DNA of 64,000 nucleotides, taken from NCBI GenBank assembly GCA_021793645.1, contig JAJYSJ010000002.1:144753-208752 (forward strand), given 5' to 3'. The translations under genes were made by a program, and so were the position numbers. Origin of the DNA: Bacillota bacterium. Lineage in GTDB: Bacteria; Bacillota; Sulfobacillia; JAJZYS01; JAJYTV01. This document shows, in pieces, positions 1 to 64,000 of this stretch (its first letter is position 1; every line of letters begins with the position of its first letter). Below the pieces are notes generated by a model. The model saw nothing but the letters and a program-made list of their open reading frames with translations. It was not told the origin of the DNA and did no database searches.

Positions 1-57
1 GCGACATTTCCGCCAGTCGTCGCCATTCCTGCAGGGTCGAGTGGTGAGACCCCCGTC

Positions 58-1071
58 GTGCGAATTTGGTGGAATCATGCGCTTCCCTATGCGTCTCCTG
101 CATGGACGGCAAGGGATCCGAAAGCGTATGCGATCTCCCCTCGTGCGGCAGTTCTAAAGGCTGTATCTGGGGTTTCTAAGAATTCCATCGATGTCATCTA
201 TGTTCAGCCGGTCGGCTTTGTGGGACGCATCTCCAACGCTGGCGGAATAACCAAAGAGACATCCGCCTATCTCGTAGAGCTTGTTGGAACGAACTTGAGC
301 CCAGGGCAGACCGCAGCAGGACCGAATCCGCCCAAACCGCCAGTCGTTGGGTTCACGGTCGTTCTGGTGAATGGCAAGACCGGGTCCAGCGAACTCATCG
401 AATCCGGATCTGCGCATGAATTGGATTTGGGTCCCTATATCTCACGGGCAAGCGCCGAGGCGATCGCCGCGGATGCCGAGATGGGGACGACGCCTCCGAG
501 GGTGCTGTCCGCTAAACTGGAGACGCTCGACGCTGCCAGCACGCAACTTGGGTCGAGGGCGGCTGCGGACACCGTCCCGAATGATGCGATGGTCTGGGTC
601 GTCACGCTTAAGGGGACGTACAATCCGGGATCTTGCTTTTCAAGTTGCGTTCCCGCTCTGTACGACCAGGTTTACAACGTCGTTGAGGATGCCATGACAG
701 GACAGTGGTACTCGTCGGGACTCTTCAACGCGCCTCTGACTGGGCACATCTCGCTGGCAGAGGCGACGGCTGCCGCCCTCAAAGAGGCACACCATTTCGG
801 GACGGAGCCAACGAAAGTCCTGTCTGCAAAGCTTGAGAGCGTTGGGGCTGCGGATCAACAGGCTGGAACTAGCGTAACCAGTGCTTCCATGGATGCGCGA
901 ACGATGGTATGGCTCGTTTGGGTGAAAGGGACTTACCAGCCCGTGTGCAGTCCCGCCGGTTCCTGTCCCGCGACACCCAACACGGAGTACTTCATCACCG
1001 TTAATGCGTTAACCACTGCGGTCGTAGGGGTGGGACGGAATCCCGATGCGCCGGGCGCGCCGAAAGACTGA
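58..1071 (+). CDS. hypothetical protein with two tandem ~100-aa internal repeats (PepSY-like?)
   Basis: 337-aa ORF near the window edge; the true start may lie upstream of the window. Two homologous segments are visible (..PPRVLSAKLETLDAAS..MVWVVTLKGTYNPGSC.. and ..EPTKVLSAKLESVGAAD..MVWLVWVKGTYQPVCS..). The pattern ISLAEA..ALK..G is reminiscent of PepSY-type domains; no family was confidently recognised. Confidence 0.4.
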   Translation: MRIWWNHALPYASPAWTARDPKAYAISPRAAVLKAVSGVSKNSIDVIYVQPVGFVGRISNAGGITKETSAYLVELVGTNLSPGQTAAGPNPPKPPVVGFTVVLVNGKTGSSELIESGSAHELDLGPYISRASAEAIAADAEMGTTPPRVLSAKLETLDAASTQLGSRAAADTVPNDAMVWVVTLKGTYNPGSCFSSCVPALYDQVYNVVEDAMTGQWYSSGLFNAPLTGHISLAEATAAALKEAHHFGTEPTKVLSAKLESVGAADQQAGTSVTSASMDARTMVWLVWVKGTYQPVCSPAGSCPATPNTEYFITVNALTTAVVGVGRNPDAPGAPKD

Positions 1072-1163
1072 CGGGATCCAGCCCGAACAAACTTCGAGAC
1101 GGCAGCACTGCAATGGCGGCTCGAAGCCAGGATGACTGCCCTACAAAATTCCTGAACAGAGCG

Positions 1164-1210
1164 TATGCGAAAGCCCGCAGCGCCGCACAGGCCGTCGCGG
1201 GCTTTCGCAT
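1164..1210. other. perfect 13-bp stem hairpin (tgcgaaagcccgc ... gcgggctttcgca) between ORF1 and nth
   Basis: The inverted repeat was read directly. There is no clear U-tract on the + strand, so terminator function is uncertain. Confidence 0.35.
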
Positions 1211-1295
1211 GCAGCGGACGGCAGAATGCTCAGTCCTTGCAGGGCGGTGCGGCAGGGTTGCCCGCGGCAGGCGCGAAGAAAGCACGAAAGGTACC

Positions 1296-1961
1296 ATGGC
1301 TGTCGGTGAGGTGGCGCAACTGCGCGTAGCAACGGGTCGGATCCTCGACATCCTGGGCAGCATGTATCCTGACGCTCGCTGCGCCCTTGACTTCACCACA
1401 CCGTTCGAACTTCTGGTCGCGACGATCCTCTCGGCGCAGTGCACCGACGAACGGGTCAACATGATCACCCCGCGCCTCTTCCCGCGCTACCCGACGCCAG
1501 CTGCGATGCTGGCCCTCAGCCAGGAGGACCTCGAGGATCTCATCCACGACTGCGGCCTTTTCCGCTCCAAGGCGAGGAACATCCTCGGTACCTGCGATGC
1601 GCTTCAAACGGGCCACAGCGGCGAAGTGCCGCGGACGATGGCTGCACTGCTGAAGCTGCCGGGCGTCGGGCGCAAGACCGCGAACGTCGTGCTCTCGAAC
1701 GCCTTCGGCGTCCCTGCGATCGCAGTGGACACGCATGTCTTCCGCGTTGCGCGCAGGCTGGGCCTGGCACACGGCGAAACGCCGGAGCAGGTGGAGCGCG
1801 ATCTGCGCCTCCGCATTCCCCGAAGGGACTGGTCCGCCGCGCACCACTGGCTGATCCACCATGGACGCCAGATATGCCACGCGCGCCGGCCAGACTGCCT
1901 GCACTGCCCTCTCTCGCCGTACTGTCCCGCCTACCGGCTGGGACAGGTGCATCCGAAGTAA
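1296..1961 (+). CDS. nth: endonuclease III (HhH-GPD DNA glycosylase/AP lyase)
   Basis: HhH-GPD motifs (LPGVGRKTANVVL) and a C-terminal 4Fe-4S cluster motif (C-x6-C-x2-C-x5-C: CHARRPDCLHCPLSPYC). The ATG at 1296 is preceded by GAAAGG; the upstream part of ORF 1113.. is a likely non-coding extension. Confidence 0.9.
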   Translation: MAVGEVAQLRVATGRILDILGSMYPDARCALDFTTPFELLVATILSAQCTDERVNMITPRLFPRYPTPAAMLALSQEDLEDLIHDCGLFRSKARNILGTCDALQTGHSGEVPRTMAALLKLPGVGRKTANVVLSNAFGVPAIAVDTHVFRVARRLGLAHGETPEQVERDLRLRIPRRDWSAAHHWLIHHGRQICHARRPDCLHCPLSPYCPAYRLGQVHPK

Positions 1962-1973
1962 GGAGGAGCGTCC

Positions 1974-3197
1974 ATGCCGTTCGATCCCGCGAATTTCCGC
2001 AGCCGCTTCCCGTCCCTCACCCTAGAGGTGCAAGGACACCACGCAGCGTTCTTCGACGGTCCCGGCGGTAGCCAGGTCCCGCTCTCGGTGATCGATGCAC
2101 AGCGCGACTACTACCTCAGCCGCAACGCGAACACCCACGGACAGTTTGCCACGAGCCGCGCTGCGGACGAGACGGTGGATGAGGCGCGCGCGGCGTCCGC
2201 CGCGTTCCTCGGCGCGCAGGGACCTGAGACGATCTCGTTCGGCCAGAACATGACAACGCTCAATTTCGCTCTCTCGCGCGCAGTCGGCCGGACACTCGAA
2301 CCCGGCGACGAGGTGATCGTCACCGATCTCGAACACGATGCCAACGTGGCGCCCTGGCTGAGCCTTGAAGAACGCGGCGTCGTCGTGCGGTCCTGCCCAG
2401 TCCGCCTCGAGGACTGCACGCTGGACATGGACGCGATGCGCGCTCTGATCGGGCCGAAAACGCGGCACGTCGCCATTGGGTACGCCTCGAACGCCGTCGG
2501 GACGGTAAACGACGTTCATCGGGTGATCGGCTGGGCGCACGCGGCGAATGCAACCGTCTCCGTCGATGCCGTCCACTTCGCCCCGCACGCACTGATCGAT
2601 GTCACGGCGCTCAGCTGCGACTTTCTGCTCTGCTCCGCCTACAAATTCTTCGGTCCGCACGTCGGTCTCCTGTACAGCCGCCCAGGTGCCCTAGACGAAC
2701 TCCCTACCGATCGCGTACGACCCCAGGACCCGAGTCCCCCCACGCGCATCGAAACCGGCACCTTGAACCACGCCGCTCTGGCCGGTGTCACAGCTGCCAT
2801 CCAGACGATCGCCAATGTGGGCGAAGGAGATTCCTTGCGCCAGCGCATCTCAACCGCCTTCGCCGAGATCTATCCCTATGAGCATCGCCTCGCCCGGCGG
2901 CTCTGGCAGGGTCTGGCAGACATCACCGACCTGACGCTCTACGGCCCCCCTGTCGGGGATGCCCTGCGGGCTCCGACCATCGCCTTCCGCATCAAGGACG
3001 CTGCTCCCGAGGACGTTGCCCGCAGGCTGGGCGACGAGGGCCTCTTCGTCTGGGACGGCGACTTCTACGCTGTCACCCTGATCGAGAAGCTCGGCCTTTC
3101 GGACAAGGGCGGCGTCGTCCGGGTCGGCATGGCGCCCTACATCCTGATGGACGAGGTGGATCGGCTGCTCGCCGCCATCCGCAAGATCGCGAAGTAG
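1974..3197 (+). CDS. class-V aminotransferase-fold PLP enzyme, cysteine desulfurase-like
   Basis: NifS/SufS/Csd-like sequence with the PLP lysine in SAYKFFGPH; 407 aa. Confidence 0.8.
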   Translation: MPFDPANFRSRFPSLTLEVQGHHAAFFDGPGGSQVPLSVIDAQRDYYLSRNANTHGQFATSRAADETVDEARAASAAFLGAQGPETISFGQNMTTLNFALSRAVGRTLEPGDEVIVTDLEHDANVAPWLSLEERGVVVRSCPVRLEDCTLDMDAMRALIGPKTRHVAIGYASNAVGTVNDVHRVIGWAHAANATVSVDAVHFAPHALIDVTALSCDFLLCSAYKFFGPHVGLLYSRPGALDELPTDRVRPQDPSPPTRIETGTLNHAALAGVTAAIQTIANVGEGDSLRQRISTAFAEIYPYEHRLARRLWQGLADITDLTLYGPPVGDALRAPTIAFRIKDAAPEDVARRLGDEGLFVWDGDFYAVTLIEKLGLSDKGGVVRVGMAPYILMDEVDRLLAAIRKIAK

Positions 3198-3203
3198 CCG
3201 CCG

Positions 3204-3260
3204 CCGCGCTGCAGCAACGCGCTGTCTCCTCGAGACCGGGGAAACAGCGCGTTGCTGCAG
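3204..3260. other. 18-bp perfect-stem hairpin (gctgcagcaacgcgctgt ... acagcgcgttgctgcagc) downstream of the desulfurase-like gene
   Basis: Inverted repeat read directly. A weak U-tract suggests a terminator or attenuator ahead of the ABC transporter operon. Confidence 0.4.
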
Positions 3261-3325
3261 CCTCCGGTTGCCCGGAATCGTCCGCAATGGTATCGTTCGG
3301 TTTTACATAGCGGGAGGTGCCCCAG

Positions 3326-4273
3326 ATGCTCGCCGTACAGACTGAGCGCCTCGCCAAGGTCTTCGAGCGTCGGAAGGGAAGGCAGCGGCAAAGTCACCTC
3401 GCCGTGGACTCCGTCGACCTCGCCATCGACCAGGGGGAGGCCGTCGCCTTCATCGGCCCGAACGGGGCCGGGAAGTCGACGACGATCAAGATGCTGACGG
3501 GGATCCTGCACCCGAGCGCCGGGTCAGCCGAAGTACTCGGGCTCGTCCCCTGGAAATCCCGACAGCGGCTCGCGCTGCAGATCGGCACCGTCTTCGGCCA
3601 ACGCTCGCAGCTCTGGTTCCACCTGCCTGCAGGCGACACGCTGCGGCTGCTCGCAGCCATCTACGATCTGCCGGGGCCCCTGGCAAAGTCCCGCACCGCG
3701 GAGCTCGTAGAGCGCTTCGCGCTGCAAGACCTGCTCTCCGTGCCGGTACGCAAGCTCTCGCTCGGCCAGCGCATGCGCTTCGAGATCGCGGCAAGCCTCT
3801 TGCACAAGCCCAAGGTCCTCTTCCTCGACGAACCGACGGTCGGACTTGACGTGATTGCGAAGGCCGAGGTGCGCGAGGTGGTCCGCGAGGCGAACCGCGA
3901 CGGCGCCACCATCTTCCTGACGAGCCACGACGCCGGCGACATCGAGTCGATCGCCCGCCGGGCAATCGTCATCGACCGCGGCCGCATCGTCTTCGACGAC
4001 AAGGTCTCGCAGCTGCGGCGGCAGTGGTTGACCGACAAGGTTGTCGAGCTGCGCTCCGAGGAGGAGGTCGAGCCGCCGGATATCCCGGGCGTGCATGTGG
4101 AGAAGGTCTCCCGCTACGGGCTCCGGCTACGCTTCTCGGCGCAGGACCTTCCGGTGCGACAAGTCATCGGGCAGCTCCTGGAGCGCTATCCGGTGCACGA
4201 CATCACGATCAGCGACCCGCCGCTCGAGTCAGTGATCGCGGCAATCTACCAGGGGCAAGCGGTGCCGAAGTGA
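3326..4273 (+). CDS. ABC transporter ATP-binding protein (ABC-2 type)
   Basis: Walker A GPNGAGKST, signature LSLGQRMR and Walker B LFLDEPT. GGGAGG RBS before the ATG at 3326. Confidence 0.9.
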   Translation: MLAVQTERLAKVFERRKGRQRQSHLAVDSVDLAIDQGEAVAFIGPNGAGKSTTIKMLTGILHPSAGSAEVLGLVPWKSRQRLALQIGTVFGQRSQLWFHLPAGDTLRLLAAIYDLPGPLAKSRTAELVERFALQDLLSVPVRKLSLGQRMRFEIAASLLHKPKVLFLDEPTVGLDVIAKAEVREVVREANRDGATIFLTSHDAGDIESIARRAIVIDRGRIVFDDKVSQLRRQWLTDKVVELRSEEEVEPPDIPGVHVEKVSRYGLRLRFSAQDLPVRQVIGQLLERYPVHDITISDPPLESVIAAIYQGQAVPK

Positions 4274-5064
4274 GCGGCCTGAGGAAGCTCCTCTCCGTCT
4301 TCCGCGCCTACTTCCGCAGCGTCTGGGCCTACCCTGGCGCGGAGGCGATGCGCACGATCTTCCTCGTCGTCATCATGATCGTCTTCCTGTCGCTCTGGCG
4401 CACGACGTACAGCGCAATGGGCGCGACCCGCCTGGGCGGCCTCAGCCTGCCGCAGATGCTGGAGTACCTCGTCGGCACGGAGGCGATCGTGCTCGCGGCG
4501 CCTGCCTTCGCGGCCCGCATCGGCGACGACGTGCGCACGGGCGGTCTTTCGGTGCAGCTCACGCGCCCGGTCTCCTACGTCGCCTTCCAGTTCGCCGTCG
4601 CAGCGGGAGAGAGCTGGCCGCGCCTAGCGCTGAACCTCCTCGTAGGCACTGCCCTCGTGTGGCTGGTCACGGGTGTCGAGCCGCTCAGCGCGGCAGGCGT
4701 AGCGGCATACCTCATTGCCTACCTGCCGGCCTTTCTCCTGTACGCGTCGCTCTTTCTCACCCTGGCGCTGACGAGCTTCTGGCTCGAGGACGCGTGGGCG
4801 ATCACGTTCGTCGCGAGCCGCATGGTGATGATTCTCGGCGGCCTTCTGGTACCGCTCTCGCTGTTCCCTGCGGCGCTGCGGACGGTGGCGCGCATCCTGC
4901 CGCTGCAGCTGATGGTCTACGGGCCGGCGCAACAGCTCTCGCACCCCTTTGCTGCTCTGGGGACGCTGCTGCTCAGTCAGGCGATTTGGCTCGCCGTCCT
5001 GGGCGGGCTCCTCTGGTTCGTCTACGCGAGGGGGGTGCGTGCGCTCCATGTCCACGGCGGATAG
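4270..5064 (+). CDS. ABC-2 family permease
   Basis: Hydrophobic multi-TM protein. The GTG start overlaps the ATPase stop by 4 nt (translational coupling). Confidence 0.75.
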   Translation: MSGLRKLLSVFRAYFRSVWAYPGAEAMRTIFLVVIMIVFLSLWRTTYSAMGATRLGGLSLPQMLEYLVGTEAIVLAAPAFAARIGDDVRTGGLSVQLTRPVSYVAFQFAVAAGESWPRLALNLLVGTALVWLVTGVEPLSAAGVAAYLIAYLPAFLLYASLFLTLALTSFWLEDAWAITFVASRMVMILGGLLVPLSLFPAALRTVARILPLQLMVYGPAQQLSHPFAALGTLLLSQAIWLAVLGGLLWFVYARGVRALHVHGG

Positions 5065-5839
5065 GATCCTCTTCTGGCCGCGGCTTCTCCTTTCGGCCCT
5101 GCGCGCCCAGGCTGCCTACCGCGGCGCGTTCGTGCTCTCCATCGCCGCGATGGTACTCAACGACGGCGTCTGGCTCGTCTTCTGGTGGCTCTACTTCTCG
5201 CGCTTCCCGGTCGTGCACGGCTGGCGCCTCACGGACATCGCGGCGCTCTGGGCGATCGGGGCGACGGCGATCGGGCTGACGCACGGCCTGCTCGGCAACC
5301 TCCCGCGCCTCGCGCAGCTGATTATGCAGGGCGAGCTCGACGTCTACCTCTCGCTGCCGAAGTCCGCCCTCCCCCACCTGCTTCTGAGCCGTGTCCACGT
5401 CGCGAACCTGGGCGACGTGGTGTTCGGTCCCATGGTCTTCCTGCTTCTTCTGCACCCGACGCCGGCGCGCACCGGCCTCTTTCTCCTCGCCGTGCTGCTC
5501 AGCGCCGCAATCTTCTTCGCCTTCACGCTGATCGTCCATACCACGACCTTCTACCTCGGCCGCGCGGACCTCTTGGCCGAGCAGGTCTCGATCAGCATGG
5601 TCACCTTCAGCACTTACCCGAGTCCGATCTTCCAGGGCGCGCTGCGGGTGCTGCTCTTCACCGTCCTGCCGGCCGGATTCATCGACACGATGCCGATCTC
5701 CGTGCTGCGCGCGCCGGATCCCCGCTTCATCGCCGCGACGGCGGGCTTTGCCGTCCTGTTGAACGCGCTCGCGCTGCTGTTCTGGCATAGGGGGCTGCGG
5801 CGCTACGAGTCGGGAAACCTGTTTCAGGCACGGCTCTAA
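5048..5839 (+). CDS. ABC-2 family permease (second membrane subunit)
   Basis: Multi-TM protein. ATG at 5048 overlaps the preceding permease by 17 nt. Confidence 0.7.
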   Translation: MSTADRILFWPRLLLSALRAQAAYRGAFVLSIAAMVLNDGVWLVFWWLYFSRFPVVHGWRLTDIAALWAIGATAIGLTHGLLGNLPRLAQLIMQGELDVYLSLPKSALPHLLLSRVHVANLGDVVFGPMVFLLLLHPTPARTGLFLLAVLLSAAIFFAFTLIVHTTTFYLGRADLLAEQVSISMVTFSTYPSPIFQGALRVLLFTVLPAGFIDTMPISVLRAPDPRFIAATAGFAVLLNALALLFWHRGLRRYESGNLFQARL

Positions 5840-5882
5840 GCACAGCGGACAGCATCACGCGACGAAGTCGAGGTGGAATGCA

Positions 5883-6776
5883 TTGGATCAGCGTTTGGTC
5901 GCGTTTCTGGCTGTCGCTCGTGCGGGACGCGTCACCCAGGCCGCCCGGCAACTCAATCTGTCGGTCTCGAGCGTCTCGCAACAGATCACGAGCCTTGAAT
6001 CCGATTTTGGCGTGCGCCTGTTCGTACGCAGCAATCGTGGTGTCGTGCTGTCACCAGCCGGCGCCACCTTGCGCAGCTTCGCCGAGAACATCGAGGCTGA
6101 CTGGCGGAGCGCGTTCCGCGCAGTTCGCCAGTCAGCAGCCGGTGACCTCGTCGTTCACATGTCGGCGAGTCATACTGTCGCGGAGATCTTCCTGCCGCGT
6201 CCGCTCGGTCTCTACCGCCGCCTCTATCCCGCGGTGCAGCTGAACCTTACGGTGCAGAACAGTGCCGCGGTACTCGTGCAGGTCGAGACGGGTCAAGTGG
6301 ACTTCGGAATCGCTGAAGGCCGGCTCGCGCGCCATCGGCTCCACGTACGCGATCTCTGGCGCGACGAGTTGGGTCTGATCGTCTCCGCATCCCACCCATG
6401 GGCGGGGCGCGAAGGAATTGACATCGCCCAGCTGCAGGAGGCGGACCTCATTCTGCGCGAGGAGGGCTCCGGCACCCGCCGCATCTTCGAGTCCGCGCTG
6501 CACGACGCAGGCCATGCCTTGGATTCGCTGCACGTGATCATGGAGCTCTCCTCGCTACGGGCGATCGTCGCCATGGTCCGTCACGGCGTCGGCGTCAGCG
6601 TGCTCTCGCGGATGGTGGCGGAAGAGGAGCGCGAGTCCGGCATCGCCTTCGTGCCGCTACCCGGACTTCGCCTGAAGCGCCAGATCTATCTCCTGGACCG
6701 TGGAGAACAGGACCTCGGTCCCGCCGCGCGACAGTTAAGCGCCCTTCTGGTCAAGGAGAGCGCAAGGCGTTCGTAG
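5883..6776 (+). CDS. LysR-family transcriptional regulator
   Basis: N-terminal HTH (VTQAARQLNLSVSSVSQQITSLE) plus a LysR substrate-binding domain. Confidence 0.9.
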   Translation: MDQRLVAFLAVARAGRVTQAARQLNLSVSSVSQQITSLESDFGVRLFVRSNRGVVLSPAGATLRSFAENIEADWRSAFRAVRQSAAGDLVVHMSASHTVAEIFLPRPLGLYRRLYPAVQLNLTVQNSAAVLVQVETGQVDFGIAEGRLARHRLHVRDLWRDELGLIVSASHPWAGREGIDIAQLQEADLILREEGSGTRRIFESALHDAGHALDSLHVIMELSSLRAIVAMVRHGVGVSVLSRMVAEEERESGIAFVPLPGLRLKRQIYLLDRGEQDLGPAARQLSALLVKESARRS

Positions 6777-6892
6777 CCGCCGAAGCCGCGGGCGTACGGA
6801 ATTGCCGAACGCGCCTCGCCGTCTTCCGTACGCCGGGCGTCCTCCCGCGTGCCATCATCGGAGGCACATCCCGCACGTGGGAGGCTGGAACC

Positions 6893-7960
6893 TTGGATGC
6901 TCTGAAACGCTTCACTCCGAACTGGTTCACCGTCGGGATGGGCACCGGCATCACCGCACTCGACGCCTACATCCTGCCTGGCGCCCCCGCCTGGCTGAGG
7001 GATGCTGCCACCGTGCTCTGGCTCGTGAACCTCGGTGCTGTCACCGTGTTCTTCGTCCTGTTCGCTACTCGTGCAATCGTGGATCGCCGTGGGGTGATAA
7101 AGGTCCTGCATGACCCAGTGCAGTCCATGTTCCTGGGTGCCATCCCGATGGCCTTAACAACGGTCGTGAATGGTTTCCTCGACATGGGGGCGCCGCTCTT
7201 CGGTGCCGCCGCGATACGCATCGGCTACGACCTTTGGGTGGTGAACGTCTTGCTCGCGGTGGCCTCGGGTGTGGTCGTCCCCTATCTCATGTTCCTCTCG
7301 CACGACCACCGGCTCGAGCGCATGACGGCCATCTGGCTGATGCCGGTCGTGCCGGCCGAGGTCGTCGCGGCGACGGCCGGCATCCTGATCCCGCACTTCG
7401 GACTCGCAGCAGGTCAGACGCTCGCAGTGATCGGCATGGTGCTCTGGGCGCTCAGCGTGCCGATCGCCTTCCTGATCCTGGGCACGCTGTTTCTCCGTCT
7501 GACGCTGCACAAACTGCCGCCAAAGGAGATGGCCATCACCACCTGGATCTCCCTCGGTACGCTTGGCACCGGCGTCATGGGATTGATCAGCCTGGGAAAG
7601 TCCTTGCCGCTCCTGTTTGGCGCGGTGGGATCAGGCATGGACGGCGGCGCGGTACTGGGTGCGGTGATTCTCTGGGGATTCGGACTGTGGTGGCTGGTCA
7701 TGAGCATCCTGACGACGGTGCACTACGTGCGGCGCGGCCTGCCCTTCAACCTTGGCTGGTGGGGCCTCACGTTCCCGCTCGGGGTGTTCTCCGGCGGAAC
7801 CGATCTCCTGTATGCCCAGCTGCACGTCCCGCTGATCGGTTTCCTCGCGCTTGTCTTCTTCGTCATGCTGGTGTCGTTTTGGGGGATTGTCGCCTCTCGC
7901 ACGCTTCTCGGCTTGGTGGGCCCGCGCGTACCGCGCATCGCGCCCGCCGAGGCGGACTGA
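6893..7960 (+). CDS. TDT-family transporter (TehA / Mae1 C4-dicarboxylate / SLAC1-like)
   Basis: Ten-TM protein with a TehA/Mae1-like N-terminus (WFTVGMGTGI). TTG start with a GGGAGG RBS. Adjacent to the LysR regulator. Confidence 0.7.
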   Translation: MDALKRFTPNWFTVGMGTGITALDAYILPGAPAWLRDAATVLWLVNLGAVTVFFVLFATRAIVDRRGVIKVLHDPVQSMFLGAIPMALTTVVNGFLDMGAPLFGAAAIRIGYDLWVVNVLLAVASGVVVPYLMFLSHDHRLERMTAIWLMPVVPAEVVAATAGILIPHFGLAAGQTLAVIGMVLWALSVPIAFLILGTLFLRLTLHKLPPKEMAITTWISLGTLGTGVMGLISLGKSLPLLFGAVGSGMDGGAVLGAVILWGFGLWWLVMSILTTVHYVRRGLPFNLGWWGLTFPLGVFSGGTDLLYAQLHVPLIGFLALVFFVMLVSFWGIVASRTLLGLVGPRVPRIAPAEAD

Positions 7961-8074
7961 CAACACCCGCGTTTCCTTTGCCACACGGCGGGTACACGCC
8001 TACCGAAACGCAAAGCGGAAGGCGTTCGGTGTTCCAGCAGCGCTCTACACTTCGCTTGGAGGCGTGGAGTCTCT

Positions 8075-8350
8075 TTAGGTAGCCCGCCCAAGGAGCAGGA
8101 CGCCGCCGATCAGGACGAAAGCGACGCCCGCGCCGATCTGAATGTAGCGTAGAGGGACAAGTCGCGTCAGCGCCTCGCCGAACACCACTCCGATCAACGA
8201 GGAGAGCACGAGGGCAAGACCTGCCGCTGCGAAGATCAGCAGCGGTGAGCGCGTGCGTGCGGCCAGCATCATGGTAGTGAGCTGTGTCTTATCGCCTAAT
8301 TCAGCCAGAAATACCAGTCCAAAGGTGACGGCAAAGGCCTTGAGATCCAC
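8075..8350 (-). CDS. UPF0016 / GDT1 (TMEM165) family half-size membrane protein
   Basis: ELGDKTQ motif with 3 TM helices. GTG start at 8350 with a GAGGGTGGAGG RBS. The N-terminal 23 codons of the track ORF were judged non-coding. Confidence 0.7.
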   Translation of the reverse strand: MDLKAFAVTFGLVFLAELGDKTQLTTMMLAARTRSPLLIFAAAGLALVLSSLIGVVFGEALTRLVPLRYIQIGAGVAFVLIGGVLLLGRAT

Positions 8351-8726
8351 ACCGCACCTCCACCCTCGTCTTCGGTTTGGATGGTATGCTGTGTTGCCGT
8401 CCCGCAAGACCAGTAGCACACGCGGGACACGTCCTCAAAAGCCGAAGCAGGCGGACAGAGAGCGCCAAGCGCTGTCCTTGACGCGGACGACCAGTCTGCC
8501 ACTGTCGCTTGCGGGTATGATGACGAGTCAGAAATCGTTTGGAAGCAGTTTGGCGCGATACATGTGTCCGCCGACCCCGTCAAGCTGGAGACCGATGTTC
8601 CGCCTTGGATGCGACCCGCGACAACAACTTGACTGGCGGAGCTTGTCGACGCCCGTATCGGTCCTGCAGCCGTGACCTCAACCTGCTGTGAGCAGCCATA
8701 GACTTGAAGGCACCTCGCCTCGCCGG

Positions 8727-9863
8727 CTACTCCTTGCGGCGGCTCGCGATGATCAATACGTCCGCGTCCCGCGTCTCCCGCAGAATCCGCTCGATTACAG
8801 AGCCGCGGAGCATCTCCTCCCATCGGCTTCTGCGGGATTCGCCGAGGATGATTTGCGTCGCGCGCACTTCCTTGGCGATCGCCACTAGGCGGCGCGCAAC
8901 GTCGTAATCCTCCTCGCGGGTCAGCGCCGCGCCGAGCTCGCGCGCGAGGCGCAGGTTGAGGTCCAGTGCCTGCGCCTCCTTCAGGCTCGGTGCGGTGTCG
9001 GGCTTTTTCACCGTCGCGACCAGGAAGTCTCCCTTGAGTCGGCGGGCCATGCGGTAGCCGCGGCGGATCAGCACCTGGCCGCTAAGGGTCGAGGTGACGC
9101 AGACGAGCACCCGCTCCTTCGTCTGCCACGGACCGGAAATGTGGTGCAGCCGCATGTAATCATCTAGGGCGCTGTCCGTCTCGTCTGCCACGGTCCGAAG
9201 GGCGAGCTCTCGCAGGGCGGTGAGGTTCCCGATCCGGAAGAAATTCTCAAGCGCGCGGCGCACCTGTTCCGGCGGGTAGACCTTCCCCTGCTGCAGGCGC
9301 TCCACGAGGGCGTCCGGTGCAAGGTCGATCAACCGCAGTTCTGTCGCATCCGCCAGGACCGAGTCCGGGACCGTCTCCCTGACCCGTACCCCGGTCACCT
9401 GCGCGACGATGTCGTTCAGGCTCTGCAGGTGCTGCACGTTCAGCGTCGAGTGCACGTTGATACCGGCTTCGAGGATGTCCTGCACGTCCTCATAGCGCTT
9501 CTCGTGCCGCAGGCCGGGCGGATTCTGGTGCGCCAGCTCGTCGACCAGCACGACATCCGGCTGGCGACGAAGGACAGCGTCGATGTCGAGCTCCTGCCGG
9601 ACAATGCCGTTGTACGGCACTTCGAGCGCAGGCAGCGCTTCGATCCCATCGAGGAGTTCGATCGTCTCCGCCCGCCCGTGGGTATCGATGATGCCCGCCA
9701 CGACATCGATGCCGCCCTCGCGCAAAGAGTGGGCTTCACGCAGCATGGCGTACGTCTTGCCGACTCCCGCGGCGGCCCCGATGAAGATCTTGTGTCGCGC
9801 GCGGCGTAGGTGCTCGATCTGCTGCAGAACCTCCTCCGACGTACGCCTGCGGTAGTCGCTCAT
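8727..9863 (-). CDS. kdpD: KdpD N-terminal sensor domain + Usp domain protein (no histidine kinase domain)
   Basis: Walker A-like GAAAGVGKT and the KdpD cytoplasmic domain signature, followed by a Usp-like C-terminus. Only 378 aa: no transmembrane or HisKA/HATPase part. Its start overlaps the kdpC stop by 4 nt. Confidence 0.85.
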   Translation of the reverse strand: MSDYRRRTSEEVLQQIEHLRRARHKIFIGAAAGVGKTYAMLREAHSLREGGIDVVAGIIDTHGRAETIELLDGIEALPALEVPYNGIVRQELDIDAVLRRQPDVVLVDELAHQNPPGLRHEKRYEDVQDILEAGINVHSTLNVQHLQSLNDIVAQVTGVRVRETVPDSVLADATELRLIDLAPDALVERLQQGKVYPPEQVRRALENFFRIGNLTALRELALRTVADETDSALDDYMRLHHISGPWQTKERVLVCVTSTLSGQVLIRRGYRMARRLKGDFLVATVKKPDTAPSLKEAQALDLNLRLARELGAALTREEDYDVARRLVAIAKEVRATQIILGESRRSRWEEMLRGSVIERILRETRDADVLIIASRRKE

Positions 9864-10453
9864 CGTTTCGCTTCAAGACGCCTGAGCGCCAGGTTGAGCT
9901 GCAGCACGTTGACCCGTTGCGGGCCATAGAGGTCGAGCGACGGTCCGCGGACCTCGCGCAGAACGAGCGCGCGCAGCCGCCCTGCGGAGATGCCAGTCCG
10001 CTTGGCTAGCCCCGGCACCTGGAGGAGTGCCGACTGCAGGGTGATCTCCGGATCGAGGCCGGAGCCCGAACTCTCGACCAGGTTCGCCGGAATCGGTCCC
10101 GGACCGACCAGCGGTCGGATCGCAGCGATGTCGCTGCGCACCGCCTGCACGAGGGCGCGGTTCGTCGGTCCGAGGTTCGAGCCGCCCGAGTTGTTGGCCG
10201 CGTACGGCTCAGGCTTACCCGTCTGAGGATTCACGGTTGCGGAGGGTCGGTCCTGAAACAGGTCCTTGGACGTGACCGCCTGACCGATCAGCATCGAACC
10301 GACAACGCGCCCGCCGCGCGTGACGAGGGACCCGTTCGCCTGGCGAGGGAAAAGGGCCTGGCCGATGCCGAGGACAATCACGGAATACGCGATGCCGAAG
10401 ATCAGGAAGGTCACGATGGCCAGCCGAACGTTGCGCCAAATCTCCGCGAGCAT
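9860..10453 (-). CDS. kdpC: potassium-transporting ATPase subunit C
   Basis: KdpC-like sequence with one N-terminal TM helix, located between kdpB and kdpD. Confidence 0.9.
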   Translation of the reverse strand: MLAEIWRNVRLAIVTFLIFGIAYSVIVLGIGQALFPRQANGSLVTRGGRVVGSMLIGQAVTSKDLFQDRPSATVNPQTGKPEPYAANNSGGSNLGPTNRALVQAVRSDIAAIRPLVGPGPIPANLVESSGSGLDPEITLQSALLQVPGLAKRTGISAGRLRALVLREVRGPSLDLYGPQRVNVLQLNLALRRLEAKR

Positions 10454-10471
10454 AAAGGTTCTCCTCCCTCG

Positions 10472-12517
10472 TCAGATGTGCGCAAGCCCCAAGGCAGTGA
10501 GCGCGAGGTCGATCAGCTTGATGCCAAGGAACGGTGCGATGACGCCGCCGAGGCCGTAGATGAGCATGTTCCGCTGCAGCATCTGCGTCGCGTTCATCGG
10601 GCGGTAGCGCACGCCCCGCAGGGCGAGCGGAATCAGGGCCGGGATGATCAGGGCATTGAAGATGAGCGCCGAGAGGATTGCGCTCCTGGGCGACGTCAGG
10701 TGCATGACGTTGAGGGCTTGCAGGGCCGGAACGGTAGCAACGAACATCGCAGGGATGATCGCGAAGTACTTCGCGACATCGTTGGCGATCGAGAAGGTCG
10801 TGATCGCACCGCGCGTGATCAGCAGCTGCTTGCCGATCGAGACGACCTCGATCAGCTTCGTCGGGTCGGAGTCGAGATCGACCATGTTGCCTGCTTCCTT
10901 GGCTGCAGACGTCCCGGAGTTCATCGCGAGCCCGACGTCCGCCTGCGCCAGTGCCGGGGCGTCATTCGTCCCGTCGCCGGTCATCGCGACGAGTTTGCCC
11001 TGGGACTGCTCTTCGCGGATGCGCCGCATCTTGTCCTCCGGCTTCGCCTCGGCGATGAAGTCGTCGACCCCTGCCTCGCGGGCGATCGTCGCGGCCGTCA
11101 GCGGATTGTCGCCTGTCACCATCACGGTGTGGATGCCCATCCGGCGCAGTGCCGCGAAGCGATCCTGCATGCCCGGCTTGATGATGTCCTTGAGGTGAAT
11201 CACACCGAGAACCATCCCCTGATCGATCACGGCCAGCGGGGTGCCGCCGGCGCGGGCGATCTCCTCGGTGATGGCGTCCAGTTCCGGTGGCAGCGCCCCC
11301 GCACCGCGCAGGGCCATCCGCTTGATCACATCGACCGCGCCCTTGCTGATCTCCCTGCCGCCCGCCAGCACGATGCCGGAGCGCCGGGTCTCTGCCGAGA
11401 AGGCGATGGCGGCAGCGCCTACCAGTACATCCGGTGCAACGTCGACGCCCTGCTTGCGGGCGAGATCCACGATCGAGCGCCCCTCCGGCGTCTCGTCGTA
11501 GTACGAGGCGAGGAGGGAGGCTTCGACCATCTGGGCCGCCTCCACGCCTGGCAGGGGACGGAACGCATCTGCCATGCGGTTGCCGAGCGTGATCGTGCCC
11601 GTCTTGTCGAGGATCAGGGTGTCGACGTCCCCCGCCGCCTCCACCGCCCTGCCGGACTTGGCGATGATGTTGAAGCGGATGACGCGGTCCATGCCAGCGA
11701 TCCCGATCGCCGAGAGAAGCGCTCCGATCGTCGTCGGGATCAGGCAGACGAGCAGCGCGATCAGCGTCGCGATCGAGAGCGTGCTGTGCAGGTAATGCGC
11801 CATCGGCGGCAGCGAGTCGATCACGATCAAGAAGATCAGCGTAAGGGCCGAGAGGAGCACGGTGAGGGCGATCTCGTTCGGCGACTTCTGGCGCTCCGCA
11901 CCCTCGACGAGGGCGATCATGCGGTCCAGGAAGGACTTGCCCGGTTCCGCCGTCACACGCATCTCGATCCAGTCGGAAAGCACCTTCGTCCCTCCGGTGA
12001 CCGAGGAGAAGTCGCCGCCAGCCTCGCGGATCACGGGTGCAGATTCTCCCGTAATCGCCGACTCGTCGATCGATGCCACGCCCCGCACGATCTCTCCATC
12101 CGCCGGTACCAGTTCACCGGCCGCTACTCGAACCAAATCACCCGTACGCAGGCTGGAGGCCGCCGCGTCCCCCATCGGACGGCCGCTTTCATCGATGCGG
12201 TGCGCAACCGTGTCGCTCTTCGTACGGCGCAGGCTCGCTGCCTGCGCGCGCCCTCGGCCTTCTGCCAGCGCCTCCGCGAAGTTCGCGAAGAGCAGCGTCA
12301 GGAGCAGGATCACGGTCACGACAATGTCATAGGGACGGGCACCCGGACCCGTACTGCCGAAGATGCGCGGATCCACGCTCAGCAGGAGCGTGATGAAGGT
12401 TCCCACCTCAACCACGAACATCACGGGGTTGCGCCACTGGACCCTTGGGTCGAGCTTCGCGAACGAGTCGACGAGTGCCTGGCGGTAGACGCCTTCGTAG
12501 GAAATGCCGCGTTGCAT
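10472..12517 (-). CDS. kdpB: potassium-transporting P-type ATPase subunit B
   Basis: P-type ATPase motifs [15 protein letters not shown] and [10 protein letters not shown]; 681 aa. Confidence 0.95.
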
Positions 12518-12519
12518 GA

Positions 12520-14217
12520 CTAGAACACCTTTCCGGCCAACATGGCCAACTGTTCCGCAATCGGCCCCAGCGCAAGCGCCGGGAAGAACGTCAGGGCGCC
12601 GACGATCAGGAGCACTCCCATGTAGACGACGCCGAAGGTCCAGGTGTCCGTTCGCAGGGTCCCGGGCGATGCCGGGACGGTCTTCTTCCCAGCCAGCGAG
12701 CCCGCGATGTAGAGCATGAGGAGCATCGAGGGATAGCGACCGAGCAGGATCACGATGCCTGTGGTGATGGCGTAGAAGGGCGACGAGGCGCCGAGTCCCG
12801 CGAACGCACTGCCATTGTTGGCTGCGGCGGACGTATAGGCGTAGACGACTTCACTGAGGCCGTGCAATCCCGGATTGAAGATCCCCGCGAGGCCGGCGGC
12901 TGACGCAAGGGCGATTGCGGACGGCCAGAGGATGATCAGCGGATGGATCAGCATGGCCGCCGCTGCGGCCTTCACTTCGCGCGCCTCGATCTTCTTGCCG
13001 AACAGTTCCGGGGTTCGTCCGACCATCAGGCCAGTGACGAAGACGGCGAGGATCACGAACATCAGGATGTTGAGCAGTCCTGCACCCACGCCGCCAAAGA
13101 CCGCGTTGAGCATCATCTGGAAGAGCGGCACAATGCCTCCCAAGGGCAAGAGGCTGTCGTGCATCGCATTGACGGCTCCGGTGGTGTAGGCGGTGGTTAG
13201 GGTCGCAAAGAGCGACGTTCCGGCAATACCAAAGCGCGTCTCCTTGCCGATCCAGTTTGCGCCGGAAACTTTCAGCAGGTGCTGCAGGATTGGGTTTCCA
13301 CCCGCCTCCGCGCTATAGAGGACGAGCAGCAGCACGACCATCAGGCCCATCGTCACGCCGTAGAGCACCCAGGCCTGCTTGCGATTCTTGATGTAGTTGC
13401 CGAAGGTGAACAGCAGTGCCGTCGGCAGGAGCGCCATCAAAAATTCCTCGATCAGGTTGGAGATCGGTGTAGGGTTCTCGAACGGATGGGCGGAGTTCGC
13501 GTTGAAGAAGCCGCCGCCGTTCGTGCCCAGCTGCTTGATCGCCTCGAATGCCGCAACCGGACCGCGGGAGATGGTCTGCACGCCGCCCGACAGCGTGTGC
13601 GCCGTCACGGCTCCCCCAAGGGTGTCCGGAACCCCAGTGGCCAAAAGTGCGATCGCGAAGAGCAGCGCGATTGGGAAGAAGATGCGCGTCAATGACCGCA
13701 CGAAGTCGCGGTAGAAGTTGCCAAGGTCCGTACGTCCCGGCGTGAAGCTGCGTGCAAAGGCGATTGCCACCAGCAGGCCAGACGCCGGGGAGGTGAACTG
13801 AAGGAACTGCAGCGCCCACTGGCTGAGGTAGCTCAGCGCCGTCTCGCCCGAGTAGACCTGCCAGTCGCAGTTGGAGATGAAGCTGACAACCGTGTTGAAG
13901 ATGGTGGTTGGGGCAATCGGGCCGATCCTTGCCGGATTAAGCGGCAAGGACGTCTGGAAGACCAGGACAAGGTACACGACGATCGCCATCACGAGATTCG
14001 AAAGCAGAAATGCGATTGCGTAGCCGCGCCAGTCCATGCCGCGCTCCGGGTCGATGCCCGCCACGCGGTAGATCAGGCGGTCGAACGGGTCAAGGAGGCG
14101 GTCTAGAAGTGTCCTTTGCCCCTCCATCACCCGGTAGATGTACGTCCCGACCGGTACCGCGACGGCGGTCAGGACGGCCAGAAACAATGCATCGCCGAGG
14201 AGTCCCCGTATGGTCAT
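12520..14217 (-). CDS. kdpA: potassium-transporting ATPase subunit A
   Basis: 565-aa polytopic KdpA-like protein immediately upstream of kdpB. Confidence 0.95.
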
Positions 14218-14243
14218 ACGATCTGCGCCATCCTTTCACCAGG

Positions 14244-14321
14244 TCAGAAGCGCTCCGGTCGGAGCATCGCGTATACGAGGTAGCCGATCAGGAGAAGCGA
14301 GATGCCAAGCAAGACGATCAT
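14244..14321 (-). CDS. kdpF: KdpF-like 25-aa membrane peptide (MIVLLGISLLLIGYLVYAMLRPERF)
   Basis: Read by hand on the minus strand (below the 60-aa cutoff of the ORF track). A GGAGG RBS lies 8 nt upstream. Hydrophobic single-TM peptide directly upstream of kdpA, with the typical KdpF size and composition. Confidence 0.6.
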   Translation of the reverse strand: MIVLLGISLLLIGYLVYAMLRPERF

Positions 14322-14443
14322 CTACGCACACCTCCGCGCCGTACGACGGCGATCAACGCCGAGAAGAATGCAACGACTGAGAGCATACCCAGCAGGTTAC
14401 CCACCGCAGTCCCTCCTTCGAAGCGCGCAGATCCCAGAAGGAG

Positions 14444-14496
14444 CTCTCAAAAGGACAAATGCCGACGCCGGGGTGCCTTCGCACCCCGACGCCGGC
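14444..14496 (-). terminator. rho-independent terminator (16-bp GC stem GCCGGCGUCGGGGUGC / GCACCCCGGCGUCGGC + U-rich tail) after the DUF2294 gene, ~120 nt upstream of kdpF
   Basis: Perfect inverted repeat read directly; on the minus strand it is followed by AUUUGUCCUUUU. Confidence 0.6.
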
Positions 14497-14518
14497 ACCA
14501 TCTCCGGCTGGTCTCCGT

Positions 14519-14896
14519 CTAGCGGCTACCCTCCGGCTGATCGTCCCTGCGTCGAACCTGCCGATCGAAGTTGCGGTCGAGCACATAGATCTCGATCCGC
14601 TCGCCCGTCCGCGTCGAGATGTCCGAGTGGCTTGAGACCACGTCGCATCCCGTCTCTCGGGCCACGATCTCCTGCAGTTCCTCGCTGCAGCCTTCGCGAA
14701 GGACAAGGCGCAATTCCTTGATCAGCCTGCGCCCTTCCGACTGCTGTGCGAGCCGCTGCTCCATACGGGACAGGGTCCCCTTGAACCGCACGATCACCAT
14801 GTCCTCCAGGATGTACGTCCTGGCCTCGGTCGGCCCGTGACCGGTCAGTTCGGCCTGGTAATGGACCATTGCACTCGTGATCGCGCTTTCGATCAT
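14519..14896 (-). CDS. DUF2294-family protein (MpsC-like)
   Basis: The conserved C-terminal block HSDISTRTGERIEIYVLDRN and overall DUF2294 similarity. The start was chosen at MIESAIT; the overlapping alternative-frame ORF 14526..15083 is rejected. Confidence 0.65.
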   Translation of the reverse strand: MIESAITSAMVHYQAELTGHGPTEARTYILEDMVIVRFKGTLSRMEQRLAQQSEGRRLIKELRLVLREGCSEELQEIVARETGCDVVSSHSDISTRTGERIEIYVLDRNFDRQVRRRDDQPEGSR

Positions 14897-15205
14897 TCCT
14901 TTGCGTCCCGGCGATGCACCGGGATCGGAAGACACGTGCGCCACCTTCCCCCCTGCGGCTTGCGAGGTTAGCTGACGGGCTCGGTGGGGAGGCCACCGGT
15001 CGCATCCGCGACTTCGCCCCGATGTTCGGGTCCCCCGCCCCGGTGTTCCCACCGGGTTCAGCCATGCAACATACAAACGCCACTATAGCACCTGGACCGC
15101 AGGAGTAAAGCGTCTCCCTGGATGGTCCAGCGCGCCGAAGAAGTCAAACGCAGTGATGTGATTCGATTGCGCAGCGCGTACGCTTTGCGTCTTCGCCTGC
15201 CGCCG

Positions 15206-15607
15206 TCACGCGCGTCCGCACATCCGCAGAACCGCCAGCCACGTCCAAATGCGGTGCGCTTCGACGAAGTTGGCCTGCACGCCGTACGAAGAGACGAGGA
15301 ACTGGTCTGCGAAGTCCTGCGCAAGGGCGCTGGCATCCTCCAAGCGCAGCGCATTCGGCTCGAATGCGGCGAAGTCGCACAAGATGGCGATCGCAATGCT
15401 CTCAGGCCGTTCTCGGGGCGCAAGCGCGAGCGGCTGCAGGCAGCCTTGGGCGTACCTCCACCACCGCACCCCATCCCCAGCTGAGATGCCGGCGTAAACG
15501 ATCTCGTCCATCCGCGCCACCGTCCATCCCGTTTGCGGCAAGGATCGCCCGGCGCCGGGCATTTCAACCGTGCTCCGGACCGCTTGCGCCAATACGTCGT
15601 TCGTCAT
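15206..15607 (-). CDS. hypothetical protein
   Basis: ORF divergent from the marR-like gene; no family recognised. Start chosen at MTNDVLAQ. Confidence 0.35.
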   Translation of the reverse strand: MTNDVLAQAVRSTVEMPGAGRSLPQTGWTVARMDEIVYAGISAGDGVRWWRYAQGCLQPLALAPRERPESIAIAILCDFAAFEPNALRLEDASALAQDFADQFLVSSYGVQANFVEAHRIWTWLAVLRMCGRA

Positions 15608-15666
15608 ATAGTTTTGCCAACACATTATGTGGCGGTGGTCGTACGGCGACACAGAACCCCGACGCG

Positions 15667-16095
15667 TTGAGGGATCTTGGACGTGTGGCGCAGGCGTTTC
15701 AGCGTCTGGAGCGGACCGCCTTCAGTGAGCTGGGACCCGCTACCGAGACACAGTGCAGGATCCTTGCGGAACTGCTCCCGGCCCGCGGCATGTCGATCTC
15801 CGCGCTCGCCTTGCGCGTTGGCAGCGATCGTCCGTGGGTAAGTCAGGTGGTCGAGCGGATGCGCCTAGCCGGCCTCGTCGAGCGCGAACCGGACCAAGAC
15901 GATCGCCGCCGCGTCCGCGTCCGGCTGACAGCGGCCGGACGCCGCAGCGCAGCCCAACTGCGCATCGCCCTGCAAGAGCAGGTCCAGCGGCTGTTGGCCC
16001 GCATCCCCTCCGCTCGACGGCAGGCCGTACTGGAAGCGCTCGGGTCCCTGGCGGATGCCCTGGAAGCAAAGGATCGCCGCACGCACCTCCTCTAG
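15667..16095 (+). CDS. MarR-family transcriptional regulator
   Basis: Winged-helix MarR signature (MSISALALRVGSDRPWVSQVVERMRLAGLVERE..DRRRVRVRLTAAGR). TTG or GTG start; the long upstream extension in the track is non-coding. Confidence 0.8.
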   Translation: MRDLGRVAQAFQRLERTAFSELGPATETQCRILAELLPARGMSISALALRVGSDRPWVSQVVERMRLAGLVEREPDQDDRRRVRVRLTAAGRRSAAQLRIALQEQVQRLLARIPSARRQAVLEALGSLADALEAKDRRTHLL

Positions 16096-16287
16096 GTCTC
16101 GGCGTGCGCGATCCCCTTGCAAAGCCGAACACATTTTCTGCTTATACGCGCGCTGGCCACGCGCCAGCCGTTCCTATGCTGTACGTAGTGCGCCTGCAGC
16201 CGGTGTTCTACCGCGCTGTCGTTAAAGTTGGTTGGATCTCCTCTGATCGATCGGACTCCTCAACCCACCGTATCGCCGCAATCCTCG

Positions 16288-16640
16288 TCACGGTGCCGAG
16301 CCCGGGCCCCCTGCAACCCTGCCAAGCCCCAGTAGAGGTTCATCGAGTGCCGCTTCCTTCGGGTGTACGAGCCCCCCTCGGCCGCCACCATCCCCGCACG
16401 CTCCTTTGCATCGCCGTTCGGCCCGAGGCGCCGTCCGAAAGGTCCGAATCCAGCAGCACCGCGTCAGCCCCGTGCTCGCCACCATCGGACATATACACGC
16501 CGAAATGGCTGCGCCAAGACGCCACAGTTCCTCGTAGTCTTGCAAAAGCGGCGTCCCTGCCACTCCCGTCGCCGCGTTGAGCCATACCGCATTCTTCTTC
16601 GAGACATCGGCGACCACGCCGCCGCTCACCAGCGGATAGA
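16288..16640 (-). pseudogene. frameshifted remnant resembling the C-terminal part of an amidohydrolase-superfamily enzyme
   Basis: Two overlapping minus-strand frames carry ..GEHGADAVLLDSD.. (a GSDADLVL.DP-like amidohydrolase C-terminal motif) and ..NAVWLNAATGVAGTPLL.. There is no intact ORF in an ~850-nt gene-free interval. Confidence 0.3.
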
Positions 16641-16948
16641 TTTCATTGCCATGCCCTCCGCGTCACGCGCAGGCGGTGCCTGTCCGCAGGCAAAGCGGTG
16701 AAGTGGCGGCTGCGGCGCCACACTGGGCAATGTAGCGCGGTGTTACCGACGGAAAACGCCTCGGTTAACCCGGGCGCGGGTTTCCTTGGGCCAGCACAAG
16801 ACCGTCAGCGACATGCGGGCCGCATCGTTCGGCTGCGGCATCAGCCAACGCACCACTTGCGCATGGCACCTTGGCGCCTGTGGGCAAGAGACGGCGGGCG
16901 AAAATTGTGGTTTGCTGGGGATTGACGGTCGAGAAGGAGCGTCGGGCC

Positions 16949-18115
16949 ATGTCGAGAACCGGAAGCTGGCTGGCACCCTTCGCGCTCTTCTGGCGCGCCT
17001 TCGGTCAGATCGTCATCGTGAGCTTCGTACCGCTCCAGCTGGTAAGCACAGGAGACCACCACTACCTGGCGCTCGGCTTCATCTACGGGCTGCCCTTCTT
17101 CATGCAACTGCTCTTCGCGCCGCTTTGGGGCCGCTTGCTCGACCGCATGCGGCGCCCCGGAGTGCTTGCAGCGATCGGCTTTGTGGGGTACGCGGCCATG
17201 GAAGCCGGCACGGCCGTTTCCGGCAGCCAGTCCGGCATCTTCCTCTCGCTGGCGCTCGGCGGCGTCCTAGGAGCAGCACTCTCCCCCGCCGCCAAGTGGC
17301 AGGCCCTGCGCGCCAGAGACGGGCACCGCACGCTGGCACTCGCCCTGCGAGCGGAGGCGGCGGGCTGGCTTGCGGGTGCACTGCTGCCGGCCGTCTTCTC
17401 GGCAATGGGCCGCGACGTCTTTCAACTGCTCGGCGTCACCGCAGTATGCACAGTTCTTAGCGCGCCGATCTTCTGGCCCGTCGCGGACACTGCGCCTGCC
17501 GAACCAGAACTGCCACCCGGCGACGCAGCAGCCCGGCGGTTGCCGCTCGGGTTCTGGCTGTTCTTCCTTGGAGCATTCCTCCAGTTCCTGATCGGCGAGA
17601 CGTTCTACGCCTTCTACGGCGTCTACCTGACGCGTTACCTCGGCGGGCCGCTCTGGCTCTACAGCGGCAGCATCGCGGTTACGACGGTCCTTGGTCTACT
17701 CCTCTATGGCTTCGCGGCGCGTACCACGCATCGCGTCGGCGCTGGGCCCGTGCTGATTGCGACCTCCCTCGTCTATCTCGTCTCCTACGGTCTTCTCGCA
17801 CTCTTCCCAAGCGTGCCGATGGCAGCGATCACCTTCTCGATCCCGGCCTTCAGCTTCTTCCGGACGGCCGCCACGATCGGGATCGCCCATGCCGCTCCCA
17901 ACCGCAGCGGCAGCGCAATGGGCATGCTCGATGCCGCAGAAGGCCTTGCCTCCTCGATCGGCGGACCGGTCTCCGGATTCTTTGTCGCGACCTCTTCCCT
18001 TGGCGTGCTGCCCCTCCTGCCGCTGATGCTCTCTGCAGTCGCGTCAGTGCCGCTGCTGCTCGCTAGGCGTGCTCGTGCAGCACTGCCGTCGGCAGGGGTT
18101 GGGGAGCCGCTCTGA
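16949..18115 (+). CDS. MFS transporter
   Basis: 12-TM-like hydropathy with an MFS loop motif (GRLLDRMRRPG). Confidence 0.8.
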   Translation: MSRTGSWLAPFALFWRAFGQIVIVSFVPLQLVSTGDHHYLALGFIYGLPFFMQLLFAPLWGRLLDRMRRPGVLAAIGFVGYAAMEAGTAVSGSQSGIFLSLALGGVLGAALSPAAKWQALRARDGHRTLALALRAEAAGWLAGALLPAVFSAMGRDVFQLLGVTAVCTVLSAPIFWPVADTAPAEPELPPGDAAARRLPLGFWLFFLGAFLQFLIGETFYAFYGVYLTRYLGGPLWLYSGSIAVTTVLGLLLYGFAARTTHRVGAGPVLIATSLVYLVSYGLLALFPSVPMAAITFSIPAFSFFRTAATIGIAHAAPNRSGSAMGMLDAAEGLASSIGGPVSGFFVATSSLGVLPLLPLMLSAVASVPLLLARRARAALPSAGVGEPL

Positions 18116-18396
18116 AAAACAGAAGCCGGTATATCTTCGGCTTCTCGCAATGATCCGCACTCCGTCCCCAGGACATGTTCCAAGGACTCCGTGTCTCACG
18201 GGCCAACGGAGGCCGAAGAAAGTCTCTTAGTGGTAGTCGGCTCTTCATCTGCTCTGGGACCCAGCCGGTCATCGGCCTGGGCCGAAGAGTCAGCCATACT
18301 GCCCGCGCAGCAGGCAGGTATGCTGGAGCGAGGATGAGGACAAGGAGCGCAACAGGGGGCACCGCGACTGGGGCGGCCCTTTTTTCACAAGTACGA

Positions 18397-19059
18397 CTAC
18401 CGCTCTGTGCGCAGTCCAGCCAGATCCTCCAGCGCGACGCCCTCAAGCGTAGTACGGCGTACTGCGGTCGACGGGAACGCAAAGCTGCTTGTGACGCTAT
18501 TTGGCACAACGAGGCAAGCTACACCTGCGCGCGCGGCTGCTAGCGCTCCATTCGGAGAGTCCTCCACGGCGACGGCCTCGCTCGCCGCTATGCCAAGCCG
18601 TTCCAGTGCAAGGAGGTAGACGGCCGGGTCTGGCTTGCCGCGCCCCGTGTCGTCGGAGCAGCAGATCGTCGTAAAGGCGTCGATCAACCCCAGTCGGCGC
18701 AGATGTCGCTCCACCCAACCGTGTTGGGAGCTGGAAGCGATCGCGAGTGCCACTCCTGCGGCCTCGGCCTGAGCGATCAAGGCGCGCACGCCCGGGCGGG
18801 CGTCCATTGCGTCCGTGAGCGCGCGGTCCCGTTCGCGCCTGCGGTGCCTAATCTCCTGATGAGGCAGCTTCTGACCGGTCAGCTGCTCGAGATGGGCGAC
18901 CGGATCGAAGCCGCCGCCAGCGGTACCGACGACGTTTGCCCAGGTGGAGAGTGCTAGGCTCTGGCCGTAGCGGGCATACACCTCCTGCCAGGTGCGGTAC
19001 TCCGCGTCTTCGGTGTCCAAAATGGTGCCGTCGAAGTCGAACACGAGCGCCTTAAGCAC
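18397..19059 (-). CDS. HAD-IA family hydrolase (beta-phosphoglucomutase-like phosphatase)
   Basis: Motif I DFDGT, motif III K and motif IV EDSPNG. GTG start with a GAGG RBS overlaps the DoxX stop by 8 nt. Confidence 0.8.
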   Translation of the reverse strand: MLKALVFDFDGTILDTEDAEYRTWQEVYARYGQSLALSTWANVVGTAGGGFDPVAHLEQLTGQKLPHQEIRHRRRERDRALTDAMDARPGVRALIAQAEAAGVALAIASSSQHGWVERHLRRLGLIDAFTTICCSDDTGRGKPDPAVYLLALERLGIAASEAVAVEDSPNGALAAARAGVACLVVPNSVTSSFAFPSTAVRRTTLEGVALEDLAGLRTER

Positions 19060-19480
19060 TAGCGGCCTCGCGCGGCTTTGGTACGATGGCGAACGAGAGC
19101 ACCATAAGCAGACCGTCGCGGATGAAGTCGCTTGGCGTGATCCCGTGCTGCAGTGCACCGAAGCAGCCGCACCCAAGCGCACCGAGATGGTGCGCCTTTT
19201 CCCAGGTGAGGAAGATCAAAAAGAAGATGTAGATGGCGCCGTTCAACACCGCCACAGGCCGGATTCGCCACGCAAACAGGCTGGCGGCGGCCGTGACCAG
19301 GAACAGCGCGATCTCTCCGTATGGCAGTGCGCCCATGGGCAGCCACGACGGAAGGCCAAGTGCTGCGGTCTGCGACGAGAAGGTCGATGCGGCGTGCAGC
19401 TTCGCGACCGCCGCGACGAGCCAAACCAGTGCGAGACCGAAGAGTGCGACCCGTCTTGCGATGGCCCAGACCGAGTTCAA
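19052..19480 (-). CDS. DoxX-family membrane protein
   Basis: Small 4-TM DoxX/MauE-like protein. Its start overlaps the tenA stop by 4 nt. Confidence 0.65.
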   Translation of the reverse strand: MNSVWAIARRVALFGLALVWLVAAVAKLHAASTFSSQTAALGLPSWLPMGALPYGEIALFLVTAAASLFAWRIRPVAVLNGAIYIFFLIFLTWEKAHHLGALGCGCFGALQHGITPSDFIRDGLLMVLSFAIVPKPREAASA

Positions 19481-20127
19481 TCTGTTTCCTCCTTGCGCGC
19501 GCCGTAGGCCTGCTGCCAGAAGGCGTGCTCGTGCAGGGTGCCCTGCCGGAAGATCGCCGCAAGTTCACCGGCGCGCTCGACCGGCAGCGTGTCGCTGACG
19601 CTGAGCATTTCGCCTACCGCCTGCCCGTACTCCTCCCCCGCGTAGGTCTCGATCCATTCCTGGTAGGCAGGGTGCGGGGACCCGCCCAGCGCCAGCAGCT
19701 GCAATCCAACCTCCCGATAGATCCAGTAGCAAGGGAGCAGCGCGGCGACGATCCGTGGAAAGTCTCCGCGCAAACCGTGGCGCATCAAAAAGTCGCTGTA
19801 GGCAACAGTTGCAGGCCCCTGCTGTACGGCGTGCAGAGCGCCGGGATCGCTGCCGAGCTGCCGCGTCAGTTTTTCGTGCAGCGCCTTTTCAACGAGAAAG
19901 ACATTCTGCGCGTGCGCGGCAAGCATCCGCATCGCGTGTCCGCTTGGCGCATGGGCGCCGCCGAGCAGCAGGACGCGTGCAAAGCCCTCGAGGTAAAGGT
20001 AGTCCTGAGCGAGAAAACGCCGAAACGCCGCTTCGTCCAGCGTGCCTTCATGCAGTTCGCGCAGGAACGGGTGCTCCATGATGCGCGGCCAAAGGTCTGC
20101 GATCGCGGACCAAAGCAGGGAATTCAT
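19477..20127 (-). CDS. tenA: thiaminase II / aminopyrimidine aminohydrolase
   Basis: TenA/THI-4 family similarity over the full length. Start overlaps the thiD stop. Confidence 0.85.
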   Translation of the reverse strand: MNSLLWSAIADLWPRIMEHPFLRELHEGTLDEAAFRRFLAQDYLYLEGFARVLLLGGAHAPSGHAMRMLAAHAQNVFLVEKALHEKLTRQLGSDPGALHAVQQGPATVAYSDFLMRHGLRGDFPRIVAALLPCYWIYREVGLQLLALGGSPHPAYQEWIETYAGEEYGQAVGEMLSVSDTLPVERAGELAAIFRQGTLHEHAFWQQAYGARKEETD

Positions 20128-20936
20128 CGAGTGAAGGCCTCCGTCCAGGCGGGTTGGCCGGCGTGGTGATCCAGCGGTCCATGACCGGAACCAAGGCCAG
20201 GCGCCCTGGCGATCGCTGCACGCACATAGCTGATCGCCCGCTCAACCGCTTGCGCAAGTTCAAGGTGCTGGCCGAGACCCGTAGCGATCGCTGCCGAAAG
20301 GGTGCAGCCTGTGCCGTGCGTATGCCGCGTCTGCAGACGCTGTCCGCGATATGCCGTGAACGTACGTCCGTCGAAGAGGAGATCCTCGATCTCCTCTTCG
20401 ACGCCGTGTCCTCCCTTGACGAGTGCTGCCCGCGCACCCAGCGCAACCAGCCTGCGCGCGGCCTCCTCTCGACCTGCGCGGGTATCCGTCGAGGCGCCGG
20501 TTAGCGCCTCCACCTCCGGCAGGTTCGGCGTGACGAGCCAGGCGAGCGGAAGGATGTCCTCGCGCAGCGTAGCTTCCGCGCTGGCCGCAAGCAGACGGTC
20601 TCCACCCTTCGCCCGCATGACCGGGTCCACGACCAGCGGCACGTCCGGCAAGGCACGCAGCGCTGCGCCGACTGCCCGCACCGCCTCTGCGTCTCCGAGC
20701 ATGCCGCATTTCGCAGCGTCCACCCCGATGTCTTGTGCAACGACCTCGATCTGCCGGGAGATCGCTTCGGGAGGCAGTGGCCAGATCCCGTGCACGCCCT
20801 GCGTGTTCTGCGCGGTCACGGCCGTGACCGCCGCCATGGCGTAGCCCCCGAGGCGCTCGATCGTCTTGATGTCCGCCTCGATCCCTGCGCCCCCGCCGGA
20901 GTCGCTGCCGGCGACGGTGAGGATGCGGGCGGGCAT
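20124..20936 (-). CDS. thiD: hydroxymethylpyrimidine / phosphomethylpyrimidine kinase
   Basis: ThiD/PdxK ribokinase-fold motifs (GSDSGGGAGIEADIKT, GTGCTLSAAIA). Confidence 0.9.
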   Translation of the reverse strand: MPARILTVAGSDSGGGAGIEADIKTIERLGGYAMAAVTAVTAQNTQGVHGIWPLPPEAISRQIEVVAQDIGVDAAKCGMLGDAEAVRAVGAALRALPDVPLVVDPVMRAKGGDRLLAASAEATLREDILPLAWLVTPNLPEVEALTGASTDTRAGREEAARRLVALGARAALVKGGHGVEEEIEDLLFDGRTFTAYRGQRLQTRHTHGTGCTLSAAIATGLGQHLELAQAVERAISYVRAAIARAPGLGSGHGPLDHHAGQPAWTEAFTR

Positions 20937-21994
20937 CAGAGGCCCGCCTCCATCGCCTTGCCGAACGCGGCCCAGAACGGGTCGACGCCCGGGTGGACGA
21001 GCGGGCGGTCGCCCGCGTCCGTGGTGAGGATCATGCCGCGCTCCTCAGGTAGGATCTCTCCGATCGCACTCGCCGGCACCCCGGCCTCAGAGAGGGCCCG
21101 GAGAATGCCATCCGCGTGCTCAGGCCGCGCGGTGAGAAGAAGAGTCCCCTCCGAAATCGCGGCGAGGGGGTCGATTCCGACCGCATCGCAGACAGCCCGT
21201 ACTTCTTCGCGCACCAGCACCTTGCGCTCTTCGAGGCGTACCCCGACACCCGACGCCTGCGCGATCTCGAAGACCCCGCCCAGCACCCCGCACTCCGTCG
21301 CGTCATGCATCGCCGTCACGCCGCGCTCGCGCACACCGTACGCCGAAGCTGCCATCGCATCCTTGACGACGCTCATCTGGTAGAAGAGCTCCTGCGCCTT
21401 CAGCGACAGGTCCGCCCCAATCCGACGGGCAAGCTGATCGGGAAACGTTACGCCGAACAGCCCCGTCGCCTCGATGGCCGCCCCCTTCGTCGCGAGCAGG
21501 ACATCGCCAGGGCGAGCCATCTCTGGCGTGACGTAGGCATCCTTGGCTCCAACCGCGACGACCGTGGCGCCGCCGACCATCGGGTAGGCGCATCCCTCGT
21601 AGCGCGCCGTGTGGCCAGAGATCACGGCGATGCCGAGCTCGCTGCAGGTCTCGTGCATCGCGTCCCAAAGTTCTGTAAGTTCCGGGCCAGTGATTTCGAG
21701 CGGCAGGTTGAGGTCGATCGCGATGTAGGCCGGAGGCAGACCGGACGTGGCAACATCGGACGCGAGGATGTGAATCGCGAACCAGGCCGCACGGCGCATT
21801 CCGTACTGCGGCACGACGAATACGGGGTCGCAGGTGGTTGCCATCACGCGATCTTTGCCGATCTCCACCACCGCGATGTCTACACCGGATCGCGGTCCGA
21901 CGAGCACCTCGGGGCGTGCGGCACCAAGGCGCGGGTAGATTAGAGACGAGAATACCTCCGGTGAGATCTTGCCGACCGCTGGAAGCTCCGGCAT
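20936..21994 (-). CDS. AIR synthase-related (PurM-superfamily) protein, first gene of the TPP-riboswitch operon
   Basis: PurM-like N- and C-domains (DPVFVVP, GHTARYEG, the HDATECGVLGG region). The start is set at MPELPAVGK (GGAGGG RBS, 8-nt spacer); the longer track ORF runs through the riboswitch and is rejected. Confidence 0.75.
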   Translation of the reverse strand: MPELPAVGKISPEVFSSLIYPRLGAARPEVLVGPRSGVDIAVVEIGKDRVMATTCDPVFVVPQYGMRRAAWFAIHILASDVATSGLPPAYIAIDLNLPLEITGPELTELWDAMHETCSELGIAVISGHTARYEGCAYPMVGGATVVAVGAKDAYVTPEMARPGDVLLATKGAAIEATGLFGVTFPDQLARRIGADLSLKAQELFYQMSVVKDAMAASAYGVRERGVTAMHDATECGVLGGVFEIAQASGVGVRLEERKVLVREEVRAVCDAVGIDPLAAISEGTLLLTARPEHADGILRALSEAGVPASAIGEILPEERGMILTTDAGDRPLVHPGVDPFWAAFGKAMEAGL

Positions 21995-22007
21995 CGATGC
22001 ATCCCTC

Positions 22008-22048
22008 CAAAAAATCAGCATGGCCGCTGCCAGCAGGCAGCGGCCGCC
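22008..22048 (-). terminator. attenuator terminator of the TPP riboswitch expression platform
   Basis: GGCCGCUGCC-ugcu-GGCAGCGGCC stem followed by UGAUUUUUUGG, immediately before the RBS of the PurM-like gene. Confidence 0.65.
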
Positions 22049-22063
22049 AAACTTCTTGGCGCG

Positions 22064-22150
22064 CTTCCCTACGCTGGCATGACCCAGTTCAGGTTCGAAG
22101 GGTCGGCGCGATTGCACCTCTCAGCCTCGCCTACGAGGCTCCCCTAGCGT
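22064..22150 (-). promoter_or_regulatory. TPP (thiamine pyrophosphate) riboswitch, THI-box aptamer
   Basis: Minus-strand sequence ..GGGGAGCC..GCUGAGAGG..ACCCUUCGAACCUGAACUGGGUCAUGCCAGCGUAGGGAAG matches the conserved THI-element core (CUGAGA, ACCCUU.GAACCUGAUC.GG.UAAUGCCAGCGUAGGGAA). Confidence 0.85.
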
Positions 22151-22197
22151 TCGGAGTAATCGTAGCACGCGGGCACACCCGATGCACTACTTGCCAC

Positions 22198-22242
22198 GCA
22201 AAAGCGTAGGAAGCACCCAAAGCAGGGTGCCCCTACGCTTCC
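22198..22242 (-). terminator. rho-independent terminator after the DsrE-like gene
   Basis: GC-rich hairpin (AAGCGUAGGGGCACCC / GGGUGCUUCCUACGCUU) followed by UUUG, directly after the stop codon. Confidence 0.5.
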
Positions 22243-22252
22243 AGAAACGTTT

Positions 22253-22591
22253 TTAGTATCCGACGACTTGATAGCCCTCTTCGGTCAGCTGCACCAGCAC
22301 GTCCCCCGCCGGCTCCAGGCTGACACCGTAGGCCTGCAGCCGATCTTCGGCGCCGAGCTGCTTCGCATTGAACTGGCAGGCGATGATCGGTCCACCGGCG
22401 CCCTTCAGCCCCTCGAGCGCCTCGCGCAGTTCACCGGTCGCCTCGTCCAGCAGTTTCACGGCGGGTCCGAAGAAGACGACCTTCGTCTCTGCGCGACCGC
22501 TCTGGCGCAAACGGGCCGCGATGCGCACGCCCGCCAGTGCCTTGCCTTCCTGTCCGGGACCTGCGGTGATCCAACTTGCAATCTTCGTCAT
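22253..22591 (-). CDS. DsrE/DsrF-like family protein
   Basis: 112-aa protein with a DsrE-fold pattern (GPAVKLL, conserved Cys in IIACQ). GAGGAGG RBS. Confidence 0.65.
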   Translation of the reverse strand: MTKIASWITAGPGQEGKALAGVRIAARLRQSGRAETKVVFFGPAVKLLDEATGELREALEGLKGAGGPIIACQFNAKQLGAEDRLQAYGVSLEPAGDVLVQLTEEGYQVVGY

Positions 22592-22611
22592 CAGATTTCC
22601 TCCTCGATGGA

Positions 22612-23544
22612 TTATCGGGTCACGACCGGCGGCAGCTCCCGCACCCGGATCGACGCCTCCTGCAACTCGCCGTGACGCAGGACGGAAAGTACGAGGCGGT
22701 CACCGACCTCGGTGCCGCGAACCACACGCCGCAAAGCAGCGATCGAGGGAGTCTTCTCTCCGCCGGCAGCGGTGATCACGTCGAAGGGCAGGAGACCTGC
22801 AGCGTCTGCGGGACCGCCAGGCTCTACCTCCAGTGTTGCCACACCGCGCGCCGCAGGCAGCTCGAGAAGCTGCGCCAGTTCCGGCGAGACCACCTCGGTT
22901 GTGCCGCGGATGCCGATCCAGGGATGCTGTGCTCGGCCCAGGCGCCGGAATTGTCCAAGCGCCAGTTCCACCTGCCAGGTGGGAATGGCGAAGCCGAGGT
23001 TCTGCCCTTGCGCGAGGATCATGGTCGGAATGCCGACCAGGCGACCTTCGAGGTCCGTGAGTGCGCCGCCGGAGTTGCCGGGGTTGATCGCTGCGTCCGT
23101 CTGCACGAGCCCATCGAGCGGTCCCAGCATACGTTCGACCGCGCTCACGACGCCAAGCGTAACCGTCCAGTCGAAGCCAAACGGATTGCCAACCGCGAGG
23201 ACCAGCTGACCCGGACGGAGTTCCGCCCGCGTCGCGAGCGACACAGCTTCACGTACGGGCGACTGCGTGCGCACGAGCGCGAGGTCGTACAGCCGATCAA
23301 GCGCTAGGACCTGTCCGCCGCGCGTGATGCCGTCGTGGAACGTGATGGCCACCTCGGACTGCCCGTGCACGACATGCGCATTCGTGACAATCTCGCCTGC
23401 CGCCGCATCCACAAGCACTCCAGAGCCGACACCGCTACCGCGGGCTCCCTGCGCCTCGACGCGCACGACGCTTGGGCCAACCTTTGCCGCCGCCTCCTGA
23501 ATGCCAGCTGAGACGAGGGCGGCCGCTGTGTTGTCCATCTCCAT
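22612..23544 (-). CDS. trypsin-like serine protease with PDZ domain (HtrA/DegP family, S1C)
   Basis: Catalytic His (TNAHVV), Asp and Ser (GNSGGAL) plus a C-terminal PDZ domain. No N-terminal TM helix. Start MEMDNT with a GGAGGGAGAGG RBS. Confidence 0.85.
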   Translation of the reverse strand: MEMDNTAAALVSAGIQEAAAKVGPSVVRVEAQGARGSGVGSGVLVDAAAGEIVTNAHVVHGQSEVAITFHDGITRGGQVLALDRLYDLALVRTQSPVREAVSLATRAELRPGQLVLAVGNPFGFDWTVTLGVVSAVERMLGPLDGLVQTDAAINPGNSGGALTDLEGRLVGIPTMILAQGQNLGFAIPTWQVELALGQFRRLGRAQHPWIGIRGTTEVVSPELAQLLELPAARGVATLEVEPGGPADAAGLLPFDVITAAGGEKTPSIAALRRVVRGTEVGDRLVLSVLRHGELQEASIRVRELPPVVTR

Positions 23545-23599
23545 GTGCCTCTCCCTCCATCGGCTTGCCGAGCTTTCCGGTGAGGTACCCAAAACTTAC

Positions 23600-23640
23600 G
23601 TTAGGTAAGTAACTTACGATTGTCAAGCGAATGTGTTACA
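23600..23640 (+). promoter_or_regulatory. candidate sigma-A promoter of the hxlR-like gene (TTACGA -17 nt- TGtTACAAT)
   Basis: Extended -10 TGtTACAAT and a weak -35 read directly, about 20 nt upstream of the GGAGG RBS. Confidence 0.3.
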
Positions 23641-23660
23641 ATGCCTGCGGAGGCGATCCC

Positions 23661-24008
23661 GTGCTCTACGACGTGATGTGCCCACGCTACGAGCAGGCCG
23701 CACAACTTCTTGGGAAAAAATGGACGAACCTCATCCTTCGGGTCTTGATGGGCAGGCCTCGCCGCTTCGGGGAATTCCGCCATCAGGTGCCGGAGCTCTC
23801 CGAGCGGCTGCTTTCGGAACGGTTGCGCGAACTTGAGGACGAGGGTCTCGTACGCCGCATCGTGGCGGACTGTCGACCGGTCCTGATCCTTTATGAACTG
23901 ACGCCGAAAGGGCACGAATTAGAGATTGTCGTCCAGTCGATTCAGGCATGGGCGGACAGGTGGATCTGCATCGAGGATGGGTATGCGGTGAAGGCGCGCA
24001 CCCGCTGA
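23661..24008 (+). CDS. HxlR-family transcriptional regulator
   Basis: HxlR-type wHTH (CPRYEQAAQLLGKKWTNLILRVL..PRRFGEF..). GTG start with a GGAGG RBS. Confidence 0.8.
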   Translation: MLYDVMCPRYEQAAQLLGKKWTNLILRVLMGRPRRFGEFRHQVPELSERLLSERLRELEDEGLVRRIVADCRPVLILYELTPKGHELEIVVQSIQAWADRWICIEDGYAVKARTR

Positions 24009-24057
24009 CGAGCGTTTGCCTTTCCTGCCTGCGGATGGTACATTGATGTAGCGCTTT

Positions 24058-24133
24058 GCGCCCGTAGCTCAGTGGATAGAGCGCTTGCCTCCGGAGCAAG
24101 AGGCCGCAGGTTCGAATCCCGCCGGGCGCGCCA
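24058..24133 (+). tRNA. tRNA-Arg (anticodon CCG)
   Basis: 76-nt cloverleaf with a 7-bp acceptor stem GCGCCCG/CGGGCGC, D-loop AGCTCAGTGGATAGAGCG, anticodon loop cuCCGga, T-loop GGTTCGAATCC and an encoded CCA. Confidence 0.9.
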
Positions 24134-24169
24134 AGTTTGAAACCCCGCAACCCGCTCCAGGAGCGGATT

Positions 24170-24217
24170 ACAGAACCGAGGCACTCCCGAAGGAGTGCCT
24201 CGGTTTCTGCGCTTTTG
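24170..24217. terminator. hairpin terminator downstream of tRNA-Arg (GAGGCACUcccgaaggAGUGCCUC + UUUCUGCgcUUUU)
   Basis: Read directly; it lies between the convergent tRNA and RibD_C genes. Confidence 0.5.
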
Positions 24218-24310
24218 CGACGATGGAGCTGCAGGCCGGGCGGTTGGTGTGCCGTTGACCCGGTCGGACGCGCGACCGCAGCGAAGGCGCCACGGAGGGC
24301 GGACGTCGTC

Positions 24311-24928
24311 CTATGCGGGCCTGTGGTCTACCCGATAGCAGGCCAAAATGCTCCCCGAGCCTTCCGAAACCCGCGTGCTGAGCAACTTGAGCGACACCGC
24401 CGGCCGACCTTCGAAGAGCGGTGTGCCGCCGCCTCCGATCAGTGGGAAGATGGTGAACTGCAGCTCATCCACGAGACCGTGCGCGAGCAGATCGTTCCAT
24501 AGAAGGCGTCCGGAGAAGATGAGGATGTCCCGGCCCTCCTGCTGCCTGAGTGCGCCGATCTCCTTGCGTGCATCCGCCCGCCGCACGATGTGCGTGTTGT
24601 TCCAGCACCCGAGTTCATCCTCCGTCAGGTGGTCGGAGACCACCACCTTGTCGATGGGGTTCATTACATGCGCAATCTCGCGAAAGATGGGCCCGGCACT
24701 GGGGTCGTCCGGCACCGCGGACCAGTGGTCGCGAAACGCCACGAACGCCGCTTTGCTGTTTAGCACCAGTGTATCGGCGGACCGGAGTCGCTCGGCGCTG
24801 TAGCGGTGAAAGCTGCCGTCCTGCGCATAGTCCTCGTGCCAGTATTCGAACAGGTCATCGACGCTTCTGCCCGGACCTTCGTAGTAGCCGTCCAAGGAAA
24901 CCAGATTGTTCACCACGACCTTGCGCAT
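24311..24928 (-). CDS. dihydrofolate reductase-family protein (RibD C-terminal domain, PF01872-like)
   Basis: N-terminus [20 protein letters not shown] and a C-terminal GGGGTPLF motif typical of the RibD_C / YwjB family. Confidence 0.8.
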
Positions 24929-25084
24929 CTTGGTTCTCCTCTCGTTTTCGTACGACGCACTGGGGCGCCGTCACCACACCGTCGAACGGCCCAGAGGATT
25001 TCAACACGATGCGCATCCGTCGTGTGCCTCGGCATGCGGCCGGGACCCCGACCGTCGCTCCGAAGCGTGGGATGGATTCTGTGA

Positions 25085-26356
25085 TCAGTTGCGGTGGAGC
25101 GACTGCAGCCGCTCAGAGAGAAACCGCCGCTCCGCGTCGTTGCGCACGAGCTGCACGGCGCGACGCAAGGCGGAGGCCGCTTCGTCCGCGCGCCCCAACC
25201 GTTCAAGAAGCTCCGCCTTGATGGCGAAGAGATAGTGGTAGTCCGCGAGCCGGCCGCCCGCCTCGAGCGCCTCAACCTCCGCAAGGGCCGGCTGCGGTCC
25301 CTCCGATACGAAGACCGCCACCGCCCGGTTCAGTGCCACGACCGGGGAGGGCCAGAGCGATAGGAGACGGTCGTAGAGCAGCACGATGCGTGCCCAGTCC
25401 GTTTCGGTGTACGTCAGCGCCTCGGCATGGCAGAGCGCGATCTCCGCCTGCAGTCCGTAACGGCCAAGGGGGCCGGCGCGCGATGCATCGTCAACCAGCG
25501 TACGGGCTTCGCGGATCGCGGCCCGGTCCCACTTCGCGCGGTCCTGCTCCTCGAGGCGAAGCGCGGCGCCGGACGCGTCCACGCGGGTGGCGCGCCGTGC
25601 ACCCGTGACCAGCAGGAGTGCGAGAAGCGCGTGTGACTCCGGCTCATGCGGCATGAGCTCGGCCATGAGACGCGCAAGGTGGACCGAGTGGTCCAGCAAC
25701 GCATCGCGCGTCAGGGTGTCGCCAGATGGTGCCACGTGGCCCGCAGTGAACAGCAGATAGATCACGCCCAGCACGACGGCGAGGCGATCCGAAAGCTCAG
25801 CCGGATCCGGCATGGCGAAGGGGATTCGGGCCGTCGCGATCTTGCGCTTCGCCCGCGTCAGCCGAGCGCCCATCGTCGTGTCGGAAACGAGGAAAGCCCG
25901 GGCGATGTCCGCCGTAGAGAGGCCGCACACCAGTCGCAGTGTGAGCGCCATCTGCGCCTCCGGCGCCAGTGCGGGGTGGCAACAGAGGAAGATCAGGCGC
26001 AGCCGCTCGTCCGGGATCGCCGTCGCCGCCTGCGCAGACCGTGCACTTTCCGCCGTCCCCCCGTCGACCGCGGCAGTCTGCGCCTCTACGAGCAACGGAA
26101 GCTTCGACCGGAGCGTCGCCGCGCGCCGCACGGCGTCCACGGCCCGGCGCTTGGCGATGGTGGTGAGCCAGGCGGCTGCGTTCGCGGGGACTCCGTCCCG
26201 GGGCCAGGACTTGAGCGCCGCGGCATACGCCTCCTGCGCGCAGTCCTCGGCGAGGTCGAGGTCGCGCGTGATGCGCAGCGCAGCTGCAACGACCATCGCC
26301 CACGCGGCGCGGTGCGCATCCTCGAGCGCCCGCTCGATGTCAGACTGTCCGCTCAC
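25085..26356 (-). CDS. ECF-type RNA polymerase sigma factor with long C-terminal (TPR-like) extension (ECF42-like architecture)
   Basis: Sigma-70 region 2 (DCAQEAYAAALKSW..) and region 4 (LSTADIARAFLVSDTTMGARLTRAKRKIA), followed by a ~250-aa extension. GTG start just downstream of the YciI-like stop; the longer track ORF overlaps yciI and is rejected. Confidence 0.8.
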   Translation of the reverse strand: MSGQSDIERALEDAHRAAWAMVVAAALRITRDLDLAEDCAQEAYAAALKSWPRDGVPANAAAWLTTIAKRRAVDAVRRAATLRSKLPLLVEAQTAAVDGGTAESARSAQAATAIPDERLRLIFLCCHPALAPEAQMALTLRLVCGLSTADIARAFLVSDTTMGARLTRAKRKIATARIPFAMPDPAELSDRLAVVLGVIYLLFTAGHVAPSGDTLTRDALLDHSVHLARLMAELMPHEPESHALLALLLVTGARRATRVDASGAALRLEEQDRAKWDRAAIREARTLVDDASRAGPLGRYGLQAEIALCHAEALTYTETDWARIVLLYDRLLSLWPSPVVALNRAVAVFVSEGPQPALAEVEALEAGGRLADYHYLFAIKAELLERLGRADEAASALRRAVQLVRNDAERRFLSERLQSLHRN

Positions 26357-26681
26357 CGGCAATGGGCCGCACCTCCAGTCCGCCACCCCGCTGCAGAATC
26401 GGATTGCGCCGCGCGACGCGCAGGGCGCTGTCGAGGTCCGGGGCCTCGATGATGTAGACGCCGACAATGACCTCCTTGGCCTCGGTGAATGGCCCATCAA
26501 TGACGAGGTCGCCGCGTAGCGAAGTCGCCGTCGCGGCCGGCTCGAGGGCAAACGCCATGGACATTACTCCCTCGCGCTCAAGCTCGTCTGCGTGGCGGTC
26601 GTGCACCTCCATTTCCTCCACGGTGGCCTCGGCGGCGGCATCTGCGGCAGGGGCATAGAGCATGACCGCATATTTGGCCAT
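26340..26681 (-). CDS. YciI-like (YCII-related) domain protein
   Basis: 113-aa protein with a YCII-related fold pattern, co-oriented immediately upstream of the ECF sigma gene. Confidence 0.75.
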   Translation of the reverse strand: MAKYAVMLYAPAADAAAEATVEEMEVHDRHADELEREGVMSMAFALEPAATATSLRGDLVIDGPFTEAKEVIVGVYIIEAPDLDSALRVARRNPILQRGGGLEVRPIAGERTV

Positions 26682-26799
26682 ATTGATCTCTCCTTCCGTG
26701 AACGGCTCTCCCTATTCGTCGAAGGGACTCGGCGAAATCGACGCCCAGAATCGCGACATCCCGCATCGGCGACTTCGAGCGGTGGTCTCACTTTGCTCT

Positions 26800-26940
26800 A
26801 TCGCGCCTGCACGGGGTGGATCCGTTTTGGACCGTCGTTACCCCTCAAGTGGATCCCGTTTGGTCCATCGTAGCCAACGGTGGGAAACGACGGGGAAGCG
26901 TTGTCCCAAAACCGCTTCAGAAGGCGATGGCTAGCCTCCG
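26800..26940. repeat. copy C of the IS607/TnpB right-end (omegaRNA-scaffold-like) repeat, partial
   Basis: gggaaacgacggggaagcgttgtcccaaaaccgcttcagaagg matches copies at 31163-31320 and 36412-36552. It is preceded by an internal ~24-nt direct duplication (tggatccgttttggaccgtcgtta / tggatcccgtttggtccatcgtag). Confidence 0.45.
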
Positions 26941-27255
26941 CAAGGGGTCGGAGGGCGGCGATGTTCTGGAACTGCTGGGACATGAATTGCCATGCGAGTT
27001 CGGTCCGCTCGGTGCCCCGAGGCCCTCGCTGCCGAGGTGGCTGTATTCGACAACGGCGGCAGGCACCCCCAAGATGCCGCCGATCCTCTCCGCAACCTTC
27101 TCAGGCCCATCCGAGGCGAGGCTGACGTCGGGGCCATAACGCCACCCATTCGCGTCACCGCTTCCGGCTAATAAAGCGAGCGCAGAGTGGCCCTCACCGC
27201 CCACACCCGCTTCAGGCCATACTCGGCCAGCTACACCGGCGGTTCAGTTTCCCCA

Positions 27256-28305
27256 CTAGATCTCGGGACCACCGAAATCCACTTCCGCCTGCACCAGGCG
27301 CTGAGCGTCACTCAGAAAAGCCTGCTTCATCTGCTCGAAATCCAGCGGCACCAGCATAGCCACATCCTTGGGGTCGACGCGCTCGACCTGCTGCAGCGCC
27401 TTGGCGAACCAGCTCCGGTTGAAGCCGGGGTCCTTCGCCTTCGCCACTTCCATCAGCTTGTCGAGACCATACCTGACCTCAAGCATGTACACGTCAACGA
27501 AGTCCCGCGTCGTGGCGCGGCCGAACAGAGCTAGCGTCTTGTCCGCGGCGAGGTCCCGCAGAGACCGCACCGGCATGCCCTCGACTGTAGACTTGGACTT
27601 CGCGAGCTGGAACGGCGAGTCTTGCCCGATCTCCACCTTGATCCCGGCCACCCACATGCGCACGAACGACGGCCGTTCGTCGCTGGCACTCCGCTGCACT
27701 GAAAGGCCATCCTGCTTGCACGCCTTCGCAAACTCGTCAGCCGCATCCCCCACCCGAATCCCCAAACTGAAGAAATCCAGGTCGTCGGATCGGCGATGAC
27801 CAAGGTAGGCAGCCGCAAGCGCCGTTCCGCCAGCCAGTTCGAAACCGCGTTGTGCCAGCACTTGAGCGGCCACACGCAACACCCGGCGATGCTCGTCTCC
27901 AAGTACCAGATCGCGCCTGTCCTGCACGTCGGCCGCCTCCTTGCAGACCATGCTCCACAGCTTCGCCGCGCCCCCGAACAAGGGGAGTTGGTCCACGATA
28001 GGCGCCAGGGCGGCGAGATCGAGACGGCGCCAGTCGTTGGCGTTCCCTTCCAAAAGGATGGAAGTAACGGCTCGCCGCGCATCGGCGTCATCGTTGATCT
28101 CAATCGGCTTGGGCCAGGACCAGAACAGGCGAATGGACTCGGGCGGGACGGTGCCGCCGGGGATGGCGCGGAGGGCCGACGCGTCTCTCGCCACCTCTCT
28201 CGCCACCTCGCCGCACCTCCCTTTCGGTCCCTTTGCTCGAAGGTACCACATTGGCGCTACAGAGACCGCAGGAAGAGCCTCTGCTTCAGGCGATGCCCGA
28301 ATCAC
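27256..28305 (-). CDS. nucleotidyltransferase of the AbiEii/AbiGii toxin family (DUF1814) with N-terminal extension
   Basis: Motif ELAGGTALAAAYLGHRRSDDLDFF, characteristic of AbiEii NTases, sits at residues ~160-185. ~130 aa precede it. No AbiEi-like partner is adjacent. Confidence 0.7.
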   Translation of the reverse strand: MIRASPEAEALPAVSVAPMWYLRAKGPKGRCGEVAREVARDASALRAIPGGTVPPESIRLFWSWPKPIEINDDADARRAVTSILLEGNANDWRRLDLAALAPIVDQLPLFGGAAKLWSMVCKEAADVQDRRDLVLGDEHRRVLRVAAQVLAQRGFELAGGTALAAAYLGHRRSDDLDFFSLGIRVGDAADEFAKACKQDGLSVQRSASDERPSFVRMWVAGIKVEIGQDSPFQLAKSKSTVEGMPVRSLRDLAADKTLALFGRATTRDFVDVYMLEVRYGLDKLMEVAKAKDPGFNRSWFAKALQQVERVDPKDVAMLVPLDFEQMKQAFLSDAQRLVQAEVDFGGPEI

Positions 28306-28395
28306 GACCGGTGCCGCCGACCCCGACTCTTCAACCTACCCGTGGTCGAAACACAGCAAGTTTCCGAAGACATCGTAGCGGATGCGACCGTCATC

Positions 28396-28983
28396 CTACT
28401 CCCCGTTGGCCCCCTGACCACCGACCGCTTGCAACTCCCTGCGCATCAAGACGCGTGCCTCAGGCTTGCGTCGCCTGATCTCGACGAACTGAAGTTCTGC
28501 GAACATCCCTGTGGTGCCCGTATAGGACGATGACGCCGAGCGCCTGCGCACAGCGGGATCGCGTGGCACCCCCTCGATCGCAGACGCGCCGTGAGTGGCG
28601 GCAAGCTCGACTGCTGCCCGCAGAAGGCCCTTCGCGATGCCCTGCCCCCGCTGGTTCTCGCAAACGAAGAAGCAGGGCACCGCCCAGACCCCCGCGCGCT
28701 CGTCGATGGGCCCCGTGTCGCGACCCCGCTGCAGGCGCGGGTAGTCCTCGCGCGGGCCGAGCGCCGCCCAGCCGACCGGCTCGCCGTCCCTGTAGGCGAT
28801 CAGCCCCGGGGGGCGCTTGGAGCCCTCGATGAGCTCCTTGGCCCGCTCTCTGGCACTTGACGTCGACTTTGTTCCTTCGTCGCGCCACCACATGCACCAG
28901 CACGAGCGATTGGGTCCCATCTGCCGGCAGATCTGTGCGAAGTCCTCCCAGCGCTCCGGGGTCAGTGGTCTGATATCGAGCAT
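28396..28983 (-). CDS. GNAT-family N-acetyltransferase
   Basis: Acetyl-CoA binding motif (QRGQGIAKGLLRAAVELA) in a GNAT-sized protein. Start at MLDIRPLT; the upstream 49 codons of the track ORF were judged non-coding. Confidence 0.75.
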   Translation of the reverse strand: MLDIRPLTPERWEDFAQICRQMGPNRSCWCMWWRDEGTKSTSSARERAKELIEGSKRPPGLIAYRDGEPVGWAALGPREDYPRLQRGRDTGPIDERAGVWAVPCFFVCENQRGQGIAKGLLRAAVELAATHGASAIEGVPRDPAVRRRSASSSYTGTTGMFAELQFVEIRRRKPEARVLMRRELQAVGGQGANGE

Positions 28984-29290
28984 CACCTGCTCCCCTTTCG
29001 CCCTTTTGGTTCGCGAGTGCCCGTGCCGCCCCTCCCCAATTGCTGGGGAAACTCGAGCTTCCGTGATAGAAGTCAGTGTACCGGAGTGAAAGTTGGAGAA
29101 GATTCGCCGGTGGGCGTAGATCTTGGCCATGAATTGCTGGCTGAAATAGCGGCGGGTGGCGGCGGCCCGCTCGTGGACCCCCGGCCCGCACCCCCCTCGT
29201 TTACACCGCGATAAGGGCCGCAGGCAGGGTCCGGAAGGGGTATGAACAGTTCGCTTGAAACCGATTCAGACCTTATCTAAACTTATCACT

Positions 29291-29917
29291 ATGGAGAGAT
29301 ATGTTGGGATAGGCGAGGCAGCCAAAGCGTTAGGTGTATCCATCACGACGCTCAGGCGGTGGGAAGTACAGGGCAAGCTGATTCCCGAACACACGGCCGG
29401 AAGGCACCGCCGCTATGACCTGGCCAAGCTCAGGCCGGAGATGCACCGCAGCACTCCCGATGAGCGGCGGACGATCGCGTACGCCCGCGTATCCAGCCAC
29501 GACCAGAAGGACGATCTGGAACGGCAGAAGCAGGTTCTGGAGCTGTACTGCGCTCGCCAGGGCTGGACGTTCGAGATGGTGTCGGACCTTGGATCGGGGA
29601 TGCATTACCAGAAGAAGGGTCTCAGGCGTCTCCTCGGCGAAATCCTCGACGGCCACGTGAGCCGGTTGGTGCTCACCCACAAGGACAGACTGCTGCGCTT
29701 CGGCGCGGAACTCGTCTTCGCCATCTGTGAGGCCAAAGAGGTGGAAGTCGTCATCCTCAACCAGGGCGAGGACACAACCTTTGAAGAGGATCTGGCCAAA
29801 GACGTTCTGGAGATCATTACGGTGTTCTCGGCCAGGCTCTACGGACGTCGCTCCCGCAGGAACCAGAAGCTGCTCGACGGTGTGCGCAGGGCGGTCGAGG
29901 AGGCGCAGGAATGCTGA
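29291..29917 (+). CDS. tnpA: IS607-family transposase TnpA (MerR-like HTH + serine recombinase)
   Basis: N-terminal MerR-type HTH (YVGIGEAAKALGVSITTLRRWE) and a serine-recombinase catalytic region (IAYARVSSHDQ). Confidence 0.85.
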   Translation: MERYVGIGEAAKALGVSITTLRRWEVQGKLIPEHTAGRHRRYDLAKLRPEMHRSTPDERRTIAYARVSSHDQKDDLERQKQVLELYCARQGWTFEMVSDLGSGMHYQKKGLRRLLGEILDGHVSRLVLTHKDRLLRFGAELVFAICEAKEVEVVILNQGEDTTFEEDLAKDVLEIITVFSARLYGRRSRRNQKLLDGVRRAVEEAQEC

Positions 29918-31119
29918 TGGCGCACAGGATCGCACTCAATCCCAACCGAAGGCAGGCGACGTACTTCGCAAAGGCGGCGGGGACGGCGCGATTCGCGTAC
30001 AACTGGGCGCTTGCGGAGTGGGACCGTCAGTACACGGCGCACCGTGAGGATGCGTCCCTCCCTGCCCCCTCGCAGGGGGCCCTTCGTCGCCAGCTGAACG
30101 CGATCAAGCGTACGGAGTTCCCGTGGATGCTTGAGGTGACAAAGAACGCACCCCAGATGGCGATCATCCAGCTCGGACAGGCATTCCAGAACTTTTTCGC
30201 AGGTCGAGCGAGACGCCCAAGGTGCCGAAGGAAGGGCGTCGACGATCACTTCACCCTGACGAATGATCAGTTTTGTGTGGCGGGGCGGCGCATCCGCATC
30301 CCGAACCTCGGATGGGTGCGCATGCGTGAGAAGCTGCGCTTCCAGGGTAAGATCGTGTCGGCCACGATCTCCCGAAGCGCGGATCGCTGGTTTGTCTCCA
30401 TCACCGTGGAGACGGACCAGGCTCCGAAGCGTCCTGCAGAACACCTGGGCGCGGTTGGTGTGGATCTCGGCGTACTCACCCTTGCAACGCTCTCGACGGG
30501 GGAGCGGATCCCTGGTCCGAGGGTGCTCAGGAAGCGGGTTGGACAGCTTCGCCGCCTGTCGCGGAGTCTCAGCCGCAAGCAGAGGGGATCGAAGAACCGT
30601 GCCAAAGCGAGAGCCAAGCTGGCACGTCTTCATGCCCGGATCGCCGATATCCGGCTGGACTCCCTGCATAAGCTCACTTCGGACCTCGCGCGCCGCTTCG
30701 ATGTGATCGGCATCGAGGACCTGAACGTTCGAGGCATGGTGCGCAACCACCGCCTTGCCCGCTCGATCGCCGACATGGGCCTTCGCGAACTGCGCAGGCA
30801 GCTCGAGTACAAGGCCGCGCGGCGCGGAGCCGTCGTAGTGGTGGCGGATCGCTTCTTTCCGAGCAGCAAGCGCTGCTCTGCCTGCGGCTACATCCAAAAC
30901 GAGATGCCGCTGTCGGTACGCTTGTGGACATGCCCGGCTTGCCGCATCACACACGACCGGGACCTGAATGCGGCAGTCAACCTGGCCCAATACGCCGTGA
31001 GTTCCACGGTGTCTGCCTGTGGAGGGGAAGGCTCTGGCGACGGTCATCCGGCTGTAGCGAAACCAGCCCCGGCGAAACAGGAAGTTAGCGCCAAGATACC
31101 CTTGCGTAGTTTTGGATAG
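29911..31119 (+). CDS. tnpB: TnpB (OrfB, RuvC-like RNA-guided endonuclease)
   Basis: RuvC-I (GVDLGV), RuvC-II (IGIEDLNVRGM) and a C-terminal zinc finger (CSACGYIQN..CPACRITHDRDLNAAVNL). Confidence 0.9.
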   Translation: MLMAHRIALNPNRRQATYFAKAAGTARFAYNWALAEWDRQYTAHREDASLPAPSQGALRRQLNAIKRTEFPWMLEVTKNAPQMAIIQLGQAFQNFFAGRARRPRCRRKGVDDHFTLTNDQFCVAGRRIRIPNLGWVRMREKLRFQGKIVSATISRSADRWFVSITVETDQAPKRPAEHLGAVGVDLGVLTLATLSTGERIPGPRVLRKRVGQLRRLSRSLSRKQRGSKNRAKARAKLARLHARIADIRLDSLHKLTSDLARRFDVIGIEDLNVRGMVRNHRLARSIADMGLRELRRQLEYKAARRGAVVVVADRFFPSSKRCSACGYIQNEMPLSVRLWTCPACRITHDRDLNAAVNLAQYAVSSTVSACGGEGSGDGHPAVAKPAPAKQEVSAKIPLRSFG

Positions 31120-31162
31120 GTCTAACGGAACGGCGAGAGACATCCTGTGCTAGAAGCTCTCC

Positions 31163-31320
31163 GAGACACGCTTGCTAACGGTTTGCTAACGCTTTTTGAG
31201 AGAAACGGCGGCATACGGCGGGAAACGACGGGAAAGCATTGGCCCAAAAACCGCTTCAGAACGCCATTGCGGCAAGTCACGGGATACCACGGAAAGCCCT
31301 CTCCTTGCCTCCGGAGCAAG
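31163..31320 (+). repeat. copy A of the right-end / omegaRNA-scaffold-like repeat directly after tnpB
   Basis: ttgctaacgctttttgagagaaacggcgg...gggaaacgacgggaaagc..ccgcttcagaa..ggaaagccctctccttgcctccggagca, with structured stem-loops. It ends exactly where the partial tRNA-Arg copy begins. Confidence 0.5.
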
Positions 31321-31437
31321 AGGCCGCAGGTTCGAATCCCGCCGGGCGCGCCAAGTTTGAAGCCCCGCAACCCGCTCCAGGAGCGGATTACAGAACCGAG
31401 GCACTCTTGATGTAGTGCCTCGGTTTCTGCTCTTGCT
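31304..31437 (+). repeat. direct repeat of the tRNA-Arg(CCG) 3' half (anticodon arm to CCA) plus ~85 nt of tRNA-downstream sequence; candidate att site
   Basis: cttgcctccggagcaagaggccgcaggttcgaatcccgccgggcgcgccaagtttgaa[g]ccccgcaacccgctccaggagcggattacagaaccgaggcactc matches 24081-24189 with 1 mismatch. Homology continues through the terminator hairpin with a diverged loop. Confidence 0.8.
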
Positions 31438-31774
31438 AACGCTTTTTCTTGGTTCCAGTTTGGCGGTTTCCAGTTCGCGTGCCGCTGATCACTGCGTCCA
31501 GCCTGTTCGCTGCCTCACGTTGCAGGTTCGGTAGGACACGGCTGTATGTGTCCATGGTCATGTCGATACGGCTGTGGCCGAGACGCTCTTGGACGATTTT
31601 CGGGTGGACGCCCTCGGCCAGCAGAAGAGTCGCCATCGTGTGGCGCATGTCGTGTGGCCTGAAGTGCGATAAGCCAGCGCGCTTGAGTACGCGGGCGTAG
31701 TCGCGACCCTCCTGGACGCGCGGCGCGGGGGTGAGGCGAAGACCGTGATGGCGGATCTGGCTCTGAGCCTTCAC
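31436..31774 (-). pseudogene. tyrosine recombinase/integrase C-terminal fragment (5'-truncated)
   Basis: Only the last ~110 aa of a phage-integrase catalytic domain are present (HDMRHTMATLL ... LGHSRIDMTMDTYSRV, i.e. the His/Arg/Tyr region). No N-terminal domains lie upstream. Confidence 0.7.
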
Positions 31775-32021
31775 GAGAGCTCACTCCTCTTCAGGAACCC
31801 TTGGCCTCTACCGGCTGCGACCGAGCGCAGGCGTCCAAGGAGGAGCGCAGCCCGGGGGAGCCCGCAAGTGAAGCGAGCGGGTGCGGCTCCGAGGCGAGAC
31901 CTCCTTGACGCGAGCGAGAAGGATGCGGCACCGAAACGCAACTCGTGCAGCGTTTCGGGCAAACGGCACAGCAAAACAAAAGGCCGACGGAGTGCTGCTC
32001 CGGCGGCAGTCGGGACGGAAG

Positions 32022-32384
32022 TTAGAGATCGATCTCGGGATCTCGCTTTGTGGGTACCAGCTTCTCCAGCCTCGCATGCAACGGCGGCACATCTTTCGTC
32101 GCAATCTTCCACACGAGATCAAGCCGAACACTGGCATATCCGTGAATGAGCGTGTTGCGAAGATCCTTAACCACCCGCCACGGTATCTCCGCGTAGAGGG
32201 ATTGGTAGACTGGGCTCACTTTCGAGCCGGCCTCTCCGATGATCTCCAGTGCTCGGATCACCGCGTCCTGGGTGCGCTCATCGGCCTCGAACGCGGGCCA
32301 ATCGAACCCGGCAGTGTATCGTTCCACCTTGGCACAGGCGTCGCGCATGTTGCGGACGTACATCTCATCAGTGTGTAGCGACAT
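32022..32384 (-). CDS. hepT: HepT-like toxin (DUF86, nucleotidyltransferase substrate-binding/RNase domain)
   Basis: R-x4-H-x-Y motif (RNTLIHGY) in a 120-aa protein overlapping the mntA-like gene. Confidence 0.8.
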   Translation of the reverse strand: MSLHTDEMYVRNMRDACAKVERYTAGFDWPAFEADERTQDAVIRALEIIGEAGSKVSPVYQSLYAEIPWRVVKDLRNTLIHGYASVRLDLVWKIATKDVPPLHARLEKLVPTKRDPEIDL

Positions 32385-32682
32385 AGACGACCCTCCTGCG
32401 TCGGAGCACGTCCTCGGCGATGTATGGGCTCAGGGTGCTCTTCTCGATGAGATCGACCTGACGGTGGAACACCTCGTCCTCTAGCGCATGCTTCATCCTA
32501 ATGAAATCAAAAAGGCTCTCCACAGGGCTATCCTGCTCGAAGTCCACCAGTACGTCGACGTCGCTCTCTGCGGTGAAGTCATCGCGGAGGACCGAGCCGA
32601 ACAGGGCCAACTCCCGGACCTTGAAACGCTGGCACACCTGGGCAAGATTGGCCGCGTCCACTGCGGTCTGCACTCCCTCCAC
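32368..32682 (-). CDS. mntA: MntA-like minimal nucleotidyltransferase antitoxin
   Basis: NTase fold motif GS-x10-DxD (LFGSVLRDDFTAESDVDVLV). GTG start with a G-rich RBS; the longer track ORF is rejected. Confidence 0.7.
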   Translation of the reverse strand: MEGVQTAVDAANLAQVCQRFKVRELALFGSVLRDDFTAESDVDVLVDFEQDSPVESLFDFIRMKHALEDEVFHRQVDLIEKSTLSPYIAEDVLRRRRVVYVATH

Positions 32683-33327
32683 GATGCTTCCCCCCCCTTG
32701 GCCGCAGTATAGCATTGGTCCCTGGATGACGCATAAGTGCGGGAGCACGGGACATGACGATCGCCCTCCGCTACATTTGCGCAAAGCGTTTGGCCACTGG
32801 CTCACCTGGATGCAGCACGGTGCTGATCGGGACGAGGCTCTCGATATCGTTGAGCACCAAGCGGCCGTTAGGAAGCCGCCCGAAGTTTTCGGGGATGGCG
32901 TCGCCCACGCCGTCAGGCACGGCATGCTCCAGGCCTGCCGATCAGGGCCGCGAGCTTCTTAACCGCGGCGACATGAGCTGCCGCGCGAGGCGACGGCTCT
33001 TACCGGAACCCGTGGAGCCGACCAGCAGGGTGTGTTCGTCTCTCGTTGTGACCCAGTCCGTGGTGCCCGCGCGGCCGACGAGGACGCCGCTCTCCTTGGC
33101 GCCCGGACGCCAGGCGTTGAGCGTCCGCGTCATGTCGCCGGCCGTGCGCCTGTGTGCGGTGCCGTACTCGCCCTTGCCGGCTGCCTTGGGGCCGCCAGAT
33201 GCGACAGGGCTGGAACCACTCGCCAGCCGCCAGTTCCAAGCGAAACTCCGGTGCGTACGGCAGCCTCGACTTCGGCATCCTGGACGTCCTCCTCTCGATC
33301 TCCTAGACGCACGCCCGTGGGCCTTTG

Positions 33328-33368
33328 GGGACCCGCTCCGGAGCGAGGAAGGGGGCAACCTTCGGTTT
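33328..33368. repeat. 41-bp sequence forming a perfect inverted repeat with 42516-42556 (gggacccgctccggagcgaggaagggggcaaccttcggttt)
   Basis: Exact reverse-complement match read in both places. It contains the internal palindrome CCGCTCCGGAGCGG. Confidence 0.8.
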
Positions 33369-33499
33369 CCCCCTCGGACCCTCTTCCGTCCGGATGTGTA
33401 TCAACACATCACATCCCGGAACCGCCCACTCTCTCCCCAAGCGTTGCCTAGTTTCCAAAGAGTTCAGACTGTCCGCCTTACCGGAGAAAGCTCAGAAAC

Positions 33500-34295
33500 G
33501 CCCCAAAAGGCGATCGTTCCTATCGACCTGACGCCACCCATCGTGCAGGGGACAACCAACATCGCCCCCAATGCTAAGGGCTGGTTCCGCACGGACGTGA
33601 CCGTCGCGTGGAGCGCGACCGATCCGCCCTTGATCGACGGGCACGCGGGCTCGGGAGTGGCAGAGGTCTCGCCTCCGGTGACCATCACCCAGGAGGGCAA
33701 GGGCATAACGGTCACCGGACAGGCGACCGACAATGCTGGCAACGTCGGAACGGGCGAAATCTCCCTGAACATTGACAAGACGCCGCCTACGATCACCATT
33801 AGCGAACCCCAGTGGGGCAGCTATCTCGACGACCAGAACCTCACCCCATCCTTCTCGGCAGCCGACAGCCTCTCGGGAGTCGATACGGTGCAGGCGAGCG
33901 TCTACGGTCAATCGGTGACAAATGGCCAAACGATCCAGCTCTGGCAGCTCCCCCTCGGACAGGTTCCCTTCACGGTGACCGCCTCCGACAATGCCGGCAA
34001 CATTCCCAGCCAGACTGTCACATTCACGGTGACCACGAGCCTCGCAAGCTTGGAGGGCCTTGTCGGACAGTTCACGTCGATGGGGCTCATCACGGGCCAT
34101 GGGTTGGCCGAAAGTCTGACCGCAAAACTGCACGCAACCGAGGCGGCTCAGTCTCGAGGAGACTTGACGACGGCAGCGAATCAACTTGGTGCGTTCGTGA
34201 ACGAGGTTAACGCGCAGACGGACAAGGGAATCGCATCCGAAGCCGCAGCGGTGCTCCTGCGTGACGCGCAATATGTGCTCAATACCTGGGAGTGA
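33500..34295 (+). pseudogene. 3' fragment of a surface/cell-wall-associated protein gene (Ig-like repeats + C-terminal FIMAH-like domain)
   Basis: The downstream part of ORF 32754.. encodes repetitive beta-rich segments (TVTGQATDNAGNVGTG..FTVTASDNAGNIPSQ) and a helical tail (LTAKLHATEAA..LGAFVNEVNAQ). The upstream ~250 codons are R/P-rich non-coding-like sequence with no plausible start or signal peptide. Confidence 0.4.
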
Positions 34296-34858
34296 TAGAC
34301 CTCGTGGATATTCAGGCTGAGGGTAGCCCCCACAGGCGAACCGACCGCTGGGCAGTCCGCTCACTGTGGTTCGTCCTGCTAGCGTTGGCCGGATTCACCG
34401 CGTGGAGCTATGCGGAAGGCGGTTTGGTACCTGCGACGAGCTTTGCCGTAGGCGTACTGGTCGTCTGGATCCGGGGATTCCTGCAGAACGCTGTAGTCTT
34501 TGGCATCCTCTCACTGGCGCTTTCGGCATGGCCGGGAGGGCGTTCGTTCTGGCTTGGCACCACGGTGTTGTCGGTTCTCACGGCCATCCCCGTAGACTTC
34601 TACAACGCCGCGACAACCTCGTTCAACAACATCGCTGCCTCGCCGTTCTTCTCCCCCTTCACCCGTTTTCTTCTCTTGCACAGCTGGCTTGAGTTCGCTG
34701 CGTACGTCCTCCTGCTACTCGCCGTGACCACATGGGTTACGCTGTTGTACTTCCCTAAACTCCGCGGCTGGCGCTTTGCCGTCTTCTGGGTGGTGACGGT
34801 CGCCTCCGGCCTGGCGCTTCCCGCCGGGAGCTTCTGGCATGCAGTGCGACCTGGTTGA
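34292..34858 (+). CDS. hypothetical membrane protein (4-5 TM)
   Basis: Hydrophobic ORF overlapping the stop of the preceding fragment. No recognised family; start codon uncertain. Confidence 0.4.
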   Translation: MIDLVDIQAEGSPHRRTDRWAVRSLWFVLLALAGFTAWSYAEGGLVPATSFAVGVLVVWIRGFLQNAVVFGILSLALSAWPGGRSFWLGTTVLSVLTAIPVDFYNAATTSFNNIAASPFFSPFTRFLLLHSWLEFAAYVLLLLAVTTWVTLLYFPKLRGWRFAVFWVVTVASGLALPAGSFWHAVRPG

Positions 34859-34897
34859 GCAATGGTTCGCCGACGGCGGGTGGACAAGTACATGGCG

Positions 34898-35110
34898 CTA
34901 GTGGACGATGACTGCCCTCCCCAGTGCCAGCGCGTCGTCGATGCCCTTCCCCTCCTTCCATGGGGCCGTTAGCGCCCGCACTCCGAACACCTGAAGCGCC
35001 TCCCGAAACTCGGCGAGGTTGCGCTCCACCGCCCTGCGCGTCTCCTCGCGCTCGTCCTGGTCGAAGGCCAGAATGACACGCTCGGCACCGCTCTCCTGCA
35101 CCACCGGCAC
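34898..35110 (-). pseudogene. Toprim-domain (primase-like) gene fragment
   Basis: VILAFDQDEREETRRA ... GKGIDDAL resembles the Toprim DxD and GKDWND region of DnaG-like and plasmid/phage primases. Only 70 codons. Confidence 0.35.
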
Positions 35111-35119
35111 GCCGATCTG

Positions 35120-35923
35120 CTGGGCGCGGCCACGCTCACTGCGGGGCTCGCTTGTCTGCTGGCGGCCCTGGTAACAGCCGGTCAGGGATGGGGCCAGCCC
35201 CGTGTTCTGGAGCTAGTCGCGGCCTCCGCCGCACTCCTGGTGGTGTTCTGGAGGATTGAGGCTGCCGCTGACAGGCCGATGCTGGATCCTAGGCTGTGGC
35301 GCCGCCCCGTGTTCGTGGCGGCGACCTTGGCCGCCCTGTTCACTGGACTCTCGGTGATCGGCCTCATGAGTTACCTGCCCACCGTGCTGGAGCGGGTGAT
35401 CGGCCTGACGCCGTGGGCGACAAGCCAGCTGTTCGCGCTCTGGGCCGGCACGTCGTTCGTCGCCACCATGTTGGCCCGCCGACGCGGGTTCGGCCTCCAC
35501 GGTCACCGCAGCGTCGTTGTCGGCCTCGCCGTCTCGGCTGCCGGGGATCTCGCCTTGTGGGGCTTGACTCGGAGTGCCGGCGTCTGGCACCTCATTCCGG
35601 GTCTAGTGGTCTCGGGCGTCGGTTACGGCCTACTAAACGCCGTGATCGGGCGACTCGCCCTGGAGAGCGTCCCGGACCGCGGCAGCACAGGTTCGGGAGT
35701 GAACAATGCTACCCGCTACATCGGCTCGGGCATCGGCGTCACGCTTCTGATGGCGGTAAGCCGTCCCTCCGTCGGGCCCGCGGCCACGATGGTGCACGAC
35801 CCGAATCTCGCACTCGTCATCGGCGCCGCCATCGCCGTCCTTGGCGCGGTGTCGATCGCCACCGTGCGAGACACGCCACAATCCGTCGTACTTGCCGCAC
35901 AGGCCCAGGCTCCTAATGACTGA
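35120..35923 (+). pseudogene. 5'-truncated MFS (DHA2/EmrB-like) transporter gene; only the C-terminal ~6 TM helices remain
   Basis: The reading frame continues upstream of the annotated M without any start and abuts the Toprim fragment. The C-terminal half of a 14-TM drug-efflux-type MFS is recognisable. Confidence 0.5.
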
Positions 35924-36411
35924 CGGGCGAAGGTCGTCCAGACACGGGGACCCTCCCGCCGCGCGCCCCCAGGCGTATCGTCCCGGCTATTGCTCGCAAC
36001 GAATGCGCGCGCTATGGCCAGGCCCCTGCGAGTCGCGAAGGTCGCGTAGGCCCGTATGGCGAGGGTCCCCATGGCCTTCACCTTGACCTACACTGCGCAG
36101 CCAGGCTCACGGCGTTGGGAATCTGGGTGAAGCCGCCGGCCAAGCGTAGATCCGTACTCGGCGCAAAGAACACAGCGCGTTGCGGTTCGTCTGGTAGCAC
36201 CGCACCACCCCCTGACAAAAAGAAAGCCGGTACCGCCGACGGCAGGTGCCCGGTACTAATAGCAGCTTTCGAAGAAGAGATGCCCCTCACACCGCTTCAG
36301 GAAATTTCCGGATTGCCGGTGTGCGGAACTCCCCGTCGCACCCGTCTGGGGCCCCACGGATAAGCAGAGTTCGGAGCCCATCGAGGACCGAAGCTGGAAA
36401 CGCCTCAAGGC

Positions 36412-36552
36412 GCATTTGCTAACGCTTTTTTTGAGAGAAACGGCGGTAAGTAGCGGGAAACGACGGGAAAGCGTTGTCCCGAAACCCGCTTCAGAAGGGC
36501 GTTGCAGCAAACTGCAGGATGGCGCGGAAAGCCCTCTCCTTGCCTCCGGAGC
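36412..36552 (+). repeat. copy B of the right-end / omegaRNA-scaffold-like repeat (orphan, no adjacent tnpB)
   Basis: tttgctaacgctttttttgagagaaacggcggtaagtagcgggaaacgacgggaaagcgttgtcccgaaacccgcttcagaag...ggaaagccctctccttgcctccggagca aligns with copy A over ~140 nt. It overlaps the 3' end of the disrupted RibD_C gene. Confidence 0.5.
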
Positions 36553-37384
36553 AGCCGCTGGGATAACCGGGACCAGTCAGGAGAACTACTCCCAGGGTCT
36601 TTGCACCCGTGACACATTCCCCGGGCTTCCCTTGTATGGTGATTCCGGAGAGCTTGGCTCCGGTGGTTCGAGACGATGTTGGTAAGGCGCTTGGAAGAGG
36701 GGTTAGGGGGGAACCGAAAAAGGTGTCCCCCCTCCCGCGGGCCGCGGCCAACGGAATATCCAGCCAGGCAGACACGGCTTCTTCGGAATCTCCGCCCTTC
36801 AGGGCGGGGAGGTTCAAATGGATCTCATCGAGGAGCCCTGCTCTGAGGCACTGCTGGGCGACGTCTGCCGATCCGACCGCAATGGTGCGTTCGCCGGCGG
36901 CGCGTCGCGCCAGTTTGAGTGCGCTCTCTAGCCCATCCGTCACGACAGTCCCGCCGGTGCCAGGTCCCACCCAACGCTGGGGCGGAGTGTGCGTGAGCAG
37001 GAAGAATGGAGCGCCGCTTGGGTGGTGTCCTCCCCATCCGTTGGCGATATCGAACGTGCGCCGACCCGTGAGGATCGCCCCGCAGTCGAACATCTCCCTC
37101 ACCCCTTACAGGCTGCGTTCCGGCGGTCTGACGCGGTTGTCATCACCGAGACGCCGCGTGCCGGCTGTCCACCATGCGAAGGGCTTGGCGCCACCGTCGC
37201 CCAGCGGATTGTCCGGACCATCATTCGGGCCGGCGACGAATCCATCCAAAGACACTGTCAGGTCCACCACGACCTTGCCCATGTTGCCCCTCCTCACCTC
37301 CGAGCACCTAGCGCCCTCTCGGGCGGTCCAGGATCCGGCATTCGGCTTGCTTGCGTGCTGGCTTTGGCCGATGCGCTTGCACAT
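36491..37384 (-). pseudogene. disrupted dihydrofolate reductase-family (RibD_C) gene: in-frame TAA after codon ~92 and altered C-terminus
   Basis: The N-terminal part (MGKVVVDLTVSLDGFVAGPNDGPDNPLGDGGAKPFAWW) and the continuation (..FDCGAILTGRRTFDIANGW..GGTVVTDGLESALKLARRAAGERTIAVGSADVAQQCLRAGLLDEIHLNL) are in the same frame, separated by a single TAA (37106-37108). The expected RibD_C C-terminus is replaced where repeat copy B begins. Confidence 0.6.
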
Positions 37385-37460
37385 CAGTCATCCACCGGCC
37401 GATCGCCATGGGGTGACGCGTCATCCGGCTTTGGTGACCGTCATTACGGAGCCCTGTCCG

Positions 37461-37922
37461 TCAGCGGAGCGATCCGACGTAACGCTCCAACCGCTGCAGC
37501 TGCTGCGTCCAGCCGATCTCCATGCCGTCGAGGTACGGATCTGCCGCCGACGTCTTGCGCAGCACAGTCATGGTCACCGTCACAGTGGTTCTGCCGTCCT
37601 GCTCGGCGAATGTCACGAGTGTGCGCATCTCGAAGAGGAACGCCCCGTTCTCGCTCATCGCGGACGTCGTGTACGCGAGCCGCTCCGGGGCGCGGATCTC
37701 GTCGTATGTGCCCGTCATCGGGTAGACCGCCCCATCCGGTGCGCGCATGTCGATGCGCAGGGCACCGCCCGGCCGCAAGTCGATCTCGCACACAGGGATC
37801 GTGAATCCGTGCGGTGCCCACCATTGTGCGACATGCCTCGGGTCGGTCCAGATCTCGAACACGAGTTCCCTCGGTGCATCGAGCGTGCACTGGAACTGCG
37901 CCTCGTCCCTACTCCCTGCCAC
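37461..37922 (-). CDS. SRPBCC-superfamily protein (AHSA1 / activator of Hsp90 ATPase homolog-like)
   Basis: AHSA1-domain similarity (..ELVFEIWTDPRHVAQWW..). Overlaps the arsR-like gene by 14 nt. Confidence 0.8.
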   Translation of the reverse strand: MAGSRDEAQFQCTLDAPRELVFEIWTDPRHVAQWWAPHGFTIPVCEIDLRPGGALRIDMRAPDGAVYPMTGTYDEIRAPERLAYTTSAMSENGAFLFEMRTLVTFAEQDGRTTVTVTMTVLRKTSAADPYLDGMEIGWTQQLQRLERYVGSLR

Positions 37923-38259
37923 CGTCGAGGCCTCCCTTCTCCTGGAGCGTTCTCAGGTAGCCGTCGAGGCGCCCGAACCGCTCTTCCCAGAGTGGCCGGT
38001 ACTGCTCGACCCAGTCCGCCACTTCGTGCAGCGGGGCTGACGCGAGGGTGCACGGGCGCCACTGGGCGCGGCGCGACTGCGTGATCAGGCCAGCCTGCCG
38101 CAAGACCTTGAGATGCTTCGACACCGCTGGAAGGCTGAGATCGAAGGGCGCCGCGAGCTCGCTCACGGACGCCTCCCCTTTCGCCAACCGGGAGAGCATC
38201 GCCCGGCGGGTCGGGTCTGCCAGCGCCGCGAAGGTGGCGCTCAGAGGATCTGCTGGCAC
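37909..38259 (-). CDS. ArsR/SmtB-family transcriptional regulator
   Basis: ALADPTRRAMLSRL..ASVSELAAPFDLSLPAVSKHLKVLRQAGLI helix-turn-helix signature. GTG start with a GAGGTG RBS. Confidence 0.85.
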   Translation of the reverse strand: MPADPLSATFAALADPTRRAMLSRLAKGEASVSELAAPFDLSLPAVSKHLKVLRQAGLITQSRRAQWRPCTLASAPLHEVADWVEQYRPLWEERFGRLDGYLRTLQEKGGLDGGRE

Positions 38260-38261
38260 AA

Positions 38262-38310
38262 GAATTTCACCTCTTGATTAAGTAACCCTTTGATTAAATA
38301 ACCGCTGGGC
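38262..38310. promoter_or_regulatory. AT-rich tandem 14-nt direct repeat (TTGATTAAGTAACC / TTGATTAAATAACC) directly upstream of the arsR-like start; candidate operator
   Basis: Read directly. It is unusually AT-rich for this genome and overlaps the RBS/promoter zone. Confidence 0.35.
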
Positions 38311-38915
38311 TAAGTAAAAACCATGGAGCCCGATTCCGTCAAGCAATCTCGAAGAAACAAGAGAGACCGGGGCGCGTTGCGGCCGTCCCAGTCCTTCTGA
38401 CCGAAACCCGTAGCGGCGTTCCGCTTCGTTGACGCGGAGAAGGCGTCGCACAGCGTGATGATCCTCTGCCGGGGTAGCCCGTAGGGCTGCAGGCCGGGCA
38501 GCGGGCCGGAGCTAAGCGGCTTGCGGCGGCAGGAAGCGGCGTGGCAGTTCGTGCACCACCGGGTGCAACTTTGGGGTCTAGTCAACGCTCTTCGACGAAC
38601 CAGCGGTGACACTAGGTGGCAAATGGTGAGGCCGGCTGGGCGCAAGACGTGGGGCCGTGCAGGTTTTGGTTGTGGACCAGCCGAGTGGGCGGATGAACGA
38701 TCTTCCTGACTGAGGTCCGAGAACAATATGGGCCGGGACGTGGTACGCCTTAGAAACCTCGAGACAACCCTTCGCCGTCCACCGGTTAGGCCTCAGACAG
38801 AGCGACCGCATACCACGCACACCCGCACAAAACCCAGCCCTGCAAGGCTGGGGCAACCGCCACGTTGAGTCCACGCTTTGTTGACACGGTGGAGAGTGTT
38901 CAGTAGCTTCAGGGC

Positions 38916-39878
38916 ATGGCACACTTAACGGAAGGCTTTTGGGGTGCGTTCCAGGTGACTCAGCGCGGCACCGTAGTGGCAGAGGCCGCAGCAGGTCCGG
39001 CCGCCCACACCACGAGTGCGAGGCTTGACACCTGCTTTCAAGCGGCGTCGATTAGCAAGCAGTTTGTTGCGGCCTCGCTGATGCTGTTGAGCGAACGTGG
39101 GGTCTTGAGCCTCGACGATCCCATCCGACGTTGGTGGCCGTCTACCCCGAAGTCGTGGGATCGGATAACCGTTGAGCAGTTGTTAACACACAGTTCGGGA
39201 CTGATGCACTGGGGAGACATTCCGGGGCTGGACATCTCCCGGCCACCATCTCCTAGAGACATCCTGGCTGAAGCTATCACATTGCCCCTGTTGAGTGCCC
39301 CTGGGACACGATGGGCCTATAGTGGGGTGGGCTTCCTACTCGCCGCGGCGATAGTCGAGGCCGCGAGTGGTAGGCCTTATGGGGAGTTCGTCACAGATAA
39401 CATCTTTAGCCCCTTGGGGATGACTTCCACTACTTCCGGCCAGACGCCCGATGGTAGGCGAGTAGCGAAAGGGCACCGTGACGGTCAGCCGGTCCCCTTA
39501 GTCGCGGGGTTGACAACGTGGCCGGGCACAGGCGATCTCTGGACGACCGTAGCCGATCTTATCCGCTATGCCGACGCGGTACGTGCCGGAGATCTGTTGT
39601 CCGACCGGTCGCAGCGACTGATGGCGCATCCGCACATCATGATCCAGGACAGCCCGCCCAACGGCGGGGCAATCTCGCCAGTGGCGTACGGCTACGGGAT
39701 CTTCACGGGAACCATCGCTGGCCATCCTGCGCGCTTCCATCCCGGCGACAACCCTGGCTTTCGGTCCCTTCTGGCCTGGCTCCCCGAGGCCGACATAACG
39801 CTCGCGGTGCTGTCCAATGAGGAGTCGACCACGCTGGATGAGATCGTTCCCCGCTTTCTGGGAACTATCACTCGATAG
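38916..39878 (+). CDS. serine hydrolase of the beta-lactamase / PBP family (class C-like fold)
   Basis: S-x-x-K active-site motif (AASISKQF), a YSGVG (Y-x-N-like) region, and the size of an AmpC/esterase-type hydrolase. Confidence 0.8.
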   Translation: MAHLTEGFWGAFQVTQRGTVVAEAAAGPAAHTTSARLDTCFQAASISKQFVAASLMLLSERGVLSLDDPIRRWWPSTPKSWDRITVEQLLTHSSGLMHWGDIPGLDISRPPSPRDILAEAITLPLLSAPGTRWAYSGVGFLLAAAIVEAASGRPYGEFVTDNIFSPLGMTSTTSGQTPDGRRVAKGHRDGQPVPLVAGLTTWPGTGDLWTTVADLIRYADAVRAGDLLSDRSQRLMAHPHIMIQDSPPNGGAISPVAYGYGIFTGTIAGHPARFHPGDNPGFRSLLAWLPEADITLAVLSNEESTTLDEIVPRFLGTITR

Positions 39879-39996
39879 CGCAAACCCGCGAAGTATCTCA
39901 GCCTACGTGGCACTGCCTATTATGCGAGCCGATCAGCGCAAGCTGGCCAAGCATAGTAACAGGATCGAGCCGTATTGCATCTTGACCTCTGCGGGT

Positions 39997-40030
39997 GAGG
40001 AGGGCGAGCGCCTTTGACGCTCGCCCTCCC
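39997..40030. other. GC hairpin (GGAGGGCGAGCG cctttga CGCUCGCCCUCC) between convergent genes
   Basis: Perfect 12-bp stem. No U-tract, so terminator function is uncertain. Confidence 0.3.
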
Positions 40031-40033
40031 TGC

Positions 40034-40120
40034 CTACACCAGTTCCACGAACATCTCGCCGGCTGCCTCGTCATTCGGTGCCGTGACCGTGTTGCTCCTC
40101 GTGGTGTGACTCGAAGCACA
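40034..40120 (-). pseudogene. remnant of a paralogous VWA-gene 3' end (encodes ..VTAPNDEAAGEMFVELV*)
   Basis: ~75% nucleotide identity to the 3' end of the intact VWA gene (..VTAPDDEAAGEMFAELV*) ~260 nt upstream on the same strand. Confidence 0.4.
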
Positions 40121-40292
40121 GGGAGAGGCGTGTCGCAGTTCCGTCTCTCCCTGCTCTATGGGGCGGCAAAATGGGGCGGCAGCGCGGAGGCTGCGGATGG
40201 AGACCAGCGGGTAAGCTCCTGCGATACGCCACCGATTCTTCAATGGAGCCACAGTGAGAACACTGCAGAAGTGCCCTCTGGCAGCATAGCAC

Positions 40293-41573
40293 TCAGACCA
40301 ATTCCGCGAACATCTCCCCCGCCGCCTCGTCGTCTGGCGCTGTAACTGCCCACACGCGATCGGACCATTTGGACAGTTCCGTGGGGATGCCGCCGATCAG
40401 GATGCTCATGATGCGCAGGCCGCGGTCCTTTTTCGTCTTCATCAGGCGGTTGAAGAACTCGTCGGAGACCGCGCACTCGCCGTCCGAGATCATCACGATG
40501 TCCGCGTGGCGTAACTTCGACTCCGCCTGGACGTCGAGCGCCCAGGAGAGCGGCACTTCGTAGCTGGTCCCGCCGTTTGCGCCGATCGTGGCGAACCGGA
40601 AGATTTCCTCCGGCGGTGCCTTGCCGCGCTCGAAGCGGAACTCCGCGAGGATCTGCGTGTCGAAGAAGACCGCGGCGAAGTCGCGCTTCTGCCGGCGGGC
40701 GGTGTCCATCAGCGCAAGGCCCACAGCACTCGCCCACTCGATCGGGTTGCCGCTCATCGACCCCGAGGCGTCGATCAGGCAGATCACCGGGCCCTTGCCC
40801 TCGCGCTGGATCGGTCGCACCTCGTACTCGAGGAGCTTGTGCTCCAGGAGGCGTCGCCCGAAGTCGAGCTTCCGCAAGGGGTCGGAGAGGGCGGCCATCT
40901 CGACGGGCAGCAGCCGGCCGATGTGGTCGCCCAGTGTGATGCTGTGGTACTCGTCGCGCAGGTGCTTGAGCGACCCGCCCTGCTTCGACCGAGCGAGGTT
41001 CCGCAGCCGGCCGATCAGGAGTGCAATCCGCTTGAATCGTGGGGGCATTAGCTGACGCGCCAGTTCGATCCGCTCACCGAGCGGCATCTGCGTCAGCCCT
41101 GAGCCGTCGAAGCCCCAGGAGATCATCTGCTCCTGCACGTCCTGCGCCTGCTCCATGCCGGCCTTGACTGCGTGCCTCAGCGCCTTGTTGAGTTGTCCCT
41201 GCGCCTGCGGCGGCGGCTCGGTGCCGTTCTCCATGCTCTGGTCGAGCGCCGGGTTCTTGGCGATCTCCTCGGAGAGCACCTTGCCGGTCTCGAGCGTCGC
41301 CACCGCGGCCGCCAGCTCGTCGAGCTGGGTAAACGCACGGGTCTGCTGGGTGGCGTCGTCTTCGAGCAGGCGTTCGCCGTAAGGGCGCTTGCCCTTGTGG
41401 GACGCCGCGACCTGATGCTCCTCACGGATCTCGGGCTGGAGCTTGTAGTAGGCGTTGAACGTATCCTGCATGGCTACGATCGAGCAAACGGGACCCGCCC
41501 CATACAGGCGCGATTGAGCAAAGTGGGACCACCGTTCGAGCTTACCCTGTAGATTTGGAATGGCACAACCCAT
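40293..41573 (-). CDS. von Willebrand factor A domain protein (CoxE/VWA-MoxR-partner type)
   Basis: VWA MIDAS motif DASGSM and a TSY..D region at the C-terminal half; long helical N-terminal region. The exact start is unresolved (possibly MQDTFNAYYK). Confidence 0.75.
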   Translation of the reverse strand: MGCAIPNLQGKLERWSHFAQSRLYGAGPVCSIVAMQDTFNAYYKLQPEIREEHQVAASHKGKRPYGERLLEDDATQQTRAFTQLDELAAAVATLETGKVLSEEIAKNPALDQSMENGTEPPPQAQGQLNKALRHAVKAGMEQAQDVQEQMISWGFDGSGLTQMPLGERIELARQLMPPRFKRIALLIGRLRNLARSKQGGSLKHLRDEYHSITLGDHIGRLLPVEMAALSDPLRKLDFGRRLLEHKLLEYEVRPIQREGKGPVICLIDASGSMSGNPIEWASAVGLALMDTARRQKRDFAAVFFDTQILAEFRFERGKAPPEEIFRFATIGANGGTSYEVPLSWALDVQAESKLRHADIVMISDGECAVSDEFFNRLMKTKKDRGLRIMSILIGGIPTELSKWSDRVWAVTAPDDEAAGEMFAELV

Positions 41574-41596
41574 CCAGATCTGCAGGAGGCATAGGA

Positions 41597-42515
41597 GTGA
41601 GAACGGTGGCCGATTACGAGTTTATCAGGCGACTGCACGTCGAGCACGGGTTATCTATCCGTGAGATTTCGCGGCAGTACCACCATTCGCGGCGGACCAT
41701 TCGTGACGCACTGGCATGGGATGGTTCCGGGGCTGCGTTCAAGTACGAGCGGCGCAAACCGGCGGTGCGACCGAAGACCGGCTGCTACGTTACGATCATC
41801 GATACGTGGCTGATCGCGGACCAGAAGGAACATCCCAAGCAGCGGCACACGGCGAAGCGGATCTGGGAGCGGTTGCGCGACGAGTATGGCGCCGATGTCG
41901 CGGAACCCACAGTTCGCCGGCTGGTGGCGCAGCGACGCATGGAGGTGGCGCCAAAGCCGCGGCAAGTCTTCCTGATGCTGACCTTTCAGCCAGGGGACCT
42001 GGCGCAGGTGGACTGGGGTGAGGCGTGGGTCTGGGTCGACGGCATCAGGACGAAGGTCTACCTGTTCTGCATGCGGCTCGGGTACTCGACAGCGCCATTC
42101 GTGATGGCCTTCCCGAGCATGCGGATCGAATGCTTCCTTGCCGGACTCGTATTGGCGTTTGCGTACTTCGGTGGGGTGCCGCGGCACATAATCTTCGACA
42201 ACCTGTCGTCCGCCGTGAAGCGGATCCTGCGGGGCCACCGGCGAGAACTGACGTCAAGGTTCCAGCAGCTCGTGGCCTACTACCTGTTCCAGCCGGAGTT
42301 CGCGAACCCAGCAGCTGGCTGGGAGAAGGGCCTGGTGGAGGGACTCGTCGGCTATGCGCGGCGCAACTTCCTGGTGCCGGGGCCCAAGGTGGCCTCTTTG
42401 ACGGAACTGAACGACTACCTTCAAAGCAAGACCTTGGCGCAGAGGGAGCACCGGGCTGCCGAGCGCGGGGAGCGGACCGTCGGCGAGCTCTGGCGCGAGG
42501 AGGCAGCCCACTTTC
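41597..42515 (+). pseudogene. istA: IS21-family transposase IstA, 3'-truncated; no istB
   Basis: N-terminal HTH (YEFIRRLHVEHGLSIREISRQYHHSRRTIRDAL) and the DDE-region start (LAQVDWGEAW...FDNLSS). The ORF stops being IstA-like at the 41-bp inverted repeat (42516) and no IstB ATPase gene follows. Confidence 0.7.
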
Positions 42516-42556
42516 AAACCGAAGGTTGCCCCCTTCCTCGCTCCGGAGCGGGTCCC
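42516..42556. repeat. second copy (inverted) of the 41-bp repeat, abutting the truncated istA
   Basis: aaaccgaaggttgcccccttcctcgctccggagcgggtccc is the exact reverse complement of 33328-33368. Confidence 0.8.
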
Positions 42557-42663
42557 TGTAGCTTGCGGACTCTCGGCGGGTAGTGCGCCGCCGCACATTA
42601 TAGCGCCCCCGAAGGCCAATCGGCGTGCGGGGGTGCTCGATCGGATCGCGAACAATGGCTCCC

Positions 42664-43863
42664 TCAAGGGGTCGACGACCCAGTGGCGTATGCGCTCGCA
42701 CTCCGCGCATCCCGCGCGCGCACCGACCACACGAGGATTACGCCCGAGAGCAGGGCGACCGCCGAGACCAGCGGGAAGGCCAGGTGCGCGCCACCAGCCT
42801 GGAGCAGGACCCCGACCAGCAGCGGTCCGAGCGCCGCCCCGGCATTCTTCACGCTGAGTGCCCCGAACGTGCGGCCGCGCACCGCTTCGTCCCCCATCGC
42901 GGCCTCATAGACGGGCATCACGACGTAAACCATCATTTCGCCAGCGGTGAACACCACCATCGTGCCGAGCAGCGCAAGGGGGCTGCGCAGGAACGCGATG
43001 CCAAGGTACGCGGAGGCGAAGAACGCGAGCCCGAGGGCGAACCCCTTCGCGGGGGGTATGGAGCCGAGCCACCGGTTGAGCGGGATCTGGAGCAGCGCCA
43101 CCATCGCCGTGTTGACGAGCGTCATCCCGGCGTAGAGCGCGAGCCCGCCTGGTACCGCGGTCCGCAGGAATGCGGGGAAGATCGTCTCGATGACCATGTA
43201 GACGCCGAGCTGCATCGAGCCGCCCAGCACGTAGAGCCAAAGCGAGGGATCGCGTCCGATCCGCCGCATCGCTTCGCGGTTCGTCACCTGCCGCAAGCGG
43301 CGGCCGGTTTCAGGGACGGTGGCGTAGAGCAACAGCACGACGAGCAGGTTCGCGACCGCGGCGCCCGAAAAGACCGCGGTCGCGTGGTGCAGCACGAAGA
43401 AGGCGCCGATGAAGGGTCCAATCGCCGCCCCCACGTTCAGCGCCACCCGCCCGTAGGCGTAGGCCTGAGCGCGCTCCTCCGGCCGTGTGACGTCGGCGAT
43501 CGCGGCGCTCTGCGCCGGTCCCGCGATGGCTCTCGACATGCCGTTCAATCCGTTCAGCAGGGCATACGCGAGCGGTCCTTGCGCGATGGCGAACCCGGCC
43601 ATCACCGCCACCGAGAGGATGTTCCCGACCAGCATCGTCCGGCGGCGTCCGAGGTGGTCCGCGGCCATGCCGCCGAGGGCTCCTGCGAGCACGCGTACGA
43701 GCGGTCCCACGCCGGCGACCACGCCGGCCAGGGCGAAGCCCGCGCCCGCCTGTGTCAGGCGCACCGCGATGAAGGGCAGCACCATATAGCTCGCAACCGC
43801 TCCGAAGAACCGAGCCACCGCGAGGGAGAGGACTGGTCCCCTTGGTCTCACCCAGGGGGTCAC
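42664..43863 (-). CDS. MFS transporter
   Basis: 12-TM MFS pattern. The start is placed at the GTG before PRGPVLSLAVARFF with a GGAG RBS; the 631-aa track ORF has a ~230-aa low-complexity N-terminal extension judged non-coding. Confidence 0.65.
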   Translation of the reverse strand: MTPWVRPRGPVLSLAVARFFGAVASYMVLPFIAVRLTQAGAGFALAGVVAGVGPLVRVLAGALGGMAADHLGRRRTMLVGNILSVAVMAGFAIAQGPLAYALLNGLNGMSRAIAGPAQSAAIADVTRPEERAQAYAYGRVALNVGAAIGPFIGAFFVLHHATAVFSGAAVANLLVVLLLYATVPETGRRLRQVTNREAMRRIGRDPSLWLYVLGGSMQLGVYMVIETIFPAFLRTAVPGGLALYAGMTLVNTAMVALLQIPLNRWLGSIPPAKGFALGLAFFASAYLGIAFLRSPLALLGTMVVFTAGEMMVYVVMPVYEAAMGDEAVRGRTFGALSVKNAGAALGPLLVGVLLQAGGAHLAFPLVSAVALLSGVILVWSVRARDARSASAYATGSSTP

Positions 43864-44617
43864 GGGATCTCGCTCCGCTTGACAAGCCGATGGGTGGCGC
43901 CGAGGCCTCCCCCGCCGCCGCTCCGCACTCGACAAGCGACGCATTCGGAACGACGGGAAGGAAGGCGTGCTCCGGGCTGCTGTGTTTGCATGCTGCGGAA
44001 AACTTCGCCCGAAGCACTGTCCGTCCCTTCCGCCCTCCCGGCCCCGGATTCGTTGACAGGGGCTCTCCTCGCCGGGCTGCTCGTCGGCGGGCTGCGCGTC
44101 GGCAGCGTCGCCGCGCGCTTTGACCTGCGCACCATCCTCGCCGTCACCTTCGTCGGGGCAGGTCTTGCGCTCGGTGTGCTCGGTGCGCTCCCGAGCCTGC
44201 CTTCGATATGGCCGTCGGCTTCCTGCTGGGCTGCGCAGCGGGAATCGCGAGTGCTGACCGCCCTCATGCTGCAGAAGGTGCCGGCGCAAGCACGCGGGCG
44301 CATCTTCGGTGCACTGAACGCGCTGAGCACCCTTGCGACCCCGTCGGGCACCCTGGCGAGGGTCTCCCTCCCCGTGCTCTTCGCGGGTTTCGGGACGCTC
44401 GCCGTGCTTGCGGGCGCGAGCTTCCTCACGCCGCTGCGCGACGACCTCGAGGCGCTCCAGGCCTAGTTCCAACCGTGTCGAGGCATGTCCAGGCTCCTTG
44501 GCACCCGACATGCAGATCTCCGGCAGCTGAAACAGCTCCCTGAGGCCTTCTTGCGACATTCGGGTTCAATGAGACCCGCGCCAAGGCTTTGGTCCGCCGC
44601 AGAACTGAGAAGGGCTC

Positions 44618-46222
44618 CTAGACCTCGTTCGGGCGGTTGAACTGAGCGCGCAGCGCAGACTTGAGAAACTTTCCCGCAGACGTCTTCGGAATCGCCGGGA
44701 GAAACGCGTACTCTTCGGGCAGCCACCACTTCGGAAACTGCGGTGCGAGAAACTCGCGCAGTTCCTCGCCGGTCGCGGACTCCCCCTCGCGCAGCACGAC
44801 GCAGGCGAGCGGACGCTCTTGCCACTTCGGATCCGCCACCGCGACAACCGCCGCCTCTGCCACCGACGGGTGCGCCATCAGTGCGTTCTCCAGCAGGACG
44901 GAACTGATCCACTCGCCGCCGGACTTGATCACGTCCTTGATGCGGTCCTGGATCTGGACGGAGCCCGTGGCGTCGATCGTCACGATGTCGCCCGTGCGGA
45001 ACCAGCCATCGGCGGTAAATCGGTCCCCCTGCTCGTCACTGCGGTAGTAGGAGGAGGCCACCCATGGCCCGCGCAGTTCAAGCTCGCCAGGCGTCATGCC
45101 GTCCCATGGCACGATGCCGGACTCGCCGCGCGCCCGGATCTCCACCAGCGGCATCGAGACACCCTGTCTTGCGCGGCTGCGCATCTGCTCCTCATCCGGT
45201 GCCCCGTCGAGCTCCAGCGGCAGGTTCGAGACCGTCCCGAGCGGCGTCGTTTCCGTCATTCCCCAGGCGTGCACGACGCGAAGGCCATGTCGCTTCTCGA
45301 ATGCCGCGATCATGGAGGGCGGTGCGGCGGCTCCGCCCACAAGCATGGTACGGAGAACAGATAGATCTGGACGCTCTGTCGCCTTGTCGAGGGCCTGGAG
45401 GATGCCGAGCCAGATCGTCGGCACCCCGGCGGTGAACGTGACCTTTTCACCCGCGAGCAGGTCGATCAAGCTTGCGGGATCCAAGTGAGGGCCTGGCAGC
45501 ACGAGTTTCGCTCCCAGCATCACGCATGCGAAGGGAAGACCCCACGCGTTGACGTGGAACATCGGCACGACGGGCATCACGGTGTCCCGTCCGGTCAGGC
45601 CGACGCTCTCGGCGAGCCCCAGCCCCAATGAGTGCAGCACGAGCGCCCGATGGGAGTAGAGAACTCCCTTCGGACGCCCTGTGGTTCCAGACGTGTAGGA
45701 CATCGCGGCTGCGGAGCGCTCCGCGATGTCGGGATAGACGAATGTTTGCGGATCTTCGGCCGCAATCAGTTCCTCATAATCCAGCATGCCTTCGGGCACG
45801 GGCCGGGTAGCCTGCAGCACGATCACCTTTTCGAAGTGCGTGCGTTCCCGAACCTGTTCAAACAGCTGCAAGAGCGCTTCGTCGACGAGCAGGATGCGGT
45901 CTTCGGCATGGTCTGCGATGTAGACGATGTCGTCAACCGGCAGCCTGAGGTTGATCGTGTGCAGAACGGCTTCGACGCTCGGAACGCCGAAGTACGCCTC
46001 GAGGTGCGCGTAGTGGTTCCAGGAGAGTGTCGCAACCCGATCTCCTGGCCGGATCCCCATCCGCCGCAAGGCGAGTGCAAGCTGCTTCGTGCGCCGTACG
46101 AAATCCCGGAAGCGATAGCGGTGCAAGGACCTGTCCGGCAACCGGGAGACGACTTCCCGTGCACCGTAAATCTGCTCCGCGCGGCGCATCAAGGACGGAA
46201 CCGTCAACTGGTAATCCATCAT
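44618..46222 (-). CDS. long-chain-fatty-acid--CoA ligase (AMP-binding enzyme)
   Basis: AMP-binding motif YTSGTTGRPKGV and the C-terminal DRIKDVIKSGGE motif. ATGATG start with a GGAAGGA RBS. Confidence 0.85.
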   Translation of the reverse strand: MMDYQLTVPSLMRRAEQIYGAREVVSRLPDRSLHRYRFRDFVRRTKQLALALRRMGIRPGDRVATLSWNHYAHLEAYFGVPSVEAVLHTINLRLPVDDIVYIADHAEDRILLVDEALLQLFEQVRERTHFEKVIVLQATRPVPEGMLDYEELIAAEDPQTFVYPDIAERSAAAMSYTSGTTGRPKGVLYSHRALVLHSLGLGLAESVGLTGRDTVMPVVPMFHVNAWGLPFACVMLGAKLVLPGPHLDPASLIDLLAGEKVTFTAGVPTIWLGILQALDKATERPDLSVLRTMLVGGAAAPPSMIAAFEKRHGLRVVHAWGMTETTPLGTVSNLPLELDGAPDEEQMRSRARQGVSMPLVEIRARGESGIVPWDGMTPGELELRGPWVASSYYRSDEQGDRFTADGWFRTGDIVTIDATGSVQIQDRIKDVIKSGGEWISSVLLENALMAHPSVAEAAVVAVADPKWQERPLACVVLREGESATGEELREFLAPQFPKWWLPEEYAFLPAIPKTSAGKFLKSALRAQFNRPNEV

Positions 46223-46376
46223 TAGTCCTTCCACATGAACCCTCCTCGGCACCACGATCGAGCGCCCTGCATCTCGCCGGAGGGTTTCGGCCTGGGCGCA
46301 CCAGTCCCCTGTTCCCATCGCCCCTCAGACGGGCCTCAGGTCGGCGATGGTAGCCTTTGCCGGGGGAGGTGACATA

Positions 46377-46577
46377 TTGAACGTATCTGCAGTCTCGGTT
46401 CAGGCGCAGTACCAGTCCGCGCAGCAAAGTACCGCTTCGGTGCGCCAGGCGACCCTGCAGCAGGTCCTCGCCACGTCCAGCAAGAAGCAGGACGGCGACG
46501 GAGACCATGGCGTTGAGCCCCAAGGGGGCGGCGCTTCCGGGTCGAAGACCGGGCAGCTGCTGAACGCGCTGGCCTGA
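46377..46577 (+). CDS. small hypothetical protein, 66 aa (weak resemblance to YjfB-like putative motility proteins)
   Basis: TTG start 7 nt after GGGGGAGGTG. Low-complexity S/Q/A-rich sequence with a C-terminal ..LLNALA. Followed by a terminator. Confidence 0.3.
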   Translation: MNVSAVSVQAQYQSAQQSTASVRQATLQQVLATSSKKQDGDGDHGVEPQGGGASGSKTGQLLNALA

Positions 46578-46582
46578 TCCAA

Positions 46583-46615
46583 GATCCCTAGGCCCCGCCG
46601 CGCTGCGGCGGGGCC
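46583..46615 (+). terminator. rho-independent terminator (GGCCCCGCCGC gcug CGGCGGGGCC + UCCUUUGCACUUCUU)
   Basis: Perfect 11-bp GC stem with a U-rich tail after the small ORF. Confidence 0.5.
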
Positions 46616-46904
46616 TCCTTTGCACTTCTTCATGCTTTGAAGAGCACGCCAGGGATTCATCGTGCCGTGATGCGACCGATGTGGGTAGGGCAGTTGAGTA
46701 CGCCGAAGAGGGCAGTAAGCGCACCTGCCACAGTCCAGCAGAAGCCGACCAATCGGAAGAGGGGCCGTCTGCGTCGTGCATTCCCCACACAGGGCAAGGT
46801 GAGCCGCCACAGCCATGCGGGATTCCGAAGACAGATCGCGAAGTACTCTCGCGTGTTGGTGAAGGCGCACTCGCAAGATGCCAGCGATCGGACGGAGGGA
46901 TGGC

Positions 46905-47333
46905 ATGGCGGCGTACCGGGACAGGGAAGAGATGGTCGAAATCTTCGCAACCTTGGCTGAACGCGCAGCATCCAGCCAGGCGGCCAAACTGCTGCATAAC
47001 TCACGAATGGTGGTCTCCTTCGTCTACCGCAATCCGGATCTCGTTCTCGTGATGGACGGCCGCACCGCCCAAGAGGGCGAACCGCCCATGCTGATGCGCT
47101 TTGACACAGCGGAACCGAAGCCGGATGTCACGTTCGAGTGCTCCGCCGATGTCGGGCACCAGTTCTGGCTCGGCAAGCTGGACGTACCTCAGGCGCTCGG
47201 CCGCGGCATCGTCAAGGCACGCGGCTCGATTGCCAAGGCACTGAAGCTCCTGCCCATGATGCCGCCGCTCTACGACGCCTACCGTCAGGTGCTCTCGGAG
47301 CGCGGCGGCCTGCAGGGAGGCGATCTGCGATGA
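46905..47333 (+). CDS. SCP2 sterol-carrier domain protein
   Basis: SCP2-like C-terminal motif ([18 protein letters not shown]). Paralog of 56672..57121 (~60% identity by eye). Its stop overlaps the ADH start. Confidence 0.65.
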
Positions 47334-48454
47334 GGGCGGCGGTGATGCCGGAGGACGGCGACCGTCTGGAGATCCGGGACCTCGACCTAGCAGATCCTGG
47401 TCCTGGACAGGCGCTTGTTCGCCTGGTCGCCAGCGGCGTCTGCCACAGCGACCTGCACGTAATTGAGGGCACCCTTCCGGTGCCGCTGCCCGCCGTTCTA
47501 GGCCATGAGGGGGCCGGGATCGTAGAGGCGGTCGGCCCAGGGGTAACCCGCGTGCAGCCGGGAGACCACGTGGTACTCTCTTGGGTCCCGAGCTGCGGCT
47601 CCTGCTTCTACTGCGGGATTGGACGGCCGGACATGTGCGACGATGCCTTCGCAATCCAGATGAGCGGTTCGCTCCCTGGCGGCGGCATGCGGCTGAGCGA
47701 CGGCGAGGAGCAGGTGTACCACTTCCTCGGGACGTCCTGCTTCGCCGAGCGTACGGTCGTCCAGGAGCGCGGCCTTGTGCCGATCCGGCGCGATGTGCCC
47801 CTCGATAGGGCGGCACTCGTCGGCTGCGCGGTCACGACCGGCTACGGTGCCGTGATGCACACGGCCCAGGTGCAGCCCGGATCCCGCGTGGCAGTCATCG
47901 GCGCCGGCGGCGTCGGTCTCAACGTGATCCAGACCGCAGCGCTGGCCGGTGCCCGCCAGATCATCGTGATCGACCGGGTTCCGGAAAAGCTTGCCCTGGC
48001 GCGCCGCTTCGGTGCCACCGACGTGATCGACGCCGCACATCTCGATGACCTTGTAACCCCGGTCCTCGACCTGACGGAGGGCAGGGGCGCCGACTACAGC
48101 TTCGAGGTCGTGGGCCGTCCCGAGACCATCGAGGCGGCCTACGGCATGACGCGCAAGGCTGGTATGACCGTCGTCGTGGGCATCGCGGCGCCGCACGAGG
48201 AATTGTCACTGAACGCCTTTTCGATCCCTGCGCAGTCGCGCATCCTGACGGGCAGCTGGTACGGGCGGTCTGTGCCCGACGTAGACATACCCGCGATCTT
48301 GGACCTGTACATGCAGGGGCGTCTCGATCTCGACGGGCTGATTTCCCATCGATACGCGCTGGAGGAGATCAACGACGCCTTCGACGCGATGCGGCGGGGC
48401 GAACTCGCCCGTGGCGTGATCGACTTTGCCAAGACAAGGGAGGCGGGTGCCTGA
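47330..48454 (+). CDS. zinc-dependent alcohol dehydrogenase (class III / AdhC-like MDR)
   Basis: Catalytic Zn ligands ([14 protein letters not shown]), structural Zn motif ([15 protein letters not shown]) and a Rossmann motif GAGGVG. Confidence 0.9.
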
Positions 48455-49947
48455 TGGCGGAGGAAATCTCCGTGCCCGAGGGTTCGTTGTACATCGACGG
48501 CGAGTGGACTCCGCCGCACTCCGGCCGCCGCTATCCCCTCATCGACCCGGCGACTGCGGAGCCGTTCGCACAGGCGGCCGACGGCGGAGCGGAAGACATC
48601 GACCGCGCGGTGTCCGCCGCTCTGGCAGCCATGCGCGAACGTCGCTGGCTGGGCATCGACCCACTCGAGCGCTCGCGGGTGCTCCATCGCATGGCGGACG
48701 GCATCCGCGCACATGCACAGGAACTCTCAGAGGCAATGGTGCGCGAGAACGGCATGCCTCTCGCGTTTGCCCAATGGCTCGAGATCCCGATGGCCGCCGA
48801 TGTCTTCGACTACTTCTCCGGTCTGGTGCCGCAGGTGCACGGCGAGACCCTGCCCTTCTCCCTGCCGGGTCCCCAAGGCGACTACCTCGCCTTCACTCTG
48901 CGCGAACCGGTCGGGGTGGCAGGACTGATCACGCCGTGGAACTTCCCCTTGCTGATGCCGGCGTGGAAGCTGGCGCCAGCCCTCGCAGCGGGCTGCGCCG
49001 CCGTATTGAAGCCGGCTCCGGAGACGCCGCGCACGGCGCTCCTCTTGGCCGCGATCGCCGCAGAGGCAGGCGTGCCCCCAGGCGTGATCAATGTGGTCAC
49101 CGGAGGGGATGAGGCCGGGATCGCGCTCGTCGCCCACCCCTTCGTCCCGAAGATCGCGATCACCGGCGAGACCGCTACCGGCGCCAAGGTGATGACCTCC
49201 GCAGCGCAGCGCATCAAGCGGGTGACGCTCGAACTTGGCGGAAAGTCTCCAAACATCATCTTTGACGACGTCGCTCTCGACCAGGCCGTCTCCGGCGCCC
49301 TCTTCGGGGTCTACCTCAACTCGGGGCAGGTCTGCCAGGCGGGCAGCCGCATCCTCGTCCAGGAGACGATCGCCGATCAGTTCGTGGAGGCGCTCAGCGC
49401 GCGCGTGGCGGACCTGCACGTCGGACCGGGCTCCGACTTCTCGAGCGACATCGGTCCCGTCGTCAGCGCCCGTCAACTGGAGCGAGTGATGGGCTACATC
49501 GACACTGCGGGCGCAGAGGGCGCCCGTCTCGTCGCGGGCGGACGCCGCCTTCGCGAACTAGGACAGGGCTTCTTCGTCGAGCCGACCGTCTTCACTGACG
49601 TCACGCCCTCGATGCGCATCGCGCAGGAGGAGGTGTTCGGGCCGGTCTCCGCAGTCATCCGATTTCGAGACGAGGCTGAAGCGCTCGAGATCGCGAACGG
49701 AACGTCGTACGGCCTTGCGGCCGGCATCTGGACCAAGGATCTGCGCCGAGCACTGCGAATGGCACGCGGGGTGCAGGCCGGAACAGTCTGGCTGAACACC
49801 TATCAGCTCCTGTCGCCAACCGTCCCCTTCGGCGGCTACAAGGAAAGCGGCCTCGGCCGCGAACTCGGTCCCCATGCCCTGGACGCCTATCTCGAGACAA
49901 AGACCGTGATCGCAGATCTGAACGAGGAGCCGTTCAGCTTTTTCTAA
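48454..49947 (+). CDS. NAD(P)-dependent aldehyde dehydrogenase
   Basis: ALDH catalytic Cys (GQVCQAGSR) and Glu (ELGGKSP), and an NAD-binding G-x-x-x-x-G region. ATG overlaps the ADH stop. Confidence 0.9.
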   Translation: MAEEISVPEGSLYIDGEWTPPHSGRRYPLIDPATAEPFAQAADGGAEDIDRAVSAALAAMRERRWLGIDPLERSRVLHRMADGIRAHAQELSEAMVRENGMPLAFAQWLEIPMAADVFDYFSGLVPQVHGETLPFSLPGPQGDYLAFTLREPVGVAGLITPWNFPLLMPAWKLAPALAAGCAAVLKPAPETPRTALLLAAIAAEAGVPPGVINVVTGGDEAGIALVAHPFVPKIAITGETATGAKVMTSAAQRIKRVTLELGGKSPNIIFDDVALDQAVSGALFGVYLNSGQVCQAGSRILVQETIADQFVEALSARVADLHVGPGSDFSSDIGPVVSARQLERVMGYIDTAGAEGARLVAGGRRLRELGQGFFVEPTVFTDVTPSMRIAQEEVFGPVSAVIRFRDEAEALEIANGTSYGLAAGIWTKDLRRALRMARGVQAGTVWLNTYQLLSPTVPFGGYKESGLGRELGPHALDAYLETKTVIADLNEEPFSFF

Positions 49948-50023
49948 CCGTTTCGGCGCATCGTAGCGGGGGCGCGCAGGATCGCAAGGCGGATGTGCCA
50001 AACTTGTTCACGTTTCCACCTGG

Positions 50024-50755
50024 ATGGCAGGGGGTGCCGCCTTGTTTTCCGTGATCCTCCCAACGACGCGGCCGGATCTCCTGCCGCGCGCGCTGCGCTC
50101 GATCGCCGCCCAGTCCTTGCTCCCGGCGGAAGTCCTCGTCGTGCACGACGGAGGGCCAGCGCTCGACATCGGCAGATTGCCTTTCCCGGTGCGGTCGATC
50201 GGCATCCAGCCCCGCCAGGGACCGTCCGCTGTGCGCAACGCGGCCGTAGCCCTAAGCACGTCTGAACTCATCGCTTTCCTGGACGACGACGACGAATGGA
50301 TGCCGGAGCACCTCGCATCGCTCGCGCCCGCTGCAGGTCGTGCGCTCGCGTTCTGCGACGCCGAACTCACGAACGAATCCGAGGGCTGGTCCGCGCCCTT
50401 CCGCTTCCGCTTCACGCCCGCACTGCTCCGGCGGACCAACCCGATCATCCTCTCCGGCATCGCCCTGCCGAAAGAAGCCTTCTGGCGCGTCGGCGGCTTC
50501 GACGCGGCACTTGCGCGCTATGAGGCTTGGGACTTCTTCCTGCGCCTTCAGGAGGCCGGCGTCGAGATCGTCCGCGTCCCAAAGGCGACGCTGCACTACC
50601 GATTCTCACAGCGCTCTGCGACCGCCGACGACGGCGCGATGGCCGAGGCCTTCGCGCGCTTCTGCCGCAAGCACGGCCTCAAAGATCTGCCGCGGGCGAA
50701 CTTCGCCTCGATGCTGAGAGATCCCACCTTCGCAGCGGATCGGGACGGAGCGTAG
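50024..50755 (+). CDS. family-2 glycosyltransferase
   Basis: GT-A motifs (VILPTTR, DDDDEW). Start uncertain (ATG 50024 or TTG 50045). Confidence 0.7.
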   Translation: MAGGAALFSVILPTTRPDLLPRALRSIAAQSLLPAEVLVVHDGGPALDIGRLPFPVRSIGIQPRQGPSAVRNAAVALSTSELIAFLDDDDEWMPEHLASLAPAAGRALAFCDAELTNESEGWSAPFRFRFTPALLRRTNPIILSGIALPKEAFWRVGGFDAALARYEAWDFFLRLQEAGVEIVRVPKATLHYRFSQRSATADDGAMAEAFARFCRKHGLKDLPRANFASMLRDPTFAADRDGA

Positions 50756-50764
50756 CCCCGCGCC

Positions 50765-52420
50765 TCAGCGCCTGGCCGGCCGCCGGAGCACGTCCTCCAC
50801 AGGGCCCGCGTTGAGGATGTCCTTGGCCGCGACGCCCGCCTTCTGCGCTTGGGCGATGCCGAGCGGCATGTATCCGAGTTCCTCGACCGAGTGCGCGTCC
50901 GTATCGATGAGAAAGCGAAGTCCCTGCGCGCCAGCGTCTCCCAGCCAGCGGTAGTCGAGGTCCAGCCTGCGCGGCGAGGCATTCAGTTCAAGCGCTGTCC
51001 CCGCCTCACGCGCCGCCGCGAAGACGCGCCCCCAGTCTGCTGCGATCGGGGGGCGCAGCCCCAGCTTGCGCGCGCCAGGATGGCCGATCGCCGTCACCAG
51101 CGGATGCCGGATCGCGCGCACGAGGCGCATAGTCGCCTCCTCCACGCCCTGGTCGAACTGTCCGTGCACCGACGCGATCACAACGTCGAGTTCAGAGAGC
51201 AGGTCGTCGGGTAGATCGAGGCTGCCGTCCGAATGGATGTCCACCTCGCACCCCTGCAGGAGGCGAAAGCCCTCCGGCAGACTGCGCTGCACATCCCGGA
51301 TCTCCTGCCGCTGTGCCCGGTAGCGCTCCGGCGTGAGTCCGTTCGCCACCTTGAGCCCCTGTGAATGGTCCGTCACCGCGAGGTAGCTGTAGCCCCGCGC
51401 AACCGCAGCGGCGGCCATCGTCGCGATGCTCTCCGCGCCGTCGGACCAGGTCGAGTGCGTGTGCAGGTCGCCCTGCACCGTCCGGGGCGCCGCAGCGCGG
51501 CGCGCCGGGTCGAGCCCTCGCAGCGTCGGGGGCACAGCCTCCATCCCGGCGCCGCGGAAGACCTCCTCCTCCGTCGCGCACGGGACGAGCGTGCCGCCCT
51601 CAAATATCCCCTGCGGCGTCATCCGCAGTCCGCGCCGTTCGAGCGCGCGCTGCAGCTCCTCGAGGAAGGCCGCGGGACCTGTCGCCGCCAGCAGCGCTGC
51701 GCCGAGCACCGATTCCTCGACGAAGCGTAGACACTTTGGCCCCAGCGTGAAGCCGCTTGGCAGCGCGAAGGGCTGCATCTCCAGCCAGGCCCTGCGATTG
51801 TCCGCGCTCCCGGGCGCGAACCACTGCGGGTCCTTGACGGTCGGGTCGAGGCGCCTGAGCGCGCCCGCCGGCTGGACTCCGCGCAGCGAGCGCATAAGCG
51901 CCGCGCTCGCGGCCATAAGCTCCGGGAGCGGCACGCCGAGGCGACGCTCAGAAAAGGCGCGCAGCAGGTGCGTGCGCTGCGAGGGGGAGATGCCTGGGAG
52001 GGGCGTACCGGCGCGGAGCTTCGCCTCGAGCTCCCCAACCCTGCCGATGCCTTCCGCCCACAGCTTGCGGGCCGTCGACGGCCCGACGCCAGGCAGCCGC
52101 AGTAGGGCGGACAGTTCTGGCGGCTGGTCCGCCCGCAGGCGCACCAGGGACGCGGGCAGCTCGCCCTCGAGCATGCGGCGGATCTTGCCGCCGATCTTCA
52201 CTCCGATGCCCGGCGCGTCCTCCAGTGCTGTGGGCCGCGAAAGATCCACAGAGCCGTCGGCGATCCGCCGCGCCGCCTCGCTGTATGCCCGCGACTTCCA
52301 CTGGCCTTCTTGCGCGAACACAACGCGATCCGCGAGTTCCTGCAGCAGTCCTGCGATCTCCTGCGCGCTGCGCACTGCCGTCCCCCCCGAAGAAGCGTCG
52401 CCCGCAGGCTCTGCGCGCAT
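50765..52420 (-). CDS. polX: family X DNA polymerase with C-terminal PHP phosphoesterase domain (PolX)
   Basis: Pol-beta-like HhH motifs (LPGVGPSTARKL) and a PHP motif (DLHTHSTWSDG..VTDHS). Confidence 0.85.
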   Translation of the reverse strand: MRAEPAGDASSGGTAVRSAQEIAGLLQELADRVVFAQEGQWKSRAYSEAARRIADGSVDLSRPTALEDAPGIGVKIGGKIRRMLEGELPASLVRLRADQPPELSALLRLPGVGPSTARKLWAEGIGRVGELEAKLRAGTPLPGISPSQRTHLLRAFSERRLGVPLPELMAASAALMRSLRGVQPAGALRRLDPTVKDPQWFAPGSADNRRAWLEMQPFALPSGFTLGPKCLRFVEESVLGAALLAATGPAAFLEELQRALERRGLRMTPQGIFEGGTLVPCATEEEVFRGAGMEAVPPTLRGLDPARRAAAPRTVQGDLHTHSTWSDGAESIATMAAAAVARGYSYLAVTDHSQGLKVANGLTPERYRAQRQEIRDVQRSLPEGFRLLQGCEVDIHSDGSLDLPDDLLSELDVVIASVHGQFDQGVEEATMRLVRAIRHPLVTAIGHPGARKLGLRPPIAADWGRVFAAAREAGTALELNASPRRLDLDYRWLGDAGAQGLRFLIDTDAHSVEELGYMPLGIAQAQKAGVAAKDILNAGPVEDVLRRPARR

Positions 52421-52431
52421 GCGCGGGTGCT

Positions 52432-54009
52432 TCAGCCTGCTCCGTTCAGCCGTGCGTAGATGCGGCGGTTCTGCCGGTAGATGTCCTGGTAGGCGGCAAA
52501 GGCGCGATCGTAGACGGCGCGCGTCTCCGCCCGCGGCTCAAAGGTCTTCGCAACCCCGATTCGCTGCGCGGCTTCCTCGAAGCTCGAGAGCCCCAGCGCG
52601 ACCGCGGCGATCGTCGCGGCGCCCCTGACATTGGCCTGCAGCGGCTCGTCCACCTGTTCGATCGTGCGTCCGAGGACATCCGCCTGAATCTGGCACCAGA
52701 CGTCTGAGCGGGCGCCGCCGCCGATGCAGCGGATCGGATCGAGCCTGCGCCCGGTGAACCCATCCATGGCCTGCAAAAGCCAGCGGCTGTTCAGCGCGAC
52801 ACCTTCGAGGACGGCACGCACCAAGTGCGGGCGGCTGGTCTCTAGGGAGACGTTGTAGAAGCCGCCGCGCACGAGATGATCCTCGATCGGGGTGCGCTCG
52901 CCATAGAGCCACGGTGTGAAGAGAACGCCTCCCGCGCCTGGCGGCGCCAGTGCCGCAGCTTCGTCGAACAGCCGGTACGCGTCTTTGGGCGGTGGACCAG
53001 TCCCCAGGACGTCCTCGTGATAGAAGAGGTTGTCCCGCAGGAAGGTGAGGCAGGCCCCTGCCGTCTCCTGCTCGTTGGCCACGAAGTAGCGGCCTGGGAT
53101 GGCCGAGGGCAAGGTCGCCATGTTGTGCGCGATGTCGGTCTTCTTGAGCGGGACGTGGCAGGTCAGCCAGGACGACGTGCCAAGGTACAGATGTGCCTGG
53201 AAATCTTGGGTCGCGCCGGATCCCACCGCGGCCGACTGGATATCGGGCGAGCCGCCGGCGACCGGTACGCCGGCCGGCAGGGAAAGGTCGCGGGCCGCCT
53301 CCTCGCACAACTCTCCGACGATGTCCGTGGAACGGAGGATCTCCGGCAGCTTGCTGCGTTCCACCCCCACCGCCCGCAGCAGTCCTGCGTCGTAGCGCAC
53401 CCGCGCCGCGTCGCGGTTGTCTGTGACCCAATGCAGAGCGATCGAATCGACCGTAGCTGCAAGCCGTCCCGTGAGGCGCGCGTTGAGGTAGTCCTTCGGC
53501 TCGAGAAAACAGGCGGCCGCAGCATAGAGCTCCGGACGCTCCGCCCGTAGGTAGAGAATGTGGGCGATCGAGTCCTTGCCCGAACCTGCGGGGATGCCGC
53601 CTGTCTTGCGCAGCCAGGTGAAGAGCTTGCCCGCCCCGTAGCCGGCCACCGAAGGCCAGCCCCGCGTCGCCGCCTGCACGTGCCGCGCCCCGCGGGCATC
53701 CATCCAGATGATCGCCGGGGAAAGCGCGCGCCCGCGGTTGTCGACCGGAACCGTGCCGGACCACTGCGCCGTGCAGCCGATCCCCTTCACGTCGCCTGGC
53801 GCGGCGGCGCCGGTTTGCCACAGGCGCGCGGCGGCGGTAGCAATCGCCCGCCACCAAGCGTCAGGATCCTGCTCCGCGCCGCCGCCGGGCAGAAGGGCGA
53901 GCGGATACTCCTCTGTCTCGAGCGCAAGCACCGCGCCATCCGTTCCGACGAGCGCAACCTTGCAGGCCGATGTCCCAAGGTCGATCGCGAAGATGCATGG
54001 CTTGCCCAT
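52432..54009 (-). CDS. FGGY-family carbohydrate kinase (xylulokinase/glycerol kinase-like)
   Basis: N-terminal FAIDLGTSACK and an FGGY C-terminal domain; 525 aa. Confidence 0.85.
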   Translation of the reverse strand: MGKPCIFAIDLGTSACKVALVGTDGAVLALETEEYPLALLPGGGAEQDPDAWWRAIATAAARLWQTGAAAPGDVKGIGCTAQWSGTVPVDNRGRALSPAIIWMDARGARHVQAATRGWPSVAGYGAGKLFTWLRKTGGIPAGSGKDSIAHILYLRAERPELYAAAACFLEPKDYLNARLTGRLAATVDSIALHWVTDNRDAARVRYDAGLLRAVGVERSKLPEILRSTDIVGELCEEAARDLSLPAGVPVAGGSPDIQSAAVGSGATQDFQAHLYLGTSSWLTCHVPLKKTDIAHNMATLPSAIPGRYFVANEQETAGACLTFLRDNLFYHEDVLGTGPPPKDAYRLFDEAAALAPPGAGGVLFTPWLYGERTPIEDHLVRGGFYNVSLETSRPHLVRAVLEGVALNSRWLLQAMDGFTGRRLDPIRCIGGGARSDVWCQIQADVLGRTIEQVDEPLQANVRGAATIAAVALGLSSFEEAAQRIGVAKTFEPRAETRAVYDRAFAAYQDIYRQNRRIYARLNGAG

Positions 54010-54018
54010 ATCCCTCTC

Positions 54019-55428
54019 CTAGACCTCGTAGAGCACGTCGATGTAGGCCTCAAGGAGCCCGTGCACGAGTTCCCCAGGCGCCATCGCGGCCATGCCGTAG
54101 AGAGGCGCCATCCCCGTGCGCACCTCGGGACTGCGCCGCACCTCGTCCGTCGAAGCCTGCAGGTCGGAAAGAAAGCGCTCCACGACCCCCTCCTCCGCGT
54201 GTCGGCGGGTGAGGGCGATGTGGAAGGCAGGCGGGTGATGCAGGCCGTTCAGACTCCAGCCCCGCTGCGCCATCTGCTCCATCACCTGGTAGATGTCGAG
54301 CGTATCGGATGCGATCGCGACCACGAAGAGCGGGTCTCCCAGCACCTTGAGGTCCGGGATCTCGCGCACGCCCTGCTTGAGGCGGTCCGCTGCGGCCAGG
54401 ATCCCTTTGGCGGCCGCCATGTAGCCGTCCTCTCCCGTTGCGACGAGCGCCGCCCACGCAGCGGCGATCAAGGCGCCCGGCCGGCTCCCGAGGAGGGTCG
54501 AGGAGACGTAGAGCCCGCCTGGCCAGTCTGCGGCAGTGTAGCACTGGTGATGGAAGAGGTCGGCGCTCCGGTAGAGCACCACCGACGTTCCCTTCGCGGC
54601 AAAGCCGTACTTATGCGTATCCACGGATATCGACGTGACTCCTGGTACGCGGAAGTCGAAGGGCGGGACGGGGTAGCCGAGACGCTCCGCCCAGGGCAGG
54701 ACAAAGCCCCCAAGGCATGCGTCGACGTGGCAACCGATGTCGTGTTCTCCCGCGAGCGCGGCGATCTCCTCGATCGGGTCGATCACCCCATGGGGAAAGG
54801 ACGGCGCAGACGCGACGAGCACCACGGTATTCTCGTTCACGGCGGCGCGCATCGCCTCCACGTCCGCGCGCAGGTCCTCCGCGACCGGAACGCGCACGAG
54901 CCGCAGTCCGAAGTAGTGGGCGGCCTTCTCAAACGCCGCATGCGCCGTGACCGGCACGACGATCTCCGGCTGTGCGATGCCCTTCTCTTCACGCCCCCAG
55001 TCGCGGTAGGCCAGCATGGCGAGCAGGATGCTTTCCGTGCCGCCCGTGGAGACGGCGCCCACGACCCGGTCCCCGCGACGGTGCGTTCGGACCGCATCAC
55101 CGGAGAGCATTCTGGCGGTCATCGCCACGACCTCTGCCTCGAACTTCGCGGCGCTAGGCCAGATGTCGGGATGCAGAGGATTGCTCTGGGACTGGGTCTT
55201 ATAGGCGGCGCTCAGGAATTCCGTGTGCTCCGCGCCGCCATGGTAGACGGCGCCGGACGCGTAGCCAGTCTGCCAGCGGCCGGCCTCCAGCTGGCGCAGC
55301 TGCTCTAGGAGCGAAAGCACCTCCTGGTGGCTGCGCCCCCGTTCGGGCAGACGGTCCACCGTCTCCATGCGGCCCCTGTAGGGCTTGAGCTGCTTGGCAA
55401 GGAAACTGAGTATGTCGGGTGTACTCAC
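54019..55428 (-). CDS. PLP-dependent group II decarboxylase-fold enzyme, sphingosine-1-phosphate-lyase-like
   Basis: PLP-lysine motif SVDTHKYG and SPL/GAD-family similarity over ~460 aa. GTG start with an AGGAGG RBS; the 535-aa track ORF has a P/S/R-rich extension judged non-coding. Confidence 0.8.
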
Positions 55429-55450
55429 GGAAGTGATGCCTCCTAGGGGC

Positions 55451-56626
55451 CTACTGAGGTTGGGATGCGGATAGGGCCGCGGGAACGGCCGACGGGGAAG
55501 GCAGCTGCCAGGCCACCACGAGCCCGACGAGCGCAACGAAGGCGATGAAGGCGAGAGCGAGGTGCGGCAGGGCGACGAGCGGCGTGACTGCCACGACCAG
55601 CACGAAGCCGCCGAGGTTTCCTGCAAGCATCAGGAAGCCGACCGCGCGGCCCTGCTCCCCGGCGCCGACATGCACTTCCGCCCAGTCGAGGACGACGGGC
55701 AGGCTGGCGAGCAGCAGGATTCCTTCGAGTCCCAGCCAGACGGCCAACCACACTGCCGACTGCCGCCAGTCGATGGCGAGGGCAGTCAGCAGAGTCCAGC
55801 CGACCGCAGCGAAGAGCGTCCAGCGGCGCCAGCCGCGTGCGGCGACGATCGGCGGCAGGACGCCCGCGCCGACGATGCCGGTGAGGGTCATCAGGGCGAG
55901 CAGGTCGCCCGTCAGGTTGCCGGCGCCAAACGGAGCCAGGATCGGCTGCAGCCACGTGGCGAGCACGTTGTAGACGCCCATGCCGACGAAGAGCAGCGCA
56001 CCGAGCTTCCAGAGCAGCGGCTCCTTCGGCAGCCACGAGCCCGAAGGACTCGCAGGCGGATCCTCAAAGGCTGGCGGACTTTGCATAGACAGCACGAGGA
56101 GAATCGCGCCCGCAACGGCGATCGCCGCTTCTACCGTGAGAACGAGCGAAAGCCCGCCGGACGTGTACAAGGCCGGGCCGCCTGCCATCGCGATCATGAT
56201 ACCGATGAACAGCGACACGCTTCCCAGCCCGATTGCGACCGCACGCTCCTCCTGTGGGAAGTAGCGCGCAGCCAGCTTGGTGATGCCGTTCAAGACGAGG
56301 GGCTGACCGACCGAGATGACCACCTGGGCGAAGAGTTGCCAGGTGAAAGAGTCCGGCATGAACAGGCGGATCACTGCGCCGGCGCCCGTGAGGATCGCGC
56401 CTGTCCGCAGGGCTGTGTTGAAGTCCCTATCCAGCCAGCGTCCTGTCGGGAGTGCCAGTACGACGTAGATCAGCGGGAAGATTGCTGCGAGGTTCCCGAC
56501 GGCGGCGACGGACGTGTGCATCGCGTGCGCCGCTTCCGTGGTGATCGGCGCGAAGGTGATCCAGAGCATCTGCGTGCTGGCGGCAACGAGGCCGTAGGCG
56601 ACAAGGATCGGCCAGCGCCTTTGCAT
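55451..56626 (-). CDS. MFS transporter
   Basis: 12-TM hydropathy. First gene of a three-gene minus-strand operon with the SPL-like enzyme and the FGGY kinase. Confidence 0.8.
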
Positions 56627-56671
56627 GGCTCCACCCCTTTCCGATTCGCGTCAGCGCGTGCAATGGCGGCC

Positions 56672-57121
56672 CTACGGCGTCCGCTCGCCCGACTGCTGCG
56701 CGCGCAGGCTGCGATACTCCTCGTAGAGCGGCGGCATCAGCGGCAGCAGCCTCAGCGCCTTGGCGATCGATCCCCGTGCAGTGATCTCCCCGCGTGCGAG
56801 CGCCTGGGTCACGTCGAGCTCGCCACTCCAGAAGCGGTGGCCGATCTCCGCGGAGCAGGTGAACGTGACGTCCGGCCGCGGCCCTCCGTCAAAGTGCATG
56901 ATCATGGCCGGTCCACCCTCCTCGGGCGTCCGGCCATCCATCACCAGCGTCAATTCGGGATCGTGATAGGCGAATGCCACAACCATGCCTGCATCGTAGA
57001 GCACTTTGGCCGCCTCGCTGGCGCTCGCCCTGCGGCCGAGTTCACCGAAGATCTCCAGCATCTCCGCCTTGTCGCGAAACGCCGCCAACACTGTCCCCTC
57101 CATGCATCCCCCAACGATCAT
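56672..57121 (-). CDS. SCP2 sterol-carrier domain protein (paralog of 46905..47333)
   Basis: Alignable along the whole length with the other SCP2 gene (..MLEIFGELGRRASASEAAKVL..GSIAKALRLLPLMPPLYEEY). Confidence 0.6.
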   Translation of the reverse strand: MIVGGCMEGTVLAAFRDKAEMLEIFGELGRRASASEAAKVLYDAGMVVAFAYHDPELTLVMDGRTPEEGGPAMIMHFDGGPRPDVTFTCSAEIGHRFWSGELDVTQALARGEITARGSIAKALRLLPLMPPLYEEYRSLRAQQSGERTP

Positions 57122-57196
57122 GCCAAGGGTGCGGTGGACAGCCGCGCCGCTGGCGATTTTGGAATATTTCGTCACATGTCCGTGAAATCCCGCTTC

Positions 57197-57535
57197 CTAC
57201 CACGAAAGGTTGAAGACGACGAACCCAAATGCAAACCAGAGGTCGCGGGCCGTGATGCGGCGGTTGAGTCCGAACGAATCGAGCGGGATCCGCCGGCCCC
57301 GTACGAGCCACCCGCCGAGCAGGAAAACGACTTCGCTCACAAGGGGGACAACGGCCGACATCGCCCAGGAGTGCGTCAAGGATGACACGCCGCCGGCAGG
57401 GTAGGCGATGATCCAGCCGAAGGTAACCATCATCGGGAAAATCCCACCGAACGCGACAGCGATAAACAGTCCACCAAGCCAGGAAGCGAAGGTAAGCCGA
57501 TCCGCCGAAGAAACGGGCGCTGTCTCGAGATCCAT
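57197..57535 (-). CDS. hypothetical membrane protein (3 TM)
   Basis: Hydrophobic ORF with no recognised family. Start chosen at MDLETAPV. Confidence 0.35.
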   Translation of the reverse strand: MDLETAPVSSADRLTFASWLGGLFIAVAFGGIFPMMVTFGWIIAYPAGGVSSLTHSWAMSAVVPLVSEVVFLLGGWLVRGRRIPLDSFGLNRRITARDLWFAFGFVVFNLSW

Positions 57536-57741
57536 GGGAACCTCCTTTGCCTGCGGCACGCACGGTGCGGCTACGGATTACTTCGTGACCGACCGCGTCG
57601 CTCCGTCCCACGTTTGACGAACGGTGTCCCAGTTCTTCCCATGCCGTGGAGGCCGAGAGCTGTCGAGCGGGATGGTGTGCGATCCCGTGTTGTCAAGAAG
57701 TTCGGGATGCCCAGACGCCGCAGAGGCGCTATCATGCTGGC

Positions 57742-58956
57742 ATGCAGTCCTGGTTGTCCCGCTACCCCAAACCGCTCCTTGTGCTCGTTGCGAGCACCGT
57801 CCTCATGGTCTCGGGCTTCTCCCTTCTCTGGCCGCTTGTGACGATCTACGTGCACACGCGGCTTGGACTCTCCATGACCGACGCCGGTCTTGTCCTTCTC
57901 CTGCAATCGGCGGCAAATCTCGCAGGCAACTTCATCGGAGGCAATCTCTTCGACGTTTGGGGCGGGCGGAGGACGATCGTGACGGGTGCCCTCCTGGCCG
58001 CAATCGCCACCACCGCGATGGCGATCTTCCAGGGCATCCTGCCTTACGCTCTTCTGACAGTCGCGGTGGGCGTTGGAACGGGGCTCGTCTACCCTTCCAT
58101 CTATTCCTATGCCGCAACCGTCTGGCCCGAAGGGCGACGGGCGGCGTTCAATGCCGTTTACGTCGCCTCCAACGTGGGCGTCGCCGTAGGCTCCTTCGCT
58201 GGCGGCTTCCTCGCCCAGGTCAGCTTCTCTCTCTCGTTCGCGACAACCGGCGCAATCTTTCTTATCTACCTGATCTGCGTTCTGCTCGCCTTTCGCGGAC
58301 CCGCTTGGGAAAAGGCGGCCCGTCCGACGGCACCGGCCACTGCGGGCAGCACCTTGCGGACGCCGCTCTTCGCCCTCGCACCCCTCCTGCTTGCGGGAGG
58401 CATGTTCCTCGACTGGGCTGCCTACGTCCAGTGGCAGGTGACCGTCCCGACGCACATGCAGGCACTGGGGTTCCCTCTCTCCAGCTACAGCCTGCTCTGG
58501 ACGCTGAACGGCGCCGTGATCCTGCTCGGGCAGCCGCTCGTGACATGGTTGACCGGCCGCGTGCCTCGCGTGAAGGCGCAGATCTTGATCGGGAACGCCC
58601 TGTTCGTCGCGGCCTTCCTCGTCCTCGTGCGAACAGCGATCTATCCAGGGTTTCTCATCGCCATGGCCCTCGCCACCTTCGGCGAGATGCTGGTCTGGCC
58701 AGGCGTGCCGGCAGCCGCCGACCAGCTCGCTCCAGAGGGTAGACGCGGCCTCTACCAAGGCCTGATCAGCGGCGCTTCCTCCGCAGGCCGAGGGCTGGGT
58801 CCACTGCTGGGCGGCCTGCTATACGACCACTTCCCATCGCCGATGCTGTTCGCGGCGATGACCGGCATCTTTATCTTGGGGTTCTTCGTGCTGGCGCTGC
58901 ACGATCGCACAGCCATCCGCCAGGCTTCCGCGCCGAGCGTCCCGCTTGATCACTAG
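57742..58956 (+). CDS. MFS transporter
   Basis: 12-TM MFS pattern. Start at MQSWLSRYPKP. Confidence 0.8.
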   Translation: MQSWLSRYPKPLLVLVASTVLMVSGFSLLWPLVTIYVHTRLGLSMTDAGLVLLLQSAANLAGNFIGGNLFDVWGGRRTIVTGALLAAIATTAMAIFQGILPYALLTVAVGVGTGLVYPSIYSYAATVWPEGRRAAFNAVYVASNVGVAVGSFAGGFLAQVSFSLSFATTGAIFLIYLICVLLAFRGPAWEKAARPTAPATAGSTLRTPLFALAPLLLAGGMFLDWAAYVQWQVTVPTHMQALGFPLSSYSLLWTLNGAVILLGQPLVTWLTGRVPRVKAQILIGNALFVAAFLVLVRTAIYPGFLIAMALATFGEMLVWPGVPAAADQLAPEGRRGLYQGLISGASSAGRGLGPLLGGLLYDHFPSPMLFAAMTGIFILGFFVLALHDRTAIRQASAPSVPLDH

Positions 58957-59162
58957 TTGGGCGGAGAAGTCACTCATGTCTTCTGGCGGAATTTTCAGAT
59001 CGGCAAGGTGCTTCACGGAGGTATAGTCCCTTGCGGCGTCGACTTCGCAGTACAACTTCGGGACGCAGGATCCGCCCAACGATGCGGTCGTGGGAGATGC
59101 CGCGTTCGTGGTCACTGCGCAATAGGAAACGAGCGGACCTCACTCCACGGTTGCTTCGTTTC

Positions 59163-61229
59163 TCATCGCGTCCGGTTCTCCTTGGCGCTTCCTTGGCTGC
59201 GCTCAGGGGACGTAGGACCAGTGTTCCCCGCCGTCCTGGCTGTGTAGAGTCCACCTCGCGTCAGGATCAGCGCCAGCGATCTGCCTGCCACCGCTACCGC
59301 ATTCGGCGGCCCCAGCTGAGAAAGGTTCAAGGCAGACCAGCTGCGCCCGCCATCGCGCGTCACAAGATACTGCGACGTATAGGCATAGCGCTGCACGATG
59401 CCAAAGCCGCTCGGAGCGATGGCCATCTGCAGCCCGGGGAACTGGGTGTGCGTCATTCCCCGCACCTGCAGCAGCGCATTCCAGTGCCTCCCGCCGTCCG
59501 CCGTCGCGTAGAGAGTGGCCTGACCGGCCTGCCCGACGTACGCGAAGCCCTTCCTGGGTGTCTCGAACGCAATGGACCAGACGTCTTGGTTAGGCAGCTT
59601 CCCGTATGTGTACCACGTCTTGCCCCCGTCAGCGCTGCGCAGGATCTCTCCACCCGTCGCAGCCAGGCTGGCCGCAACGCCGATCCCTCCCGAAAAGATG
59701 TGCGCGTACTCCAGTGCGTGCCGCAGCACGGCGCCTACCGCCTGCCAGTGCTGCCCTCCGTCGGTCGTCTGGTAGCCGCGAATGGACTCCTCCGGCATGA
59801 AGGTGCTCGCGATGGCGTAGCCCCGCTGCGCGCCCGCGAAGGAAACGCTCCGGGGAACCTGTCCCGGCAGGTCGCCGACGATGCCCCAGGACTTTCCGCT
59901 GTCGGTGCTTTGCAGGAGCGCCGACGCATCGGACGGCAGGCCGAAGCCACAGAGCGTACCGCCTGGATCCGCTCCCAGTCCGAGAGCCGGCGCCGGCGCC
60001 GGCCAGACCTGCTGCACAGTCCCGTCCGACAACAGGCGCACGAGCGCACTGCTCCCCCCGTTGTTGGACTCAGGAAGCGCCGCGATGGCGTAGGCCATGC
60101 CCGGCAGCACGAAGAGCGCCCCGGTGTCGAATGCCATGGCAGCGAACTGCCGGAAGCTGCGGCCGCCGTCTGTTGTGACGAGAAATCCGCCAGCACCGCC
60201 GCCCGCGCCTTGGGATAGCGAGATCCACCCGTCTTCTGGGCTCGTGAACTGCGGTGCGCTGGGCCACCCCACCTGGATGTTCGGCCCCCACCGGTAGGAC
60301 TTTTGCAAGGGCTGCCAGGTCCGCCCGCCATCGGCCGTCCCCTCGAGTGCTGAAAGGCAGCCGCCCATGGTGCATCCCTCGAGGTTCGGCAGCTCTGCGA
60401 AGCCGACCTCGGGCGATACGAAGTCCACTGCGAACGTGCCGACGTTGCCAGTCCCGGTGCTGCCGACAGACTGCAGTACCTGCCAGGTTGCCCCGCCATC
60501 CGCCGTGCCGAGGATCGCTCCGCTGCAGCTGCCGTAGGATCCATCAGCAGGCGTGCAGCGCCAGGCGGCGAGGTAGCCGTGTCTTGCGTCGACGAAGTCG
60601 ACGCCCATCGGATAGTAGCCCTCCGTCCCGACCGTCTCCCAGGTGCTGCCGCCGTCCTCCGTACGCACGAGCGCCGTCGCCCGCAGGGGGCCGGCGTATC
60701 CGCGCGCAGGGATAATCCCGTAGCCGAGGCTCTGGCTGAGCATGCGGGGACCTTGCAAGAACTCCTCGCCGCGCTCCAGGGTGCGCCAGGTCTCACCGCC
60801 GTCGTCCGTGCCAAGCAGGCTCTGTACGCCGCCCGCAGTGGTGGCCGTGATCAAACCGTGCAGGGAGTCGATGAACTGCACAGACGTCGGCAGCAGTTGG
60901 CCAAGAGCGGTCCAGGAGAGCGTCTGCCCACCGTCGCTCGTCGTGGCAACGCCCCCGACGCAGTTGCTTTGGTTCCAGCCGCAGCGCGTGCCCACCGCGA
61001 AGCCCCGCTGAGCCGTCAGGAAGTCGAGGCCGGTCAGGGACCACGGCGCCTCGCCCACCACGGGCTGAATCATTCCGGTGATGCGGGCGGTCGGCATAGA
61101 GATTGGGGCGGGCTTTCGCATAGCCGCCTTGGGAATTGTAGTCCCGCAAGCAGCCGTAAGCGCAGTGACTACCGCCAGCAGCACGCCTGCCGCCGTACGC
61201 CCTCGTCGCGGTGCGTTCGGGCCCGCCAT
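59163..61229 (-). CDS. BNR/Asp-box repeat beta-propeller lipoprotein (Ycf48/sialidase-like repeats)
   Basis: At least 11 S/T-x-D-G-G-x-T/S-W repeats (TSDGGQTLSW, TDDGGETWRT, TEDGGSTWET, ...). Lipobox LTAAC after an N-terminal signal-like segment. Confidence 0.75.
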   Translation of the reverse strand: MAGPNAPRRGRTAAGVLLAVVTALTAACGTTIPKAAMRKPAPISMPTARITGMIQPVVGEAPWSLTGLDFLTAQRGFAVGTRCGWNQSNCVGGVATTSDGGQTLSWTALGQLLPTSVQFIDSLHGLITATTAGGVQSLLGTDDGGETWRTLERGEEFLQGPRMLSQSLGYGIIPARGYAGPLRATALVRTEDGGSTWETVGTEGYYPMGVDFVDARHGYLAAWRCTPADGSYGSCSGAILGTADGGATWQVLQSVGSTGTGNVGTFAVDFVSPEVGFAELPNLEGCTMGGCLSALEGTADGGRTWQPLQKSYRWGPNIQVGWPSAPQFTSPEDGWISLSQGAGGGAGGFLVTTDGGRSFRQFAAMAFDTGALFVLPGMAYAIAALPESNNGGSSALVRLLSDGTVQQVWPAPAPALGLGADPGGTLCGFGLPSDASALLQSTDSGKSWGIVGDLPGQVPRSVSFAGAQRGYAIASTFMPEESIRGYQTTDGGQHWQAVGAVLRHALEYAHIFSGGIGVAASLAATGGEILRSADGGKTWYTYGKLPNQDVWSIAFETPRKGFAYVGQAGQATLYATADGGRHWNALLQVRGMTHTQFPGLQMAIAPSGFGIVQRYAYTSQYLVTRDGGRSWSALNLSQLGPPNAVAVAGRSLALILTRGGLYTARTAGNTGPTSPERSQGSAKENRTR

Positions 61230-61384
61230 CTTGCCGCCTCCGATCGTCCTTCTACCGGCCAGCTTGAACCTCATCGAACACCAGGAGACCCCGCATTGAA
61301 CGCTTCCCGCCCGTGCCTGATATCCTGGCCCTCAACGACGACATTTTACGGCGCCGCTGATAACGCCGTAGGCAGAAGAGTGCA

Positions 61385-61432
61385 CAGGCTGCAAAAACAG
61401 GAAAGGAGCCGGAGTATATCCCCGACTCCTTG
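61385..61432 (-). terminator. rho-independent terminator downstream of the MFS gene (AAGGAGUCGG..CCGGCUCCUU + UCCUGUUUUUGCAG)
   Basis: Read directly on the minus strand. Confidence 0.5.
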
Positions 61433-61443
61433 CGACTGACCTT

Positions 61444-62700
61444 TCAGGCGCCTTCCGCCTCGGCCTGTTCGACAGGCGTCGGTACAGGCATGCGCACGGC
61501 GAGCAGGAGAGAGCAGAGCATCAGCCCTCCTCCCATCAGGAAGACCGTCGAGAGCGGAAGAGTACTCGCGAGGAATCCTCCGAGCATGGCTCCGAGCGGC
61601 GCCGCGACCTGGACGGTGGTCATCAATGCCCCTACGGCGCGCCCCATCATGTGCTGCGGGATCTCGCGCTGGAACATCGTTTGTGCAACTGGGTTCACCA
61701 CCCCGATGCCTACTCCCAGGAAGAAGAGAACAACGAGGTCCGGCACGAAGTACGGCAGTTGGGAGAATGCCGTAAAGGCGATGGCGGTCAGCATGACCGA
61801 TCCGAGAATCAGGTGCTGTCCCTTGAAGCGCTGCATCAGGGCGCCCGCGAGGATGCTGCCGGCGATCACGCCGATGGTAACGGCGGCGCCGAGGATGCCG
61901 TATTCCAGCGCACCGAGGTGCAGCACCTGGCGCACCCACACGACGTCCAGCACGTTAAGGGGCATGAACGCGAAGTTCATGATCGCGCCGAGCAGCACGA
62001 GCCGGCGGAAAAAGGGGCTGCCGTAGACAAAGCGCAGCCCTGCGCCGAGCTCGCGCAGAAAGCTGGGTGGCTGCCCTTCGACGGACGACCTGGCCGCAGG
62101 CATCGTAGCCTCGCGCGTCAGGCGCAGCAGCCCTACCGAGACGAACGAGACGACAAACGTCGCTGCATCGATCCCCAGCAGCAAAGCAGGGCCGAAGACG
62201 CCCATCAGGAAGCCGCCGAGGCTCATGCCGACAAGACCAGCACCTGCGCTGGCACCCTGGTTCATGCCGCTTGCGGCGCCAAGCTCCTCCATGCCCACGA
62301 CGTTCGGCAGAAGGGACATCTCGGCGGGCCCGAAGAGGTTGCCGACGAGACCGATCAGCAGCGCAAACGCGAAGATCATCGGCAGGCCGAGGTGTCCGAG
62401 CCCGGCCGCGAGTGCGAGCCCGCCCGCAAGGAGGGCACGCAGCACGTCAGACCAGATCATCGTGCGCCTGCGGTCCCAGCGATCCACGAGAACCCCCGTC
62501 AGCATGCTCGCAAGGGCTGTCAGACTGATCACGGTTCCGAGGTATCCGAGATCCATGCGACTTCCGGTCAGACTGAAGGTATACCAGTAGATTGCCAAGG
62601 GATAAAAGGCGTTTCCGAACTGGGAGACAACCTGACCAGACAGCATGATGACGTAGTTGCGGTTATGCAGTACTCCCGACCGCTTTCCCTGTTCTTCCAA
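61444..62700 (-). CDS. MFS transporter (DHA-type efflux-like)
   Basis: 12-TM pattern. TTG start 7 nt after GGAGGAG; the upstream 44 codons of the track ORF include a palindromic region and are rejected. Confidence 0.7.
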   Translation of the reverse strand: MEEQGKRSGVLHNRNYVIMLSGQVVSQFGNAFYPLAIYWYTFSLTGSRMDLGYLGTVISLTALASMLTGVLVDRWDRRRTMIWSDVLRALLAGGLALAAGLGHLGLPMIFAFALLIGLVGNLFGPAEMSLLPNVVGMEELGAASGMNQGASAGAGLVGMSLGGFLMGVFGPALLLGIDAATFVVSFVSVGLLRLTREATMPAARSSVEGQPPSFLRELGAGLRFVYGSPFFRRLVLLGAIMNFAFMPLNVLDVVWVRQVLHLGALEYGILGAAVTIGVIAGSILAGALMQRFKGQHLILGSVMLTAIAFTAFSQLPYFVPDLVVLFFLGVGIGVVNPVAQTMFQREIPQHMMGRAVGALMTTVQVAAPLGAMLGGFLASTLPLSTVFLMGGGLMLCSLLLAVRMPVPTPVEQAEAEGA

Positions 62701-62761
62701 TGTCACACTCCTCCGCCAGCTCTGGCCATACCTAGAGCGTAGCGCCATGGTGCGGCCAGCG

Positions 62762-62805
62762 TACTGTCCTTTGGTACAGGATGGCGCCTGTACCAAAGGG
62801 CAGTT
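62762..62805. promoter_or_regulatory. AT-rich 17-bp inverted repeat (CTGTCCTTTGGTACAGG-n7-CCTGTACCAAAGGGCAG); candidate operator or terminator between the dmpA-like and MFS genes
   Basis: Read directly. 16/17 positions are palindromic; the composition is unusually AT-rich for this genome. Confidence 0.4.
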
Positions 62806-62855
62806 TCCGTGTCCGGTTGCAGGCGAAGCCAAGACTGCGAGCGAGATCGCCTGCC

Positions 62856-63923
62856 CTACGACGGGATGCGGCCGTACCGGCGCATGATGGCCAACAGTTC
62901 ATTGGAGTCGAGTGCGGGCACCACGAGTCCTGCCGGACGGACCGCGGTCATCGGCTCCGCCGCGAGCAGGGCGTTGACGACCGACTCTTCGACGGCCGCG
63001 CAGGTCGCGTCGTAGATCGGATCGAACGCCTCGTCGTTGACGAAGTCCATCCTCAGGTGAGCTGCGGCCGACTGGGGGATCTCCATCTCGTTCGCCGTGG
63101 AGAAGGCGAGGAAGATGTCTCCGGAGCTGTTGCCGCTCGAGGTGCCCGTGCGCGCGATGCCCAGTGCGGCACGCTTCGCCACGCGGCGGAGCTGATGCGG
63201 CAGCATGGGGATGTCGGTGCCGATGACCACGATGACCGACCCGCGCTCCCTGTCGTCTAGCGCGGTCTGCGGCAAGTGGCGCCCGACCGGCACGCCCAGG
63301 ACAGTGAACTGTTCGCGCAGCCCGAAGTTGGCCTGCACGAAGGCGCCTACGTGGTACGCGGTGCCCGCGATCTCCACCAGCCTGGACGACGTGCCCGAAC
63401 CGCCTTTGAAGCCGTAGCAGATCATGCCCGTGCCGCCGCCGACGTTCCCCTCCGCGACGGGGCCCGCTGTTGCGGACGCGATCGCGCGGAGGGCGTCCTC
63501 GGCGCGCACGTGCTGGCCGTTGATGTCGTTCAGGACACCGTCGTACGTCTCCGCGACCACCGGCAGCGCCCAGAGGTGCTGCTCGTCGAACTGCTCCTTG
63601 TACTGCAGGAGCATCCAGCGCACCGCCGCATCGTGCACGATGCCGACGGAGTGCGTGTTGGTGATGCAGACCGGCCCGAGAAAATAACCTCCGTCCGCAA
63701 TCCAGTGCACGCCGGTCATCTCGCCGTTTCCGTTCAGGCTGAACGTACCCGCCCAGATAGGGTGCATCCGCGTTTGCTTTCCGCGCGGCAGGATCGCCGT
63801 CACACCGGTGCGCACTGCGGTGCTCGGCGCTCTGCTGGCAGCGTCGCGGATGATCGTGTGGTAGCCGACTTCCACGCCGGGAACGTCGGTAATCGCGTTG
63901 TTCGAGCCCGTCTGCCCACCCAT
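62856..63923 (-). CDS. peptidase family S58 (DmpA / L-aminopeptidase D-Ala-esterase/amidase, ArgJ-like fold)
   Basis: DmpA/OAT-superfamily similarity including the GGGTG..GFKGGSGTSS autoprocessing region. Confidence 0.85.
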   Translation of the reverse strand: MGGQTGSNNAITDVPGVEVGYHTIIRDAASRAPSTAVRTGVTAILPRGKQTRMHPIWAGTFSLNGNGEMTGVHWIADGGYFLGPVCITNTHSVGIVHDAAVRWMLLQYKEQFDEQHLWALPVVAETYDGVLNDINGQHVRAEDALRAIASATAGPVAEGNVGGGTGMICYGFKGGSGTSSRLVEIAGTAYHVGAFVQANFGLREQFTVLGVPVGRHLPQTALDDRERGSVIVVIGTDIPMLPHQLRRVAKRAALGIARTGTSSGNSSGDIFLAFSTANEMEIPQSAAAHLRMDFVNDEAFDPIYDATCAAVEESVVNALLAAEPMTAVRPAGLVVPALDSNELLAIMRRYGRIPS

Positions 63924-64000
63924 CGGCAGTCCAATGTCTCTGGCGCGCGGCTTGCTGGCCAGGTGACGATCCCTCCTTGGCGTTGCTAGTTTTTGCTGGG

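Follow-up and report, generated by a model that had tools for sequence, protein, structure and literature searches.

The analysed stretch of DNA, referred to below as the window, comprises 64,000 nucleotides from a Bacillota bacterium. On its minus strand lie three co-oriented open reading frames, which encode an MFS transporter, a PLP enzyme resembling sphingosine-1-phosphate lyase (SPL), and an FGGY kinase (Table 1). A preliminary description of the same DNA had reported these genes in this order, at 10–23 nt from one another. All three are found where it placed them, and its spacing is essentially right: read from the sequence, the gaps are 22 nt between the MFS stop codon and the GTG of the lyase gene, and 9 nt between the lyase stop codon and the ATG of the kinase gene.

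Table 1. Positions of the three-gene unit and of neighbouring genes in the window.
Feature	Position	Strand	Remarks
MFS transporter	55451..56626	-	391 aa, ATG 56626; PF07690 E 1e-26 (Pfam)
PLP enzyme / SPL orthologue	54019..55428	-	469 aa, GTG 55428; PLP-dependent retro-aldolase
FGGY kinase	52432..54009	-	525 aa, ATG 54009; FGGY_N + FGGY_C (Pfam)
SCP2-fold protein (predicted)	56672..57103	-	143 aa; 45 nt upstream of MFS
Small predicted membrane protein	57197..57535	-	112 aa from ATG 57535; RBS AAGGAGG
PolX-type DNA polymerase/PHP phosphoesterase	50765..52420	-	Pfam HHH_8, DNA_pol_B_thumb, PHP
Second SCP2-like gene	46878..47333	+	paralogue of upstream SCP2-like gene
Zn-alcohol dehydrogenase	~47330..48454	+	ADH_N/ADH_zinc_N
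Aldehyde dehydrogenase	48454..49947	+	Aldedh E 1.6e-172

The mechanical reading frame of the PLP enzyme begins at TTG 55626 and overlaps the MFS gene. The true start is the GTG at 55428, which is preceded by AGGAGG; the protein read from it is identical in length and sequence to database protein P0001. The ATG of the MFS gene is preceded by the ribosome-binding site GGAAAGGGGTGGAG, and no terminator-like site was found on the minus strand inside the three genes. With a common strand, short gaps, no internal terminator, and an order that recurs in other genomes, MFS, lyase, and kinase are predicted to form a single transcription unit.

The preliminary description did not mention the co-oriented PolX gene 3' of the kinase or the two small co-oriented genes 5' of the MFS gene. 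PolX starts 11 nt after the kinase stop codon, with no terminator-like site between them, and scores 275 bits against NF006375 (cut-off 426). Among 80 genome loci it lies 3' of the kinase only in the closest relative of the window (L001). Consequently, it is probably co-transcribed by read-through, without a functional link to the kinase. The small membrane protein has no Pfam or NCBIfam match; on orientation and spacing alone, its gene may open the transcription unit. The 143-residue protein upstream of the MFS gene falls below the Pfam SCP2 threshold (E 0.0036, 18.1 vs 21.3 bits) and gives a profile match to the SCP2 structure 4UEI (E 7e-4). Its AlphaFold2 model, built on a 16-sequence alignment, has a pLDDT of 86.2, and in a Foldseek search of the PDB the best 47 matches are SCP2 or SCP2-domain proteins (probability 1.00), with target-normalised TM scores of 0.53–0.73 for stand-alone SCP2 proteins. 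The protein is thus predicted from its model to adopt the SCP2 alpha/beta fold. A homologue with 79% identity stands upstream of the MFS gene in L001, the only locus where this position is conserved, and the protein is tentatively regarded as an accessory of the module. The second SCP2-like gene is 57% identical to the first. Its unit with the alcohol and aldehyde dehydrogenase (ADH and ALDH) genes lies within 2–4 kb of the triad in L001, L002, L003, and L010 despite rearrangement; all of these are close relatives. ALDH neighbours at other loci are sporadic and barely above chance.

Among proteins of known structure (phmmer against the PDB), the PLP enzyme matches the SPL of Symbiobacterium thermophilum best (StSPL, 3MAD; E 4.6e-202, 675 bits, about 65% identity). 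The SPLs of Burkholderia (5K1R, 419 bits), human (4Q6R, 417 bits), yeast (3MC6, 372 bits), and Legionella (4W8I, 242 bits) also score well, whereas the decarboxylases MfnA and GAD reach only 95 and 84 bits. The SPL-type lysine motif noted in the preliminary description is present as D-T-H-K, with the Schiff-base lysine at residue 273. All 14 key residues of StSPL (residue list: PMC6148460, Table 3) are kept in the window lyase, namely A60, Y62, N83, H86, G130, T131, H163, D236, C238, H272, K273, K279, S315, and Y444. K273, D236, H163, and C238 align with StSPL K311, D274, H201, and C276, and each is kept in 80 of 80 orthologues. The substrate-phosphate pocket of StSPL (A103, Y105, N126, H129, K317) is present as A60, Y62, N83, H86, and K279, and its entry tyrosine Y482 as Y444; these six positions are conserved in 77–80 of the 80 orthologues. 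The active-site comparison proposed in the preliminary description therefore finds the phosphate-site and catalytic residues all kept. On these matches and residues, the PLP enzyme is an orthologue of StSPL and a member of the SPL family (PLP fold type I; EC 4.1.2.27).

For StSPL, cleavage of S1P has been reported both in vitro and in blood; the enzyme handles the C18 form, and from S1P or dihydro-S1P it yields a fatty aldehyde and phosphoethanolamine (PMC3148216). By extension, the window lyase may carry out the same conversion. The access tunnel of StSPL is narrow and hydrophobic (PMC6148460, PMC10243590). To locate the tunnel entrance, wild-type StSPL (3MAD) was compared with the engineered 5EUD/5EUE, and the four positions at which the sequences disagree were used. 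The corresponding residues of the window lyase, F211, L306, V308, and L459, the only four tunnel positions identified, are all hydrophobic, as they are in 80/80 orthologues, and would line the tunnel.

The kinase carries both domains of the FGGY family (PF00370, FGGY_N, E 4.8e-37; PF02782, FGGY_C, E 3.3e-31), and its D10-L-G-T-S motif and catalytic D256 align with D6..S10 and D233 of XylB. Both domains, the D-x-G-T-S motif, and the catalytic aspartate that mark the family are thus in place. The Pfam scan returned FGGY domains only and no DAGK-type catalytic domain; consequently, the enzyme may work like LCB kinases but is not a member of that family. Its closest solved relative is E. coli XylB (2ITM; E 3e-42, about 30% identity), and its top NCBIfam model is XylB TIGR01312, with a score of 275.6 bits (cut-off 380.25); against the XylB equivalog NF011601 it scores 167.7 bits (cut-off 912). 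Several features absent from XylB are invariant in the subfamily: a 22-residue insert at 129–150 including GKD 144–146, a TDNR insert at 196–199, W83 in the acceptor loop (M77 in XylB), Q314 and G318 within the near-invariant stretch NEQExAG, and four extra tryptophans. Identification as a XylB equivalog was rejected on both cut-offs, the inserts, and W83. As judged from sequence, the kinase is a distinct FGGY subfamily that co-occurs with the lyase.

This co-occurrence was followed in independently selected sets of loci. Starting from the lyase, a same-strand FGGY kinase orthologue adjoins it in 73 of 80 genomes, that is, in 73 of the 76 loci uncut by a contig end. Starting from the kinase, the lyase is present in 78 of 84 cases, made up of 4/4 contigs, in which the two genes overlap by 4 nt, and 74/80 metagenome loci. 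The pair occurs in at least six phyla (Bacillota, Actinomycetota, Chloroflexota, Myxococcota, Desulfobacterota, and Spirochaetota) and in both gene orders, SPL>FGGY and FGGY>SPL. In a few Chloroflexota a divergent second FGGY lineage adjoins the lyase, and three Chloroflexota loci with adequate flanks have no adjoining kinase. Such an adjacency, seen in 73/80 and 74/80 loci of two independent selections across these phyla, is far beyond chance. When the neighbours were clustered de novo, no further family was kept across lineages, which marks the lyase–kinase pair as the functional core. Because the kinase almost always stands beside a true SPL, these data suggest that it makes the lyase substrate. 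The functional tie between the two enzymes assumed in the preliminary description is strongly backed, and the refuting outcome it named, a PLP enzyme within a characterised decarboxylase clade and in unrelated genomic contexts, was not observed.

The transporter follows one of the two arrangements. Among the genome loci, 13 have an MFS orthologue immediately 5' of the lyase (6 Bacillota, 6 Actinomycetota, 1 Spirochaetota), and about 30 of 37 SPL>FGGY metagenome loci contain one, but in FGGY>SPL loci it never stands immediately 5' of the pair. It is therefore a regular third member solely in the SPL>FGGY arrangement, and its place in the operon, as first described, holds for Bacillota and Actinomycetota. 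The protein scores 188 bits against TIGR00903 (NCBIfam cut-off 391.85), and its closest solved relative is the choline/ethanolamine transporter FLVCR2, a marginal match (E 9e-5). It is a candidate importer of the amino-alcohol substrate.

Taken together, these data are read, with roughly even confidence, as a two-enzyme catabolic or detoxifying unit for a sphingoid-type 2-amino-1,3-diol, present here as a three-gene operon with a transporter. In the first step, the free amino alcohol would be imported by the MFS protein, and in this organism its hydrophobic tail may be held by the SCP2-fold carrier. In the second step, which is suggested by gene linkage, the FGGY kinase would phosphorylate the primary C1 hydroxyl with ATP, in the role that non-homologous sphingosine kinases of the DAG-kinase type play in eukaryotes. 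In the third step, the C2 amine would be bound by the PLP lyase as an external aldimine, after which retro-aldol cleavage of C2–C3 would yield phosphoethanolamine and an aldehyde, which for a long-chain base as substrate would be a long-chain fatty aldehyde. This step has been shown for StSPL and is extended to the window lyase from complete active-site conservation with that 65%-identical enzyme. Finally, the aldehyde might be oxidised or reduced by general aldehyde and alcohol dehydrogenases, and the nearby SCP2-ADH-ALDH unit is tentatively assigned to this task. The most likely substrate is a base of long or medium chain length (sphinganine, sphingosine, phytosphingosine) from environmental or endogenous sphingolipids. 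The published narrow tunnel, the four hydrophobic entrance positions in 80 orthologues, and the SCP2-fold gene in the string indicate that it is probably hydrophobic rather than an amino-sugar alcohol. Consequently, the amino-polyol or amino-sugar alcohol offered as an example in the preliminary description has become less likely.

Several observations count against a sphingoid substrate. To our knowledge, no FGGY-family kinase uses a lipid; those characterised so far all take small, hydrophilic polyols or sugars. FLVCR2, the sole solved relative of the MFS protein and a marginal one, carries small amino alcohols. Neither ceramidase, sphingomyelinase, nor Spt genes were found as conserved neighbours of the pair, and conservation of the SCP2 and ADH/ALDH neighbours does not reach beyond close relatives. 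The three Chloroflexota loci lacking an adjoining kinase also belong here. Most host phyla of the pair are, as far as we know, not recognised as sphingolipid makers. In addition, cleavage of S1P by StSPL in vitro is no proof that its natural substrate is S1P-like.

The kinase and lyase could instead act in turn on a small water-soluble 2-amino-1,3-diol, such as serinol, a 2-amino-2-deoxy-alditol, or another amino-polyol, imported by the MFS protein and cleaved to a short hydroxy-aldehyde and phosphoethanolamine. The substrate range of characterised FGGY kinases fits this proposal, as do the top models of the kinase (xylulokinase, gluconokinase, glycerol kinase), the relationship of the MFS protein to a transporter of soluble amino alcohols, and an amino-acid-permease-family gene 5' of the triad in L086; the invariant polar or charged kinase residues K145, D146, D197, N198, and R199 could bind an amino-polyol head group. 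However, soluble 2-amino-1,3-diols are rarer in nature than sphingoid bases, and sugar-catabolic genes or sugar regulators were not found to recur near the pair. A narrow tunnel with hydrophobic entrance positions in all orthologues, the C18 S1P handled by StSPL, and an SCP2-fold neighbour pointing to lipid also speak against such a substrate. A soluble amino alcohol is considered rather unlikely.

A far smaller likelihood attaches to the two genes being neighbours through history or regulation, with an ordinary pentulose or polyol kinase beside a lyase that uses compounds phosphorylated elsewhere. The kinase is annotated "xylulokinase" in the sources, and the pair sits among unrelated housekeeping genes, for example trp/aro in L083. 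However, neither xylose isomerase nor any other gene of pentose metabolism was found beside the kinase, which scores too low for a XylB equivalog and has inserts particular to its subfamily. Same-strand adjacency in about 95% of assessable loci, in six phyla and two orders and with start/stop overlaps, has survived so much rearrangement that shared ancestry of gene order alone hardly explains it. Of the cleavage or decarboxylation first envisaged, the SPL-like part stands, whereas a group II amino-acid decarboxylase of the MfnA or glutamate-decarboxylase type is effectively refuted: the Pfam match is Pyridoxal_deC, the top NCBIfam model is the MfnA tyrosine decarboxylase, and no SPL model is among the NCBIfam matches listed, but the NCBIfam decarboxylase models all fall below their cut-offs (MfnA 228.7 < 299.4 and GAD 128 < 380 bits), solved SPLs score 242–675 bits while no solved decarboxylase exceeds 95, and the SPL-specific phosphate residues and entry tyrosine are all present.

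The broader significance of a sphingoid substrate is proposed with slightly less than even confidence: the FGGY enzyme would represent an unrecognised, non-homologous class of sphingoid-base kinase which, together with an StSPL-type lyase and, in Gram-positive lineages, the MFS protein, would carry out a widespread bacterial degradation or detoxification of sphingoid bases. If this is true, sphingoid bases of plants, fungi, animals, and other bacteria are targets of the route, and the FGGY family is extended from sugars to a lipid substrate. It would also supply a natural function for StSPL, whose natural role is called unknown in one paper; no link of StSPL to an FGGY kinase was found in the literature. 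The conserved pair gives a testable answer to the role of SPL in bacteria.

Among known systems, StSPL (PDB 3MAD/3MAU/3MAF) is the closest. The similarity covers the whole catalytic core, the PLP, substrate-phosphate, and entry residues are all identical, and both enzymes are soluble, with no transmembrane helix. In a metagenome-assembled genome of S. thermophilum (L018), the lyase (64% identical to that of the window and the closest relative of StSPL) is likewise followed by an FGGY orthologue (61% to the window kinase). In contrast, the window lyase starts about 45 residues later and lacks the flexible, proline-rich, basic N-terminal segment "Nt-FLEX", and the Symbiobacterium loci have no MFS gene before the lyase.

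The eukaryotic exit pathway (Lcb4/5 or SPHK1/2, then Dpl1p or SGPL1) comprises the same two proposed steps, C1 phosphorylation and C2–C3 cleavage, and its lyases are homologous to that of the window. Its sphingosine kinases are of the DAG-kinase type (PMC6148460, PMC10243590), to which the window kinase, with its actin-like ATPase fold, is unrelated. The window enzymes are also soluble and operon-encoded, and a sphingoid substrate is here only a proposal. The SPL of a pathogen, directed at host S1P, can work without a kinase; a free-living organism that meets unphosphorylated bases would require one, which speaks for the proposed module. The Burkholderia pseudomallei S1PL2021/2025 and Legionella pneumophila LpSpl enzymes are bacterial SPLs too, but much more distant from the window lyase than StSPL, and the role described for them in virulence is an action on host S1P (PMC6148460). 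XylB and other FGGY kinases (GlpK, GntK, LsrK) share the full-length architecture, catalytic aspartate, and nucleotide-binding motifs of the window kinase. It differs from XylB in the low identity, W83, inserts, and extra tryptophans described above, and its gene stands beside that of a lyase, not that of xylose isomerase.

Across at least six phyla, orthologues of the sphingosine-1-phosphate (S1P) lyase of Symbiobacterium thermophilum (StSPL, PDB 3MAD) almost always occur together with a kinase of one particular FGGY subfamily, and there is good support for this lyase–kinase pair as a conserved genomic module. In the window, the pair follows an MFS gene in a minus-strand triad (see the table). 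All three ORFs listed for 52432-56626 in the preliminary description are present, as is the SVDTHKYG motif of the PLP enzyme; the spacing, given there as 10-23 nt, reads from the sequence as 22 nt and 9 nt. The mechanical ORF of the PLP enzyme opens at TTG 55626 and would overlap the MFS gene by 175 nt; the start read from the sequence is GTG 55428, ten bases on from an AGGAGG. The product of this start is identical to database entry P0001, from a Thermaerobacter sp. MAG. An exact-sequence lookup of contigs encoding the window lyase returned no match.

Three further co-oriented genes, absent from the preliminary description, flank the triad: PolX downstream and two small genes upstream. The PolX start has no obvious ribosome-binding site, and an alternative in-frame GTG, with a G-run before it, lies 45 nt further on. 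Because the closest relative (L001) is the sole other locus in which PolX stands behind the kinase, it was rejected as a module member and is treated as an incidental passenger. No terminator-like sites were seen on the minus strand inside the three triad genes, no sigma-70 consensus was found, and promoter, terminator and Rfam scans around it gave no informative signal.

Features of the operon, its surroundings and other parts of the window
Feature	Position	Strand	Remarks
c-di-AMP riboswitch	14943-15073	-	81 bits, above Rfam gathering score; unrelated to module
TPP riboswitch	22049-22155	-	75.6 bits, above Rfam gathering score; unrelated to module
tRNA	24058-24130	+	Unrelated to module
IS21-family transposase-like ORF	41555-42583	+	Maybe truncated; translation judged by eye
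AMP-binding acyl-CoA-ligase-type gene	46318..44618	-	
Second SCP2-like gene	46878..47333	+	57% identical to the one upstream of MFS
Zn-ADH	~47330..48454	+	
ALDH	48454..49947	+	
PolX-type DNA polymerase/PHP	52420..50765	-	Begins 11 nt past kinase stop
FGGY kinase	54009 (ATG)..52432	-	Pfam FGGY_N + FGGY_C
PLP enzyme (lyase)	GTG start 55428	-	469 aa; Pfam Pyridoxal_deC
MFS	56626 (ATG)..55451	-	Pfam MFS_1
Small gene (SCP2 fold)	57103..56672	-	Just upstream of MFS, same orientation
Small gene	57535..57197	-	RBS AAGGAGG; precedes MFS, same orientation
MFS transporter	57646..58956	+	Pfam; divergent from operon's upstream end
703-aa protein	59163-61274	-	Signal-peptide/lipoprotein-like N-terminus; many 'DGG.(T/S)W' repeats, by eye BNR/Ycf48-type beta-propeller-like

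When the PLP enzyme is compared with all PDB sequences, the top matches are four StSPL entries, aligned end to end with E ~5e-202 and 675 bits. The other solved S1P lyases follow, from Burkholderia (419 bits), human (417), yeast (372), trypanosomatid (366) and Legionella (242). A group II decarboxylase identity was rejected on these scores and on the active-site residues below, the first decarboxylases among the matches being MfnA at 95 bits and GAD at 84 bits; the enzyme also scores under the curated cut-offs of both the MfnA and the GAD NCBIfam models. The preliminary description had left cleavage and decarboxylation side by side, and of the two only the SPL-type lyase stands. The comparison of active-site residues with SPL that it proposed was based on the 14 functionally assigned StSPL residues in Table 3 of PMC6148460, which cover the PLP phosphate cup, the PLP sandwich, the substrate-phosphate pocket, the Schiff-base lysine, the PLP aspartate and the entry tyrosine (PMC6148460). 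All 14 are present in the window lyase, and each is kept in 77-80 of 80 orthologues. Their retention identifies the enzyme, at the level of sequence, as an S1P lyase; the family is already known, and the window lyase is a new member of it.

StSPL carries a flexible N-terminal segment of ~45 residues, whereas the window lyase has no such segment. Among the genome and metagenome loci, lyases in kinase>lyase order are about 500-510 aa long with an N-terminal extension of ~45 residues, and those in MFS–lyase–kinase order, including that of the window, are about 460-470 aa long without it (examples of N-termini: L045 9251-10771, L102 2897-4402, L120 6379-7950). The extension and the MFS transporter thus appear to be mutually exclusive. 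The UniRef entry 'Putative sphingosine-1-phosphate lyase, Symbiobacterium thermophilum' (P0033) is identical to the engineered 5EUD construct; with four point substitutions relative to the wild type and a His6 tag at its C-terminus, this is a non-native StSPL sequence, and its numbering is native + 1.

The kinase has a complete FGGY architecture, including the DxGTS motif and, at D256, the catalytic Asp. Its score of 275.6 bits with the XylB equivalog model lies under the cut-off (380.25), and its identity to E. coli XylB is ~30%. Across 64 aligned lyase-linked orthologues, 105 positions are conserved at >= 97%. XylB lacks several of these conserved features: W83 in the acceptor loop, where XylB has M77, a 22-residue insert at 129-150 with an invariant G-K-D, a T-D-N-R insert at 196-199, Q314 and G318 inside a near-invariant NEQExAG stretch, and the extra invariant tryptophans W132, W281 and W410. 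In a few Chloroflexota, a more divergent FGGY protein (33-38% identity) lies beside the lyase, with the GKD element kept and the other subfamily features gone. Public sources name these kinases 'xylulokinase' or 'FGGY-family carbohydrate kinase'.

The neighbourhood comparison suggested in the preliminary description was performed by scanning an alignment of lyase orthologues against one genome per species and keeping the best 80 loci (56-84% identity). This set, like the metagenome set described below, consists of the closest relatives retrieved by pattern scans and is no random genome sample; taxa are as labelled in the records. The loci span Bacillota, Actinomycetota, Chloroflexota, Myxococcota (Archangium, Myxococcus), Desulfobacterota and Spirochaetota. 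In tblastn searches with the window proteins, a kinase orthologue was found as the immediate same-strand neighbour of the lyase at 73 of the 80 loci, in most cases with 49-82% identity to the window kinase. Among the remaining seven, four lie on contigs that end on the side where the kinase would be, and three, all from Chloroflexota, are truly without the kinase. The lyase gene comes first (lyase>kinase) in Bacillota, Actinomycetota and the single Spirochaetota locus, and the kinase gene (kinase>lyase) in Chloroflexota, Myxococcota and Desulfobacterota.

Selection by the kinase gives a similar result. The lyase is next to the kinase in all four kinase-selected long contigs, with 4-nt start/stop overlaps in three; their sources include Leptospiraceae, Paraliomyxa and L086, which looks actinobacterial by its neighbouring genes. 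A metagenome scan with the kinase alignment yielded 80 loci, in which the lyase is directly adjacent in 72, behind one small inserted ORF in 2 and missing in 6, about half of these being cut off. When all neighbouring ORFs were clustered without supervision, no other family proved to be kept across lineages, the MFS being an exception within one arrangement. Two individual loci are worth recording: L126 (2800-5569) has an MFS gene directly upstream of the kinase and no lyase within 4 kb, and L060 (3038-4357, Chloroflexota) has a second lyase paralogue, 47% identical, ~5.6 kb upstream of the lyase gene that belongs to the pair.

Thirteen genome loci and about 30 of the 37 lyase>kinase metagenome loci have the MFS gene upstream of the lyase; where the order is kinase>lyase, it was never seen directly upstream of the pair in either set. 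Four MFS genes may be present in the final 22 kb of the window: 55451-56626 and 57646-58956 were confirmed by Pfam, and 42664-44559 and 61444-62832 were judged by eye from their translations.

The lyase needs a C1-phosphorylated 2-amino-3-hydroxy compound. Since the pair is the conserved core and its lyase depends on this phosphate, a kinase that feeds the lyase is the most economical reading, and in this generic form it is probably correct. Judging by the gene linkage, the kinase would convert a free amino-diol to its C1 phosphate ester; the lyase, by homology to StSPL, would then split the ester into an aldehyde and phosphoethanolamine. Lyase activity has been demonstrated for StSPL (PMC3148216).

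As for the substrate, a long- or medium-chain sphingoid base is given about an even chance. A hydrophobic base of this type is favoured by the StSPL tunnel, four hydrophobic positions, the SCP2 fold encoded upstream and the lipid-type genes within 6 kb. The active site of StSPL is reached by a long or narrow hydrophobic tunnel (reviewed in PMC6148460 and PMC10243590). The engineered sequence of 5EUD and 5EUE, StSPL entries under the reference for inhibitor co-crystallisation in PMC6148460, differs from wild-type 3MAD at four positions, which we infer to border the inhibitor site where the tunnel opens. In the window lyase, these are F211, L306, V308 and L459, and they are hydrophobic in every orthologue. 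The protein encoded upstream of the MFS gene is predicted by AlphaFold2 to adopt an SCP2 lipid-carrier fold (pLDDT 86.2, 16-sequence alignment; a model from a 2-sequence alignment, with pLDDT 42.5, was discarded), and its best 47 Foldseek matches in the PDB are SCP2 proteins or carriers of SCP2 domains. Three points count against a sphingoid-type substrate: FGGY kinases are not known to accept lipids, the closest solved relative of the MFS protein is the choline/ethanolamine transporter FLVCR2 (marginal, E 9e-5), and no ceramidase or sphingolipid-synthesis genes were found as conserved neighbours. A soluble amino-polyol is considered the less probable substrate.

A lipid-flavoured gene set (44618-49947) adjoins the operon within 6 kb, and its SCP2-like gene forms a local paralogue pair with that of the operon, as their identity indicates. 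The SCP2-ADH-ALDH unit and the acyl-CoA-ligase-type gene are kept only among close relatives. ALDH is directly adjacent in L043, L104, L131, L133 and L141 and also lies nearby in close relatives of the window; its overall frequency is about that expected by chance for a large gene family, and the enrichment is retained as weak support only. Enrichment of glycerophosphodiester phosphodiesterase (GDPD) genes near the pair (L007, L083, L085, L088) was dropped as chance after tblastn of 88 loci gave no further cases. In Anaerolineales-type Chloroflexota, Zn-ADH lies upstream of the kinase in eight loci (L026 7119-8177 and seven related), and in six (L070 11565-13295 and five related) the lyase is followed by an amidase-signature protein (PF01425, E 1e-105), the two sets partly overlapping. 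Being confined to related Chloroflexota, these genes are no evidence for the core function; the amidase could remove the acyl group from a ceramide-like N-acyl amino alcohol before the kinase step. On the actinobacterial contig L081 (2726-6333), an MFS–lyase–kinase triad with 3-nt gaps divergently adjoins a three-subunit operon of the molybdenum aldehyde oxidoreductase/xanthine-dehydrogenase family. This arrangement was seen once, and the oxidoreductase is a possible aldehyde-handling partner.

S1P lyases have their structural prototype in StSPL, which is also a proposed therapeutic enzyme and whose natural function in bacteria is stated as unknown (PMC3148216). No paper linking an S1P lyase to an FGGY kinase or xylulokinase was found in the full-text literature searched, which leaves out most subscription-journal papers. 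Full-text searches covering few subscription journals found nothing on the neighbours of STH1274 (STH1273-1275) and nothing relevant on a bacterial sphingosine kinase or a Myxococcus S1P lyase. Under either substrate reading, the names 'xylulokinase' and 'decarboxylase family protein' are probably wrong for thousands of database entries. With a soluble amino-polyol as substrate, the module would indicate a class of metabolites not yet recognised. Phosphorylation of long-chain bases would make the kinase a non-orthologous replacement of sphingosine kinase and, to our knowledge, the first lipid-acting FGGY enzyme, and the module would then be a candidate major turnover route for the large environmental sphingolipid pool in soil, sediment and hot-spring bacteria. 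The chemistry proposed for the module is the same as that of the eukaryotic sphingolipid exit route; sphingosine kinases, however, are of the DAG-kinase type (PMC6148460, PMC10243590), and the window kinase is not homologous to them.
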